NCBI GenBank assembly: GCA_049520555.1
Contig: JBEKPR010000024.1
Span: forward strand, 1,176-65,175
Length of the DNA: 64,000 nt
Direction of reading: 5' to 3'
Source: Candidatus Korobacteraceae bacterium
GTDB lineage: Bacteria; Acidobacteriota; Terriglobia; Terriglobales; Acidobacteriaceae
Shown here: piece after piece, positions 1 to 64,000 of the stretch
Numbering within the stretch: position 1 is the stretch's first letter
Layout: each line of letters begins with the position of its first letter
Program-made: the position numbers and the translations under genes
The notes under the pieces: generated by a model
What the model was told of the DNA's origin: nothing
The model's database searches: none
What the model saw: only the letters and a program-made list of their open reading frames with translations

Positions 1-967
1 CCCGACCGCCAACCCCCGCAGCCCAGTCGGTAAAGTAGTTGGCACGGGTACCATCCTCACTGGACTGATGGTGTTCCAGGCCCTCGCCGCCAACCGTATC
101 GCTGAGCGAAAAAAGGAAATCATAGTGATCGTAGTGATGGGAGTTGAAGAGCTTCTGCGCTTCGATCACAAGATTCTTGTGGTATTGCAGCTCCTCCGGC
201 GTGATTTCGAGATCGGCAGGCTTGTCGGCGAAAAGATCGAGGAACACCTGATTGTCTGCGCCTGTGGACAGGTCGACGCGCTTGTAATTGACGCCGGCGT
301 AGAGCGGCGAGTCCACAAGAGTGTTCAGCGGAGCCGGTTTGAAGTGAATCAGGTTTCCATCCTGCGATCCGAGCTCCAGCGCAGTAGCGAATTTCCAACC
401 CTCGGGCAGCCGGACGGCGGGATCAAACAGGATGCGCCGCGAGAAGTAGCCCGCCGGATAAAGCAGCACGCTGTTCCAGGTAACGTCGGCAAAATTGGAC
501 GAGATACGGCCCCGCTTTGGGTCCAATGGAGCCAAATACTGAAAATTGATTTCCAGGCGGGTTACGCCCTGCGGTACCTGGATGTGGAAGGCGTACATAT
601 TCACGCGATCACGGACCCACTCGACCCTTTTGCCATTCGCCGTGACCACGAGACCGGCCATGTTCTCCACCGGGTTCGACGGGGAGTGCGTGCCGGGAAG
701 CCACTCCGGGTAGAGCAGTGTAATCTCGCGGCCTTTTACCGGTACCGTCTCATGGACATTCAACACACGATCGGTGATGTTGGTGATATCGACACTCAGA
801 GCGATGGTGCCGGGATGCGACGTGTCTGCCGGCGCGGTAATGGGCGGAGGCAGCGGCACAGGCTGTGGGCCACCTGAGTTCTGCGCATGCACCGCACAGG
901 TTAGAAAAATGGAAAGGGCTGCGAAAAGCGCCGCGGCGCCGCGACGACGGAAGGACCAAGATGGCAC
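1..967 (-). CDS. M61-family (glycyl aminopeptidase-like) peptidase, N-terminal part; the gene runs off the window start
   Basis: Not in the ORF track because it is open at the window edge. My hand translation of the minus strand from the GTG at 967 gives a signal-like VPSWSFRRRGAAALFAALSIFLTCAVHAQ, then ITLLYPEWLPGTHSP and SDTVGGEGLEHHQSSE. The GGxGLEH block is typical of M61. The listed + ORF 68..877 is its antisense. Confidence 0.5.
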   Translation of the reverse strand, partial: MPSWSFRRRGAAALFAALSIFLTCAVHAQNSGGPQPVPLPPPITAPADTSHPGTIALSVDITNITDRVLNVHETVPVKGREITLLYPEWLPGTHSPSNPVENMAGLVVTANGKRVEWVRDRVNMYAFHIQVPQGVTRLEINFQYLAPLDPKRGRISSNFADVTWNSVLLYPAGYFSRRILFDPAVRLPEGWKFATALELGSQDGNLIHFKPAPLNTLVDSPLYAGVNYKRVDLSTGADNQVFLDLFADKPADLEITPEELQYHKNLVIEAQKLFNSHHYDHYDFLFSLSDTVGGEGLEHHQSSEDGTRANYFTDWAAGVGGR

Positions 968-1095
968 GCCAATCCTCCAAAACTCCGAACAATACTGTAC
1001 ACCAGCACCGGCGCTCCGAAACGGCCAGAGATTTGGTGGAGATCGAGTCTGCGCCGTGCTCCTAGCCTGTTGCATCCAAGTCCGCTGCGAACCCT

Positions 1096-1266
1096 ATGCT
1101 GCGCCTAGCTGAAATCTGTGAGCGCATTGCCGCTACCACCAAGAAGCTGGAAAAGACCGCCATCGTGGCTGACTACTTCCGCTCGCGGGAGTTGCGCGAC
1201 GCGGCGACCTCGGCCATCTTCCTCTCTGGCCGGGCGTTTCCGGCCTTCTCGGCAATCGTGCACCAT
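1096..1266 (+). pseudogene. N-terminal remnant (~55 codons) of an ATP-dependent DNA ligase
   Basis: The ORF begins MLRLAEICERIAATTKKLEKTAIVADYFRSRELRDAATSAIFLSGRAFPA, a ligase-like N-terminus. After ~1250 the frame reads antisense through the genes at 1267-2660 and becomes Arg/His noise. Confidence 0.4.
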
Positions 1267-1731
1267 CTAGTCGTACACCGTGAACTCAAAGCTCTTCTTG
1301 GCGTGCACCGGGCCTTGCGAGGCTTCCACGGCAAGGTTCCACGGGCCAGACATATCCATGCTCGTCATCGCAGCCTCGTAGTCGCCGTTGCCCTTGGGCG
1401 CGAACTTGATCTGGGTTGTGCCCATATCCATCTCCTTCATCCTAAGAGCGCCGTTTACCTCAGCGTCGTTGGCCGGCTGCGCATGGTCATCGGTGATATG
1501 CAGCGTGAGGGTCAGAGGCTTGACCATCCGCGGATGGTCGGGAGAAACCTTCAAGTCCATGTGCCACGGACCTGCCTCGCCGGTAGCAGACGAAGGCGTA
1601 GCTTGCGGTTGCGGTTCCGGCGCGATCGCTTTCTGGCTACAGCCCAAAGTGCAGGCCAAACTCACAGCGAAAATCGCACAGGCCAGCCGACATTGATGAA
1701 TCGACAAAAAGTTTCTCCGCTTCCGCTTCAA
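1267..1731 (-). CDS. FixH/YtkA-like secreted or lipoprotein domain protein
   Basis: 154-aa ORF with an N-terminal signal and Cys (LACTLGCSQ). It has a beta-rich domain with MDMG/MDMSGPW motifs, as in FixH/YtkA-like metal-associated proteins. The TTG start overlaps the upstream CDF stop (TTGA). Confidence 0.55.
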   Translation of the reverse strand: MKRKRRNFLSIHQCRLACAIFAVSLACTLGCSQKAIAPEPQPQATPSSATGEAGPWHMDLKVSPDHPRMVKPLTLTLHITDDHAQPANDAEVNGALRMKEMDMGTTQIKFAPKGNGDYEAAMTSMDMSGPWNLAVEASQGPVHAKKSFEFTVYD

Positions 1732-2660
1732 TGGGAGTGGCCGTGTTCGTGGGCCGGGCTGATGGGGATGACACAGCCGTCCGCCACTTCGCAGACCGCC
1801 AGCTCGAACTGGATGGTGGTGTGGTGGATGTGGAAGCGTTTGCCCATTTGCTCGCGAATCAGGCGCAGAATTCCCTCGCTCTCGGACGCGGGCATGTCAG
1901 CGATGGCCACGTGGCAGGAAAGCGAGTGGGTGTCGCTGCCGATGCTCCACACGTGCAGATCGTGCACATCGTTCACCCCCGGAATGGTGCGGATGATCTC
2001 CTCAATGCGCTGCAACTCCATGCCGCTGGGAGTGCCTTCCAGCAGAATGTTCAGGCTCTCGCGGATGATCCCGATGGAAGACCAGAGGATCATGACGCCA
2101 ATGCCCACGGAAAGTGCGGGGTCGATCCAGCGCTCGCCGGTCAGGGCAATCATGATGCCGCCGGCGATAACCGCGGCCGTGGACAAGGTATCGCCAATCT
2201 CGTGCAGCAGTGCGCTGCGCAGGTTGATGTCGCGATGGCCGCGCATCAACAGCAGCGCAATCGCGCCGTTCATAACGACGCCGGCGGCTGCCACCCAGAT
2301 CATGATGCCGGCGTGCACATCCACCGGAGATTGCAAACGGCGGAAGGCTTCGTAGAGGATGTAGAAGGCAATCAGGACCAGCGACAGGCCGTTGACGAAC
2401 GCGACCAGCACGCCCGCGCGGTTGTAGCCGAAGGTCTTACGCGCGCTGGGCGGCCTGCCTTGCAAATAGACTGCGCCCCACGACATCAGCAAGGCGACGA
2501 AGTCGGAGAGATTGTGTCCAGCCTCGGAGAGCAGCGCCAGGCTATGGGCGCGCAGCCCGGCCACGACCAGCAGCACGATGTAGGCGAGCGTCACGACCAG
2601 CGAAATACGCAGCACACGCGAGGTGGTCCGATTCCTGGCGTCGCTGGCATGCACGTGCAT
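1728..2660 (-). CDS. cation diffusion facilitator (CzcD-like) metal efflux transporter
   Basis: 310 aa with six TM-like segments. CDF signature regions include HSLALLSEAGHNLSDF and HEIGDTLS, and the C-terminal tail is His-rich (HEHGHSH). Confidence 0.85.
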   Translation of the reverse strand: MHVHASDARNRTTSRVLRISLVVTLAYIVLLVVAGLRAHSLALLSEAGHNLSDFVALLMSWGAVYLQGRPPSARKTFGYNRAGVLVAFVNGLSLVLIAFYILYEAFRRLQSPVDVHAGIMIWVAAAGVVMNGAIALLLMRGHRDINLRSALLHEIGDTLSTAAVIAGGIMIALTGERWIDPALSVGIGVMILWSSIGIIRESLNILLEGTPSGMELQRIEEIIRTIPGVNDVHDLHVWSIGSDTHSLSCHVAIADMPASESEGILRLIREQMGKRFHIHHTTIQFELAVCEVADGCVIPISPAHEHGHSH

Positions 2661-2795
2661 GTCTCCAGTTTAAGAGCGGGATTGCACTCTGTTCAACCTC
2701 AGGAACTTCGCCAAGATCCGGGCGGGCAAAACGGGCTGAGGGTTTAGCGGCTGTCAACAGCATCAAGGGCGCGCCGTCGCCAACCCCGTTCTTGG

Positions 2796-2824
2796 TTGAC
2801 GCGCCGATGTTGCGTCCTTAAGAT
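2796..2824 (+). promoter_or_regulatory. candidate sigma70-type promoter for the kinase gene
   Basis: TTGACG (2796-2801), a 17-nt spacer, then TAAGAT (2819-2824), about 30 nt upstream of the ATG at 2855. Confidence 0.3.
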
Positions 2825-2854
2825 GATGTCACCCCAAGGTTCAGCCACCTCGTA

Positions 2855-5713
2855 ATGATTGACCAGATCGTATCCCATTACCGCATTATCGAGAAAGTCG
2901 GCGGCGGAGGGATGGGTGTGGTCTACAAGGCCGAGGACGTTTCCCTGCACCGGTTTGTCGCCCTGAAGTTCTTGCCGGATGAAATCGCCAAAGATCCCCA
3001 AGCCTTGGCCCGCTTCGAGCGCGAGGCCCAGGCGGCCTCTGCCCTGAACCATCCCAATATCTGCACCATCTATGAAATCGATGAGCACGACGGTAAGCCC
3101 TTCATCGCCATGGAATTTCTGGACGGCATGACGCTGAAGCATCGCATCGCCGCCAAACCCATCGAGACCGATGTTCTGCTTAGTCTGGCCATTGAGATTG
3201 CGGACGCGTTGGACGCGGCGCATTCGGAAGGGATCATCCATCGCGACATCAAGCCCGCCAACATTTTTGTGACCGTACGCGGCCACGCCAAGATTCTCGA
3301 TTTCGGACTGGCCAAGATCGCGGCCAAAGCCGGTTCGTCGAGCAAGATTTCAGCAGCCGAGACGATGATGGTGACGAGCGCCGAACTGCACCCGACCAGT
3401 CCCGGTTCTGCGGTCGGCACCGTGGCTTACATGTCGCCCGAGCAGGTACGGGCCAAAGATCTCGATGCCCGTTCCGACCTGTTCTCGTTTGGCGTGGTGT
3501 TGTACGAAATGGCCACCGGCCTAATGCCGTTTCGCGGCGAAAGTTCGGGAGTCATCTCCAAGGCGATTCTGGACGGCGCACCCACTTCGCCAGTGCGGTT
3601 AAATCCCGACATATCGCCCGAGCTGGAACGAATCATCAACAAAGCCCTGGAGAAGGACCGCAATCTGCGTTACCAGCACGCTGCGGAAATGCGCGCCGAC
3701 TTGCAGCGGGCAAAGCGGGACATCGAGAGCGGAGTCAGTTCTGCGGCGAGCTCGAGTGCGGTGGCCGCGCCACAAGCTGTTGCTGCTTCAGGCAGCAAGC
3801 TCTGGAGGATTGCGTTTCTGGTCCTGCTGAGCGCGGCGTTGGTCGCGGGCGGCCTTTACTATCGCGGGCATCAAGCCAAGCCGCTGACCGGCAACGACAC
3901 CATTGTCCTCTCCGATTTCACCAACACCACCGGCGACAGCGTTTTTGACGACACGCTGAAGCAGGGACTCGCGGTGCAACTTGAGCAATCGCCCTTTCTC
4001 GCCCTGGTTTCTGAGCGCAAGGTGAACGAGACTTTGCGGCTGATGGGCCGCCCCGCAGGTGACCGTTTGACGCCGGAGCTGGCGCGCGAAGTTTGCCAGC
4101 GTAGGGGCAGCCGAGCCATCCTGACAGGCTCCATTGCTGCGCTGGGCAGCCAATACGTGATTGGCCTGAAGGCGGCGGACTGTAACACCGGAGACGTATT
4201 GGCCGAGGCGCAGGAGCAGGCGGCGGGCAAGGAAGCGGTGCTCAAGGCCCTGGACAATGCGGCCGTCATCTTGCGCGCCAAGCTGGGCGAGTCGCTCAGC
4301 TCGGTGCAGAAGTATGCCACCCCGGTGGAGGAAGCGACCACGCCCTCGCTGGAGGCGCTGAAAGCCTACAGCCTGGGAAGGAAGATGCAGGCTGCAAAAG
4401 GGGACGTTCCGGCTTTGCCCTTCTACAAACGCGCGGTGGAATTGGACCCGAATTTTGCCGTGGCCTACCGATCCATGTCGGTGGTGTACGGCAATCTCAA
4501 CGAGTTGGGCCGGGCGGCGGAGAATTCGCGCAAGGCTTACGAACTGCGGGAGAAGGTGAGCGAGCGCGAGCGGCTCGCCATCGAGGCCATCTACTACACC
4601 TACACCACCGGCGAACTGGAGAAGGCGGCGCAGGCCTACGAGCTGTGGCAGCAAACCTACCCGCGGGACTATTTGCCTTACACCAACCTGGGCGATATTT
4701 ACGGCATCCTGGGGAACTGGGAAAAGGCTTTGCAGGAAGCGAGCGGGGCGCTGCGCCTGGAGCCGAATGATGAGAACAACTATCTCAACCTCGGCAGCGA
4801 CTACGCCAGCCTCAACCGGCTGGACGAGGCGGAGACAGTGTACAAGCAAGCCGAGGAGCGCAAGCTGGAGGGCGAGTTCCTGCTGACCAATCGCTACCAG
4901 TTGGCTTTCCTCAAGGGCGATACCGCGCAGATGGCGCAACTGCTCGCCGCTGCCATGGGCAAGCCTGGCGCCGAAGAACTGGTGCTGGCCTATCAGGGGG
5001 ACACCGAAGCCTGGTCCGGCAAATTGAAAAAGGCGCACGAGCTGACGCTGCAGGCCATGGAGTCAGCCCAGCACTACGACGCCAAAGAGGCGGCCGCAAT
5101 GTATCAGGCAGCGGCGGCGCTGCGCGAGGTGGAATCCGGCAACCGCAATCAGGCCGTCGCCGAAGCCACGGCAGCGGTGAAGCTAGCTCCCAACCGCGAC
5201 GTAAAGGCAATGGCGGCAGTGGCCCTGGCGCTCGCAAGCGATACCGCAGGAGCGGAGAAGCTGGCGGTTGAGCTCGACAAAACATTCCCGCTCGACACGC
5301 TGGTCCAGAGGTATTGGCTGCCCACCATCCAGGCGGCCATCGCCTTGCAGCGCAAAGATGCCAGCCGGGCCATCGAAATATTGCGGGCGACCAGCGCTAT
5401 CGAACTCGGTCTGCCGACGAACCTCGCAGTGTCCCTATGCCCGGTTTATTTGCGGGGAGAAGCCTATCTCATGCTGCACGACGGCCAGGCCGCAGCAGCG
5501 GAATTCCAGAAGTTCGTCGACCACCGGGGTGCGGTGGTGAACTTTCAATGGGGAGCGCTGGCCCGCCTCGGCCTGGCTCGCGCTTACGCCGTGCAGGGTG
5601 ACACGGCCAGGGCCCGCGCCGGATATCAGGACTTCCTCGCGCTCTGGAAAGACGCCGACCCCGATGTTCCTATCCTGAAGGACGCCAAAGCGGAGTACGC
5701 GAAGCTACAGTAA
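2855..5713 (+). CDS. Ser/Thr protein kinase with TM segment and C-terminal TPR repeats
   Basis: 952 aa. Kinase motifs [26 protein letters not shown] and YMSPEQ are present, followed by a TM helix ([21 protein letters not shown]) and a long TPR-like region. Confidence 0.9.
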
Positions 5714-5789
5714 CTTCGCACTCGGCCCTGAAAGCAAATAGATATTCGACTGTTCGTCCGGCGACACGGAGAAGCGATCTTCGCAACCG

Positions 5790-6023
5790 ATGATCGACGC
5801 TCCTCTTGGACCGTTCCCATTTTATCCGCAACTGCTGGATGCCAATCTTATCGACCGCCTTGTGTTGCTGACCGTTCCGATCGTTCTCGGAAAGGGCAAA
5901 AGAATCTTCGGCAACACCAGCCACCAAGTCGCCCTGGAACTATTGAAGTGCGAGGCCACGCCGACGGGCGTCATCATGGCGACTTACGAGCGGGCAGGCG
6001 CAGTCCCAACCGGAAGTCTATAA
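5790..6023 (+). pseudogene. C-terminal remnant of a RibD_C / dihydrofolate-reductase-like protein
   Basis: The 77-aa ORF contains LIDRLVLLTVPIVLGKGKRIFG...GVIMATYER, which matches the C-terminal third of RibD_C-family proteins. The frame is closed upstream, so no N-terminal part is present. Confidence 0.45.
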
Positions 6024-6058
6024 ACATTCGGCCGGCAATTTTTCGACGGATGGAAATC

Positions 6059-6145
6059 GGTGAACGTCCCGTCAGTCCCCAGTTCGTCATCCCCGAGTTC
6101 GTCCCCGAGTTCCCCTCCCCCGAGTTCCCAAGTTTCCCCGAGTTT
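6059..6145. repeat. 22-nt motif GGTGAACGTCCCGTCAGTCCCC followed by about five spaced CCCC(G)AGTT(C) units
   Basis: Read directly. CCCCGAGTTC occurs at 6091, 6103 and 6118; CCCCGAGTTT at 6136; CCCCAGTTC at 6077. The spurious PEF/NSG-rich ORFs in the track arise from it. Confidence 0.55.
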
Positions 6146-6401
6146 TGTCCAGTCAATGCAAAGGCTGGGCGAGGTTTTGCCGATGGTAGCAGCAGAAGGT
6201 GACGAAATGAGTTGCCCGCTGTGGTGAACGGCCCGCCCAAGAAAACTGGGCTTCAGTAGGCCACCCGCCGACACGTTGTCGTCGGGCGAAAGAGTTGCGG
6301 CTCATCACCGAGGCCGACGGGGCGTCTACCACAGTGCTGTTGCCGGAGAAACATTGAAGCGCATAGATGGTAATATCAGAAATCTGAGGAGCCAAGTCAG
6401 A

Positions 6402-7268
6402 GTGTCCACTGGAAGCCAACTGTCGCTTCTTCCAAACCTGGAGAAGACCCCAGAAATCCCCCTAAAGCCGGAAGGTCAGATCATCGTTGGTGACATCCTT
6501 GAAGAGTTGAAGAAGTTTGCCGACGAGACCTTCCAGTGCTGCGTCACCAGTCCGCCCTATTGGGGACTTCGCGATTACGGCATACCGGGCCAGATTGGTG
6601 CGGAGAGGAAGCTGGAGGACTACATTACGAAGCTCGTTCAGGTCTTCCGTGAAGTGAAGCGCACGCTGAAGGGTAACGGCACATTCTGGCTCAATATTGG
6701 AGACGGGTACACGAGCGGTGGGCGAACATGGCGAGATTCCGACAAGAAGAACAAAGGACGCGGGATGGATTATCGCGCTCCCACGCCGGACGGCCTCAAG
6801 CCGAAGGACCTCATCGGAGTTCCTTGGCGTGTGGCGTTCGCTCTACAGGCTGATGGCTGGTATCTCCGTTCGGAGGTCATCTGGTACAAGCCGAATGCAC
6901 AGCCGGAGTCAGTGAAGGATCGTCCCACCCGCGCTCACGAGCACGTGTTCCTCTTCTCCAAGAACGAACAATACTTATATGACCACGAGGCTGTACGGGA
7001 GAAGGGCGACAACGGCTTACCACGGAACCTGCGCTCGGTTTGGCAGGTGAACACAGAGCCATACGCTGAGGCTCACTTCGCGACGTTCCCCCGCGCTCTC
7101 ATCCTGCCGTGCCTTCTCGGCGGGAGCAAACCGGACTCTATTGTGCTTGACCCATTTTTCGGATCGGGGACTGTTGGCCTTGTCAGCGGAGCCTTGGGGC
7201 GGAAGTTCGTAGGGATCGAGCTGAATCCCGAATACGCTCAGCTGGCGAGGAAACGCTTAGGTTGGTGA
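6402..7268 (+). CDS. beta-class N4/N6 DNA methyltransferase; the SPPY motif suggests N4-cytosine
   Basis: Motif IV is CCVTSPPYWGLRDYG (early) and motif I is LDPFFGSGTVG (near the C-terminus). I prefer the in-frame GTG at 6402, preceded by GAGGAG, over the track start at 6276. Confidence 0.85.
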   Translation: MSTGSQLSLLPNLEKTPEIPLKPEGQIIVGDILEELKKFADETFQCCVTSPPYWGLRDYGIPGQIGAERKLEDYITKLVQVFREVKRTLKGNGTFWLNIGDGYTSGGRTWRDSDKKNKGRGMDYRAPTPDGLKPKDLIGVPWRVAFALQADGWYLRSEVIWYKPNAQPESVKDRPTRAHEHVFLFSKNEQYLYDHEAVREKGDNGLPRNLRSVWQVNTEPYAEAHFATFPRALILPCLLGGSKPDSIVLDPFFGSGTVGLVSGALGRKFVGIELNPEYAQLARKRLGW

Positions 7269-8021
7269 GAAATCCCACTCGCCGTGGACGATGCAAAGGC
7301 TCTTCTTCAAGTCCTTCACCTGTAGCTTGCGCTCCGTCCCGCCGTCGAAGTAGAGCGCGAACTTCACGTTGCCCTTCCCGTCCTTGACAGTACAGTAGCC
7401 CGGCTTCGGATTCTGCGTGCTTTCGATCCGCATCTCTAACTTGCCTTTCGCGGCTTCTTCTAATAACGCTTTGGGAATCTCGACGAGTTCGTAGTGCCAG
7501 AACTTCTTGCCCTTCTCTTCGCGCTCCCATGCCCGGAGAGTCATTATGCGCTCGTAATTCTTCATGTGGTGTAGGAACTGATCACGGAGTCCCTTCAACT
7601 GCTCTGGCTTGTTAGACCAATCGCCCTTGCCCAATTCCATGAACTTGGAAATCCAGATCGAATCAACCTTCAGATGGGCGTCGGCTTGGGTCTTGAGCGA
7701 GAACTTCGTGCCGTCAATCGTGACGTCATGCCCCGGATTTCCCATCGGTGAACGCTGAGCGTTACGGCCCCCGAGCTTCATCACGCGCTCTATCGCTCGC
7801 TCGAATTGCTCCTTGGTGAGTGGGCGTGTAGCAGTCCCATGGTGAGCGAGTAAGTGAACACCGAATTCCTCTAAGAAAACATCCGTTACCAGATCGGACT
7901 TTTCGCTGCGTTTCTCGGTCATGGCACCGAGCAGCCCGGTCACGACGCTAGACACATAGGCGAGCTTGCGGGTGGAGAGCTTCCTGAGAAGCTCAAGCAG
8001 CTCTGCTGGGACGTCGGGCAC
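7257..8021 (-). CDS. putative Type II restriction endonuclease (PD-(D/E)xK-like)
   Basis: 254 aa, convergent with the methyltransferase; the 3' ends overlap by 12 nt. Candidate catalytic block: GHDVTIDGTKFSLKT. I recognise no other family. The start (GTG at 8021) is uncertain. Confidence 0.5.
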   Translation of the reverse strand: MPDVPAELLELLRKLSTRKLAYVSSVVTGLLGAMTEKRSEKSDLVTDVFLEEFGVHLLAHHGTATRPLTKEQFERAIERVMKLGGRNAQRSPMGNPGHDVTIDGTKFSLKTQADAHLKVDSIWISKFMELGKGDWSNKPEQLKGLRDQFLHHMKNYERIMTLRAWEREEKGKKFWHYELVEIPKALLEEAAKGKLEMRIESTQNPKPGYCTVKDGKGNVKFALYFDGGTERKLQVKDLKKSLCIVHGEWDFSPT

Positions 8022-8037
8022 GGCAGCAGCAGTGTAG

Positions 8038-8334
8038 ATGTTCGGCCAGCCAAAATCCAGTTACAATTGTGTCGCGATGAACATTCGCCAAGTAGAACCG
8101 AATTCCGACGCGAAACAAGGACTTCCGGAAGGCGATCGCTTGTTCCACTTCTTCGCGGAGTCTTCCCAAGGCAAGGCCGAGTACTTCGTCGCCGTACATC
8201 AGGTGAGTGATGGTAGCATTCGCACGGCCTGTCAGTGTATGAGCGCGATCTTCAACTTCGCCCGGAGGCAGGAACCTTGCTGCAAGCATGCGGCTGAAGC
8301 AGTGAAGATCGTGAGCTGGACACCTAGGCGTTAG
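8038..8334 (+). CDS. small SWIM zinc-finger protein
   Basis: EYFVAVHQVSDGSIRTACQCMSAIFNFARRQEPCCKHAAEAV fits the SWIM pattern CxCx(n)CxH, including the typical CKH. It is divergent from the endonuclease gene. An alternative start is MNIRQ at 8077. The overlapping minus ORF 7993..8358 has no motif. Confidence 0.45.
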   Translation: MFGQPKSSYNCVAMNIRQVEPNSDAKQGLPEGDRLFHFFAESSQGKAEYFVAVHQVSDGSIRTACQCMSAIFNFARRQEPCCKHAAEAVKIVSWTPRR

Positions 8335-8398
8335 GTAAATTCGGGAAACGCAGAACATTCCCCGTAACTGGTTTGGCGAAAACCGGGGGTGAAACCCT

Positions 8399-8458
8399 GG
8401 GGACAGACGGAACGTTCCCCAGTTTTTCGAACGAATTGAGATTGGTGAACGTCCGGTC
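8399..8458. repeat. inverted plus direct copies of the 6059-6080 motif
   Basis: 8399-8420 GGGGACAGACGGAACGTTCCCC matches the reverse complement of 6059-6080 at 19 of 22 positions by hand alignment. 8444-8458 GGTGAACGTCCGGTC matches 6059-6073 at 14 of 15 in direct orientation. Confidence 0.5.
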
Positions 8459-8659
8459 TATGCTGGGGGCCCCACTCATTCGCGGGTTTCTAATGAGTGG
8501 GACCGCGAGGCGGAACGCGTTATCCTGAGCGGCCATTCCTGACAATTCACTTTTACCAAGCCCTCTTCGCCGCAAGCATACGTCCGGAAGCTGCTCCATT
8601 TCCACTCTTCGGGTTTTTGAGTGGGAGCACCCGGCCTCCGGAAACCGCCTCGACCTTGG

Positions 8660-8923
8660 TTACCGCCCGTACCTCAGCTTGTTCATAGATTTCGCGAGCC
8701 CCTGCATGGCGGCGTCGTGCGCGCGGCCTTGCTTCCGGGCTTGCTTGACCATGTCATCGAGGAACTGCCACGGCGGCTCCTGCAGCCGCTGCAGCACGAC
8801 AGTGTCTTTTCTCGCGATGACGAGGAACGGCGTCCCGGGTTCGAGCCCGAGCGCCTTGCGAACAGGACCAGGAATGACGACCTGTCCGCGGGAAGAGATG
8901 CGGGTGGTAAAGGGAGTTCTCAT
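8660..8923 (-). CDS. AbrB/SpoVT (MazE-like) domain protein, orphan antitoxin-like
   Basis: Internal start MRTPFTTRISSRGQVVIPGPVRKALGLEPGTPFLVIARKDTVVLQ, a classic SpoVT-AbrB swapped-hairpin motif. No toxin ORF is adjacent. Confidence 0.7.
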   Translation of the reverse strand: MRTPFTTRISSRGQVVIPGPVRKALGLEPGTPFLVIARKDTVVLQRLQEPPWQFLDDMVKQARKQGRAHDAAMQGLAKSMNKLRYGR

Positions 8924-8946
8924 AATACCTCGGCATAATTTTCTTA

Positions 8947-9010
8947 CTTTGGCGATGGGTAAGTAAAGTAAGATTATCGTAACTATCTTACATGTAAGAA
9001 AATCTGCATA
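8947..9010. promoter_or_regulatory. candidate operator: clustered CTTAC/GTAAG half-sites including a perfect 14-bp palindrome
   Basis: TTTTCTTAC (8947-8955) is inverted relative to GTAAGAAAA (9002-9010). TCTTACATGTAAGA (8995-9008) is a perfect palindrome. The cluster lies 25-85 nt upstream of the AbrB-like start. Confidence 0.4.
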
Positions 9011-9093
9011 GTATGCCGGATGCCTCCCAGGTTCGGCCTTCCGCACACTGCGCTTCGTGAATCGCTCTTTCAGCCTCGCTTGGTACCAAGCGT

Positions 9094-9852
9094 TTATTTT
9101 GCACCGGCAGCCGCGTGCGCTTTTGCCACCTTCGACACTTTTCTCTTTCGCTTATGGCGGAAGGTGCTGCGATGTCCGCGACGATCTTCCTGCTGGAAGC
9201 GGACCTTCTTGGCCTTCGAACCCCACTCTGTCTCCTCTTTGCCACGGGTCCAATAGCTCTGGTAGCCGCCTTCGTGCAAATCGAACGGCTTATCCAGTAC
9301 CTCCATGTGGTCGAAACGCGTCGATCCTTTCTTGTGGAAGGTCTCGAAGTATGAGGGATACACGAAATCGGTCATGGCGATTCCGTCCACTTTGAAGAAC
9401 AGCTCCTCCACCGGGTCGGCCACTTCGTAGTCATACAGGCGGTTCTTCTTGGGGCCGGTGGAGTAGAGGTTGGCGGCGGGATCGACCAGCATCTCAGCCA
9501 GCTCGTGGGAGGCGGCGACGCTCACCTGGTCCTTCTGCTTCAGTATGTTCTTGACGAACACCTTCGACATCGGCAGTCCCTCGGGAGTCACGTCGTGATA
9601 GCCCTCCAGGTCGCCGTCTTTCGCACTGTCGAGAAACGCCATGGCCCACGCGCCCTTGAGGAAGCCGGTGGACTTCACCAGTTCGGCGGGCGTTCCCCAG
9701 ACCGGCGCAAAGTGCTCGTCCACGAATTTCTGCATGGCGGCGATGAGGGCATCGAAGTCCACGCCCATGTCGGTCTTGGCGTTATTGAAGCACGCGATTC
9801 TGGGCACGCGATTCTTGTACGAAAATGGATGCATGGATGACTTGTCTGGCAT
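9094..9852 (-). CDS. hypothetical protein with HELAEM motif and Lys/Arg-rich C-terminal tail
   Basis: ATG at 9852 is preceded by GGGAGGA. The 252-aa protein contains ASHELAEMLVDP and ends in HKRKRKVSKVAKAHAAAGAK. I recognise no family. Confidence 0.55.
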   Translation of the reverse strand: MPDKSSMHPFSYKNRVPRIACFNNAKTDMGVDFDALIAAMQKFVDEHFAPVWGTPAELVKSTGFLKGAWAMAFLDSAKDGDLEGYHDVTPEGLPMSKVFVKNILKQKDQVSVAASHELAEMLVDPAANLYSTGPKKNRLYDYEVADPVEELFFKVDGIAMTDFVYPSYFETFHKKGSTRFDHMEVLDKPFDLHEGGYQSYWTRGKEETEWGSKAKKVRFQQEDRRGHRSTFRHKRKRKVSKVAKAHAAAGAK

Positions 9853-10142
9853 GGATTCATTCCTCCCGATATATTCAATTTCCTGTTTTGTTTTCTGCGA
9901 GGCAGTATACCCGATTCGCAATGCCGGAACGGCGGGTGCGCAAGCTCAGGGTAATTGCGCAGGCCGACTGCGATTCTCCGGTCTGCAGTTCACGATTGAG
10001 GTTGCATGACCGGGCAAATAGCCACCCTTTGACAAATAGCCATCTGGACACCACGCGCACTAAGAAAGATTGCAACCTTTTACCTGGCGACTGCCATCAT
10101 CAATAGCAATCTGCCCACTTGGCGTATGGATGATCGATAAAT

Positions 10143-11585
10143 TTGCCGATTGGCCCAGGGTGCGATACCGTTTCAACTGAATTGACTCGACGATTCCGCA
10201 AGACGATTCTCGTTGTAGGAGCCGGCAGCGCGCTGCTCTGTGTGAGCGTTTGGTTTTTGCTCCGTGAGGCACGGGGTATTCGAGTGGGCACTGGCGTTGT
10301 CAGCCAAATACTATGCTCCGGCGTGTTCGTGTCTGGTCTGGACCCGGATTTACTCTACGCGGAGGCCGTCAAGCCGATTCCAGGCCAGACTCTCCTCGCG
10401 AAGCGCCTCAGATATAACGTCGACAAAGCAGCACGACAAATCACCACCACTTGGGCGGGAGCGTTTAAGAGCAGTGCCGTTTATCGCGATGGATTCGGCT
10501 GCATGCTGCTGCACGGTGACGAACCGAAAGACGCTGGGATCGGCGTAACCCCTGTCAGCGCGACGGGGGTGCTGTCAGCGGCGGAGCCAGCAACACGGCT
10601 GGAAGTCCAGCCACCCTCGCCCAAGCTCGAACTAGCTTTGAATCGCGCTTTTGCCGAACCGAGTCACCCACCGTATAGCCGGGTCAAGGCCGTCGTCATT
10701 CTGCACGACGGAAAGCTCGTCGCGGAACGCTATGCGCCTGGTTACAGCGCCGACACGCCGATCCTCGGATACTCCTTAGCCAAATCCGTCACCAATGCGC
10801 TCATCGGAATTCTCGTCAGGCAGAAGAAACTGTCCGTAGAACAGCGCGCACCCGTCCCCGAATGGAATAATCCTTCCGACCCTCGCCATAACATTACGAT
10901 TGACCAGCTTCTGCGCATGACATCGGGCCTCGCTCTTGAGGAATCCGACACCGGTTTCGATCCTGTTTCGCGCATGCTGTTCCTCGAGTCGGACATGGCG
11001 AGGTACGCCGAGCACGCCCCTCTTCAGGCCGCTCCCGGCAGCGCGTGGGATTACACCAGTGGCAACACGTTAATCCTGTCACGAATCGTCCGAGACGCTG
11101 TGGGCGGTCGCGCGCAGGATGTCGTTGAGTTCGCCCGGAAAGAACTGTTCGAACCGCTTGGCATCACCACGGCGACGATCGAGTTCGACGCGACCGGCAC
11201 TCCCGTGGGATGTACCTACGTACTTGCCTCAGCGCGCGACTGGGCGCGCCTCGGTATGCTTTATCTCAATGATGGCGTCGTCAACGGACGGCGCATTCTG
11301 CCTGAGGGATGGGTGAACTACTCAGCCGCACCAACGCTGGACACCGACTACGGCGCTGGATTCTGGACGAATCGTGGTTCTCACGGGAACGCTGAGGCGC
11401 GAATACGCGCCGGCATGCCTGAGGACTCCTTCTATGGCTCCGGTAACCTCGGACAACGCATCGTTATTATTCCTTCGGCAGGCCTGGTTATCGTCAGACT
11501 TGGCTTGACGCATAGCCCCGACTTCGACATCAAAGGGCTCCTCCGACTTGTTGCGGATACGTCTTCAGCCCTCAAGGGTCCGTAG
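10143..11585 (+). CDS. serine hydrolase / beta-lactamase-family protein
   Basis: 480 aa with an N-terminal TM segment. SxxK motif YSLAKSVT is present, plus typical class-C/esterase-like blocks (LLRMTSGL, WDYTSGNT). The start is uncertain: TTG at 10143 or 10182. Confidence 0.8.
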   Translation: MPIGPGCDTVSTELTRRFRKTILVVGAGSALLCVSVWFLLREARGIRVGTGVVSQILCSGVFVSGLDPDLLYAEAVKPIPGQTLLAKRLRYNVDKAARQITTTWAGAFKSSAVYRDGFGCMLLHGDEPKDAGIGVTPVSATGVLSAAEPATRLEVQPPSPKLELALNRAFAEPSHPPYSRVKAVVILHDGKLVAERYAPGYSADTPILGYSLAKSVTNALIGILVRQKKLSVEQRAPVPEWNNPSDPRHNITIDQLLRMTSGLALEESDTGFDPVSRMLFLESDMARYAEHAPLQAAPGSAWDYTSGNTLILSRIVRDAVGGRAQDVVEFARKELFEPLGITTATIEFDATGTPVGCTYVLASARDWARLGMLYLNDGVVNGRRILPEGWVNYSAAPTLDTDYGAGFWTNRGSHGNAEARIRAGMPEDSFYGSGNLGQRIVIIPSAGLVIVRLGLTHSPDFDIKGLLRLVADTSSALKGP

Positions 11586-11677
11586 GTTCAGCTACCGGCC
11601 TGAACCCATAGTCTCTCGCTTCTCACAAGCCGGTTTCGGGCCAACGTCAGCCCGAATAAGTGAGATAATCCCCTGCC

Positions 11678-14323
11678 ATGGCGGTTGCTGCGGGCACGAA
11701 ACTAGGACCGTACGAGATACTAGGTCCGCTTGGCGCTGGCGGCATGGGCGAGGTTTATCGCGCGCGCGACCCGCGGCTCGGCCGCGAAGTTGCTATCAAA
11801 GTCTTGCCTGCGGGTTACTCCACCGATTCTGAGCGTCTCCGGCGTTTTGAACAAGAAGCACGCGCGACCGCCGCGCTGAACCATCCCAACATCCTGACGG
11901 TGTTCGATGTCGCCCGGCAAGACGAATCTCCTTAAATCGTCTCGGAACTGCTCGAGGGCGAGATGCTGCGTGCCAAGCTGCACGGCGGCGAATTGCCGGT
12001 GAAGAAAGCCATCGACTACGCCTTGCAGATTATCCGCGGGTTGGTTGCGGCCCACGAGCGCGGCATCTTTCATCGCGATCTCAAGCCCGAAAACATTTTC
12101 GTCACCCGCACCGGCCAGGTCAAAATCCTGGACTTCGGCCTGGCGAAACTTGCGATGCCTGAGTCCGAAGGCGCCGGCGGCCTTTCCACAACGCTCGCGA
12201 TCGAGACTAAAACTGCCGACGGCGTACTTCTGGGAACCATGGGCTACATGTCGCCCGAGCAGTTGCGGGGGCACCCCCGCGACGCCCACAGCGACTTGTT
12301 CAGTTTTGGCGTCGTGCTCTATGAGATGCTGAGCGGAAGGAGGGCCTTTCATGGCAAAACCAGTGCGGACACAATCAGCGCCATCCTGAAAGAGGATCCT
12401 CCTGACTTATGACGATTGGCCGTGATGTGCCACCGATGTTGGAGCGCATCGTTCGGCACTGCTTGGAGAAGGATCCGCCAGCGCGCTTCCAATCCGCTCG
12501 CGACGTGGAGTTCGCTCTGGAGTCGTTGTCGACAACATCTTCTTCTTCAGTACCCATAGTCACAACTGCCGGAAGTCACAAAATCTGGCTGGTTGCAGCG
12601 GCGCTGATTGCGGCACTCGTGCTATTAGTGGTGGGATTCGCTACCTGGACCGGCTTGGATCGCTCCCGGGCGGCGGTTCGGAATCCGCTTTCCGATGCGC
12701 AGTTCACACCCCTAACCAATCTCCAAGGAGCCGAAACAGACCCCGCAATCTCACCGGACGGGAAATTCGTGGCCTTCATCTCCGATCGGAGCGGCACCTT
12801 CGACATCTGGCTGATTCAAGCCAACGGTGGCAGCCTGGCCAATCTCACCCAAGGTCGTATCGGAGATGCGCGCGCGCCTGCGTGCCATCGGATTCTCAGG
12901 CGATGGATCGGAGGTGTGGAGCGCCGGGACGCCAGAGCGGAGGCTGATGCTTTGGCCGCTGATGGGCGGTGCGCCGCACAATTTCCTGGATGAACGCGCT
13001 GCCGAGGTTGCGTGGTCGCCCGACGGCACCCGCTTGGTCTATCACACTTGGGGACCGGGCGACCCAACGTTTGTGGCGGATTACAACGGCGCGATTCAAC
13101 GGCAGATCGTACAGAACGAGCCTGGATTGCACAACCACTATCCGGTTTGGTCGAAGGATGGCCTCTGGATCTACTTTGTGCGCGGCAGGCCAGCCACACG
13201 TGAGATGGACCTGTGGCGCATTCCGCCGGGCGGGGGAGAAGCGGAACAACTCACCCATCTCAACACCGATGTCGCCTACCCAACTCCGATCAACGAGCGA
13301 ACCGTTCTGTTCGTCGCCCACAACGAAGACGGGGCCGGCCCATGGCTGTGGGCGTTCGACGCAGAGACTGGAACTTCACGCCGTGTGAGCGAGGGTCTGG
13401 AACAATACGCGGCTTTGGCAGCCACGGCAAATGGCCAGCGCCTTGCCGCGAATGTTGTGAACCCTACGGTCAATTTGTGGAGCATTCCCATTACCGGCAG
13501 CGTCGCCGAAGAGGGACAGGTCGAGGCCGTCCCATTACCCACCGTGCGCGCCCAGGCGCCGCGATTCGGAGGCGGGTCCCTGTTCTACTTGTCTTCGCGG
13601 GATGGGGCTGATGGACTCTGGGGCTTTCGCAATGGGCAAGCGCTGGAAATCTGGAAAGGTGCGGAAGGGGCGTTTCACTCGCCTCCGGCCGTCTCGGCAG
13701 ATGGGAAGCGGATTGCATTTGCGCTGCGACGGAATGGCAAGCAACAGATGCACGTAATGGCGGCGGACGGAACACAACTCTATCCTCTGTCGCAAGATGT
13801 CGACATTCGGGGCACAGGGTCCTGGTCTCCCGACGGCCAATGGATTGTCACGGATGGCAGCGATCACCAGGGAGCGGGCCTGTTCAAGCTACCTGTCAAC
13901 GGAGGCTCGCCGGTACGGGTAGCGACAGGACGATTCCTTGATCCGGTGTGGTCTCCCCGCGGAGACCTGATCGTGTATTGCGGCACTCAAGTGTTCACGG
14001 TCGCACCGCTGCTCGCGGTGCATCCGGATGGTACGCCCGCGAAGCTGCCGGAAATCAAGGTGCAGCGCGAAGGTGACCGTGCGCGCTTCATGCCTGATGG
14101 CTCAGGCCTGATTTACATGCAAAGCAGTACCTTGGCGGGGCAGGATTTCTGGCTGCTTGACCTTGGCACCATGCAGTCGCGACGCTTGACTCGGTTGAAC
14201 AATCCCGCCGTAATGCGGGCCTTTGACATCACTCCGGATGGCAGCAGGATCGTATTCGACCGCCTGGAGGAAAATTCAGAGATCCTGCTCATTGATCTTG
14301 GGACAAAGCAAGCTCGGCCCTAG
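11678..14323 (+). pseudogene. Ser/Thr kinase fused to a TolB/PD40-like beta-propeller, disrupted
   Basis: Four consecutive ORFs (11678, 11963, 12409, 12827) together give kinase motifs ([32 protein letters not shown]), a TM segment and repeated WSPDG blocks. They are broken by an in-frame TAA at 11933-11935 and frame changes near 12405 and 12830-12900. Confidence 0.75.
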
Positions 14324-14920
14324 CAGGTTAAAGAGAATCCTGGTGGTTCGCTCGGCCAGACAAATGTCAGCTGCTGACGAATGCGAATGCTGCTTCCTCT
14401 TCAGTTGGCGAATAAATCGTCGCCTCGGGAACTGCGATAGCTGAGGCTGGCCGACCTGGGCATCTGACCGTCAAGAGCATTGTCTCCGAGTGACCGGGGA
14501 CTCTGAATGTACGGCCAGGATGGACTCCTGTCGACGAGCGCTAGAAGTCTGCTTCGAGGAAGCGTCATGCTGCTGAATGTTCGAGCTTCGATCTCCTCGA
14601 ACCCCGTCCATAGGTTGTGAGCCGATTCCCGCGTAGTCAATCAAATCATAAACAACCTGTCCCTTTAGTAACTGCCGACGTTCAGGGCTTGATCGATTCG
14701 TCAGACGAACTCCGCCACATAGAAATTGGCTGATTCACTTACACTCGGCTATATACTCTGTCTGCTGAGGAAACCACTTCTGATACGGACTTGGACATAG
14801 GCAGCGGTCTGCGCGTCGGACCAGGTGTGTTGTCTTGGTGTACTTGAGCCCAGCCAGCCGCGCGGTGATCACGAATCCTGTTCATAGGGTCCCTGAGTTG
14901 ATATTCTGCGGAATGACCCA

Positions 14921-15760
14921 ATGCGGCAGCAGGCGGTTCGCGTGATGTGGGCCAAGCTGCGCGCGCTGGAGCGCTTTCGTCCGCTGCAACTCGTCACGCT
15001 GACAGCGCTGTTGGCCGCGATCGGGTTACTTTGTTTCAGGCACAAGTTATCCGTTCTTGGAGCGGACATCTGGTGGCACCTGAAGGTGGGTGACTGGATC
15101 GTTCAGCACGGCGCATTCCCGCACAATGGGATCCTGTCACGAACTGCGGCCGGTCGCCCCTGGGCAGCTTACAGCTGGGGATACGAGGTCCTGCTCTCGC
15201 GTGCCTATGCCTGGTTCGGTCTGGTAGGGATCGGCATTTGTGGCACAGCGTTGGCCCTGATGGTTGCGTTCAGTGTCTTCTGGATGACCCGCCGGTTGTC
15301 AGGACGGTTCTGGCTGGCCTGCCTGCTGGCAGCGGTCTGCTGCTACGCGTTTCTATTACTGAGGATCGCGCCGCGGCCAGGATTTTTCTCGATCGCGTTC
15401 TTTTGCGTCGTGCTGACGCTGGTACTGGAGGCTAACCGCACCGGGCGCGCGCAGAAATTGTACTGGTTGCCGTTGGTGTTCTTGTTCTGGGCCAATCTGC
15501 ATATTCAATTCATCTATGGGCTGTCTGTCCTGGGACTGCTGCTCGCGGTGAACATTGCCCAGCAGGTTGGAGAGCGTATGGGGATTGGGCCGAGCTACCT
15601 TGTGCCCCGTTCGCTTCCGACCGCTCAGGTGGCGATTGTCCTTGTCGCTTGTGTGCTGGCGACCATGATTGGGCCTTATTCGTATCATCTGTACGGTGTG
15701 ATCTTCCGGTATTCGCAGGCCAAGGTCGGTGTTTGTGCGGCGGTGAGAACGACCGCATAA
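14921..15760 (+). pseudogene. truncated paralog (N-terminal ~280 aa) of the membrane-TPR protein at 59184-61502
   Basis: It shares blocks with the 772-aa protein: D(I/L)xW(H/Q)LxxGxW, GxPW, TGRAQKLYWLPL versus TGQARLWLLPL, and WANLH versus WVNLH. It ends after 279 aa and has no TPR part. Confidence 0.5.
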
Positions 15761-15994
15761 GATGCGTCGATTCCGAGCTACCCATCTGGAGACAAGCTAA
15801 CATCCGATACGCTAAGGCTGCGCGTGAGTGGTGGATCGGAATCGGCGATTGCGCGGAGAAGGGCAGACGGTTTCGCGTGCCAGTTGGCGCATGACGGGCA
15901 ACCCAAAACGTATCCAAAGCGAGAGCTGGATTGGTGGTTCACGCCCGACAAGACAAGCAGTTCCCCAGAAGTCCGGTTCTGGTCCACAACCCGC

Positions 15995-16947
15995 TCAGGT
16001 GCCTTCTACTTCAAGTCCGAGGTTGTCGTTCACCGCTTGGCTGAGTTTCTGTTTGCATCCGAGATAGCGTTCCGTTGTTTGAACCGAGGCGTGACCCAGT
16101 AGAAACTGAATCTGTTCAAGTTCTCCGCCCGCCAAATGGCATGACCGTGCACAGGTTCGGCGCAAGTCGTGAGGAGCAAGGTCCTTGATGCCGGCACCCT
16201 TCGCGGCCCCTTTCACGATGTGCCATATTGCCTTGGGCGTGATTCCATCACCCCAGATCTTCCCCAGCCGACTTACTCGCGGGCAGATCGTGCCACCACC
16301 AATGCCAGCCGCCGTGGTCCACTCATCGACGGCGCGTTTCGCCCACACTGGAACCGGAAGTGTGCGGATGTGTTTTCCTTTACCGATGAGGTCAGCAATT
16401 ACCCAGTGCTCCTCGCGGACCTGGAAATCTTTGGTTCCGAGTCCCACCAGTTCGGCCCGTCGTAGTCCGCAACCAATGAGCAGCGCCAGAATCGCGTAAT
16501 CACGTTTGCCTCGAAGGCTGCCTGATGGTAATCCGCCGAGCAAGGTCTTGGACTGTTCGACGGTCAACCAGTTGCCACAATACGAACGCCAAGTCGCTTC
16601 GCCCCTTTGACGCGGCGGATTCCCGCAGCCAGTTCAGGGCTCAGAAGACCAGCGTCGGACGCTTCATAGGCGAGCCGCCTCACGGCGGCCAAGCGGACGT
16701 TGATGGTGGACGGTGCGAGGTTCTTCTGTTCGAGAAAGAAGCGGTAGCGAAGTACAACAGTTCGGTTGAAGGCCAAACGCGGTTCCGAACAATACCAGCC
16801 GATGAACTCGTCGATGGCATGACCGTATGACTCTTGCGAACTGGCCGATGCGAGCGAGTGAAGAACCGCAACCTTCGACTGCTCTAAATCGGGCAGGCGA
16901 AGTACTGTTTTAGCCTTGGAGCGTTTCGAAGTCTTCCGATGTGCCAT
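15995..16947 (-). pseudogene. tyrosine recombinase/integrase, frameshifted
   Basis: ORF 16564..16947 is the SAM-like N-domain and ORF 15995..16567 is the catalytic domain (LRRAEL, HDLRRTCA, LLGHASVQTTERY). The join reads GVRIVATG* where one nt fewer would give GVRIGNWLTVEQ. Confidence 0.75.
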
Positions 16948-17139
16948 ACTGGCGGCCTCCCACGCCGCGGACAGTATGGTCGTTCAGTTGGAGGCTGATG
17001 GCCCAGAAGCCGGTTTCGGGCCTATGTGACAAGCGAACGCTGCTCGGAGCATTATGCCCGGTCCTTGCCGCCGAGGGCATCGTGGACGGCGTATTGCAGC
17101 TTCTGCCAGTTGACGTAATCATCGATTCCAGAGCATCCC

Positions 17140-18657
17140 CTATCGGGACTTCTCACAGCACTCATAGATCGAGGTCTGACCCACTATCCGCGCGAGGCGA
17201 TAGCCATAGGCGTGCAACATGGTTATGCAGGCAGAATTCTCCGGACCGCCAACAAAAGTTCCCTGATTCCCTACCACGGCAAAGCGCGGCCCATGCCTCG
17301 CAAAGGCAGCGTTGATCTCCGGATCGTAAAACAGATGATACTTCTGCCGCTTCTCAGCGGTGAACCTTCCCGACACGTTCCCACCAAAATCGTTTTCAAA
17401 CCCTGGGTACGGATCCGCCCAGGACACGAAAATATATCCTGGCCAAAAACTGGCGACCTTCTCTCCGGGCGACACGAGCTGGTCAATGGCAAGCGAGACG
17501 GCGGTCACCTGTTCCAGCGTCCAGTTTGGCGCCGCACCGAAGATACCAGGCACCTCGCGGCCGGTAAATAAGTACTCTTGAAAATTCAGGAATGCGAATC
17601 CCACGAAGCTTGCCAGTAACAGGACGCAAGCTGCACCGGCCAGGCGCAGCGCAAGCCGCGATTGCAAGCTAATCACGTAGTCGCTGCCCAGGCATACCGC
17701 AGCCACAATCAGGAACGGCACGATCATACAGAAGTACTGCAGCGATCCAGGTGTGGGCAAAAGAGAAATTGTGCCCAGCAGGAAAGCGATCAGGAAGGCC
17801 AGCAGCGATGCGGCTGTGCGCGTCCGCCGCAGCAAGATTAAGCCGGCGGCGCAGCTTGCGGATAGGATGCTGAACTGAAAACCAGTATGAGAGCCAGTGA
17901 ACAGCAGCCAGACAATCTTGGCTTTGTTGTGCCAATCTCCAATCAGGCCGGCGCCGGAGCGCATCGCATGGTATCCCAGGTTATCAAACAGGTAAGCGTC
18001 CGGCGATGCGAAGAACAGAGCCAGCGACGGCCCAATGCCGACCGCGAAGCCGCCCAGAAACCACAGCAGATGAGCAGCCCGGCGGCTGTTCCCGCGCCAG
18101 ATCCACCACAGAAACACGGGAGCGATACCGACGACGTAAGAACGAGTATCAACGCTCAAGCCGAAGAAGAGGCCCGCCATCGCTGGCAGCCATCCCGGCG
18201 ACGACGCTGGGAGCCGGGTGAGAATGACGTAGGCCAGGAAAAGACAAAGCGTCGCCAGGGCGAAAGTCTTCACAAGGGGAAACCACGCGAAAACCAGACT
18301 GCTGGAGGCGAACAAAACTGCGGCCGCAAGCCCAGCCGCCCACTTACCGGTCTCGCGGCAGACGAGGCTGTACATTAGTCCGCCGAGAATCGCGGTCAGC
18401 AACGCAGAAAACACGCGCGCCGAAAACCACGATATTTCAGCGAGCTTCAACCATACAGCGTAGACATAGGGCAGCAGAGGTGCTTGGGGGAAAAAGAAAT
18501 CCAGATAAGGGGTTTTGTGCTGAAGTACCAGGCGCGCAGCCAGCGAGTAATAGCCTTCGTCGGCATCAATGAGCCGATGTTGCGAAACGAACCAGAAAAA
18601 ACCAGCCTGGAGGAGAAAGACGGGAATGAACAAGAGCTTGCATGTTCGAGTCATCAC
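17140..18657 (-). CDS. GT39/ArnT-like membrane glycosyltransferase
   Basis: 505 aa, polytopic. The first-loop motif LIDADEGYYSLAARL is typical of ArnT/PMT-type (GT-C) transferases. Confidence 0.7.
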   Translation of the reverse strand: MMTRTCKLLFIPVFLLQAGFFWFVSQHRLIDADEGYYSLAARLVLQHKTPYLDFFFPQAPLLPYVYAVWLKLAEISWFSARVFSALLTAILGGLMYSLVCRETGKWAAGLAAAVLFASSSLVFAWFPLVKTFALATLCLFLAYVILTRLPASSPGWLPAMAGLFFGLSVDTRSYVVGIAPVFLWWIWRGNSRRAAHLLWFLGGFAVGIGPSLALFFASPDAYLFDNLGYHAMRSGAGLIGDWHNKAKIVWLLFTGSHTGFQFSILSASCAAGLILLRRTRTAASLLAFLIAFLLGTISLLPTPGSLQYFCMIVPFLIVAAVCLGSDYVISLQSRLALRLAGAACVLLLASFVGFAFLNFQEYLFTGREVPGIFGAAPNWTLEQVTAVSLAIDQLVSPGEKVASFWPGYIFVSWADPYPGFENDFGGNVSGRFTAEKRQKYHLFYDPEINAAFARHGPRFAVVGNQGTFVGGPENSACITMLHAYGYRLARIVGQTSIYECCEKSR

Positions 18658-18743
18658 CTCCTCCAGGGAAGTGGAAGTCCGAGCTCCGCAATAGCACCGG
18701 ATATTGGCGCAATGATCTTACAGTCGCGGCGGGACGGTTGCCA

Positions 18744-18775
18744 GTGATCCGTGTCACGCGTGATCCGTGTCACGG
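18744..18775. repeat. tandem 16-bp duplication GTGATCCGTGTCACG(C/G)
   Basis: Units at 18744-18759 and 18760-18775. Each contains GTGA-N6-TCAC dyad symmetry. The pair lies 90-120 nt upstream of the glycosyltransferase start. Confidence 0.6.
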
Positions 18776-18912
18776 GTGTGAACAGCATTGGTAAATCGAT
18801 GTTTTGCCCACCATTCGCACAGGCTGTAGCCGTAGTTGCGCACCACTTCTACGCCGGCAGAATAGCTTGGACCGCCGCTCGCCGGCGCAGACCAACACCG
18901 TAATCTGCGGTT
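18770..18912 (-). pseudogene. C-terminal remnant of a second GT39-like paralog
   Basis: Hand translation of the minus strand gives ...VRMVGKTSIYQCCSHP*, compared with the intact gene's end ...ARIVGQTSIYECCEKSR*. Upstream, GGPSYSAGVEVVRNYGYSL appears in another frame, compared with GGPENSACITMLHAYGYRL. Confidence 0.4.
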
Positions 18913-19187
18913 AAACAGCGACCCGCGCCGAAAGCCGGCTCCGGAAGTTGTCCCGGAGTCGGCTTCGAGGAAGTGTGCTGCTGCTGAACGCTGCTCGCGC
19001 TCTGATCTCCCAGAACTCCGTTTCAGGAGCCGCGAGACGAGCGGCCACTTCGCCGGTCATTTTGACCGGGCCGGATCGGTTGTGAGTTGGGTGGTATCGA
19101 CATTGGTCATGCAGAGATGGAACTCCGCTCTGCATATTCATTTTTGGCCGCTGTCCAGATCGCGGTGTACGCGGCAAGAATGTCCTC

Positions 19188-20054
19188 TTATGCAGATGTT
19201 CCTGCTTGACCGGTATTAGCTCGGGGCCTTAGCGGAGCAGCCGGAGTGAAGCCCAGTCCGTCTGATCGTTCGAACTCCCTGAGCAGCCACAGGAAAGGCG
19301 CTGGTCCGGCGCTGAGCCTGCCGGTAAATGGGCTATCGAGCGAGAAGATGAGATAAAAAGCCAGCCCCAGTACAAAAGAAAACCCGAGCAGCAACACCGC
19401 CCAGACCGCCCAGGCATGAGTCACGAACATTCCATGGAAGGCGAACAGAACAAACGCGCCCGCAATTAGCAAGCCCCACAGAGCGCCCGCGGTGTTTCCT
19501 TCAGCGCCGCGCAAGCGGCTGCGACGGGCGTCGAGCCAGATTCCCATCAGGTCCAACGCTTGTCCATACAACTCCACCTCGCGGGCATCCTCGGGCCTGA
19601 TCGCCAGAATCGCCGCCACCAATGCGGAAGAAGTGTCCAGATTAATCTCCTCGGTGGGCACATTGTCACGGGCAGCGCGCGCCAGTAAGTCCCAGCGCTC
19701 AACCACGCCCTGCACATAGGCCTTCGCGGACTCGCGAATCCTCCTGGTCTTTTCCGCAGAAAAGCTGCAGACCACAAACGTCAGGTCGGTTAGCGCATTT
19801 GCCTCGCTCTTGACTGCGTTGCCGGCGTCACTGAAGCTCTGCCACACGCCCGAAACCACGAAGGCAATCAGCACTGCATAGGTGGTGCCCAGAGTCCCAT
19901 AGACCGAGGTCGTCAAAGTATTGTCCAGTGCCAGTTGCTGCTCGCTGAAGATCATGCGGGTGAGAAACGAAACAACCAAGGCCGCGGCCATCGTCGACGC
20001 GACGATCACCACGGGCTGCATCTTCGCCGGGAGCGACAGGACGTAGGACCGCAT
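19188..20054 (-). CDS. DUF4239-like membrane protein
   Basis: 288 aa with N- and C-terminal TM pairs around a soluble helical region. The architecture and motifs resemble DUF4239. This call is from memory. Confidence 0.55.
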   Translation of the reverse strand: MRSYVLSLPAKMQPVVIVASTMAAALVVSFLTRMIFSEQQLALDNTLTTSVYGTLGTTYAVLIAFVVSGVWQSFSDAGNAVKSEANALTDLTFVVCSFSAEKTRRIRESAKAYVQGVVERWDLLARAARDNVPTEEINLDTSSALVAAILAIRPEDAREVELYGQALDLMGIWLDARRSRLRGAEGNTAGALWGLLIAGAFVLFAFHGMFVTHAWAVWAVLLLGFSFVLGLAFYLIFSLDSPFTGRLSAGPAPFLWLLREFERSDGLGFTPAAPLRPRANTGQAGTSA

Positions 20055-20309
20055 GTTTCCTCACTAGGTAGCGACTAACTCTCTCCGTTGTGCTGCGCTG
20101 TTCTACTCTAGCGAACGCAGAGCAGGTGACGCAATCGTAGCCCACAATTCCTCGACGCGCTCAGGACAACGCTCTTTCGGCTTGAGAATTCCCTTCTCAC
20201 AACCAAAACATGTCATGGGCCCTGGTGCTGCCCGCCGATTCGGAGCGTATGACGAGCAACCGGGAATTATCCGCATTAGGGAAGACCTGCTCCATCTCGT
20301 CCAGAAATA

Positions 20310-20612
20310 ATGCCGCCGCGTCACTATAAGAAAGCTCTCAAGCTGGCGAAGGTTCGCTCGTTCGAGGTGTACTCAATCCGTCACACCTTTCTCACCCGGC
20401 TTGGGGAGAGCGGCTGTGATGTTTGGACGCTGGCGCGTGTCGCTGGGCATTCTAATATCAGCATCTCGCAGAGGTATGTTCACCCCTTCGAGGATGCCGT
20501 GCTAAATGCGCTCTCGCGTTTGAGTGGGCACAATTTTGGGCACAGTGCCGAAAACGTGAATTCTGCGAGGTCTGGGGAATTGCTGCTAAGTACCGCCAAC
20601 CGCGAGGGTTAA
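20310..20612 (+). pseudogene. C-terminal fragment of a tyrosine integrase
   Basis: YSIRHTFLTRLGESG...LARVAGHSNISISQRYVHP is the HxxR...H...Y catalytic end. The frame is closed upstream at 20277, so no N-terminal domains are present. It ends 1 nt before the tRNA-derived repeat. Confidence 0.65.
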
Positions 20613-20613
20613 G

Positions 20614-20661
20614 TGGTGAGCGCGGAAGGAATCGAACCTTCAACCTACTGATTAAGAGTCA
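20614..20661 (-). repeat. 48-bp copy of the 3' part of tRNA-Lys (distal att site of the island)
   Basis: TGGTGAGCGCGGAAGGAATCGAACCTTCAACCTACTGATTAAGAGTCA is identical to 37318-37365 by direct reading. Confidence 0.85.
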
Positions 20662-20762
20662 ACCTGTGGGTGCGTTCCTGCCGCTCATTTCGCATTCGGT
20701 ATCAATGACTTACCAGTTTGCGGTTTACAGGTGTGCCGTAAAGTGTGCCGCACTCTATCCGG

Positions 20763-21797
20763 CTACGCCCGCTTTTCTGGTGCTGTGTCCTCATCCAGAA
20801 CGGCTCTCACAATTTCCAGCCCTGGGTGCTGGTAGTGCATCGCGGTCTTCACATCCTTGTGGCCCATGATTTTCATTACGACGGCCAGGTTCCCGGTCTT
20901 CTTCAGAATCCGAGTGCCATAGTCGTGGCGCCCGCAATACAGAACTAGATCGGCAGGAAGCCCTGCCTTCTCGCGAGCGTCGCGAAACCAGTTCGCCATC
21001 GTGGTGAGATGGCCGCCCTGAGCCCGCTTGGACGGAAACACCCATCCTTCCCGCCTTGTGCCACACCGCTCCTTAAGAATATCGAAGACGCGTGTGCTCA
21101 TCGGCACGTTTCTCCTCCCCTCTTCGGTCTTGCTGTCTGGCACGAAGATGAGTTGATAGTCCCAATCCAGGTTCTCAATGCGCATCCGGTAAAGCTCTCT
21201 TTCGTTGCGCATGCCGGTATCGCGCATCAAAATGACGATGTCCCGGAAAAGTTGAAGGCTGCGCCTCCGCCAGTTGCAAGCAGCCGCGCCCGCCAACAAT
21301 TTCCTTTCTGCTTCCTGGTCGAGCCTGAGGGAACGTCCGTATTCCTTCATCAGCCTGAGCTTGGGGGCATGGCGAATTAGCTTCCACTCTTCCGCCTTGT
21401 GCAACATCCTTCGGAGTGTTCTCAGCGCGCAATTGGCGTTCGAGGACGAGCCGGGAAATCTCATCGTTTCGATTACGTCGCTCGTGATCTGATCCAATCG
21501 CATGCCAACGATGGCCGTCGTCTTCAGTAGTCGCCAACCATCCCGGTAATAGGTTTTTGTTTTGTCTTCCAGGCTGACATTATCCAGCCATTCCAGGAAG
21601 TGCCGTGAAAACTCCAGCAATACGGGAGCTTTCTTGGGTAACGGGTCTGCGTTCTCTACCGCCTGGGCGAGTTTCAGACCGGCAATCTTCGCCGCCCTGG
21701 CTGCCTTGGTTTCGTTAGTTGATCCACGGTAGCGCTGACCGCGCACTGTGAAATCAAACCAGTAAAACTTGGACTTCGATTTCTTAAACAGCTTCAC
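20763..21797 (-). CDS. int: tyrosine integrase (phage-integrase family)
   Basis: Catalytic motifs GMRNEREL (Arg), GRHDYGTR (HxxR), MGHKDVKTAMHYQH (H...Y). The preferred start is the GTG at 21797 (MKLFKKSKSKFYWFDF), preceded by GGAGGA; the track start is 21830. Confidence 0.9.
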   Translation of the reverse strand: MKLFKKSKSKFYWFDFTVRGQRYRGSTNETKAARAAKIAGLKLAQAVENADPLPKKAPVLLEFSRHFLEWLDNVSLEDKTKTYYRDGWRLLKTTAIVGMRLDQITSDVIETMRFPGSSSNANCALRTLRRMLHKAEEWKLIRHAPKLRLMKEYGRSLRLDQEAERKLLAGAAACNWRRRSLQLFRDIVILMRDTGMRNERELYRMRIENLDWDYQLIFVPDSKTEEGRRNVPMSTRVFDILKERCGTRREGWVFPSKRAQGGHLTTMANWFRDAREKAGLPADLVLYCGRHDYGTRILKKTGNLAVVMKIMGHKDVKTAMHYQHPGLEIVRAVLDEDTAPEKRA

Positions 21798-22032
21798 GAG
21801 CTTCCTCCATTGCAGCCCGCACGGAAGCAACTCGTGTGTTCTCTTGGATGTATTCCAGAAGAACGTTCACATCATAGCTAATTCGACCTTGCAGTTCTAT
21901 CCAATTTGGGCCGACCCCCTCAGCGCGCCATCGTTTCAAAGTTGCGGCGGAACGCCCGAGAATCTCGGCGGCTCTGCGCGTGTCCACGAGGTGCGGAATG
22001 GGTGGTTTCTTGATTGGTGTTGGTTGGGACAT
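21784..22032 (-). CDS. excisionase / helix-turn-helix DNA-binding protein
   Basis: Internal ATG at 22032 with a GAGGAG upstream. VDTRRAAEILGRSAATLKRWRAEGVGPNWIELQGRISY is an excisionase-type HTH. The stop overlaps the integrase start. Confidence 0.65.
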   Translation of the reverse strand: MSQPTPIKKPPIPHLVDTRRAAEILGRSAATLKRWRAEGVGPNWIELQGRISYDVNVLLEYIQENTRVASVRAAMEEAREAV

Positions 22033-22208
22033 GGCTCTTCTGCTCCTCATAAAACTTCTGAACTTATTCACCCATCGCCTGGCTGTGGCCTTCTCCTGCG
22101 GTGTGCCCTTGCGATTGCGGTGCAATACCGTGGTGCTGGCCGGCATCGTACTCTGCAGACGACGACCCGATTTTGTGTCCAACTCCTGTTTCATATTCCT
22201 GTCCTTTC

Positions 22209-24209
22209 TCAATGGCCGTGCGGTGCGAAACATCGCGACTCAAATGCTCCGGCGAGTTCCGACTTGTTGTTGGTGTAAATCTGCGCGTCGTAGCGGCCAC
22301 GCGAGACAGCTACGTAGGCCATGCGGCTGTTGACCAAGTGGACGCTCTCTTCGGTGTCCGCATGAACCAAAACTCGGTCGGCGGTCTGGCCCTGGCTGCT
22401 GTGGCTGGTGACGGCATAGCCGTAGTCGAGATGAGGGTGGTCTTTGAGGTGGAACTCCACCAGCCTTCCCGAATCCGTGTGTATGGCAATGTCACCGCGT
22501 TCATCGAGACGCGCAATCGTTCCGAGCTCCCGGTTGGCGACATGTAACTCTTTCGATGGGGCGGTGAGCCGCTCGATCTCCATCTCGCCAATCGTGTCGC
22601 TGATCCACTGGGCAGCCCGTGGCTCACTGGTTTTCAGGAAGATTTTAGTTGCGGGCTGGGAGAACATGGCCTCCGCCGCATGGCCGTAAATGGCCTCTAA
22701 CTGGCTACGGCCCTGAAAACACAGGACAACTGGGTTTCCGGCCTTGCGGTTTTCGGTAATGGCAGTCAGTAGTTGCGGGAGCCGGTGTAACGATGAAAGC
22801 TCATCCAGGACGAACCAAACAGGGCGCGGGCCGCGTCGACCCTGGTTCATCAACCGCAGGATCATCATGTCGAGCCACATGCTGATGAGTGGACGCAACT
22901 GCTCCCTGGCTTCCGGGATACTGGTAACGAAGACCCAGCCTTGTCGATGGCCCGACCATTCGGCCGCCGTCCAACTTTTTTTGACCGATTGCACTTTGAC
23001 TGGTGACGGCAGCAATTTGAGACTGTCGGCAACCATGCTGAGGGCACCGAACATGCCACCGCGTTGCGGTCCGGCGTTCTCATAAACCATTGCAGCCAGC
23101 GGCGTGCCTTTCAGTCGTCGTTCCAGTTCGTGTTCGTCGCTTAGCCAGCCCAGCAACTCCTCGGGTGTGGGCTTGAGGTTGAGTAGATGGGCGAAGATCT
23201 TGCGTGGACCCTGGACGAAGAATGGGTTCTCCCGGTCAGTTTCCGGGAAGAGGGACGCAGCCAAAGTCAGGGCCTCCGAAGGCCGGGTTACTTCATCGGA
23301 GGGCGACCAATAAGGCATCCGCTCGTCTAACGGATTCAGGATTACATCCCCGCGTTCCGGACAGTAGAACTGGCCGGTGTATTCGAGAGCAGGATCGTAG
23401 ACGACAGCCGTTTCTCCGCGTTTAGAAATCTGAGCTAAGACCTGTCGAATGAGTGAGGATTTACCGCTCCCGGAATCCCCCATAAAGAGGAAATGGTTGT
23501 CTTCAATCGAGCGCTGGATGTATATCCGCGTGCCGTTGCGGCGCAACAGGCGTTCCGAGAAAGCTGGTGGTTCAAGTGTTCCGAAACCGATACCGTCAGA
23601 TCGATTGCGGCGGTTGAACTGGGCTGCTGTGACCTCTTCCGGACCTCGCAGCGGTCGCCCCTGCTTGCATAGCTGCGCGTTCTGTTTGTCCTTGGAAATG
23701 GCTGCTGGCAGGCCCAAGACCAGCAAGCCCAAGCCGCACAGGAGCGGCCCGCGCGCCAAGTCCTTGAGGCTCTGCCCCCGGTACACAGCATCCCGCAGTT
23801 CGTTCTTGATGAGTTCGTTTTTCCAGGGTCTGGGCGGTGTGAGTATCAACCGCTTCCCCTGCCGCTCCGCGTCCTCGGTTAAAGCGAAAGGAATGCGGCG
23901 TCCGTCCGGCGCGGTCGTCAAACCCTGCCGCACGTCGTTCTGAGTTGGCAGGTAGCCGGCTCCGTCCCGGTGCAAGACGAGCATCAGGTCGTACTTGCTG
24001 GTGGAGACGTTGAATTTGGGCATGATGTTGGCGGACAGGTAAGTCATCAGCCAATACTGCTGCATGGGCGTACAGGCTTGGCATCGCAGCCACAACCCGC
24101 CGCATGTGACGGCCAAGGCAAGGAACAATACGCCGTACGTCCAGAGTGGCTTGTCACTCGGCCAGGACTGGATTTCCACTCGTCCCCATTTGTCCCTCAT
24201 TACTCTCAC
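22209..24209 (-). CDS. type IV coupling protein (TraD/VirD4-like) fused to the C-terminal tail of a MobF-type relaxase/helicase
   Basis: N-terminal TM segments; Walker A FMGDSGSGKSS; Walker B VWFVLDELSSL. The last ~118 aa (DYGYAVTSHSSQGQTADRVLV...AYVAVSRGR) look like the UvrD_C end of TraA/TrwC relaxases. Confidence 0.7.
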   Translation of the reverse strand: MRVMRDKWGRVEIQSWPSDKPLWTYGVLFLALAVTCGGLWLRCQACTPMQQYWLMTYLSANIMPKFNVSTSKYDLMLVLHRDGAGYLPTQNDVRQGLTTAPDGRRIPFALTEDAERQGKRLILTPPRPWKNELIKNELRDAVYRGQSLKDLARGPLLCGLGLLVLGLPAAISKDKQNAQLCKQGRPLRGPEEVTAAQFNRRNRSDGIGFGTLEPPAFSERLLRRNGTRIYIQRSIEDNHFLFMGDSGSGKSSLIRQVLAQISKRGETAVVYDPALEYTGQFYCPERGDVILNPLDERMPYWSPSDEVTRPSEALTLAASLFPETDRENPFFVQGPRKIFAHLLNLKPTPEELLGWLSDEHELERRLKGTPLAAMVYENAGPQRGGMFGALSMVADSLKLLPSPVKVQSVKKSWTAAEWSGHRQGWVFVTSIPEAREQLRPLISMWLDMMILRLMNQGRRGPRPVWFVLDELSSLHRLPQLLTAITENRKAGNPVVLCFQGRSQLEAIYGHAAEAMFSQPATKIFLKTSEPRAAQWISDTIGEMEIERLTAPSKELHVANRELGTIARLDERGDIAIHTDSGRLVEFHLKDHPHLDYGYAVTSHSSQGQTADRVLVHADTEESVHLVNSRMAYVAVSRGRYDAQIYTNNKSELAGAFESRCFAPHGH

Positions 24210-24443
24210 CCGCCATTTCCGCCCGTTGCGGGCGTACTCAAATCACGGCGGAGATTCGCATGGTTTCAGGATTCGGTCAAACGGGCGCGTTTTCGGGGGT
24301 TGTCATCGCGTGAGCTAACACGCGTGACCGCGAAGGCAGTGTTGCGAGACAATACAGTTATCGCACATCAGCTTTCACCGGTCGGATCTTCCTCCTAACC
24401 CTGAGCTCCCGAGGAAAGCGGATGACGATTGGGAGCATGTCAC

Positions 24444-27400
24444 ATGCCACTCGCAGGAGGCCCTGCCGACAAACTGGGGAATCGGTACGAACTCTGGTGG
24501 ACTGTCATTCAGATCCAGAACATTCTTCACGGCCAATGGGACTCAATTCGTCTAGAAGTCCCTGGCATCGATAAAGCTGAATTTGTCTTAAGCAAAGGCT
24601 GCAAGCATGTCTTCCATCAAGCGAAAAGAAGCGCCATCGACGGAAAATGGAGCCTTTCGGAGCTTTCATCCCCAAACAATCGCGTTCTTCAGGGCATTGA
24701 AGGACAATTGCGCCTCCCACAGAATAGCTACGTCTTTGTGTCAAGCAGCGATGCTCGTGAGTTAGCTGAGCTATCTGAAAGGGCACGTGATTCACATTCG
24801 CTTCAAGAGTTCAATGACTTTTTCGTGAAGAGCAAAGAGCAACTCCAAAGACTCGCGCGACTCCAGCGGGTTTGGAATAACTGTGACCGAGCGACAGCCT
24901 TTGAATATCTCCGCCGAATCGAAATTCGCGTCCTTGATGAGAACAGTTTGAAAGATCAGGCTCTTCGCGGCGCGCAATCCCTCTTTCTCGCGCCCCCGAC
25001 CAATGTCTGCTCAGAAATGCGCAGCCTTGCACTCGACTCCGTGCATCGCACTCTCACGCGATCGGAGATCATCGCGCATCTCGCAAAGGCGGGATATACG
25101 ATGAGACAAGTCGTATCGTTTGATGACGCAAAGATCGTCGTCGAAGCTGTCACCGAAAGGTATCTTCAGGGTGCTCGCTCACGATTTATTCAGGGGAGGT
25201 TGATACCTCGAGCAGCAACAAATCAGCTCATCTCCAACATCGGCTCCGCGGGATCCGATTGCGTTCTTACCGGGCATGCGGGAACGGGAAAGACCGGTTG
25301 TCTATCCGAGTTCGTAGAAAAACTCAAGTCCGATGGGGTTCCGGTCTTGGCATTCCGGTTAGATCGCGTCGATCCAGTATCCACCACGACAGAACTCGGC
25401 CGGAAGCTGGGTTTGGACGAGTCTCCAGCGCTTCTCTTGGCTGCGGCGTGTGAGGGGCGGCAGGCGGTATTAATAATCGATCAACTTGATGCCATTAGTA
25501 CCACCTCCGGCAGAACTACGGGCTTTTTCGATGCGGTGGAGTCACTGTTGAACGAGGTGAGGGGCTTGCGCATGCGGGCGGAGATCCATGTCGTCGTTGC
25601 GTGTAGAGAATTCGATTGGAGGAATGATCACAGGCTCAGAAAGCTTCTCCCCACCGGCCACAATCATATTGCGATCGGCAATCTAGACAGAGACCAAGTC
25701 ATCGAAATACTGCAGAAAGCCGGCTACGTGGTTGGTTCTCTCAATCCGTCGCAACTTGAGCTGCTCAGTCTTCCTCAGAATCTCTCACTTTTCTTAGAAT
25801 CGGGTTTCACTTCTGAAACACCGTTGAGCACTGCACTCGATCTTTATGACAGGTATTGGACCGTTAAATGGACGGCTGTCGCACAGCGTACGGCTCCGAC
25901 TGCGGACAACTGGAGTGCCGCCATCCAGGCCTTGGTTGACGGCATGACGGCGAGCCAACAACTGTCCATTCGTCGGGAGGCCCTAGATCGAATTCCGCCT
26001 GACTACGTTGACCAGATGGTTTCCGAAGGCGTCATCACACGCGATGGCCGGAGAATTGGGTTTGGCCATGAAAGCTTCTTCGATTATTGCTTTGCTCGGT
26101 TGTTTGTTGGCAAGTCTCGTTCGCTCGTGGAGTTCCTTCTGGAAAGTGAACAGCATCTCTTTCGACGAGCGCAGGTACGACAGGTTTTGCAATATCTCCA
26201 TGAAGACGAGCCCTCCCGTTTCTGTCAGGAACTCGAAGACCTAATCAACCATCCCCAGATTCGGATTCACTTGAAAGACCTTGCTCTGGCAGTCGCAGCG
26301 AGCAGCACAACAATTTCTTCGGCCGAGTGGGATTTGTGGATGCGGCTTATAGAGCCGCGCATGGTGGCGGTTCGCAATGGTTCGGCTCCAGATGCCCTGA
26401 CCGTGCTTGCTTGGAAACATTTCTTCGGCTCATCTTCGCTTTTCGAACATGGGCTTCAGTTCAATTTGGTTAAGGGTTGGTTGGAATCAGGAAACGATGC
26501 TGTCGCCGATATTGGGTTTTCCTATCTGCGAATGCACGAAGCGCGGTTTTCTCGCGAGGCTGCATCACTGCTGTCGCCCTTCGTCGGGCAAGGTGAGACT
26601 TGGAAAAAGCGGCTTGTATGGTTCATGCAATTGGTGAATCTTAACGGAAGCCGCGAGATGTTCGACCTATTTCTGAGACTGCTCGAAGACGGGACGCTTG
26701 ACGAGGCTCGTGGTCCCATCGCGGTAAACAGTACGTTCTGGAATCTTCTCTACGACATTTCTGATAAGCAGCCGGGAAGAGTATGCGAAATTGTTGCTTG
26801 TTGGCTCAATCGTCAGTGGCGACTTGCTCAGGAATCGCAAACGGATGATCAACACATTTCTTCTAGAGGCGATGCTTTTGCTGACGAGCCAATTACAAGG
26901 GCAGCAAATGGTGCTCCCAGCGACTACATAAAGCACGTCCTACCTGTAGTGCTCTCCATCTCTTCCTGGGCGAAATACGCGGATGATGAGCGGCCGAGGA
27001 AAGACAGGATATGGCCATATCTTATGGTGCGCGAACACGGAGAAGCGCCATATGATGCCGCGTTGACCCATCTGCAAGGAGCCTTGGCCAAGGTTTCTTC
27101 GAGTAACCCTGAAGAGCTTGATGCCTATGTGGACACGTTGAGTCAACTGGACACAAATGTCGGCAACGTTCTGCTCCTCAGCATCTTCGCTGGGAACGGT
27201 AAATATTTCGCGGACGAAGCGGTGCGGCTTTTCGGAAAACAGCCCTGGCGTTTCCAAAGCGGGCTTTCAAACAACTCACACTGGTTTGCGCAGAAAGCGA
27301 TTCAAGCAATCTGCGTTCACTGTTCCAAGGAACAATTGGCCGAACTTGAATCGACGATCCGTGCGTATGTCTCACCCTGGGAAAAAGATCGATTCGGTTA

Positions 27401-28958
27401 CAAGTATCACGGGAAGGCAAGATTTAACTTGCTTGCGGCAATACCTGCTGAACTGCGGAGCCTGCAAGGGAGCATCGCCTTCAGAGAACTTGAGAGAAAG
27501 TTTGGTCAACCTGACGGAGAACCTCAAGGTCTACGAGGAGGTTTGGTGGGACCGCCAATCCCGAAGGACAAGCTCTCGAGAATGGACGACGAAGCAGTAC
27601 TTGCTGCGATCGCTCACTTCAGCGCCGGAAAGCGGCCCCGACAATATCGAGATTATCTAAAGGGAGGAAACACCGAATTTGCACGAGCAATAGCGCAAAT
27701 GGCAGAGAAAGAACCATACCGATTCGCCAAGCTCGCTCTACGAATGCCGGCTGAATCAGAGCCCGTCTATCTTGATGAACTGTTACGCGGGTTTCAGAAG
27801 GCATCTATCGATGACACCGCAAAGCTCGAGATTTGTGGAAAAGCCTATCGCGAGCACCGAGACAGTTGCGGGCGGGCGCTCGCGGACGTGCTTGGCGCGA
27901 TCGAAACTCCGTTACCCGACGACAGTCTAGAACAACTTGCATGGCTTGCAACTGATAGCTCTGATCCGAAAGAGGAAGTCTGGAAGAAAGACGGTTCTGG
28001 AGGGACCCCCTACTACGGAGGCGATGCCTACACTCATGGAATTAATTCAACCCGAGGGTGCGCAGCCCTCGCAATCGGCAATCTCATTCTCCACGACTCA
28101 GCATACATTCTACGATTCGGTCCGACGCTGCAAAAACTCGCCAACGAGGAAAGTGAAAGTGTCCAATCTTGCGTGGCGTTTACGCTTCGGGCAGTCGCGG
28201 TTTGCGACTATTCGTATGCGATGGCGCTGTTTCAACAATGCTGCGTAAAGGTTCCTTCACTGCCATGCAGCCGCCATGGTTACGAGCTCATCCGCGTCGG
28301 CCTCAGGTATCACTTTGAGTTGCTTCGCCCCTATCTGGAGTCTATGCTCCAAAGCTCCCAGCCCGAGTGTATTGAAGCAGGTACACATCTCGCCTGCATC
28401 GCGGCATTAACAAACAAAAGTGCTGAGGATATAGCAAATGCCACCGCAAATGGCTCGGACAAGCAAAGAGTTGCTGCTGCCCGAATCGCCTCAGCGAACC
28501 TGGGTGTAGAAGAGTGTCGTCCGTGGTGCGAGAAACAGTTGCTCCGCTTTTTCAATGACTCGGATGAGGAAGTGCGGAAAACTGCGGGTGACTGCTTTCG
28601 CCGAATTGAGGAGCAACCCTTAGAAAGCTTTGCCGAACTGATTGAGGCATACTGCCGCAGTGCTGCCTACGAGGACAACTCCCATTCGTTGCTGCAGACC
28701 CTCGATGAGTCCACCGAAAAGTTACCTGGAATCGTCTGCATGGCATGTGAACTGTTCTTGAAACGCTTTGGATGTGAGGCGAGGGACTTCAGCACGGGTC
28801 GAGCAGCGGATGGCTATACAGTCTCCAAATTGATCTTCCGGGTCTACCATCAACATCAGCGGGACGAATGGGCTGCCCGAGCGCTTGATGTGATCGATCA
28901 GTTGTGCCAAGAAGGCGTGGGCGAGGTGATAACACAACTGCAAGAGTTCGACCGGTAG
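24444..28958 (+). CDS. large three-part protein: N-terminal nuclease-like domain, STAND-like P-loop NTPase, C-terminal HEAT/ARM-like repeats (Avs-like defence candidate)
   Basis: ATG at 24444 follows GGGAG; the track start is a TTG at 24429. The N-terminus reads GNRYELWW...IRLEVPGIDKAEFVL...HQAKRS. Walker A is GHAGTGKT (25272-25295) and Walker B is VLIIDQLDA. The ~1000-aa helical tail contains HEAT-like units such as FFNDSDEEVRKTAGDCF. Confidence 0.7.
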   Translation: MPLAGGPADKLGNRYELWWTVIQIQNILHGQWDSIRLEVPGIDKAEFVLSKGCKHVFHQAKRSAIDGKWSLSELSSPNNRVLQGIEGQLRLPQNSYVFVSSSDARELAELSERARDSHSLQEFNDFFVKSKEQLQRLARLQRVWNNCDRATAFEYLRRIEIRVLDENSLKDQALRGAQSLFLAPPTNVCSEMRSLALDSVHRTLTRSEIIAHLAKAGYTMRQVVSFDDAKIVVEAVTERYLQGARSRFIQGRLIPRAATNQLISNIGSAGSDCVLTGHAGTGKTGCLSEFVEKLKSDGVPVLAFRLDRVDPVSTTTELGRKLGLDESPALLLAAACEGRQAVLIIDQLDAISTTSGRTTGFFDAVESLLNEVRGLRMRAEIHVVVACREFDWRNDHRLRKLLPTGHNHIAIGNLDRDQVIEILQKAGYVVGSLNPSQLELLSLPQNLSLFLESGFTSETPLSTALDLYDRYWTVKWTAVAQRTAPTADNWSAAIQALVDGMTASQQLSIRREALDRIPPDYVDQMVSEGVITRDGRRIGFGHESFFDYCFARLFVGKSRSLVEFLLESEQHLFRRAQVRQVLQYLHEDEPSRFCQELEDLINHPQIRIHLKDLALAVAASSTTISSAEWDLWMRLIEPRMVAVRNGSAPDALTVLAWKHFFGSSSLFEHGLQFNLVKGWLESGNDAVADIGFSYLRMHEARFSREAASLLSPFVGQGETWKKRLVWFMQLVNLNGSREMFDLFLRLLEDGTLDEARGPIAVNSTFWNLLYDISDKQPGRVCEIVACWLNRQWRLAQESQTDDQHISSRGDAFADEPITRAANGAPSDYIKHVLPVVLSISSWAKYADDERPRKDRIWPYLMVREHGEAPYDAALTHLQGALAKVSSSNPEELDAYVDTLSQLDTNVGNVLLLSIFAGNGKYFADEAVRLFGKQPWRFQSGLSNNSHWFAQKAIQAICVHCSKEQLAELESTIRAYVSPWEKDRFGYKYHGKARFNLLAAIPAELRSLQGSIAFRELERKFGQPDGEPQGLRGGLVGPPIPKDKLSRMDDEAVLAAIAHFSAGKRPRQYRDYLKGGNTEFARAIAQMAEKEPYRFAKLALRMPAESEPVYLDELLRGFQKASIDDTAKLEICGKAYREHRDSCGRALADVLGAIETPLPDDSLEQLAWLATDSSDPKEEVWKKDGSGGTPYYGGDAYTHGINSTRGCAALAIGNLILHDSAYILRFGPTLQKLANEESESVQSCVAFTLRAVAVCDYSYAMALFQQCCVKVPSLPCSRHGYELIRVGLRYHFELLRPYLESMLQSSQPECIEAGTHLACIAALTNKSAEDIANATANGSDKQRVAAARIASANLGVEECRPWCEKQLLRFFNDSDEEVRKTAGDCFRRIEEQPLESFAELIEAYCRSAAYEDNSHSLLQTLDESTEKLPGIVCMACELFLKRFGCEARDFSTGRAADGYTVSKLIFRVYHQHQRDEWAARALDVIDQLCQEGVGEVITQLQEFDR

Positions 28959-29215
28959 CTCTGCTGGGCTGACGCTTGCCGTTATGACTTCAATTACTTT
29001 GCTGACTCGATCCTGAGTGGAGAGAGCGTCATAATCTTCTCGTGGGTTCAAGCAGGCTCGAAATGCGTACAGTGCGAGGTCGAGCGCTACTGGCGCTTCC
29101 GGAAATCTGGGCGAGTGCTAGTGGATGGCCGACCTGTTGGTGAGCTCCACTTGCGAATTACTCGAAGGGGCAGCTACACCGCTACACCCTCGGTTCTCCC
29201 AGCTGCGACGGACTC

Positions 29216-29641
29216 CTAACGTGGGGAACTCGGCGAGTCGTCGGGCGAGAACAGTTGCGAAGACGACTCCGAGTTTCGCCGCGCTTCACTATGCCGCAGG
29301 CGCTCCACGGCCGTGGTGAGTTTCTGCGCGTCGGCCCAATGGATAACCTCTTGCACCTTCTCTGGCGATAGTCTTTCTTCATTTCCGAGAGCGCGCAGCA
29401 GGTTGATCGTAATCATCCTCAGGCCGACAACCTCGCCCAGAAGCGTCTCCTCGGCGAGGCTGGCCACAGGTGGCTTCAATTGCGCAAGAAGTACATCGCG
29501 GCACCACTCGCCTACGGTTAGCCCGCGATGTTGAGCCAACGCCGCAAGCTGCGTGTACTCTTCCTCCGTGACCTTCGCTCCAGCCGATCTTGTGCGCGAA
29601 ATACCCATCATTAACTTAAGAACCTCCCTCACCGCCGCCAT
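29216..29641 (-). CDS. ribbon-helix-helix protein (MobC/CopG-like)
   Basis: ISRTRSAGAKVTEEEYTQLAALAQHRGLTVGEWCRDVLLAQL fits the MobC-type RHH pattern. A possible alternative start is at 29611. Confidence 0.5.
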   Translation of the reverse strand: MAAVREVLKLMMGISRTRSAGAKVTEEEYTQLAALAQHRGLTVGEWCRDVLLAQLKPPVASLAEETLLGEVVGLRMITINLLRALGNEERLSPEKVQEVIHWADAQKLTTAVERLRHSEARRNSESSSQLFSPDDSPSSPR

Positions 29642-29898
29642 CGTGTACTGCGGGCAGTCTAGGACAATCGAAGCATCTCGTCCAACGCAGCAGAAGCCTC
29701 AGTTTTCGCGGAATCTGCACTCTCAGCGAGTTCCTGTTCAGCGCCCGTCGGGCGCTGTGCAGCACCCTTTCAGGGGTGGCGTGTCAATGCTCCTCCCGCT
29801 GCCGCAGGCAGCGCGCTCTTGGGATGATGGCCGCGGAAGGGTCTTACGGGACTGACACGGATGCCGGAACTGCGATGCTGGATCCCCCACAGACAGCA

Positions 29899-29920
29899 AG
29901 GCCGCCCCCGAAGGCGGCCT
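29899..29920 (-). terminator. GC-rich hairpin downstream of the RHS/immunity operon
   Basis: AGGCCGCC-cccgaa-GGCGGCCT: an 8-bp stem with a 6-nt loop, 39 nt past the immunity stop. On the minus strand it is followed by a moderately U-rich UGCUGUCUGU. Confidence 0.45.
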
Positions 29921-29958
29921 ATGGAGAGATAAGGGATGCTGCATAGCGCAACCAGATT

Positions 29959-30348
29959 TCAGCCTAGAGAACTGGCCCCGTCGCTCCTGTTCATCACCTT
30001 CTCAATGAGTTTGAAGCATCCATACATGATGCCGTAATCCAGTACCCCCAGGGGCAAAAGCGCGTAACCGGGATAGCTCTTGTCGGTCCAAGGGATGAGC
30101 AGAACGAAAAACAGATGAAGGGCGATCAGGATCGCTGCTGTTGTCCAGAACCATACGTGTTTCCTCAAGTCCCAGCAGGCTCTAACAACTGTCATGCTCA
30201 CGCCAACAGAGATTGCTGCGGCTCTCCCCCTCCCTGGGTCTCCCAGAAGTGCAAACAGAAAGAATGGAGGTACCATGCATAGGATTACCATTAGAAGCCA
30301 TTTGCGAGTGAACACGTTGCGAGATTGATTTTCATTCAGCTCTGTCAT
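29959..30348 (-). CDS. candidate immunity protein (polytopic membrane protein)
   Basis: MTELNEN... starts at an ATG sharing one nt with the RHS stop (TGATG), implying translational coupling. It has about four hydrophobic helices (LLMVILCMVPPFFLFALL, AAAISVGVSMTVV, FWTTAAILIALHLFFVLLI, ALLPLGVLDYGIMYGCF). Confidence 0.55.
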   Translation of the reverse strand: MTELNENQSRNVFTRKWLLMVILCMVPPFFLFALLGDPGRGRAAAISVGVSMTVVRACWDLRKHVWFWTTAAILIALHLFFVLLIPWTDKSYPGYALLPLGVLDYGIMYGCFKLIEKVMNRSDGASSLG

Positions 30349-33300
30349 CAGTGCCCCGCCATGCATGATTGGTAGTCCTTATAGGTGTGCCATGCATCGT
30401 TCAAGCCCCCAGCCCCACTAACCAGTGCTCCGAGGACCGGCACTGCCTTCGCCCCAGTCAGCACAAGAGCTGACAATTGGAACCCAGCTATACTCCCGAG
30501 GGCACCAGGCGTATCTCCATTCGCGGCGCTATTGATGGTAGATGCGGCACCCACTGCCATCCCGCCTAGGGCCACGCCAAGGTCTCCACCAGGCAAGAAA
30601 CCAGCCCCAACACCAGCGAGGTCAAGCGTAAGTGCCACTCCATTTCTGCGCAAAGCGTCGGCGAGGCATTTTTGCTTCTTCTTGGAATCGTCGCAAAGGC
30701 CCAGTGGATCAATCAGGTTGATGGGATTGCTGCGGGTGTAGTCGTAGAAGTTGATCCCGCCCAGGAACTCGATCGGATCGCGGTTGATGAATCGTCCGGT
30801 TACTCCGTCCAGGGCGCGATAGGTGCCGAGATTCAGAGCACTGGCAGGATGGTACAGCAACCCTGCGAAGTGGTAATCGGTGGGCGTGTAGCCAAAGCTG
30901 CGGTCGAAGCTACCATAGGGCGCGTAATCATAGGCATCGAGCAGGACGCCTGTCGCCCCCTCGAGCACATCTCGCACCGAGCCCAACTGGTCAGGCATGT
31001 AGATCAGGGGTTCCCCGTTTGGGACGTCCAGTTCCCCCTCGGCCATATGGCGCCGCAGCACGGTGTCGCCGCCGTCCCGGGTCTGGCATAGATGGCCATT
31101 ATGGCACCAGAGATAGCGGAAGGTATTTGTGCCGCCTAGAGCGCCGGTCTCAACGTCGATGATTCTCCGCCCCAGCCCGTCATAGGAAAACTGCGACTTG
31201 GCATTGCTGCCCACGTAATCGATCTCCACCAGCCGGTTCTCCGCGTCCCACTTGTAGGTGCGGGTTCCGTCGCCACTCAGGGTGTTACCGTTGGCATCAT
31301 AGAAATAATTGCTCCCACCCCAAGTGCTGATCTCGTTCAGGGGATTGTAGGTCGCTTGCGTTTTGTTCGCGCCGATCGTGACGCTGGTCGCGTTGTCAAC
31401 CAGATCGTAACCATATGCATGGTAGTTAATTGGCGGGGCAAACGTGGCGCTGAGCAGGCGGTCGCTGAGGTCGTAGGTGTAAGTGTGAGTGTCGCCACCG
31501 AACGGATGGCCCGGTGCCGGCGACTCTGTGATCGACATTACATCATAAGGATTGTTAGCGCCTCCACCTCCCGGAATGACATAGCTGAGCGTGTAGCTGC
31601 GGGTAACACCGCTGTTGTTGATGGCGATGAGTCGGCGGTCGTTATTATTGGTGTCGTAGCTCCAGCCAGTGCTTACGTAAATTCCGGTTCGCGATCTCAA
31701 ATTTCGCAGTGTCACCTGGTTGGTCTGTCCCAGATAATAGTAGAAAAAGGTCCCGACGCCTGAATGGGAAGTGAGGCGGCTGATGGCGTCGTAGCCGAAG
31801 GTCTCATTAGCTCCAGGGATACTACGTGTGCTCATGCGCCCGAGCGCGTCATAGGCATAGCTAATTGAGTCGTTGTTGAACGGTCCAGTTTCGGAGGCTA
31901 GTTGGAGGGCGCCGTTCGTACCGATCGGAGTATAGGTGTAGCTCGTGGTACCGGTGCCGTCCGTCATGGAAGTCAGGCGCGGGAAGTATGGATCGTAGCC
32001 GAAGGTTACGTTCGGCGTTGGGTTAGCGGCATTGGTGTATGTGATCCCGGTCAGACGATCATCGAGCCCGTAGCTATAGTTTTTCATTTGACTGAGCGCG
32101 TCCGTGAGCGACTTCAGCCGACTGGTGGTTTGTTCATACGTCAGAGTTTCAGTTTCTGCATAAGCCGTGCCATAGGCATAGGTCTTCGAGATCGGACGGC
32201 CCTCAAGGTCTATCTCCCAGTGTGTTACGTTGCCGTTCGCATCTGTGATGTCTTTGAGCACTCCATTTTCATAATAGTCGTAAGTCGTGGTGCGACCGTT
32301 ATTGCCTATGGGCTCGGTCACACTGGTCACTCGCCGATCGGCGTCGTAGCCATAGGTCGTCACCCGCCCGAGCCGGTCAGTATGCTTGCGGAGCTCAAGG
32401 CTAGGTGTGCCTTGAAGAGGCCCGCTCTGAAAAGTCCAGTCGTATAGGTCGCTCGTTCCATCCGGATAGGTGATCTGCGTCACACGGTCAAGATTGTCGT
32501 AATTGTAGGTTAGCGTGTATCCCTCGGAATCCGTTCGGGTGCGCACCCGGTCGGCCGAGTCATAAGTAAGCGTGAGCACGGTCTGGTGGTTAGGGTTCTG
32601 CACCGTGGATAAGCGGCCCGTAGAGTCGTAGTTAAAAGTTGTCAGGCCAGAGTTCGGATCCGTGATAGTGGCGAGCTGTCCGGCTGCGTTATACGTATAC
32701 TGCCACGCCTTCCCGTCGGCTCCGGTATAGGTTTGCGGCTCGTGCTGGTTGTTGTAGTTGGAGAATGCTGCGATGGTCTGAAGACCCGACGATGTATTCT
32801 GCTGGACGGTCAGCAGGTCGATATTGTTGGAGGCGTAGGTAAACTGAGTTAACCGGCCGAGCGCATCAGTGATAGAGGTGGGCTTCCCACCGAAGCCGCC
32901 GTTGCCGCCGTTATACGTAGCTCTTGTCAGTTGCGTCGATCCACTGTCAAGCACGCGACCGGCAGCGCTAGGCCGGTCGAGAGATCCATTTTCAAGGGAT
33001 GACGGCTGATTTGGGTAATTGTACCAGATGCGGTTTTCGAGAGACGGCTTGATACTTTCTGGCGTCCTGCCCGTCACATTAGGGAAATTGTTCTGATCGT
33101 GCACCCAGTGCGTGGTGTGCGAGTCGTAAGGATTTTCGGTGTGAATGCTGCCGTCGGGATTCAGCGTCACTGCGCCGGGGTAGTTAAAAGCGTGCTTGTC
33201 ATAGTAGTAGGTGTTGCGATACTCCAGATATGCATTGGTGAGATTCATGCCCGATGGCAGCGTGTTTGAAGGATCGGAGTCGTGGATGAAATTCGGGTAT

Positions 33301-35390
33301 TGATAAAAATATAGAAACTCGGTGTAGCCGAGTGGATCCTTCATCGTGAGCGCCCGCGTGCTCCCGTCCCCCGTTGGGTCGCCGGTAGGCAGCGCGTCAG
33401 AGAAAACCGAAACGCCATAAGGAGTGGTCAAGTTGGTTATGAAGTTCGGCTCAGTCACTGAATATGTAAAGCTTGAGGTGATTCCAATCGGATCAGTAAT
33501 GGAGGCGAGACGCTGGATGGAGTCATACGTGAGCTGTGAATAGCGTCCGAACGCATCGGTGATTCTCGTAATCAGCAGCGGATAATTTGCAAGACCATAG
33601 GTAAAAGTCGTGCTGCGCCCCATGGCATCAGTGACTGAAGTAAGGCGGAAACGGCTATCATAGTTCAGGGTGGTAATGTTGCCTGCGGGATCGATAACCT
33701 CAGTCAGGAACATGATACGGGGAAACGTCTGCGCACCGTTAGACAGGGCGTATACCTCTGTGCTGCCATCCGGCAGATTGCGCTGGTAAGAGGTCGCCGG
33801 ACCGGTCGGCGGAATGCGCACTAGCTGGGAGTCGTCGTATGTCTCGGCAGTAAAAGTGCCGTTGCCAGAGTTATAGCTTCCTGCAGGATAGACAATGCCC
33901 CCACCTCCAGAAGCGTAGCGGCTGACCGAGGCCCCTGGACTGTTGGGATCGTCTTGGATGTAGGCAAGCCAGCTGAACGTCCATTTTGGACTCACATTCG
34001 AGAAGCTGAAATTCGCAGGTTGTTGGTCTTCGCGCTGATTGTAGAATAGTGTTACCAGGGCAGAAGGACCCTTTTGGGGTCGGTAGCCCACTGGCGTATC
34101 AGTCAGGTTGAGGCTCACCGACATCATAATGGCATCGGCGACGGTCATCTGGGGAGCGCAACTATTCTGCGCGGGAGCGACTTGCGGAGCGTCCCCGTTG
34201 CAGTCGGCATGCTTGTCGTTCGTCGTCGTCGTGCCCGGAAGGTCTTGATTGGTGACACCCATTCCATATACCGCACGAGCTTCATCCGAATCGGCGTTCA
34301 CCGTGCGCCAGCCACTCTTTGGAGCGGCATCAAACACGGAAGCGGGAACCAGAAAGTATCCGCTGCTCTCGGCGTCAATCGCCTTTGCGGTAAGCAGGGC
34401 ACCTGCGTTGCCTCCAAAGGTTGGGTCTAGCACCTGGTACAGCCCTTGCTGTTTACCTGTTATGGCCGCATAGTGATGGGCGTTCCAGTTAACCACCGAC
34501 GGCACGGGGACAGGCTGGCCTGGATCACGGTGAATCAGCTTATAGTTGAGCTGCGTCTCATCGGCGAGCGCCGCCAGTTGCGCAAGCGAAAATCCATGCG
34601 GACCGGAACGCGCGTCGTCTGCGATCTTTATCTCACTGGGGCTGGCTTTTAGGGTGGTCAACAGGTTCTCGAGCGCTTTGGGCCCGCAGAGATAAGCGAC
34701 GCTAGGGTTATGTTGAAACTCCCACAGCCCTTCGTGCGCGCCCTGTATCATTTCTGTTGCCGAGCCGCTAATCGGACGCTGTCCAATGTCCGCGAACAAG
34801 GCCTCAAGTTCCTTCTCGTGTCCCAACCGTGCGTGCATCCGGGCGAGTTCACCGACGGCGCGATCCACCATGATTCTGGCCTGCGGCGTTGTGGCATTCC
34901 GTCCAAGCACCCAAGCTTGCTGCCACGATGTAAGCGCCCGGGTGAAATAACCCGCATAATAGTAGCCGACGCCGAGATCGGTAAGTATGGCCGCATTCCA
35001 GGGCGAGCCTGGATGCATAGACGCATAGGCTACAAGCGGTTTGGCATAATCCGCGAAGTCGGCTTGAGGATCCGAATTCACAGGTGCCTTTTTGTAGGCG
35101 GCAATTGCGGCATCAAGATCGGCATCCTCTTCGTGTGTCGTTGGGCCCGTCGCAACAAGTGGCTCCTCCAATCCGGGGACAAATCGCATCGGCGGCGGCG
35201 GCGGTAACTGCACCTGCGGCGGAGCTTTGGGTATGACCGTCGGAATCGGGTGCGAAGATGCGGACAACTTAGGCGAGAGTGAGGCCTGTTGGCGCTGATT
35301 ATCAGATGCAAGACTGACACTTGAAGCTGACATGGTCAAAAGCAGCGTCAGGCAAAACACAAAGCGCTGTGGAACGTGCCGATGGCGCAT
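30348..35390 (-). CDS. secreted RHS/YD-repeat toxin with N-terminal C39-like peptidase domain and glycine-zipper C-terminal domain
   Basis: ATG at 35390 follows AGGAG. Signal peptide: MRHRHVPQRFVFCLTLLLTMSASSVSLA. There are dozens of YD repeats (YxYDxxGRL), an RHS core end (FINRDPIEFLGGINFYDYTRSNPINLIDPLGL) and a 115-aa tail. Confidence 0.9.
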   Translation of the reverse strand: MRHRHVPQRFVFCLTLLLTMSASSVSLASDNQRQQASLSPKLSASSHPIPTVIPKAPPQVQLPPPPPMRFVPGLEEPLVATGPTTHEEDADLDAAIAAYKKAPVNSDPQADFADYAKPLVAYASMHPGSPWNAAILTDLGVGYYYAGYFTRALTSWQQAWVLGRNATTPQARIMVDRAVGELARMHARLGHEKELEALFADIGQRPISGSATEMIQGAHEGLWEFQHNPSVAYLCGPKALENLLTTLKASPSEIKIADDARSGPHGFSLAQLAALADETQLNYKLIHRDPGQPVPVPSVVNWNAHHYAAITGKQQGLYQVLDPTFGGNAGALLTAKAIDAESSGYFLVPASVFDAAPKSGWRTVNADSDEARAVYGMGVTNQDLPGTTTTNDKHADCNGDAPQVAPAQNSCAPQMTVADAIMMSVSLNLTDTPVGYRPQKGPSALVTLFYNQREDQQPANFSFSNVSPKWTFSWLAYIQDDPNSPGASVSRYASGGGGIVYPAGSYNSGNGTFTAETYDDSQLVRIPPTGPATSYQRNLPDGSTEVYALSNGAQTFPRIMFLTEVIDPAGNITTLNYDSRFRLTSVTDAMGRSTTFTYGLANYPLLITRITDAFGRYSQLTYDSIQRLASITDPIGITSSFTYSVTEPNFITNLTTPYGVSVFSDALPTGDPTGDGSTRALTMKDPLGYTEFLYFYQYPNFIHDSDPSNTLPSGMNLTNAYLEYRNTYYYDKHAFNYPGAVTLNPDGSIHTENPYDSHTTHWVHDQNNFPNVTGRTPESIKPSLENRIWYNYPNQPSSLENGSLDRPSAAGRVLDSGSTQLTRATYNGGNGGFGGKPTSITDALGRLTQFTYASNNIDLLTVQQNTSSGLQTIAAFSNYNNQHEPQTYTGADGKAWQYTYNAAGQLATITDPNSGLTTFNYDSTGRLSTVQNPNHQTVLTLTYDSADRVRTRTDSEGYTLTYNYDNLDRVTQITYPDGTSDLYDWTFQSGPLQGTPSLELRKHTDRLGRVTTYGYDADRRVTSVTEPIGNNGRTTTYDYYENGVLKDITDANGNVTHWEIDLEGRPISKTYAYGTAYAETETLTYEQTTSRLKSLTDALSQMKNYSYGLDDRLTGITYTNAANPTPNVTFGYDPYFPRLTSMTDGTGTTSYTYTPIGTNGALQLASETGPFNNDSISYAYDALGRMSTRSIPGANETFGYDAISRLTSHSGVGTFFYYYLGQTNQVTLRNLRSRTGIYVSTGWSYDTNNNDRRLIAINNSGVTRSYTLSYVIPGGGGANNPYDVMSITESPAPGHPFGGDTHTYTYDLSDRLLSATFAPPINYHAYGYDLVDNATSVTIGANKTQATYNPLNEISTWGGSNYFYDANGNTLSGDGTRTYKWDAENRLVEIDYVGSNAKSQFSYDGLGRRIIDVETGALGGTNTFRYLWCHNGHLCQTRDGGDTVLRRHMAEGELDVPNGEPLIYMPDQLGSVRDVLEGATGVLLDAYDYAPYGSFDRSFGYTPTDYHFAGLLYHPASALNLGTYRALDGVTGRFINRDPIEFLGGINFYDYTRSNPINLIDPLGLCDDSKKKQKCLADALRRNGVALTLDLAGVGAGFLPGGDLGVALGGMAVGAASTINSAANGDTPGALGSIAGFQLSALVLTGAKAVPVLGALVSGAGGLNDAWHTYKDYQSCMAGH

Positions 35391-35797
35391 CACGAAGCTC
35401 CTGATGAACAAAATTGCCAATTTGCACAGATAAGAGCAGAATTCGGATCGGAAGAGATGATAAGAAAGTGGTGCAGAGTTTCTTCGATATCCTAGAGGCT
35501 GTCAAGACCACTTAAGTGTGTTTACGAGAAAGTGACCTTACCCCTAGATTCATCCGCCTGAGCATACGAGATTCCTGGGTTCCTAGTGTCCAATTTGTCT
35601 TTCGCTTCGCCTTCCTAGCTTGTTTTTCCTTCACTACCGAGATGGACCTGGGTCAAGGCCGAGCGTAGCGATCCAGCAGATCTTGCTCTTTACCCAGCAG
35701 CGTCGCCTGAAACTCGACTTGCGATGGTGCTGGTCGCCTATAAGCTGCGAGTGGCCTCAGGCCGGGCACCTGTCGTAATGACAGGTGCACTCATCCT

Positions 35798-36784
35798 TGT
35801 GTGGGGAATCCGGTCGAAGGTGAACGCGATTCCGGTCTGAAGCCGAACACGATTCCGTTGTGATTCCGAACAGCATTCCGGTCCGAAGGTGAACGCCGAT
35901 TCCGGTGGGAAGGCGAACAGTTCTTGTCGCCTAGCGGAATGGCGTTCGGCTTGGAGCGGAATGTTTTCCACAGACGAACAGCAGGAGGTGAAGCGACGCT
36001 GGACAATCACCCGGCATTGAAACTCCATCACTGAAGGAGGACAGGGTGCCGGCCAGGAGAAAGTCCATGCGAAAAGTCAAAGAGGTCCTGCGGTTGAGGT
36101 TCGAGTTGGGGCTGGGACAGCGCCAGATCGCGCGCAGTTGCGGAATGGGGCTGGGCACGGTCCACGAGTATCTGGAACGGGCGGTCCGGGATCGGTTGGC
36201 CGTTGCCGGAAGGCTTGGGCGAAGAAGAACTGGAAGCCAAGCTGTTTGGGAACCACCCCGTGCAGGCCGGAGCGGTGCGACAGTGGTCACAACCGGATTG
36301 GAACACCATCCATCAGCAACTGCGGCAACATCGTCATCTGACCCTGCAGTTGGTGTGGGAAGAATACCGGCAAGCGCATCCCGAAGGGTATCGCTACAGT
36401 TGGTTTTGCGAGCGCTATCAGCACTGGCGGCGGCACCTGGATGTGGTCTTGCGCCAGGAACACAAGGCCGGCGAAAAGATGTTCGTGGACTGGGCGGGGG
36501 CAACGATTCCCGTCTATGACAGTACGACCGGGCAAGCCTGGCCGGCATCGTTGTTTGTTTCCGTGCTGGGTGCCAGTTCCTACACCTACGCAGAAGCGAC
36601 TCGCGATCAGCAACTGGAAGCCTGGATTCAGGCGCACATCCACGCCCTGGAGTTTTTCGGAGGGGTGCCGATTCTGGTAGTGCCCGATAACACCAAGACG
36701 GCCGTCACCCGCGCCTGCCGTTACGATCCGGACCTGAATCCCACCTATCAAGAGTTCGCGGTGCATTACGGGAGCCTAACATAG
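35798..36784 (+). mobile_element. IS21-family remnant (left end plus damaged istA; no istB, no right end)
   Basis: Five ~23-bp direct repeats of (G)ATTCCGGTnnGAAGnnGAACnc lie at 35806-35920, with an inverted copy at 35934-35963. This resembles the multiple terminal repeats of IS21 ends. The istA-like ORF follows. Confidence 0.65.
36046..36784 (+). pseudogene. istA: IS21-family IstA transposase, frameshifted and 3'-truncated
   Basis: MRKVKEVLRLRFELGLGQRQIARSCGMGLGTVHEYLERA is followed by a frame change near 36185. The second frame reads GIGWPLPEGLGEEELEAKLF...FVDWAGATIPV...VPDNTKTAV and stops after AVHYGS (~245 of an expected ~500 aa). Confidence 0.75.
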
Positions 36785-37020
36785 AGATCAATCCCGTCCT
36801 GCTTTTGTCCCCGAATTCCATATAGCTGAGTCATCACGACAGAGGCGCAACTTCGGACATAGCGAAGACACAACCGCTCAAAATGCTCCCATGACAGTTC
36901 ATGCAATGGAAGAACTTGCGGGCGCGACTCAACCGGCGGGCTTGTATGTGGAACTTCAGTAACCGGTGTTTCCAGCCAAGTTGGTACGCCCTCTACTTCT
37001 AGCAGTTGCTCGTTGTCCAT
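36766..37020 (-). pseudogene. N-terminal fragment of an Mrr-like restriction-endonuclease-domain protein
   Basis: MDNEQ...LSWEHFERLCLRYVRSCASVVMTQLYGIRGQKQDGIDLYVR resembles the FExL...G.xGxDGGIDi block of Mrr_cat domains. It is cut at the IS21 junction near 36775. Confidence 0.4.
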
Positions 37021-37317
37021 ACGGTGGCTCCAAACCCTTGCAGATAATGTACTGGATTCTCCCACGCCGCGGATCGCTCGACTCGAACGCTCACACATCC
37101 GGTGAATTATGCACAGATTTCGCTTGCGAGTCGCGATCTGCTCCTGGCGGCAACAGGTGTGCCAATACATAGTGTCTCAATGAAGGGGTTCACCCCACAC
37201 GGGTGTGCCGTAAGTGTGCCGTGCGCTCTGGAACCATGTGCGCTAAAGTGCGCCTTTTCAATACCGGGTCAAAAGTGCTTCCGTGCGGGCTTGGTCGGGG
37301 TAAGTCATTGAAAAATT

Positions 37318-37393
<76 letters not shown>

Positions 37394-37768
37394 GAAGTGG
37401 GTTTACCAAGCAGAATCAGAACTTGTGCGACTGCACCGTGCAGTCACGTACTCGCCCGAAGCAAGCTGCCCTAAAGAGTACCCTTCACGCAGCCTGGGTT
37501 CTGAAGGTGGAGCGATGAATCGGACTCAGTATAACAGAGGTCGCCGAACTGAAATGTCCTGAGATGGAGGAGTTGGCCAAGGCCATTCGTCACATAACAA
37601 CATTCGTCAATAATTCGTCAATAACAAGACGATCGAAAGACGGCCCGGCCGAGCATCTCTCTTGTTTCTTCCTGCCACTCTGGCAGCGCTCGCTCTCGTT
37701 CCCTGTCCTAGATTCACGGCGGGTGCCCACTCCATGTGCGCACCCGTCAATGTTCCGGGAACCGGCCT

Positions 37769-38269
37769 CTATGCGTTGGCCTGCTTTTCGGCCAAGTCTC
37801 CCACGATCGGCAACTTGAACATCTGGTGTTGATACGCCTTAATAACAAGCAACAGCCAAAGCGCTATGCAGGCCAAGACAAACAATCCCCACAAGGGGAT
37901 GATCAGAAAGGACACGATCATGCTCGCGACGCTGAGACAAACACGGACTACAATCAGTGCGGCGAATGTAAACAAGCACTGAAACGAGTGAAAGCGCACG
38001 AAGCGATTGCGATTGTAGGGCTCAACCAGCAGAAATATGATGGCCGGGATGATGGTGAAGTAAGCCAGCATGCCGGCTATGTTTTCCTCCATCGGCGCAG
38101 CCGGAGCGGCGGTGCTGCCATAGCTGGCAGGCGGCGCCGGTGCTGGTGCCGGAGCCGGAGAAGCCGGAGATGCGCCCGCGCCGCTGGCATGAGCCGCGGC
38201 CTTCCCGCAGTTGGGACAGAATGCTGCATTGTCTGCCATTTGAGTACCGCAGGACGCACAAAATGCCAT
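37769..38269 (-). CDS. zinc-ribbon protein with DUF4870-like membrane domain
   Basis: ATG at 38269 follows AGGAGG. It reads MAFCASCGTQMADNAAFCPNCGK, then a Pro/Ala linker, then three TM helices. Confidence 0.7.
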   Translation of the reverse strand: MAFCASCGTQMADNAAFCPNCGKAAAHASGAGASPASPAPAPAPAPPASYGSTAAPAAPMEENIAGMLAYFTIIPAIIFLLVEPYNRNRFVRFHSFQCLFTFAALIVVRVCLSVASMIVSFLIIPLWGLFVLACIALWLLLVIKAYQHQMFKLPIVGDLAEKQANA

Positions 38270-38612
38270 AACGACCTCCTGAGTTGTCGAAGCGGTGAGC
38301 CTTTCCCTACGCGAGCCGAGACCCAAGCCCACGGCGGGCACCCCTAAAGGGCTCCATTTGGGGCGAACAATAACAGAGTCCCGGCTGGAACGCAAAGCAA
38401 TAATAGCCATACTACCGTTGTGGGAAACCAAAAGCGGAAAAAGGTGGAAGCACAGAATAAGGACGCTTTGTAGGAAAGGCTGCGACTCGTCGCTCGAGGC
38501 GGCTGTCGCTCAACGCGACAGCCGAAGGTGTTCAGCAAAAAGCGAAAGGCGAGCTGTAGCTTTCTACGGGGTTCAGCAAAGAGCGAAAAGCGAAAGGCGG
38601 GCTTTGCGGCCC

Positions 38613-41552
<2,940 letters not shown>

Positions 41553-41769
41553 CGCTGTGTTCCTTGAAAGGGACCTGCTTGGACTTTGGTTCGACGGGCC
41601 TGGACAGGCCCATCCAGCACACTCTACCCACGTAGAAGGCTAACACATTGGATGTTCCGGAGAAGGCATGGTCGCAGGATTGGAAGCGACGGCTGTGGCG
41701 CGTTTTGCAGAACCGCTGGAGAGCATTAGAATTTGAGCGATTCAGTGCTGGAGGAGGGAACTCCTATTT

Positions 41770-42129
41770 ATGAGCTGGCTTGGCTGGCTACTTGTCTTGT
41801 TTATCGCCTATTGGTTCCTAAGCGACCTGTTCAGATCGAAACGGTGCTACCCCCACGGAGTTTTCGGTCGATGCCGATTGTGCGAGGAAGAAGCTGCGAC
41901 AAGAGTCAAAGCAGAAGCCGAAGCAAGAGCCGAAGCAGAACGTCAGCGGATGGAGATCGAAGAGACCTACAAGAACATGGATGAAGCGAAAAGGGATGAA
42001 CTGACTGCCTTGGTGAAAGAACGGGCCAAATGGGAGGATCTCTTGATTGGACCAGGCGATTTAGAAGCAGCCGTCGTGAGGATGTATGAGAGGTCTCAGT
42101 CAAGGGCACCCAAAGGAGCGAATTTGTGA
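41770..42129 (+). CDS. hypothetical membrane-anchored coiled-coil protein
   Basis: 119 aa. N-terminal TM helix MSWLGWLLVLFIAYWFL, then a charged helical region (KAEAEARAEAERQRMEIEE). By eye it is more AT-rich than its flanks. Confidence 0.4.
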   Translation: MSWLGWLLVLFIAYWFLSDLFRSKRCYPHGVFGRCRLCEEEAATRVKAEAEARAEAERQRMEIEETYKNMDEAKRDELTALVKERAKWEDLLIGPGDLEAAVVRMYERSQSRAPKGANL

Positions 42130-42353
42130 TCGAGCGAATCAAAACCGCCGTGCAGCGTGCAGCGGGAAAGAACCAGAAGATTGCGATGTTCCACTTTCAG
42201 GTGTTGAAAAACGCTGATGAGCTGGCAGGCATCGACCCGAAAGGCTTCTGTAAAGAAATCTCGGTTCCAGAAACCTATGCGACCGAGTTCACTAAAATGA
42301 TCGCCTTGGCTCGGCTGATGAAGGAACTGGGCGCAAGGCTTATTTGTAACTGA
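42126..42353 (+). CDS. small hypothetical protein (possible DNA-binding helical protein)
   Basis: 75 aa. The GTG start overlaps the upstream stop (GTGA). I could not assign a family. Confidence 0.4.
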   Translation: MIERIKTAVQRAAGKNQKIAMFHFQVLKNADELAGIDPKGFCKEISVPETYATEFTKMIALARLMKELGARLICN

Positions 42354-42440
42354 GACACTACCGAAGCGACGCATCTAGAGCGGTTCCCCGATGTTGTATC
42401 CGCCCGGCGCGGCCCGAGTCGAGGAACTTGCTTTTCTGTC

Positions 42441-42609
42441 TGTCATCCTGAGCGACCCCGAACGCAGTGAGGGGGAGTCGAAGGACCCCTATAGCTGCAA
42501 GAATCACAACGTAGCCGCCTGGCCCAGCAGCAAGTCCGAGATTGTTGGCGGCCATAGGGGTCCCTCGACTCCTCGGTCGCCGCGGCGACCTCGTCGCTCG
42601 GGATGACAC
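42441..42609. repeat. inverted pair of a ~55-nt interspersed element (GTCATCCTGAGCGA...GAGTCGAAGGACCCCTATAG)
   Basis: Copy at 42441-42495 (+) and copy at 42553-42609 (-), separated by a 57-nt spacer. The same family occurs at 57850-58048. Confidence 0.6.
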
Positions 42610-42798
42610 CCAAACAACTAACATGGGCTGATGAATAACCCGGGTTCAGGCCCGCACTACCCAGGCTACAAGCCACCCTGGAATTGCTCCACGTGGGAAA
42701 CGAGGCGGGGATGTCACTGCAGAAAAGGCGCGACTTGGCCGCACGGGTTGCGGCTGGTGCGTAGATGGACTAGACTAACTTAGTCTGGTTCAACAGCT

Positions 42799-43044
42799 AT
42801 GAAGCAGATCAACATTCACGAAGCCAAAACTCAGCTTTCAAAACTCGTCGATGAGGCGAGCAGAGGCGAACCCTTCATTATCGCCAAGGCGGGCAAGCCT
42901 ATCGTCAAAGTTACGGCGTTGAGCGCCCCTACAGGCCGTCAAGTGTGCCGACTCGGGTTTATGACGGGACAGATTACCGTCCCGAAGGACTTCGACCGGA
43001 TGACCCGGCGCGAGATCGAGCGGCTATTCACTGGTGGCGCATGA
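42799..43044 (+). CDS. Phd/YefM-family antitoxin
   Basis: MKQINIHEAKTQLSKLVDEASRGEPFIIAKAGKPIVKV is a classic Phd/YefM N-terminus. Its stop overlaps the vapC start (ATGA). Confidence 0.8.
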   Translation: MKQINIHEAKTQLSKLVDEASRGEPFIIAKAGKPIVKVTALSAPTGRQVCRLGFMTGQITVPKDFDRMTRREIERLFTGGA

Positions 43045-43427
43045 AGCTGCTGTTGGATACCCATGTTCTGCTCTGGGCGGCCGGCGAGCCAGCGCGGCTC
43101 TCGGCAAGCGCGCGCCGATTGATCAATGATGCAGACAATGAGCCGCTTTTCAGCGTCGCCAGCTTGTGGGAGATTGCCATCAAGCGGGGATTGGGCCGAA
43201 AGGATTTTCAAGTCGATGCACGACTTCTGCGCCGCGGGTTATTGGACAACGGTTATAGCGAATTGCCCATTATGAGCGCCCACGTGGTCGCCGTGGAGGA
43301 CCTACCAGCGATTCACAAGGACCCGTTCGATCGTTTACTGGTGGCGCAGGCGACCGTTGAGGGAATCACGCTGCTAACCCTCGATCTGGTCGTAGCCCGT
43401 TATCCCGGCCCAATACGCAAGCTCTAA
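43041..43427 (+). CDS. vapC: PIN-domain toxin VapC
   Basis: Internal ATG at 43041. MKLLLDTHVLLWAA...SVASLWEIAIK...HKDPFDRLLVAQA carries the PIN acidic residues in the expected order. Confidence 0.85.
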   Translation: MKLLLDTHVLLWAAGEPARLSASARRLINDADNEPLFSVASLWEIAIKRGLGRKDFQVDARLLRRGLLDNGYSELPIMSAHVVAVEDLPAIHKDPFDRLLVAQATVEGITLLTLDLVVARYPGPIRKL

Positions 43428-43455
43428 CCGGAATCGCTCGCCGGATTCGCGCGGG

Positions 43456-43480
43456 GGCGCGACCGTGGCCGCGCCTTTCC
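43456..43480 (+). terminator. candidate intrinsic terminator after vapC
   Basis: GGCGCG-accgtggc-CGCGCC followed by TTTCCTTCC...ATATTTTT. Confidence 0.35.
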
Positions 43481-43540
43481 TTCCAAATATTTTTGGTCGA
43501 TGATCCGCCGCTTTGCTGGGTAGTGGCTCAATTTGAACTC

Positions 43541-43777
43541 TTATCTATACCGTCCAAAAACGAACGCTACCAAAATCAGAACTGACAACCCAACAAGTAA
43601 TGCTCCGACGAGTTTGGCGACGAATTGAACCGAGGTGTCATTTTCGCTGAGAGCGGGATGCGCATGTTTGGCCCGACCGATGATTCCGCCAGGATTCACA
43701 ATGGCCCATATGCCAACCAGTGTAAGGGCCGCCAAGATTAGCAGTCCGCTGTAATCACGCATCACGCAGTGCCTCAA
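43541..43777 (-). CDS. small two-TM membrane protein
   Basis: 78 aa with two hydrophobic helices. It lies directly downstream of the S46 peptidase on the same strand. Confidence 0.4.
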   Translation of the reverse strand: MRHCVMRDYSGLLILAALTLVGIWAIVNPGGIIGRAKHAHPALSENDTSVQFVAKLVGALLVGLSVLILVAFVFGRYR

Positions 43778-43790
43778 CCATTCACTACCC

Positions 43791-45923
43791 TTACTGCTGC
43801 TTGCTGACCGGCTTGCGCAGCTTGTTCTGCGGATTTGGCTTCATGGGCGCAGCTTCGGCGCCGGTAATCTCGTTGGCCAAAGCGTCGGCGTGATAGATCT
43901 TACGCAGCGACTCGAGGATCGCCCGCGAATCCACCTCGACCGAACGCGCCACCTTGTCGCTGTACTCGAAGTCCCAGGGCAGCGATTCGATGTTGCCGTC
44001 GAAGATGATTCCCACCACTTCGGCGTTCTTATTGATGACCGGGCTGCCGGAGTTGCCGCCGATGATATCGGGCGTGGAAACCGTATTGAACGGCGTGTTG
44101 AGGTCGATCGACGACTTGGCCTTCAGCCAGCTTTCCGGAAGCTGGTAGGGCGTCTTGCTGCCATGGTCAGCGGCATGCTTGTAGGCTCCGCCCATGGTCG
44201 TAAACCACGGCACTTTCTTCCCGTTCAGCTTGTAGCCTTCCACGGGACCATAACTGAGACGCAGGGTGAAGGTCGCGTCGGGAGGGACCTTGAACCCTTC
44301 CTTGGCGAACAGCGCCTTGCCGATGTACCCGCCATCACGGCGCAGGACTGATTGCACTTCATCTTCATCGCGCTGGTGGATGGCGACAGCGTCCGGCTCG
44401 ATTTGGCGCATGAGTGCGATCAAGGGATCGTTGCTGGCTTGCACCGCAGCTTCGCCGCCTTCGTAGAGTTGCTTGCGAACCGCCACGTCGTCGAGCTTGG
44501 TTCCGTCAATCAGCTCCTTGGCGCGCTCGTCCGGAGTCTTACCAGCCAGGGCTTTCCTCACGTCCGCATTGTCGGCGCCAAGAACGTCCTGCATTTCGGC
44601 CAGGCTCTCGGCTAGCAAAGCCTGCTCCAGCGCTTTGTACGTGGGGGCGGTGGAGAACAATTGCTGCTCCAGCGTGGGTAAAGCCGAGTCCTGGAAACCG
44701 CGGATCCGCTGGTTGCTGGGCTTCTGCTTTTGCTCGGATGCGCGCACGATGTTGCGGGCATAGCGGGCGAGATCACCACGAAAACCACCCAGGTTGTCCA
44801 GGTAGTTCAAGGGCTTGTAAATCTGCTTCTGGACCTCGACCGCCTTGGCAATTTCGGCCCACGGATCGCCGAACTCAGCTTTGAGCTTGGGATCGGAATT
44901 GATAAAGTCGCGCAGCGCCTTCTCGTCGGCCGCCTTCTTGCCCATCAGATCTTTATCCTGCAATCCGCCTTCATAGCCGGTGACGGCCTTGAAGGAGTTC
45001 TGCAATCCGAAAAAGTCGCTCTCGGCTTCGCGGGCATTTTCGTCCGACGCTGCACGGAATTTCTCCAGCATGGCGATGCGACGCTTGTAGGAGTTGAGCT
45101 GCATGGGGTATTGGTAATCGCGCAGGAAGCTGAGCTGGTCCACCGTGAGCAAACGGCCAGTCCGGCCAGGATGGCCGGAAACAAAAACCAGGTCACCTTC
45201 CTTTACGCCCACCGGCGACCACTTCAGGTAATCGTGGATCTTGGCCGGCTCTCCGTTTTCATAGGCCCGGAAGAACGAAATGTCCAGATCGTAGCGGGGA
45301 TATTCAAAGTTGTCGGGATCGCCGCCGAAGAACGCCATGTCGAATTCGGGGGCAAAGACCAGCCGAATATCGTCGTACTTCTTGTATTTGTAGAGTTGGT
45401 ACATGGCGCCCGAATACAGGGTGACCACATCGCACCGCATACCCTCGGTTGAACACTCCTTTTCCAGCGACGACATTTCTTCGCGCTGCGCCTTGCCGGC
45501 ATCGGCGGTTGACATGCCGGGCTTGACCGCGGCATTCACCTTGGTGGTAACGTCTTGCATGTCTTCCAGTACGATGAATTCCACGCCCGGACATTTCGGC
45601 TCTTCCGCCCTGGTCGGCGCGTAGAACCCATTCTTCATGTAGTCCTTGCCATTGGTGGAAAGATCGTGGATACACTCCTGCGCGATGTGATGATTGGTAA
45701 AGATCAGTCCGTCGGCAGACACAAAAGAAGACGAGCCGTTGGGAGCGCGAGCGGAAGAAAGCCGCACATGGTCAAGCCAGGCTTGGTCGGGGGCAAAGCC
45801 GTACTTGGCCTGGACTTGATCCTTGGGGAAAGCGTTAAACAACCACATGCCCTCGTCGGCAAAGGCGAAGCTGCCCAAGCCGAGCGTGAGGACGCACAGC
45901 AGCAGAACGAAACGTTTAATCAT
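43791..45923 (-). CDS. S46-family dipeptidyl-peptidase (DPP7/DPP11-like)
   Basis: 710 aa. A signal peptide is followed by ADEGMWL, the hallmark S46 N-terminus. The catalytic Ser block IIGGNSGSPV is present. Confidence 0.85.
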   Translation of the reverse strand: MIKRFVLLLCVLTLGLGSFAFADEGMWLFNAFPKDQVQAKYGFAPDQAWLDHVRLSSARAPNGSSSFVSADGLIFTNHHIAQECIHDLSTNGKDYMKNGFYAPTRAEEPKCPGVEFIVLEDMQDVTTKVNAAVKPGMSTADAGKAQREEMSSLEKECSTEGMRCDVVTLYSGAMYQLYKYKKYDDIRLVFAPEFDMAFFGGDPDNFEYPRYDLDISFFRAYENGEPAKIHDYLKWSPVGVKEGDLVFVSGHPGRTGRLLTVDQLSFLRDYQYPMQLNSYKRRIAMLEKFRAASDENAREAESDFFGLQNSFKAVTGYEGGLQDKDLMGKKAADEKALRDFINSDPKLKAEFGDPWAEIAKAVEVQKQIYKPLNYLDNLGGFRGDLARYARNIVRASEQKQKPSNQRIRGFQDSALPTLEQQLFSTAPTYKALEQALLAESLAEMQDVLGADNADVRKALAGKTPDERAKELIDGTKLDDVAVRKQLYEGGEAAVQASNDPLIALMRQIEPDAVAIHQRDEDEVQSVLRRDGGYIGKALFAKEGFKVPPDATFTLRLSYGPVEGYKLNGKKVPWFTTMGGAYKHAADHGSKTPYQLPESWLKAKSSIDLNTPFNTVSTPDIIGGNSGSPVINKNAEVVGIIFDGNIESLPWDFEYSDKVARSVEVDSRAILESLRKIYHADALANEITGAEAAPMKPNPQNKLRKPVSKQQ

Positions 45924-46129
45924 GATGACTCCGAACGCGAGACCCGCGTGAGGTATTGTCCGGTACAGGAAACTCCGGATGAGACAAGGAAACCCTTAAC
46001 TATAACTCCCGACGAAGCGGGAAACAAACAGGCAGTGGGCCAGGCCTCGGTCCAGCCCACTGCTATCACCCCGACTTGTGACAACGACAACCACACCGCG
46101 CCCAGGCGCGGTGAAGCAACAGTCCAAGC

Positions 46130-47191
46130 TCACTGATTGATGTCTTGCTTCGCCTGCAGACGCTTGATTAAGCCCTGCACGCCGGTCTTTGCCGCATCGG
46201 GCGCGCCGGCAAGGCACATCTCCATTTGCTTGGTGGCATTGTCGAAATCACCCTTGCTGCTATAGACCCGCGCCAAACCGGCGTGTGAAAGCCAATAATC
46301 GGGATATTTCTTCGCGGTCGAGAGATAGAGCGCAAACGCTTCGTCCGCACGCTTCTCGCGCTGCAGTTGCCGGCCATAGCCGTATAGCTGCTGCGCATTG
46401 CCGATTCCCAAAGCTTGTTTGCGTGCGCTGGTGGCTTCATCTTTACGGCCCAAGTCATCGAGTATCTTGGCCTTCTCCATCAGGTTCTCGAAGCGCTCCT
46501 CATTCTGGATCGATTTGTCCTCATAGGTCAGCGCTTCATTCAAGTTCATCTTGTTGTCGACCAGGTAGGTGGCGGCGTCATTCCATGAGTCCCAGGTGTA
46601 CTGCACCAATCCGCGCATCTGCTTTTGCAGGCTCGCTTCGACCACTTCGTTGACATTGACCGCGACTTTGAACGGGACAGCGACTTTGTCCCAGCGCATG
46701 GTCACCACGGCAGAATCGGGCTTGAGCTGGTCGAAGTCGTAGGCCAGGGCGTCATGAAAATCGGCCGTCTCGGGCTTGACCGTAACTCGCAATGCGTCCT
46801 CCGCCTGGTTGTAGCTAAAACTTCCCCATGCGGTGTGCATCTTCGAGAAGATGACGGTCCACTGGTCCGCGGTGGGAATCATGTGCAGGCCGTAGGTCCC
46901 CGCGGCCAGAGGCTGGCCTTCGACCGTGACCGCGTCGGGAAAGGTGATGGTCGTATTCTCATTGGCGCCGGCCCGCCACACCTCTCCGTAAGGAACCAGG
47001 CCGCCGAAGATCTTGCGCCCATTCACCAGCGGGCGATGGTAGTTGATGGTGATGTCGGTCACGCCAACGCGCTGCATCACGATTGCATGTTGGCTTTGAC
47101 GAGGTAAATCGACCAGTGTGGACTGCGCATTGCAAAGGCCCGCGGCCAACATCAGGACAGCGAGCAACAGCACCAAACGAAGCTTGTACAT
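46130..47191 (-). CDS. DUF2911-domain protein with C-terminal TPR repeats
   Basis: Signal peptide, then INYHRPLVNGRKIFGGLVPYGEVWRAGANENTTITF (DUF2911-like) and a TPR tail. Confidence 0.7.
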   Translation of the reverse strand: MYKLRLVLLLAVLMLAAGLCNAQSTLVDLPRQSQHAIVMQRVGVTDITINYHRPLVNGRKIFGGLVPYGEVWRAGANENTTITFPDAVTVEGQPLAAGTYGLHMIPTADQWTVIFSKMHTAWGSFSYNQAEDALRVTVKPETADFHDALAYDFDQLKPDSAVVTMRWDKVAVPFKVAVNVNEVVEASLQKQMRGLVQYTWDSWNDAATYLVDNKMNLNEALTYEDKSIQNEERFENLMEKAKILDDLGRKDEATSARKQALGIGNAQQLYGYGRQLQREKRADEAFALYLSTAKKYPDYWLSHAGLARVYSSKGDFDNATKQMEMCLAGAPDAAKTGVQGLIKRLQAKQDINQ

Positions 47192-47528
47192 GGAACAACC
47201 CTCCTTTTACGATGGCGGACTCTGCCAGGAGAATCGGGCCTTGCAGACATGGCAATTCGGCGCCACGGATATGACGCTGCCCTTGGACGTGGGACCGGCC
47301 TCAAGGTAAGCAGTGGCGGGACGAATATACTGCAATCCACGGTTGGGCCGCAGGCGCGTGTGACAGAAACTGATCGGCTGCCATTCGAACCGATGGCGGC
47401 ATGATGGACGATTCCAGAAGCCCCGGAGTATAAAAAGATAAGCACTTCAGCGCGGCTTTTCACCCTGTCAACCGCGCAGTTCACCTTTGTGTTTTTCACG
47501 GCGGCGCAAGAAGCCGCAAGAGGTATTC

Positions 47529-48665
47529 ATGTCCACGACGGCGCACAGCGGCAAGGGCCTGGAAGGCATTACCGCGGCCAATTCCAGCATTTGTTTCATC
47601 GATGGCGACCAAGGCGTCCTGGCCTATCGCGGCATCGACATCCACGAACTGGCCGATCATTCGAACTTCGAAGAAGTCTGCTATCTGCTCTGGTTTGGAC
47701 ACCTGCCCAACCGCGCCGAGTTGCAGGAGTTGAAGCTGGGCCTGGCACGCGAGCGCAAACTGGATGCCTCCATCATCAGCCTGTTGCGGCAGGCCCCCAA
47801 ACACGCGCTACCCATGGACGTTCTGCGCACCACCGTTTCGGCCCTGTCGTATTACGACCCCGAAGAGAAGGTAAACGACCACGCAGCGAACGTGCGCAAG
47901 GCGATTCGATTGACGGCACAACTTGCTTACGTGGTTGCCGCTTACGATCGCATCCGCAAAGGCAAGCCGTTGATCGAGCCCGACCGTTCGCTGTCCCATG
48001 CCGGCAATTTTCTTTACATGCTAAGTGGCGAGATCCCGAGTGCGACGGCGGAGCGCGCCTTCGACATCGCGCTTATCCTGCACGCCGATCATGAGCTGAA
48101 TGCCTCGACCTTCGCGGCGCGCGTGGTGGCAGCGACCCTCAGCGACATGCATTCCGCCGTTACCGCAGCCATTGGTGCGCTTAAGGGGCCACTGCACGGC
48201 GGGGCTAACGAGGCGGTGTTCCGTATCCTGGAAGCCGTGGACGCATCGGGGGCGGACCCGGTCGATTACGTGAAAGGGATGCTGGCGCAGAAGAAGAAAG
48301 TCCCTGGATTCGGGCATCGCGTGTATCACACGGAAGATCCGCGGGCCACGCATCTGCGAACGATGTCGCGCGATCTAGGAGAGTCCAGCGGCAACACCAA
48401 GTGGTTCGAAATCTCGCGCAAAATCGAGGAGTTTATTGTCGAGGATCGCAAGCTCAACGCCAACGTTGACTTTTATTCTGCTTCCACCTATCACACGCTG
48501 GGCATCGACATCGATCTGTTCACGCCGGTGTTCGCCGTGTCGCGCGTGGCGGGCTGGACGGCGCACGTGATCGAGCAACTCAATGACAATCGCTTGATTC
48601 GCCCGCGCGCCGAGTATCAGGGCCCGCTCTATCCGAACAAATACGTGCCGATGGGGGAGCGGTAG
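47529..48665 (+). CDS. gltA: citrate synthase
   Basis: ATG at 47529 (MSTTAHSGKGLEGI). Motifs LHADHELNAS, GPLHGGANE and VPGFGHRVY are present. Confidence 0.9.
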   Translation: MSTTAHSGKGLEGITAANSSICFIDGDQGVLAYRGIDIHELADHSNFEEVCYLLWFGHLPNRAELQELKLGLARERKLDASIISLLRQAPKHALPMDVLRTTVSALSYYDPEEKVNDHAANVRKAIRLTAQLAYVVAAYDRIRKGKPLIEPDRSLSHAGNFLYMLSGEIPSATAERAFDIALILHADHELNASTFAARVVAATLSDMHSAVTAAIGALKGPLHGGANEAVFRILEAVDASGADPVDYVKGMLAQKKKVPGFGHRVYHTEDPRATHLRTMSRDLGESSGNTKWFEISRKIEEFIVEDRKLNANVDFYSASTYHTLGIDIDLFTPVFAVSRVAGWTAHVIEQLNDNRLIRPRAEYQGPLYPNKYVPMGER

Positions 48666-48681
48666 GAGCCGCTATCCGCTT

Positions 48682-48730
48682 TTCGCTATTCGCTATTCGC
48701 TGTTCGCTGTTCGCCATTCGCTCTTCGCTC
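48682..48730. repeat. seven tandem heptamers TTCGCYN
   Basis: Reads ttcgcta ttcgcta ttcgctg ttcgctg ttcgcca ttcgctc ttcgctc, immediately after the citrate synthase stop. Confidence 0.8.
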
Positions 48731-48739
48731 TGAAGACGA

Positions 48740-48819
48740 GCGCCGTAGGCGCGAAAGAGCTTAGCCCAGCGCTTCAGCGCTGGGTAGGCGTGCATCATGA
48801 ATCCGAGTCCCGTAGGGAC
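48740..48819. repeat. cluster of three stem-loops (REP-like element) between convergent genes
   Basis: GCGCC-gta-GGCGC (48740-48752), CCCAGCGC-ttca-GCGCTGGG (48765-48784) and GTCCC-gta-GGGAC (48807-48819). Confidence 0.6.
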
Positions 48820-48842
48820 GGCACAAATTTCTGTTTCATCAA

Positions 48843-49439
48843 CTACTTCGCGCCGGGCTTTTTCTTGCTTTGGGAGACCAGCATATCCAACCTGCGCCCC
48901 TGCTCTGAGGTTTCAATCAGCTTAGCGAGCCGCTTGCCTCGCGTTTCCTCCCGCTTCGCGCTAATCACCCACCAAGTCGCGGTCCGTCGATAGCCGGGAG
49001 GTTGGGCCTGAAAAAACTCCCACGCCTTCTCCTGCCCCCGAAACTGTTTCTCGTGTGCGCCCTCCAGTTTGCAGGTACTTCTCTCATACGAATACTGCCT
49101 TGCCTTCTGCTCGTCGCGCCCTGCAAACGCCTTGAGTCCTGGCGCCGTCATGCGTCCACGCCGCTTAAGCTCGGCAATGCGTTTAATGTTCACTGCGCTC
49201 CAGAAGCTCTTCGGCTTTCGCGGGGTGAACCGGTGGGTGTAGCTGACATCATCCACCGCCTTTTTTAACCCGTCGATCCAGCCGAAACAGAGTGCTTCAT
49301 CCACGGCCTCCTGATAGCTAATGCCACCCTTGCCCGAGTTCTTCTTGTAGAACCCAACCCAGGCCTCGTGGGCTTTGCCGTGATTCGATGCCAACCATTC
49401 TCGAAAGTCAGACGCCGATTGAAAGAACGCGATTTTCAT
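48843..49439 (-). CDS. YdeI/OmpD-associated family protein
   Basis: FREWLASNH...WVGFYKK...ISYQEAVDEALCFGWIDG...FTPRKPKSFWS is the typical YdeI pattern. Confidence 0.7.
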   Translation of the reverse strand: MKIAFFQSASDFREWLASNHGKAHEAWVGFYKKNSGKGGISYQEAVDEALCFGWIDGLKKAVDDVSYTHRFTPRKPKSFWSAVNIKRIAELKRRGRMTAPGLKAFAGRDEQKARQYSYERSTCKLEGAHEKQFRGQEKAWEFFQAQPPGYRRTATWWVISAKREETRGKRLAKLIETSEQGRRLDMLVSQSKKKPGAK

Positions 49440-49547
49440 GGCAAGCTCCGATGGGTCGAGCGGTGAGAACTAAGGGGCAGCGGCCTCTTCCCCGAATCCC
49501 CGCTTCCCCGCCCCGAATCTAACTAAACCGTTAGAATAGAGCCAGAA

Positions 49548-50708
49548 ATGCACCGGGTCTACCTCGACAACAACGCCACCACTCCGCTTCTTCCCGAAGT
49601 GTTTGAGGCTATGCGCCCCTACTTCTTCGAGAAGTTTGGCAACGCGTCGTCCATTCATCAGCAGGGACAGCAGGCGCGCTCCGCGGTGGAGCACGCGCGC
49701 GAGCAGGTTGCGGAGTTGCTGAACTGCCGTCCGGCGGAGATCGTCTTCACCAGCGGGGGCACCGAGGGCGACAATTTGGCGCTGTTTGGCCTGATGAAGC
49801 CGGGCGATCACCTAATCACCTCGAGCGTAGAGCATCACGCGGTGCTAAACGCGTGCAAGCGTCTCGAAGAGATGGGTTGCGCCGTGACCTACTTACCGGT
49901 GGACGGCCGGGCGCTGGTCGATCCCGATGATGTGCGGCGGGCGTTGCGTCCGGAGACCAAGCTCATCAGCATCATTCTGGCGAACAACGAAACCGGTGTG
50001 CTGCAGCCGGTGAGCGAGATTGGCAAGATCGCCAGCGAAGCTGATGTGTACTTCCACACCGACGCCGTGCAGGCGGCCGGCAAAGTGCCACTCGACGTGA
50101 AGGAGATTGGCTGCGATCTCCTGACCATAACGGGCCATAAGATGCACGGCCCGCAAGGCGCCGGGGCGTTGTTCGTACGTCGGGGAACGTTGCTGCAACC
50201 GATGATGTATGGCGGGCGGCACGAGCGTTCGCGTCGGGCGGGAACGGAGAATCTGGCGGGCATCGTCGGACTGGGCAAAGCGGCGGAGATGGTCCGCGAA
50301 GGATTTGCGGACGGCAGCGTCGAGCGCATGGCCGGGCTGCGCGATCGGCTGGAGCGTGGGATCGTCGAGACGGTCGAACAAATCGGCGTAAACAGTGTCG
50401 CCGCGCCACGCGTGCCCAACACGACCAACATTTACTTCGATTGCATCGAAGGCGAAGCCATGGTGATTGCGCTCGATCTCAAAGGGTTGTCGGTTTCGAC
50501 TGGAGCGGCGTGCTCGTCCGGGGCAATTGAGCCGTCGCACGTTTTGACCGCGATGGGACTTTCGCCAGACCGCGCGCGCGCCAGTATCCGCTTCAGCCTG
50601 GGCAAGCAGAACACCGCCGACGATGTGGAGTTCGCGCTGTCGTTGGTGCCGGAAGTTGTGTCGCGGTTGCGCGAGATCTCGCCGGTTTACAAACGGGTGC
50701 ACGCGTGA
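49548..50708 (+). CDS. cysteine desulfurase (NifS/IscS-like, class V aminotransferase)
   Basis: VYLDNNATTP, FTSGGTEGDN, the PLP-Lys block ITGHKMHGPQG and the active-site loop STGAACSSG are present. Confidence 0.9.
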   Translation: MHRVYLDNNATTPLLPEVFEAMRPYFFEKFGNASSIHQQGQQARSAVEHAREQVAELLNCRPAEIVFTSGGTEGDNLALFGLMKPGDHLITSSVEHHAVLNACKRLEEMGCAVTYLPVDGRALVDPDDVRRALRPETKLISIILANNETGVLQPVSEIGKIASEADVYFHTDAVQAAGKVPLDVKEIGCDLLTITGHKMHGPQGAGALFVRRGTLLQPMMYGGRHERSRRAGTENLAGIVGLGKAAEMVREGFADGSVERMAGLRDRLERGIVETVEQIGVNSVAAPRVPNTTNIYFDCIEGEAMVIALDLKGLSVSTGAACSSGAIEPSHVLTAMGLSPDRARASIRFSLGKQNTADDVEFALSLVPEVVSRLREISPVYKRVHA

Positions 50709-50771
50709 AAGGCACTCGCCTCAGCCCTGTGAGATTCACTCTAACGCTAGTTGCCAATTGCTAATTGCCAA

Positions 50772-51884
50772 ATGCTGACTTCCAAGACCATCGCCGTAGC
50801 CATGTCCGGAGGAGTGGACTCCTCCGCCGTCGCTGCATTGCTGTGCGAGCAGGGCCACACGGTCGTCGGGCTCACGCTGCAGTTGTGGAACCAGCGCCGC
50901 CTGGCCGGTCACGAGGGCATGCCGGAGTCAGTGCAGGGACGCTGCTGTTCCATCGATGACGTTTACGATGCCCGCCGCGTGGCCGAGACGCTCGGCATTC
51001 CGTATTACGTCGTCAATCAGGAGCAGCGCTTTGAGGAAGACGTGGTGCGCCCGTTCGTCTCGGAGTATCTCTCCGGGCGCACGCCAATTCCGTGCAGCCT
51101 GTGCAATAACCATCTGAAGTTCGATCAGCTACTGATCACCGCGCGCCAGATTGGGGCGGACCTGCTGGCCACCGGACATTACGCGCGCAACGAGTTCGAC
51201 GAGCGCACCGGACGCTGGGTGTTGAAGCGCCCTGCCGATCGCGCCAAGGACCAGACCTATTTCCTCTTCGGCCTGACGCAGGAGCAGTTGAGCCGCACCC
51301 TGTTTCCGCTCGGCGAGCTGCGCAAGCCCGAGGTGCGCGAGGAAGCCAGGCGCGCGGGACTTCGGCTGTTCGAAAAGCCCGACTCGCAGGAGATCTGCTT
51401 CATTCCGGGCGGCGACTATAAGAAGTTCCTCGACGCCTATCTGGCGGAGCAGGGCGAAGAGTTTCCCGACACCGCGGGCGAACTGGTCACCACCAGCGGC
51501 GAGGTGGTCGGCTCACACAGTGGCATTCACAACTTCACCGTGGGGCAGCGCAAGGGGCTGGGCGTGGCCACGGGCTCGCCGCTGTACGTGTTGGAGATTC
51601 GCGGAGACAAGCACCAAGTCGTGGTGGGCGGTGGCGACGAGTTGTTCTCGCGGACGTTGCGCGCCAAGGCAGTGAACTGGATCGCGATTGACGATCTGCA
51701 CGGGCCCATGCGCGTGCAGGCCAAGATTCGGCATCGCCATGAAGCTGCGGACGCGGCCATCGAGAAGAGCGGCCACGACGAGGTGCTGGCGACGTTCGAC
51801 CAACCGCAGCGCGCCATCACTCCCGGTCAGGCAGTGGTGTTCTATGACGGCGACGTAGTTGTGGGCGGCGGCTGGATCACGTAG
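50772..51884 (+). CDS. mnmA: tRNA 2-thiouridine(34) synthase MnmA
   Basis: ATG at 50772. PP-loop [11 protein letters not shown], plus CCSIDD, CNNHLKF and ATGHYAR. Confidence 0.92.
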
Positions 51885-51904
51885 GCCGGTCGTTCCTGTT
51901 CTCA

Positions 51905-51962
51905 CTGTTACAATCGAGGTGCAGGCTGTCTGCCCGCGCTTCTCACATTCCATGAAGTGCCC
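51905..51962 (+). repeat. copy A of the nrdR promoter/start duplication
   Basis: CTGTTACAATCGAGGTGCAGGCTGTCTGCCCGC...CCATGAAGTGCCC matches 52999-53056 at about 50 of 58 positions by hand alignment. It includes TACAAT and ATG-AAG-TG(C/T)-CC (MKCP). Confidence 0.75.
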
Positions 51963-52095
51963 GAGCACGAAGACGATCTCGTCGCCCGCCTGGCACAGGG
52001 CAAGCATAGCAACGAGCTCCGCAGCCATGCCGCTGGAAGTCTCAACTGTGGCGTTGGATGGCGATGCTAGAATGCAATTTAGGAGGAGCAAGTCA

Positions 52096-52485
52096 GTGCG
52101 GGTGTTTCTCAGTTACGCGCAAGCAGACCAGGCTTTCGCGAAAGCTCTTTCAGAAGAGCTTACGCGGCGAGGTCTCGATGTTTGGAGTGACGAGCGAGAG
52201 ATTCTGCCTGGCGACAATGTCTGGTCCAGCATCGGAGAAGCTTTGAAGAAGTCCAAAGCACTGGTCGTGCTGATCTCGCCTGAGTCCATGCGGTCCAAGT
52301 TCGTGCGTAGCGAGATTCAGTATGCGTTAGGGGACCTCGGCTATGACCAACGAATATTCCCGGTCATGGTGCAAGAAACCTCTTCCGTACCCTGGATTCT
52401 CAGCAAATTTAAGATCCTCAATGCGAACGCCGGCGCAGCCAAGGTAAGCGACGCCATAGCGAACTCCCTAAAGCAGGTCGCGTGA
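52096..52485 (+). CDS. TIR-domain protein 1
   Basis: GTG at 52096, 9 nt after AGGAGG. (M)RVFLSYAQADQAFAKALSEEL...DVWSDEREILPGDNVW...ALVVLISPESMRSKFVRSEIQYAL is a canonical bacterial TIR_2 layout of ~129 aa. Confidence 0.75.
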   Translation: MRVFLSYAQADQAFAKALSEELTRRGLDVWSDEREILPGDNVWSSIGEALKKSKALVVLISPESMRSKFVRSEIQYALGDLGYDQRIFPVMVQETSSVPWILSKFKILNANAGAAKVSDAIANSLKQVA

Positions 52486-52495
52486 GCTTCGCATA

Positions 52496-52963
52496 ATGCT
52501 GAAACGACAGCCCGTAAAGAGAAAAATCTTTCTCTCGCATTCCAGCAAAGATCGTGCGTTCGTCTTGCGACTTGTTAAAATCCTCGAGAGCAATCGGATT
52601 TCATACTGGTACAGCGCGACGCATATCAAGGGCGCAAAGCAATGGCATGATGAAATTGGACGGGCATTGGGGGAATGTAATTGGTTCCTCGTAGTCTTGA
52701 CGCCTGATGCGGTTCGGTCTCAATGGGTCAAGCGCGAGCTGTTGTTTGCATTGGACGAAGACCGGTACGACCGAAGAATCATTCCGCTGCTCTATAAGTC
52801 GTGTAAGTACTCGCGTCTCTCTTGGACTCTGCCTGCGTTTGAGCTGGTGGATTTCAGGGCGAGATTTGATTCCGGTTGTAAGCAGCTTCTGCGCGTCTGG
52901 GGCCTCCAATACAAGCCGAAAGCTATCGCTCGGCGTTCGACTCAAAAGAAGAAACCTCTATAG
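52496..52963 (+). CDS. TIR-domain protein 2
   Basis: KIFLSHSSKDRAFVLRLVKILE...ISYWYSATHIKGAKQW...FLVVLTPDAVRSQWVKRELLFAL. It is 155 aa and starts 10 nt after TIR-1. Confidence 0.8.
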   Translation: MLKRQPVKRKIFLSHSSKDRAFVLRLVKILESNRISYWYSATHIKGAKQWHDEIGRALGECNWFLVVLTPDAVRSQWVKRELLFALDEDRYDRRIIPLLYKSCKYSRLSWTLPAFELVDFRARFDSGCKQLLRVWGLQYKPKAIARRSTQKKKPL

Positions 52964-52998
52964 GTACGCCTGCTTCACCGTAGCAAGCCTCAGATCCC

Positions 52999-53056
52999 CT
53001 GTTACAATCGAGGTGTAGGCTGTCTGCCCGCACTTTTTCTAATCCATGAAGTGTCC
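52999..53056 (+). repeat. copy B of the duplication (the functional nrdR promoter/start)
   Basis: See copy A. The ATG at 53046 is the nrdR start, and TACAAT at 53003-53008 is a -10-like box. Confidence 0.75.
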
Positions 53057-53534
53057 ATTCTGCGGCTTTGAAAACGACAAAGTAGTGGATTCGCGCGAAA
53101 GCAAGGAAGGCGAATCCATCCGCCGCCGCCGCGAATGCCTGAAGTGCGAGAAGCGCTTCACCACCTATGAGCGGATCGACGAGATCCCCTACATGGTGGT
53201 CAAGAAAGACGGGCGGCGCGAAAAGTTTGAACGCCAGAAAGTTCTGAATGGACTGCTGCGGGCCTGCGAGAAGCGGCCTGTCTCCATGAGTAAATTGGAG
53301 CAGATTGTCAATGATGCCGAGGGCTTCGTGGTGGACTCGCCCGATCGCGAGCGCAAAACCAGCGAGGTCGGCGAGCTGATCATGAACCGCCTGAAGCGTC
53401 TTGATAAGGTCGCCTATGTGCGCTTCGCCTCGGTTTATCTCGATTTCAAAGACGTGCGCGAGTTCATGGCGGAGTTGAAGGAACTGCTCGACACCAAGGA
53501 CAACACGTCGGCCAAAGCCAAGTCCGGAGACTGA
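53046..53534 (+). CDS. nrdR: transcriptional repressor NrdR
   Basis: MKCPFCGFENDKVVDSRESKEGESIRRRRECLKCEKRFTTYE, a zinc ribbon plus ATP-cone. Confidence 0.95.
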   Translation: MKCPFCGFENDKVVDSRESKEGESIRRRRECLKCEKRFTTYERIDEIPYMVVKKDGRREKFERQKVLNGLLRACEKRPVSMSKLEQIVNDAEGFVVDSPDRERKTSEVGELIMNRLKRLDKVAYVRFASVYLDFKDVREFMAELKELLDTKDNTSAKAKSGD

Positions 53535-53558
53535 TTCCGGCAGTTAGATAGCACGATA

Positions 53559-54602
53559 ATGTCATATAAAGTCACGTTAATACCCGGCGATGGCATCGGT
53601 CCCGAGGTGGTGAATGCGAGCGTCCGGATCCTGGAAGCTACCGGCGTCAAGTTCGAGTGGGAAAGCTTCGCCGCCGGCGCCGAAGCCTTCGAAAAGTACC
53701 AGGAGTACATCCCCAAAGAACTCACAGAGTCCATCGAACGCACCCATGTTGGCCTGAAAGGCCCGGTGACAACGCCCATCGGCGGCGGCTTTTCCAGCAT
53801 CAACGTGGCGTTGCGCAAGCAATTTGAGCTGTTCGCCAACTTCCGGCCTATTCGCAATCTGCCGGCGGTACCAACTCGCTATCCCGGCGTCGATCTGGTC
53901 ATTGTTCGCGAAAACACCGAGGGGCTCTACTCGGGCATCGAGCACGAAGTCGTGCCGGGCGTGGTGGAGAGCCTGAAGATCATCACCGAGAAGGCTTCCA
54001 CGCGCATCTCCCGGTTTGCCTTCGAGTACGCGCGGCGCATGCATCGCAAGAAGATCCACGCCATCCACAAGGCCAACATCATGAAGCTGTCGGACGGCCT
54101 GTTCATCCGCTGTTCGCGCAACATCTCGAAGGAGTATCCCGAGATCACCTACGGCGAACACATCGTGGACAACACCTGCATGCAACTGGTCATGAATCCC
54201 TACCAGTACGATATGTTGCTGCTGGAAAATCTTTACGGCGACATCATCTCCGATCTGTGCGCAGCGTTCGTCGGCGGACTCGGCCTGGTTCCGGGCGCCA
54301 ACTTCGGGCACGAGTGCGCCATCTTCGAAGCGGTGCATGGCTCTGCGCCCGACATCGCCGGCAAAGACATCGCCAATCCGACGGCCGTGCTGCGGTCGGG
54401 CATTCTAATGCTCCGCCACCTGGGTGAGGAGAACGCCGCCAACCACATCCGCCTGGCGTTGGAGAAGGTGTACACCGAGAAGAAGCACCTTACGCGCGAC
54501 GTGGGCGGCACCGCCGGAACCAGCGAGTTCGCCGACGCCATGATTGAGGCGCTGCACGCCATTCCGCCACCCAAAGCGGAATTGCAGGAAGTGCAGAGGT
54601 AG
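53559..54602 (+). CDS. isocitrate/isopropylmalate dehydrogenase family enzyme (NAD-IDH-like)
   Basis: VTLIPGDGIGPEV, LVIVRENTEGLYSG, NLYGDIISD and AIFEAVHGSAPDIAG are present. Confidence 0.85.
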   Translation: MSYKVTLIPGDGIGPEVVNASVRILEATGVKFEWESFAAGAEAFEKYQEYIPKELTESIERTHVGLKGPVTTPIGGGFSSINVALRKQFELFANFRPIRNLPAVPTRYPGVDLVIVRENTEGLYSGIEHEVVPGVVESLKIITEKASTRISRFAFEYARRMHRKKIHAIHKANIMKLSDGLFIRCSRNISKEYPEITYGEHIVDNTCMQLVMNPYQYDMLLLENLYGDIISDLCAAFVGGLGLVPGANFGHECAIFEAVHGSAPDIAGKDIANPTAVLRSGILMLRHLGEENAANHIRLALEKVYTEKKHLTRDVGGTAGTSEFADAMIEALHAIPPPKAELQEVQR

Positions 54603-54621
54603 GGATTCGGAACCTCAATGC

Positions 54622-55422
54622 ATGGCGAGATTCTACAAATTCCGGGGGATCAGGGACCCAGCTAGCCTAGTGACGGATTTTTCTCTCGACGCTCTATTCA
54701 AGTCCTACGCAGTATTTTCCGGGAGGGCGAATTTCAACGATCCATTCGATAGCAAGATTGATCTCGTACGCCCCACCGCTCAAGAAATCCTCAGCTTGCT
54801 TCGGCATCCCAATGTAATCGCACCCAAGCGAAACTTATACAACCGCTGGCTCTCAAAGGGACAATTCAGTAGGTTGGGACTCGAGTATCTGCGAAGGTTC
54901 GAAAGGAATCTTGCTGATTTGATTGACACCTTTCCAATATATTCCCTTAGCAGCCACAATCGCTGCATCTTGCTCTGGGCCCACTACGCCTCGTGTCATA
55001 CCGGCTTCTGCATTGAATTCGAATATGGTGGAGAACAGCCCGCCGAGGTGCGTTATCAGAGCCAAATAGACTCCATACGGCTGTTTGATCTTCTTAAATA
55101 CAACAATCTAGGGATCGACACCGACAATAAGCTCGCGGAACAGATTAGGAACGCACTACTAGTCAAACTTGAATGCTGGTCTTATGAAGGTGAATATCGA
55201 TGGATCGCGGCGAAGGACCATGTCACGAAGCAGCAACAGTACAGGATGGAGAAAAAATATAATCCCGAGCAGGTTAAGGCGATAATCTTCGGCTGCCGAA
55301 TGCCATCTCCCGTGAAGAGCTATATTCTTGCGCGGCTTCCCTTCAGTACGAAATTCCAGCAAGCCCTTGAGATGAGGGATAGTATTGAAATCGTAGATTT
55401 CGATCAGAACCGCCATCTGTAG
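54622..55422 (+). CDS. DUF2971-like protein
   Basis: ATG at 54622. MARFYKFRG...LDALFKSYAVFSGRANFNDPFDS...IYSLSSHNRCILLWAHYASCHTGFCIEFEY is the DUF2971 pattern as I remember it. The gene is visibly AT-richer than its flanks. Confidence 0.65.
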   Translation: MARFYKFRGIRDPASLVTDFSLDALFKSYAVFSGRANFNDPFDSKIDLVRPTAQEILSLLRHPNVIAPKRNLYNRWLSKGQFSRLGLEYLRRFERNLADLIDTFPIYSLSSHNRCILLWAHYASCHTGFCIEFEYGGEQPAEVRYQSQIDSIRLFDLLKYNNLGIDTDNKLAEQIRNALLVKLECWSYEGEYRWIAAKDHVTKQQQYRMEKKYNPEQVKAIIFGCRMPSPVKSYILARLPFSTKFQQALEMRDSIEIVDFDQNRHL

Positions 55423-55439
55423 ACTAGATCAGAAGGACA

Positions 55440-55716
55440 TTAGCGTCGGCGGCCAGGTTCACGTTTGCTCTTCCGCCAGAGGTCGAAGTCAGCCAAAATC
55501 TTCCCTTCGTGAAGTCCACGTTTTCTGATCTGTCGTGCGATCTCCGAACTGAGCAGCCCGAACAACTCACATTTCAAGGCTGTGGGGAACAGTCGCTTCT
55601 GGCGTCGGCCAGAATATCCCGGCAATCCGGCCTCGATGGGTGACCAAAATCGGCTTTCCCGAGCGAATCAGCTTGGCAGTGTCGTGGCAAAACTCGCGTA
55701 GCGTCCTCGTTCTCAT
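55440..55716 (-). pseudogene. Phd/YefM-like antitoxin, frameshifted, no partner toxin
   Basis: Hand translation from the ATG at 55716 gives MRTRTLREFCHDTAKLIRSGKPILVTHRGRIAGIFWPTPEATVPHSLEM* (stop at 55567-55569). The continuation ELFGLLSSEIARQIRKRGLHEGKILADFDLWRKSKRE lies in the frame of track ORF 55440..55625. Confidence 0.5.
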
Positions 55717-56003
55717 GCGGCCCCATCCTCAGAAAAACAATAACGGCATCACCACAACGATACGATGCGCCACATTTTGGTACAATGTTGCCACGAGCGC
55801 CACGTGAGGATCGGGCGTTCGCCGCAGCTTTGAGCCGCACCTCCTACTGAACTCGACATGAACATCCGCTCCACCAGTGACCCGTCACTTTGCGTGGACG
55901 CAACGTTTGACAGGAGCTAGTTCTGACGTCGCGACCTGGTCTGATTGCTTATAATCCGGCGCACCACCGTTTCGCCATATTTCTGGCGTGCGCCACTTTT
56001 CTG

Positions 56004-56870
56004 TTGATCGTTGCGGGTGCTCTCGTCACCAGCCACGACGCCGGCCTGTCCGTCCCGGATTGGCCTACCTCCTTTGGTTCGCTCTACAAGATTCCTCCCA
56101 TGGTCGGCGGAGTGCAGTACGAGCACACGCACCGCATGATCGCGGAGATGACCGGCCTGCTGATCATCGTCATGGCGGTTTGGACGCAGCGCGTCGAAAA
56201 GCGCCGTTGGATGCGCATCCTGGGCTGGACGGCGCTGGCGGCCGTCGTCGGCCAGGGGATTCTCGGCGGCATCACAGTGCTGGATCTTCTGCCTTGGGCC
56301 GTCTCGACGGCGCATGCCACGCTCGCGCAGATGATCTTCTGCATCGTGATTGCGATGGCCCTGTTCACCAGCCGAAGCTGGTTGCAGGACGAACCGCCGA
56401 TTCCCGAGCGCGATCTCGCGCCCAGCACACCGACCCTCGCGGCGTTGGCGGCAGCTTGCGTGTGGGTGCAATTGATTCTCGGCGCTGCATTTCGCCATTC
56501 CGGCATTAAGCTGTTGCCGCACCTTGTCGGCGCGTGTGTCGTCACTGCCGTGCTCTGCTGGATGATCGTTCGCCTGCTGACGCGGTACGGCAATGTCCCG
56601 CACTTGCGCAGGCCTGCACAACTGCTGCTGGCCCTGTTGATGGTGCAACTCGGCCTCGGTTTCGCCGCGTATCTGACGCGGCTGCAATGGCGCATCGATC
56701 CGCCCCAACCGATCACCGGCATTGTGATCACCACGGTGTCGCACGTGGCTGGCGGCGCGCTGGTATTGGCCACCTGCGTGGTTCTTGCCATCCAAACCCG
56801 GCGCATGATCAACGTCCACGCTGAGGAAACGGCACTCCACTCGGCGCCACGAAAGGCCATCCCCGCATGA
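56004..56870 (+). CDS. ctaA: heme A synthase (CtaA/COX15 family)
   Basis: GALVTSHDAGLSVPDWPTSFG, EHTHRMIA and conserved His in later helices. The start is uncertain: the frame is open from 55911 with no ATG/GTG/TTG before 56004. Confidence 0.8.
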   Translation: MIVAGALVTSHDAGLSVPDWPTSFGSLYKIPPMVGGVQYEHTHRMIAEMTGLLIIVMAVWTQRVEKRRWMRILGWTALAAVVGQGILGGITVLDLLPWAVSTAHATLAQMIFCIVIAMALFTSRSWLQDEPPIPERDLAPSTPTLAALAAACVWVQLILGAAFRHSGIKLLPHLVGACVVTAVLCWMIVRLLTRYGNVPHLRRPAQLLLALLMVQLGLGFAAYLTRLQWRIDPPQPITGIVITTVSHVAGGALVLATCVVLAIQTRRMINVHAEETALHSAPRKAIPA

Positions 56871-57796
56871 GCAGCGCCACCCAGCCGCTGGCTATTCCGC
56901 GGGAAGGATTTGCCGCGCTCGCCCGCGACTATTCCGTCCTGATCAAAGCGCGGGTCACCACGCTCATCGTGATGACCGCATGGGCTGGCGCATATTTTGC
57001 GGCCGCCAAGTCGGGCGCGTCGTTGCTGTCGTGGACGCTGCTGCATGCGCTGATCGGCATCGGCCTGGTCAGCGGAGGCACCGCCGCCATCAACGAAGTG
57101 GTCGAGCGCGACCTCGACGCGCTGATGCGCCGCACCTCGGGGCGGCCGCTGGTCACCGGCAGCATGGGCCTGATGCACGCGTCCGTGGTCGCCTTCGGCA
57201 TGACCGTCGGTGGCGTGCTCTATCTGTGGGCAACCACCAACTGGCTCACCGCCGTGCTGACAGCGCTCACCTCGATCAGTTATCTCACGGTGTACACGCC
57301 GATGAAGCGCGTGCACCCCATCTGCACATTTCTCGGCGCGTTTCCCGGAGCGATGCCTCCGGTGCTGGGCTGGACGGCGATTCGCGGACGCCTCGACCCT
57401 GAAGCCTTCGTGCTGTTCGCGATCCTGTTTTTCTGGCAGTTCCCGCATTTTCATTCCATCGCGTGGCTCTACCGCGAGGACTACGAGAACGCGCGCATCC
57501 GCATGTTGCCCGTCGTGGAGAGTGATGGCCGCTCCACCGCTTTGGCCATCATGATGTACGCGGTGGCGCTGGTCCCGGTATCGCTCGCGCCCACTCTGAT
57601 GGGAATGGCGGGATGGACCTACTTCGCCGGAGCGCTGTTGCTGGGCGGCGGCATGTTGTGGTTCAGCCTGCGCATGTGGACGATGAAGCTCACGCCCGCC
57701 GCTGCCGCGTCGAAGCCGCGCGCCCGTCACGTGCTGCAAGCTTCGGTGATTTACCTTCCGCTGCTGTTCGCGCTGATGATGCTCAATCGCGCGTAA
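56867..57796 (+). CDS. ctaB: protoheme IX farnesyltransferase (CtaB/CyoE)
   Basis: UbiA-family motifs AAINEVVERDLDALMRRT and YTPMKR. Its ATG overlaps the ctaA stop. Confidence 0.9.
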   Translation: MSSATQPLAIPREGFAALARDYSVLIKARVTTLIVMTAWAGAYFAAAKSGASLLSWTLLHALIGIGLVSGGTAAINEVVERDLDALMRRTSGRPLVTGSMGLMHASVVAFGMTVGGVLYLWATTNWLTAVLTALTSISYLTVYTPMKRVHPICTFLGAFPGAMPPVLGWTAIRGRLDPEAFVLFAILFFWQFPHFHSIAWLYREDYENARIRMLPVVESDGRSTALAIMMYAVALVPVSLAPTLMGMAGWTYFAGALLLGGGMLWFSLRMWTMKLTPAAAASKPRARHVLQASVIYLPLLFALMMLNRA

Positions 57797-57849
57797 GGGC
57801 GAGCAGTCAGCACTCAGCAGTCAGCATTCAGGTCTCAGTAAATTGGCGG

Positions 57850-58048
57850 TGTCATCCTGAGCGAGGGCGTGCCGACTCTGCACGCCGGAGTCGAAGGACC
57901 CCTATAGCACGAAAGAAACACGCTCTAACTAGCCCCTAGCCACTAGCTCCTGCGTTCAAGTCCTTCACCAGCCGCTGAAACGCCGCCTGATAACAAGCAC
58001 GGAGAAAAGCAGGTCCCTCGACTCGCTGCGCTCGCTCGGGATGACAAG
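57850..58048. repeat. second inverted pair of the GTCATCC(T/C)GAGCGA...GTCGA(A/G)GGAC element
   Basis: Copy at 57850-57908 (+) and a shorter copy at 58011-58048 (-). Confidence 0.55.
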
Positions 58049-58143
58049 AACGGGTACCCATCAAGAGCGGCTTGGGGCCGCCGTTCGCCCGGCCCTCCGC
58101 GCCGTAATACAATCGTCTTTGGCTTCCCACATGGGCTTCCCAC

Positions 58144-59154
58144 ATGGCAACTTCTGAAACCATCGATCATCCGGCGGCGACCAACGCTGGCGATACTGCG
58201 GCGGCGGTGATCCAACTCCAGGAGCTCCGCCACCAGTATGGAGATCGGACCGCGCTGGCGGGCGTTTCCTTCGACGTGCGCGCCGCCGAGATTTTCGGGC
58301 TGCTTGGCCCCAACGGCAGCGGCAAGACCACGACCTTCCGCATTCTCTCGACCCTGATGGTGCCCTCGGGCGGACGCGCCCTGATCATGGGCCACGATGT
58401 GGCGCGCCAGCCTGCCGTGGTGCGCCGCTCGATCGGCGTCGTCTTCCAGGAGAAGAGCATCGACATCAAGCTGTCGGCGGAAGAGAACCTGATGCTGATC
58501 GGCCATGTTTACGGCTTGCGCGGCGCCGCCCTGAAGAAGCGCGTTCGCGAAATGCTGGAGCGGGTTGGGCTCGCCGACCGCGCCAAAGAAAAAGCGGAGA
58601 CCTTTTCCGGCGGCATGCAGCGGCGGCTCGAACTGGCCAAGGGACTGCTGCACCATCCTTCGGTATTGCTGCTCGACGAGCCCACCACCGGACTCGATCC
58701 GGGCGCGCGCCGCGATTTGTGGCAGTACTTGCACATTCTGCGTAACGAAGAACGCGTGACCGTGCTGGTCACCACCCACCTGATGGAGGAAGCCGAGGGC
58801 TGCGATCGGCTGGCGATTTACGCCAACGGCAGCGTCGTCGCGTTGGGCACGCCTGCTGAATTGAAGAGCGAGATTGGCGGCGACGTCATTCTGCTCGAGT
58901 CGGAGCAGCCCGATTCGCTGGCGCAACGCATCGCGCAGCGCTTCGGATTACAACCGACGGTGCTGGACCATCGCGTGCGTTTGGAAATCGAGGCCGGACA
59001 CCGCTTCGTTACCGACGTAGTCGAGGCATTTCCGGGCGAGATCGAAGGCGTCTCCGTACACAAACCGAGCCTGGAAGATGTGTTCATCCGCCGCACCGGC
59101 CACCGCTTCTGGACCGAAGAGAACGACGGCAGCGCCAAAGGCGACGCGAAATAG
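58144..59154 (+). CDS. ABC transporter ATP-binding protein (ABC-2/DrrA-like)
   Basis: Walker A GPNGSGKTT, signature FSGGMQRRLELA and Walker B LLLDEPTTGLD. Confidence 0.9.
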   Translation: MATSETIDHPAATNAGDTAAAVIQLQELRHQYGDRTALAGVSFDVRAAEIFGLLGPNGSGKTTTFRILSTLMVPSGGRALIMGHDVARQPAVVRRSIGVVFQEKSIDIKLSAEENLMLIGHVYGLRGAALKKRVREMLERVGLADRAKEKAETFSGGMQRRLELAKGLLHHPSVLLLDEPTTGLDPGARRDLWQYLHILRNEERVTVLVTTHLMEEAEGCDRLAIYANGSVVALGTPAELKSEIGGDVILLESEQPDSLAQRIAQRFGLQPTVLDHRVRLEIEAGHRFVTDVVEAFPGEIEGVSVHKPSLEDVFIRRTGHRFWTEENDGSAKGDAK

Positions 59155-59183
59155 CCGTCGCGCGCAGCATAGTTTGGAGGTCA

Positions 59184-61502
59184 TCATTGAGCGGGGGGTT
59201 TCGCGAGTTTTGCAGCGCGCTCTTCAGCCCGATACTGGCTCTCAAACTGTCCTTGCCGCTGGTACAGTTTCGCCAGATGCGACCAGGCATCGGCAGATTC
59301 CGGCGCAAGCTGGACGGCCTCCTCCTGGAAGGAAGTGGCCTGCTTGAGATCGCCGAGGACCGTCCAGGCGGCCGCGCGACCCTGCGCTACATTGAATCGC
59401 AAGCAGCCTTCTCCGGTGGCCGCGACGGCGTCGGCGGGCGCGCTGTGGACCGCCTTATCGAGCGCCTGCAAGGTCAACTTCGGCTGCTGGATATGCAAAT
59501 AGAATTGCGCCAGCTTGATCTGCGCCAGATCAGGCCGGGACGACAGCTTGCCGGCTTGTTGCCAGGCATGAATGGTTTCGGGGATTCGCCCTTCTCGCTG
59601 GTACAAGTTGGCCAGTGCGGTCCAAGTAACCTCGCTGGGTTCCAGGGAGATAGCCGCAAGGTATTCCTGTTCGGCCTCGGAGGGGTTCCCCATGGCGTAG
59701 AGAAGGTGGCCGCGAAGCCAGTGCACGAAGGGGCTGTCGGGAAAAGCCTGAAGTGCGCTGTCGGTTGCCAGGAGCGCCTCGGAAGTGCGGTCAAGAGCGG
59801 CGAGGAGGCTGGCGGCGTTGGCCCACTGATTGAAGGAACCGGCGGCAGAATTGTCGAGCGGAGGGACCGGCAGAGTCGCGGTTGCGCAGTCCACGGGAAA
59901 GCGCTGAATCAGACTTTCCGTCTCGGGCTTACGACGCACGAAGACTGCGGAGACTTCGTCCAGATAAACGGGACGCCAGTCGCGACTGTCGCAAAAGCCC
60001 TTGAGTTGCACCAACTGGACGCCATCAATGCGCCCCAGCGGAAGAATGATGGTGTTGATGTTGTAACGGTCTGCTTCCTGCTGCCAAGTCTCGGAATCCG
60101 GCGACAACTGGAGCAACTGGCCGGCTTGATGCATCCGTGGGATTCCGAAGAGTGTGTCGCGGCCGTCGATATAGTCGCGCCGCTCGGGGCCGAGCTTCCA
60201 GGTGAGGTAGCTGCCTTCGTCGTAGGTGTTGAAAATTTCTCCCGGAAGGTGTTCGCGCTCGATAAACTGTGCCGCGCGTTCCGGGAACCACCAGCCCAAC
60301 CCGGCGCCGAATGTCGATTCATCCACAACTCGAACATAGTGACGGTTGGTGACCAGGTCGAAAGAGCGCAGCAAGGCAAGCGCTGCCAGCAAGCAAACCG
60401 CGGCCCATGCAGCGATGGGACGCATCGGCGCCCGCTTAATTTTCGCGCCGAATTCGACGATCGCCGCAGCCAGAATTGGTCCGCCGACAACGACCACCAC
60501 GCAGGCAAATACGGCTCCCATGCGAACGTGATGGACCGGCGGATAGGTTGCGACGAGCAGCAGGATTGCCGCTCCCAACTGACGCCTCAGCAGAGCCAGC
60601 CCCGCAGCGACCACCGCAATGGCCAGCAGCAGATAGATCGCGCCTTGGGTCTGCCTTGGCGAAAGTGCAGTGCTGAAGGCGGTCCAAGTCATCGGCACAC
60701 TGCTCCATTCGCCGATATTCAGCTGCTGTTGTCCGGCCGCGCGCTGTTGCCGCATCAGCGCCCGATACATCCCCCAGCCCCAAGGATTTGCCAGCGTTAC
60801 CAGTGCCGTCGCTGCCAGCCATCCCCATGCGCGCCGAAGTCGCTGCAGGGCGGCGCGCCGGCGGACTTCACCGAAGATTGTTTCCGACAGCTCGACACCC
60901 ACATAGGCGAGTATCAGAGCCAGGCCTGCGGCAAAACCGAAGTGCAGATTGACCCACGCCACCATCAGCAGTGGCAACAACCACAGGCGCGCCTGGCCAG
61001 TTTGATAGTTCTCCCAAAGCAGAGACAGAAACGCTGCGAACAGCACGACGGTAAACATGTCGGCGCGCGGCGTGGTGCGCCAGGCTATGAGCGGCACCGC
61101 AAGGATGGCGATTCCGGCGCTGACAGCGGAGCCTCGCCGCAACAGCAACGCGACTGTGCCAACACATGCCAGAGCGCCAAGCCACGAAATCAAGACATAG
61201 CCGCCGAGCAGATAAGCGGCATACAGCACCAGCCCGGAGCCGACCGGATAAATCCAGGGCTCGCCTTGCGCGGTGTAGGAGAAAACATCCGTCGAAGGCA
61301 CGCTGTGGTGTTGGGCGACCCAGCGTCCCGTCGCCAACTGCCAGCCCAGGTCGAAATCGGAAACCGTGCGCAGGCCGGCTAAGAACGCGTAAAGGAGGGC
61401 GATGGCGGCGAGAATCAGAAACAAGCGGCGGTCGAGTCGAGGAGTACCCGCCGTCGAGGTATCTGCCGTGGTCAAGTTCACTGCTGCGACTGGGGCACTC
61501 AT
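59184..61502 (-). CDS. polytopic membrane protein with C-terminal TPR repeats (family unassigned)
   Basis: 772 aa with ~11 TM helices, then TPR-like repeats (AEQEYLAAISLEP..., ALANLYQREGR...). It is the full-length paralog of 14921-15760. Confidence 0.75.
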   Translation of the reverse strand: MSAPVAAVNLTTADTSTAGTPRLDRRLFLILAAIALLYAFLAGLRTVSDFDLGWQLATGRWVAQHHSVPSTDVFSYTAQGEPWIYPVGSGLVLYAAYLLGGYVLISWLGALACVGTVALLLRRGSAVSAGIAILAVPLIAWRTTPRADMFTVVLFAAFLSLLWENYQTGQARLWLLPLLMVAWVNLHFGFAAGLALILAYVGVELSETIFGEVRRRAALQRLRRAWGWLAATALVTLANPWGWGMYRALMRQQRAAGQQQLNIGEWSSVPMTWTAFSTALSPRQTQGAIYLLLAIAVVAAGLALLRRQLGAAILLLVATYPPVHHVRMGAVFACVVVVVGGPILAAAIVEFGAKIKRAPMRPIAAWAAVCLLAALALLRSFDLVTNRHYVRVVDESTFGAGLGWWFPERAAQFIEREHLPGEIFNTYDEGSYLTWKLGPERRDYIDGRDTLFGIPRMHQAGQLLQLSPDSETWQQEADRYNINTIILPLGRIDGVQLVQLKGFCDSRDWRPVYLDEVSAVFVRRKPETESLIQRFPVDCATATLPVPPLDNSAAGSFNQWANAASLLAALDRTSEALLATDSALQAFPDSPFVHWLRGHLLYAMGNPSEAEQEYLAAISLEPSEVTWTALANLYQREGRIPETIHAWQQAGKLSSRPDLAQIKLAQFYLHIQQPKLTLQALDKAVHSAPADAVAATGEGCLRFNVAQGRAAAWTVLGDLKQATSFQEEAVQLAPESADAWSHLAKLYQRQGQFESQYRAEERAAKLAKPPAQ

Positions 61503-61630
61503 GCGCTTAGTTGCCAGTCATCGTAGCATAGAGAAGATTGCAAAATACTCCTGTTAGAATAGGGTTTCCTGAAGGCCGTCTGATTGCGATTGAACCGCAC
61601 GTTTGACCGCTTTGCAGGCCCCGAAACCTG

Positions 61631-62467
61631 TTGATGACAACTACCCAAGCTACGGCCCTTCCCGCGACCACGTCCAGCAGCAACGCCGGCTTGCTGTTGC
61701 CATCGTTTTCGCTGTGGTGGCGCGAAATCGTACGCTTCTACCGGCAGCGCGCGCGCGTGGTGGGCGTCATCGCTTCGCCGCTGCTCTTCTGGGTTGTGAT
61801 TGGCTCGGGCTTCGGCACCTCGTTTCGCTCCAACGGTGCGGCCGGTGGCCAACATTATCTCGACTATTTCTTTCCCGGCGCTCTCATCATGATTGTCCTC
61901 TTCACTGCCATCTTCACCATGATGTCGGTGATTGAGGACCGCAAGGAAGGCTTCCTGCTCTCCGTGCTGGTGGCGCCGGTGAGCCGTTCCGTCATCGTAC
62001 TGGGCAAGGTGCTCGGCGGCGCAACCCTGGCGACGGCGCAAGGCCTCATTTTCCTGGTCTTCGCTCCCGCGCTGGGCGTGCATTTCACGCTCGCCAGTTT
62101 TGGACTGACCGTGCTGGCCATCTTCCTGGTGGCGTTTTCGCTGACCGCGCTGGGCTTCATCATCGCGTGGCCCATGGATTCAACCGCCGGGTTTCACGCC
62201 GTCATCAACCTGTTTCTCATTCCGTTGTGGCTGCTATCGGGATCGCTGTTTCCGCTCTCCGGCGCGTCCATCTGGATTCGTCTGCTGATGCGCATCAACC
62301 CGTTAACCTACGGCACCGAGGCATTGCGCTCGCTGCTCTTTCCCGGATCGGCCTCGACTGGTCTTTCACTTGGCACTAACTTCGCGGTGCTGGCGCTGTT
62401 CACTTTAGTCATGTTCGCCTTCTCATTTCTGGTGGCCAACCGCCGCACCACCAAGCCTGTAACCTGA
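61631..62467 (+). CDS. ABC-2 type transporter permease
   Basis: 278 aa with six TM helices. The typical ABC-2 N-terminus WREIVRFYRQRARVVG is present. Confidence 0.8.
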   Translation: MMTTTQATALPATTSSSNAGLLLPSFSLWWREIVRFYRQRARVVGVIASPLLFWVVIGSGFGTSFRSNGAAGGQHYLDYFFPGALIMIVLFTAIFTMMSVIEDRKEGFLLSVLVAPVSRSVIVLGKVLGGATLATAQGLIFLVFAPALGVHFTLASFGLTVLAIFLVAFSLTALGFIIAWPMDSTAGFHAVINLFLIPLWLLSGSLFPLSGASIWIRLLMRINPLTYGTEALRSLLFPGSASTGLSLGTNFAVLALFTLVMFAFSFLVANRRTTKPVT

Positions 62468-62901
62468 TGCAAGTAAGCCTGACCTTCTATCCGGCCCTCA
62501 ATGCTGTCTTGAACGGCAGCAGCGCCGTATTGATTGGCTCTGGGCTCTATTTCATCAAGCGCGGCCGCCGCACGGCCCACAAGCGGATGATGATCGCGGC
62601 GTTCCTCACCTCCACGCTGTTCCTCATCTCATACCTTTACTATCATCTCGTACTGCGGGCCGGCATCAGCCATTTCCAGGGTCAAGGGCTGTCGCGGCCG
62701 TTGTACTTCACCATCCTGATCTCGCACACCATCCTGGCCGTGGTGGTTGTGCCGTTCATCCTCGTCACCCTTGCGCGCGCGCTGAAGGGCAATTTCGCGC
62801 GGCACAAAGCCATCGCGCCGTACACCTTCGCCATCTGGATGTACGTCTCGGTAACCGGTGTGGTCATCTACCTGATGCTGTACAAGATTTTTGTGCGCTG
62901 A
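62467..62901 (+). CDS. DUF420 membrane protein (oxidase-cluster associated)
   Basis: FYPALNAVLNGSSAVLIGSGLYFIKRG...HKRMM...ISHTILA...HKAIAPYTFAIWMYVSVTGVVIY. The ATG overlaps the permease stop. Confidence 0.7.
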   Translation: MQVSLTFYPALNAVLNGSSAVLIGSGLYFIKRGRRTAHKRMMIAAFLTSTLFLISYLYYHLVLRAGISHFQGQGLSRPLYFTILISHTILAVVVVPFILVTLARALKGNFARHKAIAPYTFAIWMYVSVTGVVIYLMLYKIFVR

Positions 62902-62944
62902 GCGCAGCCTGTCCCGATGTCTTGTTGGAGATATTTGTTTTCAA

Positions 62945-63013
62945 CACGGCAGCACGGAGAACACGGAGGGAATTCTTGTTTCCACAACTCTGTGTCTCTG
63001 TGCCTCTGTGCTG
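62945..63013. repeat. imperfect hairpin element (CACGGAG / CTCTGTG arms) between convergent genes
   Basis: CAGCACGGAGAACACGGAGGG (62950-62970) can pair, with G-U wobbles, to CTCTGTGTCTCTGTGCCTCTGTGCTG (62988-63013). Confidence 0.4.
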
Positions 63014-63018
63014 AAGAG

Positions 63019-64000
63019 CTACTTCCCTGCCGCCTCGCTCTGCGGCTTCCAGCGCAGGATCGGCTTGCGCGCCGCCATGGTCTCGTCCAGGCGCGAGATG
63101 CGGGTGTTGTGCGGCGCTTCGAGGACGATCTCCGGGTGCTGCTCGACTTCCTCGGCAATGTTCTTCATCGCCTCAATGAACATGTCGCATGATTCCTTCG
63201 ACTCACTCTCCGTCGGCTCGATCATGATTGCTCCGTGCACGACCAGCGGGAAGCTGACGGTGTACGGATGGAAGCCGTAGTCAATCAGCCGCTTGGCGAT
63301 GTCCCCGGTCTTAATCCCCTTTTGAGACTGGATGTGGTCGCTGAACACCACCTCGTGCATGGTCGGGGTCTTGTACGGCAGATCGTAAGCGCCTTCCAGC
63401 CCCTTGCGGATGTAGTTGGCGTTGAGCACCGCGTCTTCGGTCGTCTGCCGCAAGCCGTCGGGACCATTGGCCATGATGTACGCCAGCGCCCGGATGTGCA
63501 TCCCGAAGTTGCCGTAGAACATGCGCACGCGTCCGAGGGACTTGGGCCGGTTGTAGTCGAAACCCAACGTGCCATCCGGCTTGGTGACAACCACCGGAGA
63601 AGGCAAAAAGGGTTCGAGGATCTTCTTGCACGCCACCGGTCCCGAGCCCGGTCCGCCTCCGCCGTGCGGCGTCGAGAAGGTCTTGTGCAGGTTCAGGTGC
63701 ATCACGTCGACGCCGAAGTCGCCGGGACGCGTCTTGCCGACCAGCGCGTTCATGTTGGCGCCGTCCATGTAGAGCAGCGCACCCTTGGCGTGCAGCACTT
63801 CCGCAATCTTGTGGATCTCCTGCTCGAACACGCCCAGCGTGTTGGGATTGGTCAGCATCAGCGCGGCTACGTCTTCGTTCACCTGGGCCACCAGCGAGGC
63901 GATGTCCACCATGCCGGCGGCATTCGACTTCAAGTTCTCGACCGCATAGCCTGCCATCGCTGCCGTCGCCGGATTGGTGCCGTGCGCCGAATCGGGGATC
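63019..64000 (-). CDS. gcvPB: glycine dehydrogenase (decarboxylating) subunit 2, C-terminal part; the gene continues past the window end
   Basis: [11 protein letters not shown], the PLP-Lys block [18 protein letters not shown] and the C-terminus LRWKPQ. The frame stays open to position 64000 (…[18 protein letters not shown]…). Confidence 0.9.

Follow-up and report, generated by a model that had tools for sequence, protein, structure and literature searches.

An integrative element bracketed by perfect 48-nt direct repeats (16,704 bp repeat to repeat) lies at a tRNA-Lys gene in the window, the whole stretch of 64,000 nucleotides of Candidatus Korobacteraceae DNA that was analysed. The features of the element, together with the gene under study, are as follows.

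20614-20661: distal att repeat, a 48-nt copy of the tRNA-Lys 3' part without mismatch (repeat comparison)
20763-21830, minus strand: tyrosine integrase of the element (Pfam Phage_integrase, E 1.6e-20)
21784-22194, minus strand: small HTH_17 (excisionase-like) gene (gene call and faint Pfam match in the identical loci L080-L082, coordinates converted to the window)
22209-24209, minus strand: TraD/TrwB-type type IV coupling protein whose C-terminal tail is helicase-like (Pfam TrwB_AAD_bind, E 1e-67)
24431-24435, plus strand: Shine-Dalgarno-like GGGAG, read from the sequence, with an 8-nt spacer to the ATG
24444-28958, plus strand: complete CDS of the gene under study, 1504 aa and stop, with ATG start (ORF call and translation)
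29216-29641, minus strand: NikA-like mobilisation accessory protein (Pfam NikA-like, E 8.6e-6, slightly under cutoff)
37318-37393, minus strand: tRNA-Lys(CTT), the 3' 48 nt of which (37318-37365) form the proximal att repeat

The coupling-protein gene lies next to the Avs7-like gene and is transcribed away from it; the element further carries an RHS toxin gene. GC content is 0.515-0.541 over 24-29 kb compared to 0.549-0.598 in the adjoining 1-kb windows, and other parts of the window reach 0.64. As cargo between the att repeats of the tRNA-Lys element, the gene is comparatively AT-rich. An earlier, sequence-only reading of this DNA had described it as cargo on a tRNA island, which the perfect tRNA-Lys(CTT) repeats both confirm and sharpen, and as AT-richer than the core genes, which the GC values bear out. 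The 16.7-kb element is probably mobilisable.

The open reading frame given by that reading (24444-28958, 1504 aa) was recovered with an ATG start on the plus strand, and the motifs it had quoted were found in the translation where it had placed them, Walker A exactly at 25272-25295. An identical protein is deposited as MGA3055270.1 under the name "ATP-binding protein [Candidatus Korobacteraceae bacterium]". The first in-frame TTG would extend the frame to 24429-28958 (plus strand); the GGGAG upstream and the agreement with the N-termini of homologues favour the ATG at 24444 as start codon. Translation from this ATG starts with MPLAGGPADKLGNRYELWW, and more than 100 homologues have matching MPLPGG N-termini. 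The database held 941 relatives at E ≤ 1e-3, and the best 120 of the 941 were nearly all full-length and of similar length. These relatives, together with some 1500 codons, leave a chance open reading frame far out of consideration. In the homologue search, conservation was at least 45% along the whole protein and spread over more than 10 phyla. The same protein in the same context was present in 5 independent metagenome assemblies.

Two AF2 models of the protein were confident (pLDDT 87 and 87.5). From the N-terminus onwards, a Cap4-family nuclease (aa 1 to near 245) is followed by a STAND NTPase at about 250-620, and residues 621-1504 make up a helical-repeat sensor some 880 aa long. The parts, all on the plus strand, are as follows.

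24444-25178: Cap4-like PD-(D/E)xK dsDNA nuclease domain (putative effector) and helical linker, aa 1-245 (AF2 model, Pfam in relatives, hhalign)
24489-24491: E16, invariant acidic residue of nuclease-core helix 1 (alignment; opposite Q15 of SeAvs7 relatives)
24555-24581: E38 to E46 (RLEVPGIDKAEF), acidic residues on strands 1-2, putative metal ligands (alignment)
24618-24626: Q59-A-K61, (D/E/Q)xK motif, aligned to Q60-C-K62 of SeAvs7
25191-26303: STAND NTPase module (NBD, helical domain, winged helix), aa about 250-620 (weak Pfam, PADLOC, Foldseek, SeAvs7 profile match)
25272-25295: Walker A GHAGTGKT, aa 277-284; K283/T284 correspond to SeAvs7 K291/T292
25467-25490: Walker B VLIIDQLD; D346 corresponds to SeAvs7 D358 and D349 to D361
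25605-25607: R388, sensor-1 arginine, corresponding to SeAvs7 R395
26067-26069: H542 in the invariant GFGHESFFDY of the winged helix, corresponding to SeAvs7 H545
26304-27287: N-terminal part of the sensor, aa 621-948, all-helical (AF2 model, alignments)
27288-28955: C-terminal part of the sensor, aa 949-1504, HEAT/TPR-like solenoid, homologous to SeAvs7 943-1522 (i-E 8e-25)

SeAvs7, the Avs7 protein of Salmonella enterica (PDB 9N00, 9N01, 9YIX; Lee et al., Nature 2026, PMC13581612), was the sole significant relative among solved structures by sequence. A search with the single sequence reached E 1.3e-21, which improved to 8.9e-35 when a profile of 30 sequences was used and to 8e-67 with one of 43 sequences. 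The 43-sequence profile aligned in two collinear stretches, 60-662 to SeAvs7 59-658 (i-E 6e-37 for this stretch, which includes the NTPase) and 949-1503 to 943-1522. In hhalign against 23 SeAvs7 relatives, residues 1-1041 were aligned to 1-1035 over 965 columns with probability 100% and E 1.7e-47. Identity to SeAvs7 is low, at about 18-24%. Functional residues of SeAvs7 are matched one to one by Q59/K61, K283/T284, D346, R357, R388 and H542, and across the family these positions vary little or not at all.

In the N-terminal domain the AF2 model contains an alpha-beta-beta-beta-alpha-beta core (H14-28, E34-37, E47-51, E54-61, H81-88, E94-100), and the stretch RLEVPGIDKAEFVL...HQAKRS that the sequence-only reading had picked out occupies aa 36-63. 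E16, E38, Q59 and K61 are invariant in the 43-sequence alignment and E46 nearly so, while D43, which lies between E38 and E46, is not conserved; E38 and E46 are the putative metal ligands. Pfam Cap4_nuclease was matched by the N-termini of 9 of 29 relatives (best E 2e-5, residues 5-181 to profile 2-176) and was the only Pfam family to recur there. The window protein itself had no match in the Pfam Cap4 search even at E ≤ 10, and N-terminal profiles alone had none by sequence among solved structures. In hhalign the domain aligned from residue 1 to the Cap4 domain of the SeAvs7 relatives; that of SeAvs7 is experimentally active (PMC13581612). The proposal of a Cap4/DUF4297-type PD-(D/E)xK N-terminus was thus upheld by core, invariant residues, relatives and SeAvs7 alignment. 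An Mrr-type effector, offered alongside it, does not fit better.

The Pfam matches over the NTPase were all weak (AAA_22, AAA_16, nSTAND5 and NACHT, the last at 19.6 bits with a cutoff of 26.7). Foldseek with the N-terminal half ranked Avs3 and Avs4 first, followed by NLRP3, NLRC4 and NOD2. Together with the conserved Walker A, Walker B (VLIIDQLDA, as quoted, is aa 342-350), sensor-1 arginine and winged-helix histidine, this substantiates a STAND-type P-loop NTPase. In SeAvs7, R395 touches the ATP gamma-phosphate (PMC13581612), and while the protein is autoinhibited H545 contacts the beta-phosphate of ADP (bioRxiv version, 10.64898/2026.01.04.697583).

The sensor is modelled as an all-helical solenoid, and Foldseek with it gave only generic solenoids (TM 0.2-0.3) among the matches listed, SeAvs7 structures 9N00 and 9YIX being absent from these. 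This agrees with the long all-helical HEAT-like region that had been read from the translation, where a Pfam HEAT match below threshold (aa 1366-1388) includes DSDEEVRKTAGDCFRRIE. Foldseek per domain, which had been proposed as a check, linked the N-terminal half to Avs3/Avs4 but the sensor, among the matches listed, to no particular system. Homology of the C-terminal part to SeAvs7 reaches the last residue. Within the family, conservation is lowest in the N-terminal part (aa 621-948); aa 662-948, approximately, were unaligned with SeAvs7 in the HMM search and aligned with its relatives only profile-profile. Because this part helps to envelop the capsid protein in SeAvs7 (PMC13581612), a different trigger is possible. 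Of the five EF-Tu-interface residues mutated by the authors of SeAvs7, two are kept, and S1010, R1014 and A1054 stand where SeAvs7 has Q999, D1003 and K1044. With so few kept, the cofactor role of EF-Tu probably does not extend to the window protein.

Judging from homology, we consider it likely that the product of the gene is an Avs7-type pattern-recognition receptor that acts against phage as a single protein. Its mechanism would follow the one with an experimental basis in SeAvs7 (PMC13581612; 10.64898/2026.01.04.697583). At rest the protein would be an ADP-bound, autoinhibited monomer with H542 on the beta-phosphate and the nuclease held against the NBD and the sensor C-lobe. Upon infection the sensor would wrap around one monomer of some conserved phage protein, for which the HK97-fold major capsid protein is the most probable candidate. 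The NTPase would then open and exchange ADP for ATP, held by K283/T284, D346 and R388, and the NTPase and Cap4 domains would form a tetramer. The assembled Cap4 domains (E16, E38/E46, Q59-x-K61) would cut dsDNA indiscriminately and abort the infection. We infer trigger identity, oligomer stoichiometry, DNase activity and abortive outcome from homology to SeAvs7.

The same Cap4-STAND chassis and oligomerise-and-cut output may be set off by something other than the major capsid protein, for example a different conserved protein of the phage or one encoded by a rival mobile element. The divergent sensor N-terminal part (aa about 600-900), the mostly replaced EF-Tu contacts and the RHS toxin on the same mobilisable element are consistent with this, as is the fact that look-alike helical sensors of different Avs families sense 13 different phage proteins (Lee et al., PMC13581612). 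We regard it as unlikely, however, since the C-terminal part of the sensor is homologous to SeAvs7 up to its end and the Avs7 sensor type is reported to respond to capsid protein even on unrelated effectors such as Dsr1 (PMC13581612).

The genomic neighbourhood of homologues bears on whether the gene acts alone. In 48 related loci (93 flanking genes) the commonest families were AAA_15/AAA_21 ATPases, HsdM, HsdS and N6_N4 methylases, with BrxL, AbiEii and transposases also present, and homologues in other phyla adjoin type I R-M and other defence genes. In about 10-12 of 79 related loci hsdR-hsdM-hsdS lies immediately upstream of the gene, and an ATPase of about 570 aa is next downstream in several. 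The PADLOC run that had been suggested returned no AVAST or DSR1 match (v2 models) and, at E ≤ 1, no family besides PDC-M54A, the "A" protein of a multi-gene candidate. The window copy might then be an orphan subunit of PDC-M54 or of a type I R-M-linked module that needs a partner. This is very unlikely: the match (E 1e-24) to the PDC-M54A profile, about 1,620 long, is confined to the NTPase (aa 273-558), most related loci have no neighbour in common, the window contains no PADLOC partner, the identical gene and island are kept in the 5 assemblies, and SeAvs7 acts as a single gene (PMC13581612). We would give even less credit to a STAND protein with a non-immune role, for instance in regulation or as a scaffold, or to a passenger gene that is decaying and no longer functional. 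Many STAND clades are unrelated to defence (PMC13581612) and the Pfam matches are weak, but the predicted nuclease keeps invariant catalytic residues, the frame is unbroken over 4.5 kb, conservation spans the whole length and more than 10 phyla, and defence genes adjoin homologues.

Several known systems resemble the Avs7-type receptor in part. For the N-terminal half, Foldseek placed SeAvs3 and EcAvs4 (AVAST types 3 and 4; PDB 8DGC, 8DGF) at the top, with E 1e-13 and 2e-12; Avs3 likewise has a Cap4 nuclease before a STAND NTPase and becomes a nuclease-active tetramer once phage protein is bound. Their sensors, however, recognise large terminase or portal protein and are unrelated to that of the window protein, and PDB sequence-level searches matched neither. 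The CBASS Cap4 effector (Pfam PF14130, formerly DUF4297) shares the N-terminal GG..G.RYE start, acidic residues and QxK, and the N-termini of relatives cover positions 2-176 of the 200 of its profile. All these matches are under the Pfam gathering score, with none for the window protein, and activation would be by STAND oligomerisation rather than by a cyclic-oligonucleotide-binding SAVED domain. Lee et al. (PMC13581612) report an Avs7-type capsid-sensing helical sensor in Dsr1 (defence-associated sirtuin 1), which carries a SIR2 effector and lacks the STAND NTPase. The NACHT modules of eukaryotic NLRs (NLRP3, NLRC4, NOD2) match the NTPase in Foldseek (E 1e-9 to 1e-7, target-normalised TM about 0.4-0.58) and share the logic of sensor, nucleotide switch, oligomer and effector, although identity is 13-17% and effector and sensor differ.

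SeAvs7 has the same Cap4 nuclease, STAND NTPase and helical sensor in the same order, at near-equal length (1523 compared to 1504 aa), with homology collinear over essentially the whole protein. The QxK, Walker A/B, sensor-1 Arg and winged-helix His are kept, and the "partially conserved" Arg367 of SeAvs7 also falls on a conserved residue of the window family. Both are single genes and horizontally mobile. The differences are the host, an acidobacterium (Ca. Korobacteraceae) and not an enterobacterium, the three replaced EF-Tu contacts and the low identity. The full-length homologue bears out the Avs/AVAST logic of effector, STAND NTPase and repeat sensor. The sequence-only reading could assign no named subtype; its architecture stands, the subtype can now be named as Avs7-type, and novelty is lower than it had assumed, as Avs7 is an already known family (published in 2026) to which the window protein adds a member.

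The gene at 24444-28958 on the plus strand lies in a frame that is uninterrupted in the window from 24429 to 28958, with an in-frame ATG at 24444 and the sequence GGGAG 8 nt upstream of it. Translation from this ATG gives a protein of 1504 aa with the N-terminus MPLAGGPADKLGNRYELWW; the MPLPGG... beginning is common to this protein and more than 100 full-length homologues. A public protein, MGA3055270.1, annotated as 'ATP-binding protein [Candidatus Korobacteraceae bacterium]' (Acidobacteriota), is identical to it. The motifs quoted in the sequence-only reading were all recovered: Walker A GHAGTGKT at aa 277-284 (nt 25272-25295), Walker B VLIIDQLDA at aa 342-350, the possible nuclease string RLEVPGIDKAEFVL...HQAKRS at aa 36-63, and the HEAT-like string DSDEEVRKTAGDCFRRIE, which falls within a sub-threshold Pfam HEAT match at aa 1366-1388. 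The gene is indeed AT-richer, as that reading had remarked, with a GC content of 0.515-0.541 against 0.549-0.598 in the adjoining 1-kb windows. We scanned 24100-29300 for sigma-70 promoters and intrinsic terminators and found none above shuffled expectation and none at the gene ends.

Among proteins of solved structure, one relative alone was significant by sequence: the 1523-aa 'AAA family ATPase' of chain 9n00_A, which according to the depositing paper is apo SeAvs7, the Avs7 of Salmonella (Lee et al., bioRxiv 10.64898/2026.01.04.697583; Nature 2026, PMC13581612). Its authors curated 3,272 Avs7 sequences, built a tree from 1,757 representatives and sorted the sensors into 684 structural clusters. 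A 30-sequence profile matched SeAvs7 with E=8.9e-35 in three collinear stretches, and the two stretches in the sensor were independently significant (i-E 1.4e-5 and 3.8e-5). A 43-sequence family profile gave E=8e-67 in two stretches, one taking residues 60-662 to SeAvs7 59-658 (i-E 5.7e-37) and the other taking 949-1503 to 943-1522 (i-E 7.8e-25) and reaching the last residue of both proteins. For a profile-profile test, SeAvs7 59-658 was transcribed from the alignment, its relatives were retrieved, 23 of them were aligned, and the family profiles were compared with hhalign. The two families aligned with a probability of 100% and E=1.7e-47 over 965 columns, from 1-1041 to 1-1035, at 18% identity. 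This alignment reaches only about residue 1041 because most of the proteins found with the SeAvs7 fragment were truncated metagenomic sequences no longer than 1050 aa, and the remaining sensor is covered by the HMM match to SeAvs7 among PDB sequences. Sensor residues of about 660-950, which are left unaligned by the HMM to the single SeAvs7 sequence, lie inside the continuous hhalign alignment, whose per-column confidence was displayed only in part over these residues. The homology therefore runs unbroken from residue 1 into the beginning of the sensor, taking in both the nuclease and the NTPase. Pairwise BLASTP to SeAvs7 gave 23.7% identity over 371 aa in the NTPase and 25.2% over 127 aa in a sensor segment. 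On every family-defining feature that could be checked, the protein is an Avs7, of a distant environmental clade and with a Cap4 effector.

The N-terminal region had been compared to Cap4/DUF4297-type or Mrr-type effectors, and the Cap4 option is the one that held. In the AF2 model of aa 1-640 (mean pLDDT 87), a helix at 14-28, strands at 34-37, 47-51 and 54-61, a helix at 81-88 and a strand at 94-100 follow the alpha-beta-beta-beta-alpha-beta order of the PD-(D/E)xK nuclease core. In the 43-sequence alignment G5, G6, K10, G12, E16, W19, E38, F47, Q59, K61 and W69 are invariant and Y15, E46, H58 and R62 nearly so; D43, perhaps suggested by the quoted string, is not conserved. The relatives of SeAvs7 carry a counterpart pattern, G11-D12-x-Y14-Q15, E36/D38, D45/D46 and Q60-x-K62, in which Q60/K62 correspond to Q59/K61 of the window protein. 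Cap4_nuclease (PF14130) was the only Pfam family matched by more than one N-terminus, in 2 of 17 close and 9 of 29 more distant relatives, the best match having E 2e-5 and taking residues 5-181 to positions 2-176 of the 200-position profile. The three matches with displayed scores, at 14.7-16 bits, are under the Pfam gathering score of 26.2 bits, and the window protein itself has no match to this family at E<=10. Two profiles made from the N-termini only found nothing meaningful among PDB sequences. The domain at aa 1-245 is thus Cap4-like on fold topology, recurrent sub-threshold Pfam matches and profile-profile alignment, and this is not a Pfam call. We rejected the Mrr-type alternative: the Foldseek match to the Mrr-like Avs4 is explained by the NTPase that the two proteins share, and the family and motif matches that recur point to Cap4.

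The STAND-type NTPase proposed from the Walker motifs was borne out. The best Foldseek matches of the N-terminal half were Avs3 (8DGC, E 1e-13, 766 columns) and Avs4 (8DGF), followed by NLRP2, NLRP3, NLRC4, NLRP9 and NOD2, with Apaf-1 and CED-4 lower; the Foldseek probability was 1.00 to Avs3, Avs4, NLRP3, NLRC4, NOD2, Apaf-1 and CED-4. Residues K283/T284 (Walker A), D346 (Walker B), R357, R388 (sensor-1) and H542 (winged-helix) correspond to SeAvs7 K291/T292, D358, R367, R395 and H545. K283, D346, R388 and H542 are invariant in the family and T284 is near-invariant. In SeAvs7, K291/T292, D358, R367, R395 and H545 have roles in ATP/ADP binding and autoinhibition (Lee et al., PMC13581612; bioRxiv 10.64898/2026.01.04.697583). 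The long HEAT-like helical sensor described in the sequence-only reading also agrees with the AF2 model of aa 601-1504, which is all-helical with a pLDDT of 87.5, with weak Pfam HEAT matches, and with the homology of its C-terminal part to the SeAvs7 sensor. The Avs7 sensor has a bilobed, sharply bent fold that envelops the HK97-fold capsid protein; in a comparison for this shape, Foldseek placed the model with generic HEAT/ARM solenoids (karyopherin, CAND1, SF3B1) at TM 0.2-0.3, which says little on the specific sensor type, and SeAvs7 was absent among the matches listed.

Domain libraries gave little. Pfam returned weak P-loop/STAND matches at aa 250-425 (AAA_22, AAA_16, AAA, nSTAND_NTPase5, NACHT) and weak HEAT matches, with no match for aa 1-245, and an NCBIfam search returned nothing useful. 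In PADLOC v2 the protein matched no AVAST, DSR1 or bNACHT model, and we set aside AVAST types 1-5 as modelled there. Its sole PADLOC matches were to two PDC-M54A models (profile lengths 1621-1657), both partial and limited to aa 273-558 of the NTPase. Membership in PDC-M54, a multi-gene candidate system, was rejected on this partial match and on the absence of any PADLOC partner among the neighbours of the gene. Since these libraries, dated 2023-2025, gave weak, partial or no useful matches, the gene is unnamed in them, in keeping with the earlier failure to assign it to a subtype.

In a search of 5.8 billion proteins we found 941 relatives at E<=1e-3. Almost all of the 120 best listed are full-length proteins of about 1,500-1,515 aa, with identities of 44-75%. 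Among GTDB species genomes, the Acidobacteriota carriers include Granulicella (58% identity) and Terriglobus (54%). Homologues at 39-47% identity occur in Latescibacterota, Binatia, Omnitrophota, Gamma-, Alpha- and Betaproteobacteria, Spirochaetia, Rhodothermales, Gemmatimonadota and Thermodesulfobacteriota, and those of Verrucomicrobiota have 35-43% identity; nearly all of the carrying genomes are MAGs. Searching with a profile built from just the first 245 aa gave 1,860 representatives of clusters made at 50% identity; of the 150 best listed, those that are full-length nearly all come to about 1,500 aa in total. Conservation along the protein is fairly even, with minima at aa ~600-700 and 800-900. 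Such uniformity is unusual in an immune sensor: over more than 10 phyla the members keep to about 1,495-1,520 aa and mostly share at least 45% identity along the whole length, the sensor as well.

The gene lies on a 16.7-kb element delimited by direct repeats, two perfectly matching 48-nt copies of the tRNA-Lys(CTT) 3' part at 20614-20661 and 37318-37365, with the following genes.

Genes of the tRNA-Lys element
20763-21830, minus strand: tyrosine integrase, at the element end distal from the tRNA
Within the 16.7-kb element: HTH_17 excisionase-like gene
22209-24209, minus strand: TraD/TrwB coupling protein
24444-28958, plus strand: Avs7-like gene
29216-29641, minus strand: NikA-like gene
30348-35420, minus strand: RHS/YD-shell protein of 1690 aa, with a Peptidase_C39-like region at aa 245-358
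Within 29959-35420, minus strand: 135-aa ORF without family match, overlapping the 3' end of the RHS gene by 19 nt

The earlier description of the gene as cargo among transfer-gene remnants on a tRNA island fits the repeats, the integrase, the coupling protein and the NikA-like gene. The element is integrative and probably mobilisable, with transfer-gene remnants, which is a fair description because no relaxase was recognised in the 16.7 kb. The identical protein was found in the identical context in five independent metagenome assemblies. On the same element, the RHS protein and the 135-aa ORF look like a polymorphic toxin and its immunity gene. Just beyond the distal att repeat there are two fragments of integrase-family genes, at 15995-16567 (minus strand, 190 aa) and 20310-20612 (plus strand, 100 aa), the latter stopping 1 nt short of it. 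Such fragments suggest that other elements had inserted earlier at this tRNA-Lys site and left remnants, as in the decay of a tandem island. Just past the tRNA, a 979-aa ORF (38613-41552, minus strand) matches PADLOC PDC-S12 and E2-type models at aa 935-977 (E 1.8e-9); this ORF overlaps long opposite-strand ORFs and so may not be a real gene.

We then considered whether the protein needs a partner gene or has a role outside immunity, both of which we regard as unlikely. All-against-all ORF clustering of 79 related loci found no universal partner gene, and only defence neighbours were recurrent. The homologue directly follows hsdR-hsdM-hsdS on the same strand in about 10-12 of the 79 loci (e.g. 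L005 at 4390-9955, L007, L008, L009 and L004, all numbered related loci), and its start there lies about 45 nt past the end of hsdS. Among 93 flanking genes of 48 loci, the commonest Pfam families were AAA_21/AAA_15/AAA_23 ATPases (9), HsdM (5), N6_N4 methylases (4) and HsdS (3), and ResIII, Eco57I, BrxL, AbiEii and transposases were also present. The context of the homologues is defence-rich. The HsdR ORF of L005 has an unusual Peptidase_S24 match at aa 87-203, and may be an over-extended ORF or a fusion. Several loci also have a plus-strand gene of about 570-585 aa located 60-190 nt past the stop of the homologue, which is absent from the window; the ATPase count (9 of 93) consists of family totals and is not tied to these individual genes.

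Downstream genes of about 570-585 aa, all on the plus strand
L005: 14711-16474
L007: 14676-16385
L008: 14577-16316
L009: 14586-16325
L017: 14572-16311
L032: 14593-16311
L052: 14705-16462

By homology with SeAvs7, the protein would rest as an ADP-bound autoinhibited monomer. Its sensor would bind a phage protein in monomeric form, the HK97-fold major capsid protein being the most probable one, upon which the NTPase would open and exchange ADP for ATP, the NTPase and Cap4 domains would tetramerise, and indiscriminate cleavage of dsDNA would abort the infection. We infer trigger, stoichiometry, activity and outcome alike from SeAvs7. Dependence on EF-Tu appears unlikely for the window protein, or is at least unsupported by its sequence. 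At the EF-Tu interface, SeAvs7 has Q999, D1003, K1044, H1048 and D1059 whereas the window protein has S1010, R1014, A1054, H1058 and D1070; it keeps two of these five contact residues, which are those mutated by the authors of the SeAvs7 study, and the positions vary within the family. EF-Tu use is confined to one Avs7 clade (Lee et al., PMC13581612). The interface is a clade feature that does not define the family. There is also a small chance, in our estimate, that the protein stands for an environmental Avs7 clade of its own, very large in size and possibly sensing another conserved target or using another host cofactor or none, as the diverged N-terminal part of the sensor and the replaced EF-Tu contacts might indicate. 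If so, conservation this even and strong across phyla would indicate that the feature being sensed, whether of viruses or of mobile elements, hardly varies.

The sequence-only reading was right in all essentials. Because publications of 2026 describe the family along with its trigger and structure, the protein is an uncharacterised addition to a known family and brings no new mechanism. For annotation, 'ATP-binding protein' or 'hypothetical protein' can be replaced by a specific defence call, one that PADLOC v2 does not make. As a candidate, the protein could serve to ask whether capsid-protein sensing extends to the phages of Acidobacteriota and whether the co-option of EF-Tu was added in a single clade. 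Studies of the Avs7 design have so far dealt with Salmonella and E. coli; uncultured phyla of soil and sediment also have it in abundance and with strong conservation, and its vehicles are small mobilisable islands that target tRNA genes. In its plan of effector, STAND NTPase and long helical sensor within one polypeptide, the 1504-aa window protein is like the 1523-aa SeAvs7.

What the first reader, a model, noticed from the sequence alone, without database searches (positions are those of the whole stretch)
51905..53056. TIR-TIR two-gene cassette inserted between mnmA and nrdR, flanked by a duplicated nrdR promoter/start
A ~58-nt segment containing a TACAAT box, the nrdR leader and the first four codons (ATG AAG TGY CC = MKCP) occurs twice in direct orientation. 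The copies are 51905-51962 and 52999-53056, matching at about 50 of 58 positions by hand alignment. Only the second copy continues into nrdR. Between the copies lie two adjacent small genes that each encode nothing but a TIR domain, of 129 and 155 aa. Both keep the Glu-containing block (KFVRSEIQYAL and QWVKRELLFAL) at the position of the catalytic Glu of NADase-type TIRs. The second is clearly AT-richer than its surroundings. No SIR2, Macro, SLOG, TM or other effector gene accompanies them, so this is not a canonical Thoeris or other TIR system I can name. A stand-alone TIR pair captured into a housekeeping operon and placed behind a copy of the nrdR promoter is a candidate minimal NAD-signalling or NAD-depleting defence module. 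It also has an unusual insertion signature.
Basis: partly seen in the sequence, partly recalled or inferred. Interest (0 to 1): 0.75.

Follow-up and report, generated by a model that had tools for sequence, protein, structure and literature searches.

The report
Mobile two-TIR cassette at nrdR promoter
A roughly 1.1-kb accessory cassette encoding two small TIR-domain proteins with no partner effector sits between mnmA and nrdR, has duplicated the nrdR promoter and gene start, and has recently spread between related soil Acidobacteria; it is a plausible but untested minimal NAD-consuming phage-defence module.

Summary
A 58-nt direct repeat (50/58 identical) brackets two adjacent TIR-only genes of 129 and 155 aa.

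The repeat is the conserved nrdR extended -10 box, leader and first four codons. Copy 2 is the working one and copy 1 is a relic.

Relatives settle the insertion question. The closest relative by MnmA (95%) has mnmA-leader-nrdR with no TIR genes. Two other species carry the same filled junction.

The inserted unit also contains a 96-nt internal fragment of a cystathionine-gamma-synthase-type (CGS) gene on the minus strand. That gene is the intact left neighbour of the TIR pair in another lineage (CGS-TIR-TIR-nrdR).

The cassette is about 97% identical between three species whose flanking genes are only 80-88% identical. The edges of the high-identity block lie inside the two leader copies. I infer recent spread by recombination in the leader.

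The pair is a conserved unit in 60-65 unique loci. The genes lie about 10 nt apart, the pair usually has its own promoter, no conserved third gene accompanies it, and the catalytic Glu is kept in both proteins.

Target-derived repeats bracket the pair in 10 of 55 loci, against 1 of 200 control positions.

The function is inferred, not shown.

The parts
50772..51884 (+). mnmA (tRNA 2-thiouridylase), the resident left flank
   Evidence: Pfam tRNA_Me_trans, E 6e-73. In L178 the same gene lies 64 nt upstream of nrdR.
51905..51963 (+). Copy 1: a relic of the nrdR promoter (TGTTACAAT at 51906-51914), leader and first four codons (ATGAAGTGCCCG)
   Evidence: Its left flank matches the empty-site leader of L178. 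It has decayed in L180 (TACAGT, a 25-nt deletion, ATG changed to AAG).
51963..52058 (-). Pseudogene fragment covering codons 81-112 of a Cys/Met-metabolism PLP enzyme (CGS/MetB-type)
   Evidence: tblastn gives 22/32 identical to the L023 CGS (E 2e-6 against all loci, 2e-12 alone). It is 81% identical at nucleotide level to L097 5531-5613 inside the intact PF01053 gene.
52065..52073 (+). The cassette's own extended -10 box (TGCTAGAAT); the AGGAGG ribosome-binding site is at 52081-52086
   Evidence: Read from the sequence. TGnTAnAAT occurs upstream of TIR1 in 34 of 58 unique loci.
52096..52485 (+). TIR1, a 129-aa TIR-only protein (LPGDN loop, Glu73)
   Evidence: Pfam TIR_2, E 3e-25. AF2 pLDDT 91.6; best Foldseek match AbTir 7uxu, TM 0.83. 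Glu73 is kept in 58 of 60 pairs.
52496..52963 (+). TIR2, a 155-aa TIR-only protein (FLSHSxxD, WHDEIG, W77xxxE81, basic C-terminal tail)
   Evidence: Pfam TIR_2, E 2.5e-23. The profile aligns W77/E81 with the WtnyEL motif of AbTir. W77, E81 and SH are kept in 60 of 60 pairs. AF2 pLDDT 71.7.
52999..53057 (+). Copy 2: the working nrdR promoter (TGTTACAAT at 53000-53008), leader and start
   Evidence: Its upstream flank TCAGATCCCC matches the L097-type context.
53046..53534 (+). nrdR, the resident right flank
   Evidence: Pfam Zn_ribbon_NrdR plus ATP-cone. nrdR-icd synteny holds in nearly all of 80 species.

Best explanation
What it is (shown). This is a roughly 1.09-kb accessory cassette integrated at the nrdR promoter/leader of an mnmA-nrdR-icd locus in a Terriglobia (Korobacteraceae-like) genome.

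Anatomy (shown). From left to right:
- the relic nrdR leader with four codons;
- a 96-nt relic of a CGS gene;
- the cassette's own promoter and ribosome-binding site;
- TIR1, a 10-nt gap, then TIR2;
- the working nrdR leader and nrdR.

Origin (inferred). The unit arose in a lineage where the TIR pair lay between a CGS gene and nrdR. An illegitimate joint formed between nrdR codon 4 and CGS codon 112. The unit then entered mnmA-nrdR loci by recombination inside the 58-nt leader, either by Campbell-type integration or by recombination with homology on one side only. That process necessarily leaves two leader copies. Recombination between the two copies can remove the unit again.

Function (inferred). 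The two TIR proteins act together as a self-contained NAD+-consuming abortive-infection module. TIR2 resembles AbTir and has invariant FxSHxxxD and WxxxE motifs, so it is the likely NADase or cyclase. TIR1 co-evolves with it and is less conserved, so it is the likely partner that senses infection or nucleates the active TIR assembly.
For: Origin:
- The empty site is in L178/L179.
- The same filled junction is in L001 and L180.
- The donor-type context is in L096/L097, and its own empty version is in L023.
- The CGS relic starts exactly at the end of copy 1.
- The cassette is 96.8-97.0% identical among the window, L001 and L180. By contrast iscS is 80-87%, mnmA 83-88% and nrdR-icd 85-88% identical.
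- The high-identity block runs from about 51940 to about 52995, so it starts inside copy 1 and ends inside copy 2. It includes the non-functional CGS relic, so recent spread explains it better than selection.

The pair as a unit:
- TIR1 lies directly upstream of TIR2 in about 77 of 80 metagenome loci. There are 65 unique pairs with a modal gap of 10 nt.
- The identities of the two proteins to the window pair correlate at r = 0.88.
- A natural TIR1-like/TIR2-like fusion protein exists, P0355.
- No conserved third gene was found.

Enzyme features:
- Both models have the TIR fold.
- The Glu and WxxxE motifs are conserved.

Precedents:
- In staphylococcal Thoeris, ThsB1 recruits and activates the catalytic ThsB2 (PMC12578639).
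Against: - No activity, phage or NAD data exist for this pair.
- Its neighbours are mostly housekeeping genes rather than defence islands, which is weaker context than for most defence systems.
- PADLOC and NCBIfam give only generic TIR-domain hits, far below the family cut-offs.
- The hairpin part of the leader is lineage-specific in both copies. A single clean crossover does not predict this, so gene conversion or heteroduplex repair must be added.
- The true donor was not found. L097 is only 79% identical across the cassette.
- The TIR2 model has only moderate confidence.
Confidence: 0.55

Rival explanations
1. The pair is a toxin-antitoxin-like addiction module. TIR2 would be an NADase toxin held in check by heteromeric binding of TIR1, and the pair would persist and spread as a selfish two-gene unit.
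For: - It consists of two small, tightly coupled genes with their own promoter.
- It is scattered singly among housekeeping genes.
- It is patchy among close relatives and has spread recently.
- TIR2 is frameshifted while TIR1 remains intact in L012/L019.
Against: - TIR1 has no DNA-binding antitoxin domain, and it keeps its own catalytic Glu in 58 of 60 pairs.
- In L141-L146 both genes decay together.
- I found no described example of a TIR protein acting as antitoxin to another TIR.
Confidence: 0.15
2. The pair is a set of orphan Thoeris-type sensors. They would make a cADPR-type or related signal for an effector encoded elsewhere in the genome.
For: - Both proteins hit the ThsB models of PADLOC and the Pfam ThsB_TIR model at domain level.
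- Thoeris loci can hold several TIR genes. Type III Thoeris couples multiple TIR proteins to a SLOG effector, and staphylococcal Thoeris has ThsB1 and ThsB2.
Against: - No SIR2, SLOG, Macro or other effector family appeared among the families listed for the window's proteins.
- None appeared among the most frequent neighbour families for about 60 unique loci.
- A cassette that moves alone between species would have to find a matching effector each time.
- Only 64 kb of this genome was visible.
Confidence: 0.1
3. This rival concerns origin only. The duplication would be a long target-site duplication made by a duplication-generating insertion process, such as template switching or fill-in at staggered breaks, acting on a discrete cassette of about 0.95 kb. 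It would not be a by-product of recombination at the leader.
For: - Target-derived direct repeats of 33-172 nt bracket the pair in 10 of 55 unique loci, against 1 of 200 control positions.
- An exact shared word of at least 14 nt occurs in 11 of 50 loci, against 1 of 186 controls.
- In L137/L120 and L174/L145 the cassette homology stops at or next to the repeats.
Against: - In the window, the right side from TIR2 to nrdR is continuous with the L097-type context, so there is no right-hand junction.
- The left side carries a relic of the earlier neighbour gene.
- The edges of the high-identity block lie inside the repeats, not outside them.
Confidence: 0.15
4. The pair is a housekeeping or regulatory partner of NrdR, linking nucleotide or NAD metabolism to ribonucleotide reductase control.
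For: - nrdR is the single most frequent downstream neighbour, in 13-14 of 59 loci.
- This linkage holds with four different left flanks.
- No terminator lies between TIR2 and nrdR.
Against: - The pair is absent from the closest relative and from most of the 80 species surveyed.
- About three quarters of the pairs are not near nrdR.
- The pair has lower G+C than its surroundings and has moved recently.
- Pseudogenised copies exist.
Confidence: 0.03

Closest known systems
Staphylococcal type I Thoeris, ThsA-ThsB1-ThsB2 (PMC12578639)
   Same: It has two adjacent TIR proteins that work as a pair. One binds the phage trigger and recruits and activates the other, and only one catalytic Glu is needed.
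   Different: That system needs the SIR2-SLOG effector ThsA, and its ThsB1 is a longer protein in which the putative catalytic Glu lies at residue 318. Here no effector was found and both proteins are bare TIR domains of 129 and 155 aa.
[quoted passage not shown]
   Same: They are short proteins in which only a TIR domain is recognised, and they protect by cell death or growth arrest.
   Different: Those are single genes. Here two distinct TIR families co-evolve and always occur together. Sequence relatedness to the E. coli proteins was not tested.
AbTir / BtpA (TcpB) / PdTIR-type bacterial TIR NADases
   Same: These are the best sequence and fold matches. The FxSHxxxD and WxxxE motifs of TIR2 align with AbTir.
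   Different: Identity is only 20-26%. Activity and product are unknown for this pair.
Thoeris types I-XI and the 29 predicted TIR-plus-effector configurations (bioRxiv 10.64898/2025.12.03.692087)
   Same: They use a signalling TIR protein of the same superfamily.
   Different: Every type there is defined by a non-TIR effector, and standalone TIRs were discarded by design. A TIR-TIR-only operon is not among the types described in the main text.
Gain and loss of small gene islets by homologous or homology-facilitated illegitimate recombination between conserved flanking genes (my own knowledge of transformation studies; not retrieved here)
   Same: No recombinase gene is present, a conserved flank serves as anchor, one joint is illegitimate, and alleles are patchily filled or empty.
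   Different: Here the recombining homology is a 58-nt promoter/leader that ends up duplicated, and similar flanking duplications recur at unrelated targets.

Membership tests
Thoeris (any type) | A TIR-domain ThsB protein | tested here: met
   Pfam TIR_2 and ThsB_TIR hits, and PADLOC ThsB models at domain level.
Thoeris (any type) | An adjacent non-TIR effector (SIR2-SLOG, Macro, SLOG, DUF2270 and others) in the same operon | tested here: not met
   The flanks are mnmA and nrdR. No such family appeared among those listed for the window. No conserved third gene was found around about 60 unique pairs.
Thoeris (any type) | The TIR protein makes a signalling nucleotide on infection | not testable with these tools
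   This needs biochemistry.
NADase-type TIR domains (AbTir/SARM1-like) | The TIR flavodoxin-like fold | tested here: met
   AF2 pLDDT 91.6 and 71.7. Foldseek probability 1.0 to AbTir, SPARTA TIR, BtpA and SARM1.
NADase-type TIR domains (AbTir/SARM1-like) | A catalytic Glu at the position aligned with the AbTir WxxxE motif | tested here: met
   TIR2 W77 and E81 are kept in 60 of 60 pairs and align with the WtnyEL motif of AbTir. TIR1 E73 is kept in 58 of 60 pairs.
NADase-type TIR domains (AbTir/SARM1-like) | NAD+ cleavage or cyclisation activity | not testable with these tools
   No assay was possible.
Two-TIR sensor/enzyme pair (ThsB1/ThsB2-like) | Two co-conserved adjacent TIR genes | tested here: met
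   TIR1 is upstream of TIR2 in about 77 of 80 loci. The modal gap is 10 nt and identities correlate at r = 0.88.
Two-TIR sensor/enzyme pair (ThsB1/ThsB2-like) | A sensor subunit with an extra non-TIR region | tested here: not met
   TIR1 is 129 aa and is covered end to end by the TIR fold.
Type II toxin-antitoxin module | Two small co-transcribed genes with their own promoter | tested here: met
Type II toxin-antitoxin module | An antitoxin with a DNA-binding or unfolded neutralising domain, and toxicity that the partner relieves | tested here: inconclusive
   TIR1 has no HTH or RHH domain. Toxicity is not testable here.
Transposon, IS element or integrase-borne island | A transposase or integrase gene, terminal inverted repeats, and a fixed-length target duplication | tested here: not met
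   No such gene lies between the repeats, and the inverted repeats found are weak (70-82% complementary) and do not mark the cassette ends. Flanking repeats range from 33 to 172 nt across loci.

The most novel reading that the evidence does not exclude
The TIR1-TIR2 pair would be a complete immune or addiction module with no separate effector, in which two different bare TIR domains form the sensor and the NADase. It would travel between soil Acidobacteria as a recombinase-free unit of about 1 kb. The unit would integrate and excise through a duplicated stretch of the target: here the nrdR promoter and first codons, elsewhere other gene starts or ends. This would be a general mode of movement that generates duplications and has not been described for defence genes.
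Probability: 0.3. Interest if true: 0.8.

Novelty: new variant of a known kind. Interest (0 to 1): 0.62.

Why it matters
If the pair works alone, it would be one of the smallest multi-component TIR systems. It would offer a simple case for asking how two bare TIR domains divide sensing and catalysis. That question also bears on paired plant TIR receptors and on Thoeris ThsB1/ThsB2.

The cassette also gives a dated, sequence-level example of how a defence-type gene pair moves between species without any recombinase gene. It uses a conserved housekeeping promoter as the recombination site and leaves a diagnostic duplication.

The enrichment of such duplications around this family (10 of 55 loci against 1 of 200 controls) makes that mechanism testable.

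Tried and rejected
- Phage or plasmid origin. TIR2 has no relatives in IMG/VR viral contigs or GenBank phages, and its best plasmid match is 41% identical.
- A known named system. PADLOC and NCBIfam give only sub-threshold domain hits.
- TIR1 translated from the duplicated nrdR start codon. The copy-1 ATG (51952) is in frame with TIR1 in the window. In L001 it is out of frame (145 nt upstream), and in L180 the ATG is lost. I reject this reading.
- A terminator insulating the pair from nrdR. None was found on the plus strand.
- A structured RNA in the nrdR leader. There is only a 4-bp consensus hairpin with weak covariation. I did not pursue it.
- Conserved cassette end motifs. Beyond the promoter nothing is general. 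One subfamily has a short CGCTAGCCTCTT word at both ends.
- An mnmA-nrdR junction among the 80 representative genomes. None was seen at first. The empty site turned up only through MnmA homologues.
- Placing the right-hand crossover inside nrdR-icd. Identity profiles to L178 and L097 do not resolve it.

Full report
**Observation**

The region holds mnmA (50772-51884), a 58-nt segment at 51905-51962, two small ORFs, a second copy of the segment at 52999-53056, and then nrdR (53046-53534) and icd. The repeat tool reports the two copies as 86% identical and 1094 nt apart, and finds no comparable repeat nearby.

Both ORFs are TIR_2 domains and nothing else. TIR1 runs 52096-52485 from a GTG start behind AGGAGG. 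TIR2 runs 52496-52963. G+C falls to 0.47-0.55 across them, against 0.60-0.67 in mnmA.

**What the repeat is**

I fetched the nrdR locus from 80 species-level genomes of Terriglobales. In almost all of them nrdR is preceded by CCTG(T/C)TACAAT, a short leader, and ATGAARTGYCC. Copy 2 is therefore the normal nrdR promoter (an extended -10 box), the 5' UTR and the first codons. Copy 1 is a second, truncated copy that ends after codon 4.

**What lies between the copies**

Immediately after copy 1, the minus strand of 51963-52058 encodes 32 residues that are 69% identical to residues 81-112 of a 396-aa Cys/Met-metabolism PLP enzyme. In L023 that enzyme lies divergently upstream of nrdR.

In L096/L097 the TIR1 protein is 85% identical to the window's. 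There the intact gene (PF01053) is the left neighbour of TIR1-TIR2-nrdR-icd.

At nucleotide level, window 51964-52046 matches L097 5531-5613 (81%), and window 52063-53532 matches L097 5970-7433 (79%). The 356 nt between those two L097 segments are missing from the window.

The unit between the repeats is thus a relic of an earlier genomic context plus the TIR operon. It is not a bare two-gene insertion.

**Filled and empty sites**

- In most Terriglobales the order is LPG_synthase_TM - nrdR - icd.
- The TIR pair sits directly upstream of the nrdR leader in several lineages, with four different left neighbours:
  - LPG synthase (L011, L012/L019, L022);
  - a 364-aa protein (L024);
  - CGS (L096/L097);
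  - mnmA (the window, L001, L180).
- For each left neighbour there is a close relative with the same flanks and no TIR pair: L021/L025, L016/L020, L023 and L178/L179.
- L178/L179 has the MnmA closest to the window's (95%). It reads DUF2911 - citrate synthase - iscS - mnmA - 64 nt - nrdR - icd.

**How the cassette got there**

- The left flank of copy 1 (GTTCTCA|CTGTTACAAT) is the L178 type. The left flank of copy 2 (TCAGATCCCC|TGTTACAAT) is the L097 type.
- The window, L001 and L180 share the same joint between nrdR codon 4 and CGS codon 112.
- Their cassettes are 96.8-97.0% identical. Their iscS genes are 80-87%, mnmA 83-88% and nrdR-icd 85-88% identical.
- A sliding comparison puts the high-identity block at about 51940 to 52995. 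It starts inside copy 1, after the small hairpin, and ends inside copy 2, just after the -10 box.
- The block includes the non-functional CGS relic. Selection on the TIR genes therefore cannot explain the similarity, and the block must have spread recently between species.

From these points I infer that the roughly 1.09-kb unit enters and leaves by recombination within the leader, which acts as its attachment site. No recombinase gene is present. Two routes are possible: Campbell-type integration of a circle, or recombination of a linear fragment with homology on one side only. These data do not separate them.

The hairpin part of the leader is lineage-specific in both copies. This calls for gene conversion or heteroduplex repair as an extra step.

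**Is the duplicated promoter used?**

- The pair has its own TGCTAGAAT box 23 nt upstream of the start codon, and a similar box is present in 34 of 58 unique loci.
- In L180, copy 1 has lost its -10 box, 25 nt of leader and the ATG.
- In L001, the copy-1 ATG is out of frame with TIR1.

Copy 1 therefore looks like a by-product of the insertion. It may still add transcription in this strain, because no terminator follows it.

**The pair as a family**

- A scan of JGI metagenomes with the TIR2 profile returned 80 loci. TIR1 lies directly upstream in about 77 of them.
- There are 65 unique pairs, with a modal gap of 10 nt between the two genes.
- The identities of the two proteins to the window pair correlate at r = 0.88.
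- nrdR is the most frequent downstream gene, in 13-14 of 59 loci. The other neighbours are diverse, mostly housekeeping genes such as SDR, SLT, bactofilin, Maf and DAHP synthase. No SIR2, SLOG or Macro domain is among the recurrent families.
- The families listed for the window itself show no Thoeris-type effector.
- TIR2 is the better conserved protein, with FLSHSxxD, WHDEIG, W77 and E81 kept in 60 of 60 pairs. TIR1 keeps LPGDN and has E73 in 58 of 60 pairs.
- Both models fold as TIR domains closest to AbTir, SPARTA TIR and BtpA. The profile alignment places W77/E81 of TIR2 on the WxxxE motif of AbTir.
- A 288-aa protein, P0355, joins a TIR1-like half to a TIR2-like half. This suggests the two act together physically.
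- Pseudogenised copies exist: a TIR2 frameshift in L012, and decay of both genes in L141-L146. That fits a dispensable accessory role.

**A general insertion signature**

Direct repeats derived from the target bracket the pair at other, unrelated sites:
- 172 nt covering a promoter and four codons of the downstream gene in L131;
- 117 nt in L110 and 94 nt in L137, both starting at an ATG;
- the last 27 codons and the stop of an upstream SDR gene in L158/L162 and in L177.

Repeats of at least 30 nt occur in 10 of 55 unique loci, against 1 of 200 shifted control positions. An exact shared word of at least 14 nt occurs in 11 of 50 loci, against 1 of 186 controls. I could not settle the mechanism behind this.

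**Comparison with known systems**

- The closest functional analogue is staphylococcal Thoeris, where ThsB1 binds the capsid protein and then recruits and activates the catalytic ThsB2. That system needs the effector ThsA (PMC12578639).
- Short TIR-only single proteins defend E. coli on their own (PMC11350192).
- The broadest survey of TIR systems defines every type by a non-TIR effector, and it discarded standalone TIRs.
- I found no paper linking bacterial TIR genes with nrdR.

**Verdict**

The insertion and the duplication are real and now largely explained. The pair is a conserved, mobile, two-TIR module with no partner effector, and its defence role is plausible but untested.

Noticed in passing
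window 54544-55422 (+), probable start 54619: A DUF2971 gene matching PADLOC candidate PDC-S31 (E 2e-37) lies directly after icd and has low G+C (0.46-0.50). The same slot holds a PIN gene plus a small gene in L178, a HEAT_2 gene in L001 and a CarboxypepD_reg gene in L180. nrdR-icd therefore has a variable slot on each side.
   Followed up: partly
window 6276-8021: This is a type II restriction-modification pair: an N6/N4 DNA methylase (6276-7268, +) and a SmaI-family endonuclease (7257-8021, -).
   Followed up: no
window about 16000-37000: This looks like the remnant of an integrative or conjugative element. It has two tyrosine-integrase hits (20310-20612 and 20763-21830), a TrwB-type coupling protein (22209-24209), a 1690-aa RHS-repeat protein (30348-35420) and an rve integrase fragment (36203-36784).
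   Followed up: no
L131 59-229 / 1334-1505; L110 3316-3432 / 4531-4647; L137 3405-3498 / 4567-4660; L158 3307-3390 / 4547-4630; L177 2197-2277 / 3271-3350: Target-derived direct repeats of 81-172 nt bracket TIR1-TIR2 at unrelated genomic sites. They are enriched at 10 of 55 loci against 1 of 200 controls. The mechanism is unresolved.
   Followed up: partly
L173 1-2925: In a more distant lineage the TIR pair sits between iscS and mnmA (iscS-TIR1-TIR2-mnmA). It has thus entered the same housekeeping operon at another point.
   Followed up: no
P0355 (288 aa) and P0346-P0348 (1773-2208 aa): P0355 is a natural fusion of a TIR1-like and a TIR2-like domain. Many very long proteins carry three to seven TIR2-like domains, some with WD40-type repeats.
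   Followed up: partly
L097 2448-3440 (-): A CAP12-PCTIR_TIR/GAF protein lies 2.5 kb from the TIR pair in the donor-type locus, giving a second TIR-related gene nearby.
   Followed up: no
window 53000-53045 and the nrdR leaders of about 80 loci: An extended -10 box, TG(T/C)TACAAT, is almost invariant upstream of nrdR across Terriglobales. A small leader hairpin follows it and shows only weak covariation.
   Followed up: partly
L036, L042, L046, L049, L059, L067, L033, L088 (between LPG synthase and nrdR): Other genomes carry inserts of about 0.5-2.7 kb in the same gap upstream of nrdR. Going by ORF sequence alone (no family scan was run), the cargo looks unrelated and varied: a putative secreted enzyme, a putative transcription regulator, membrane proteins and a putative methyltransferase. 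The nrdR upstream region is a general hot spot for gene flux.
   Followed up: partly
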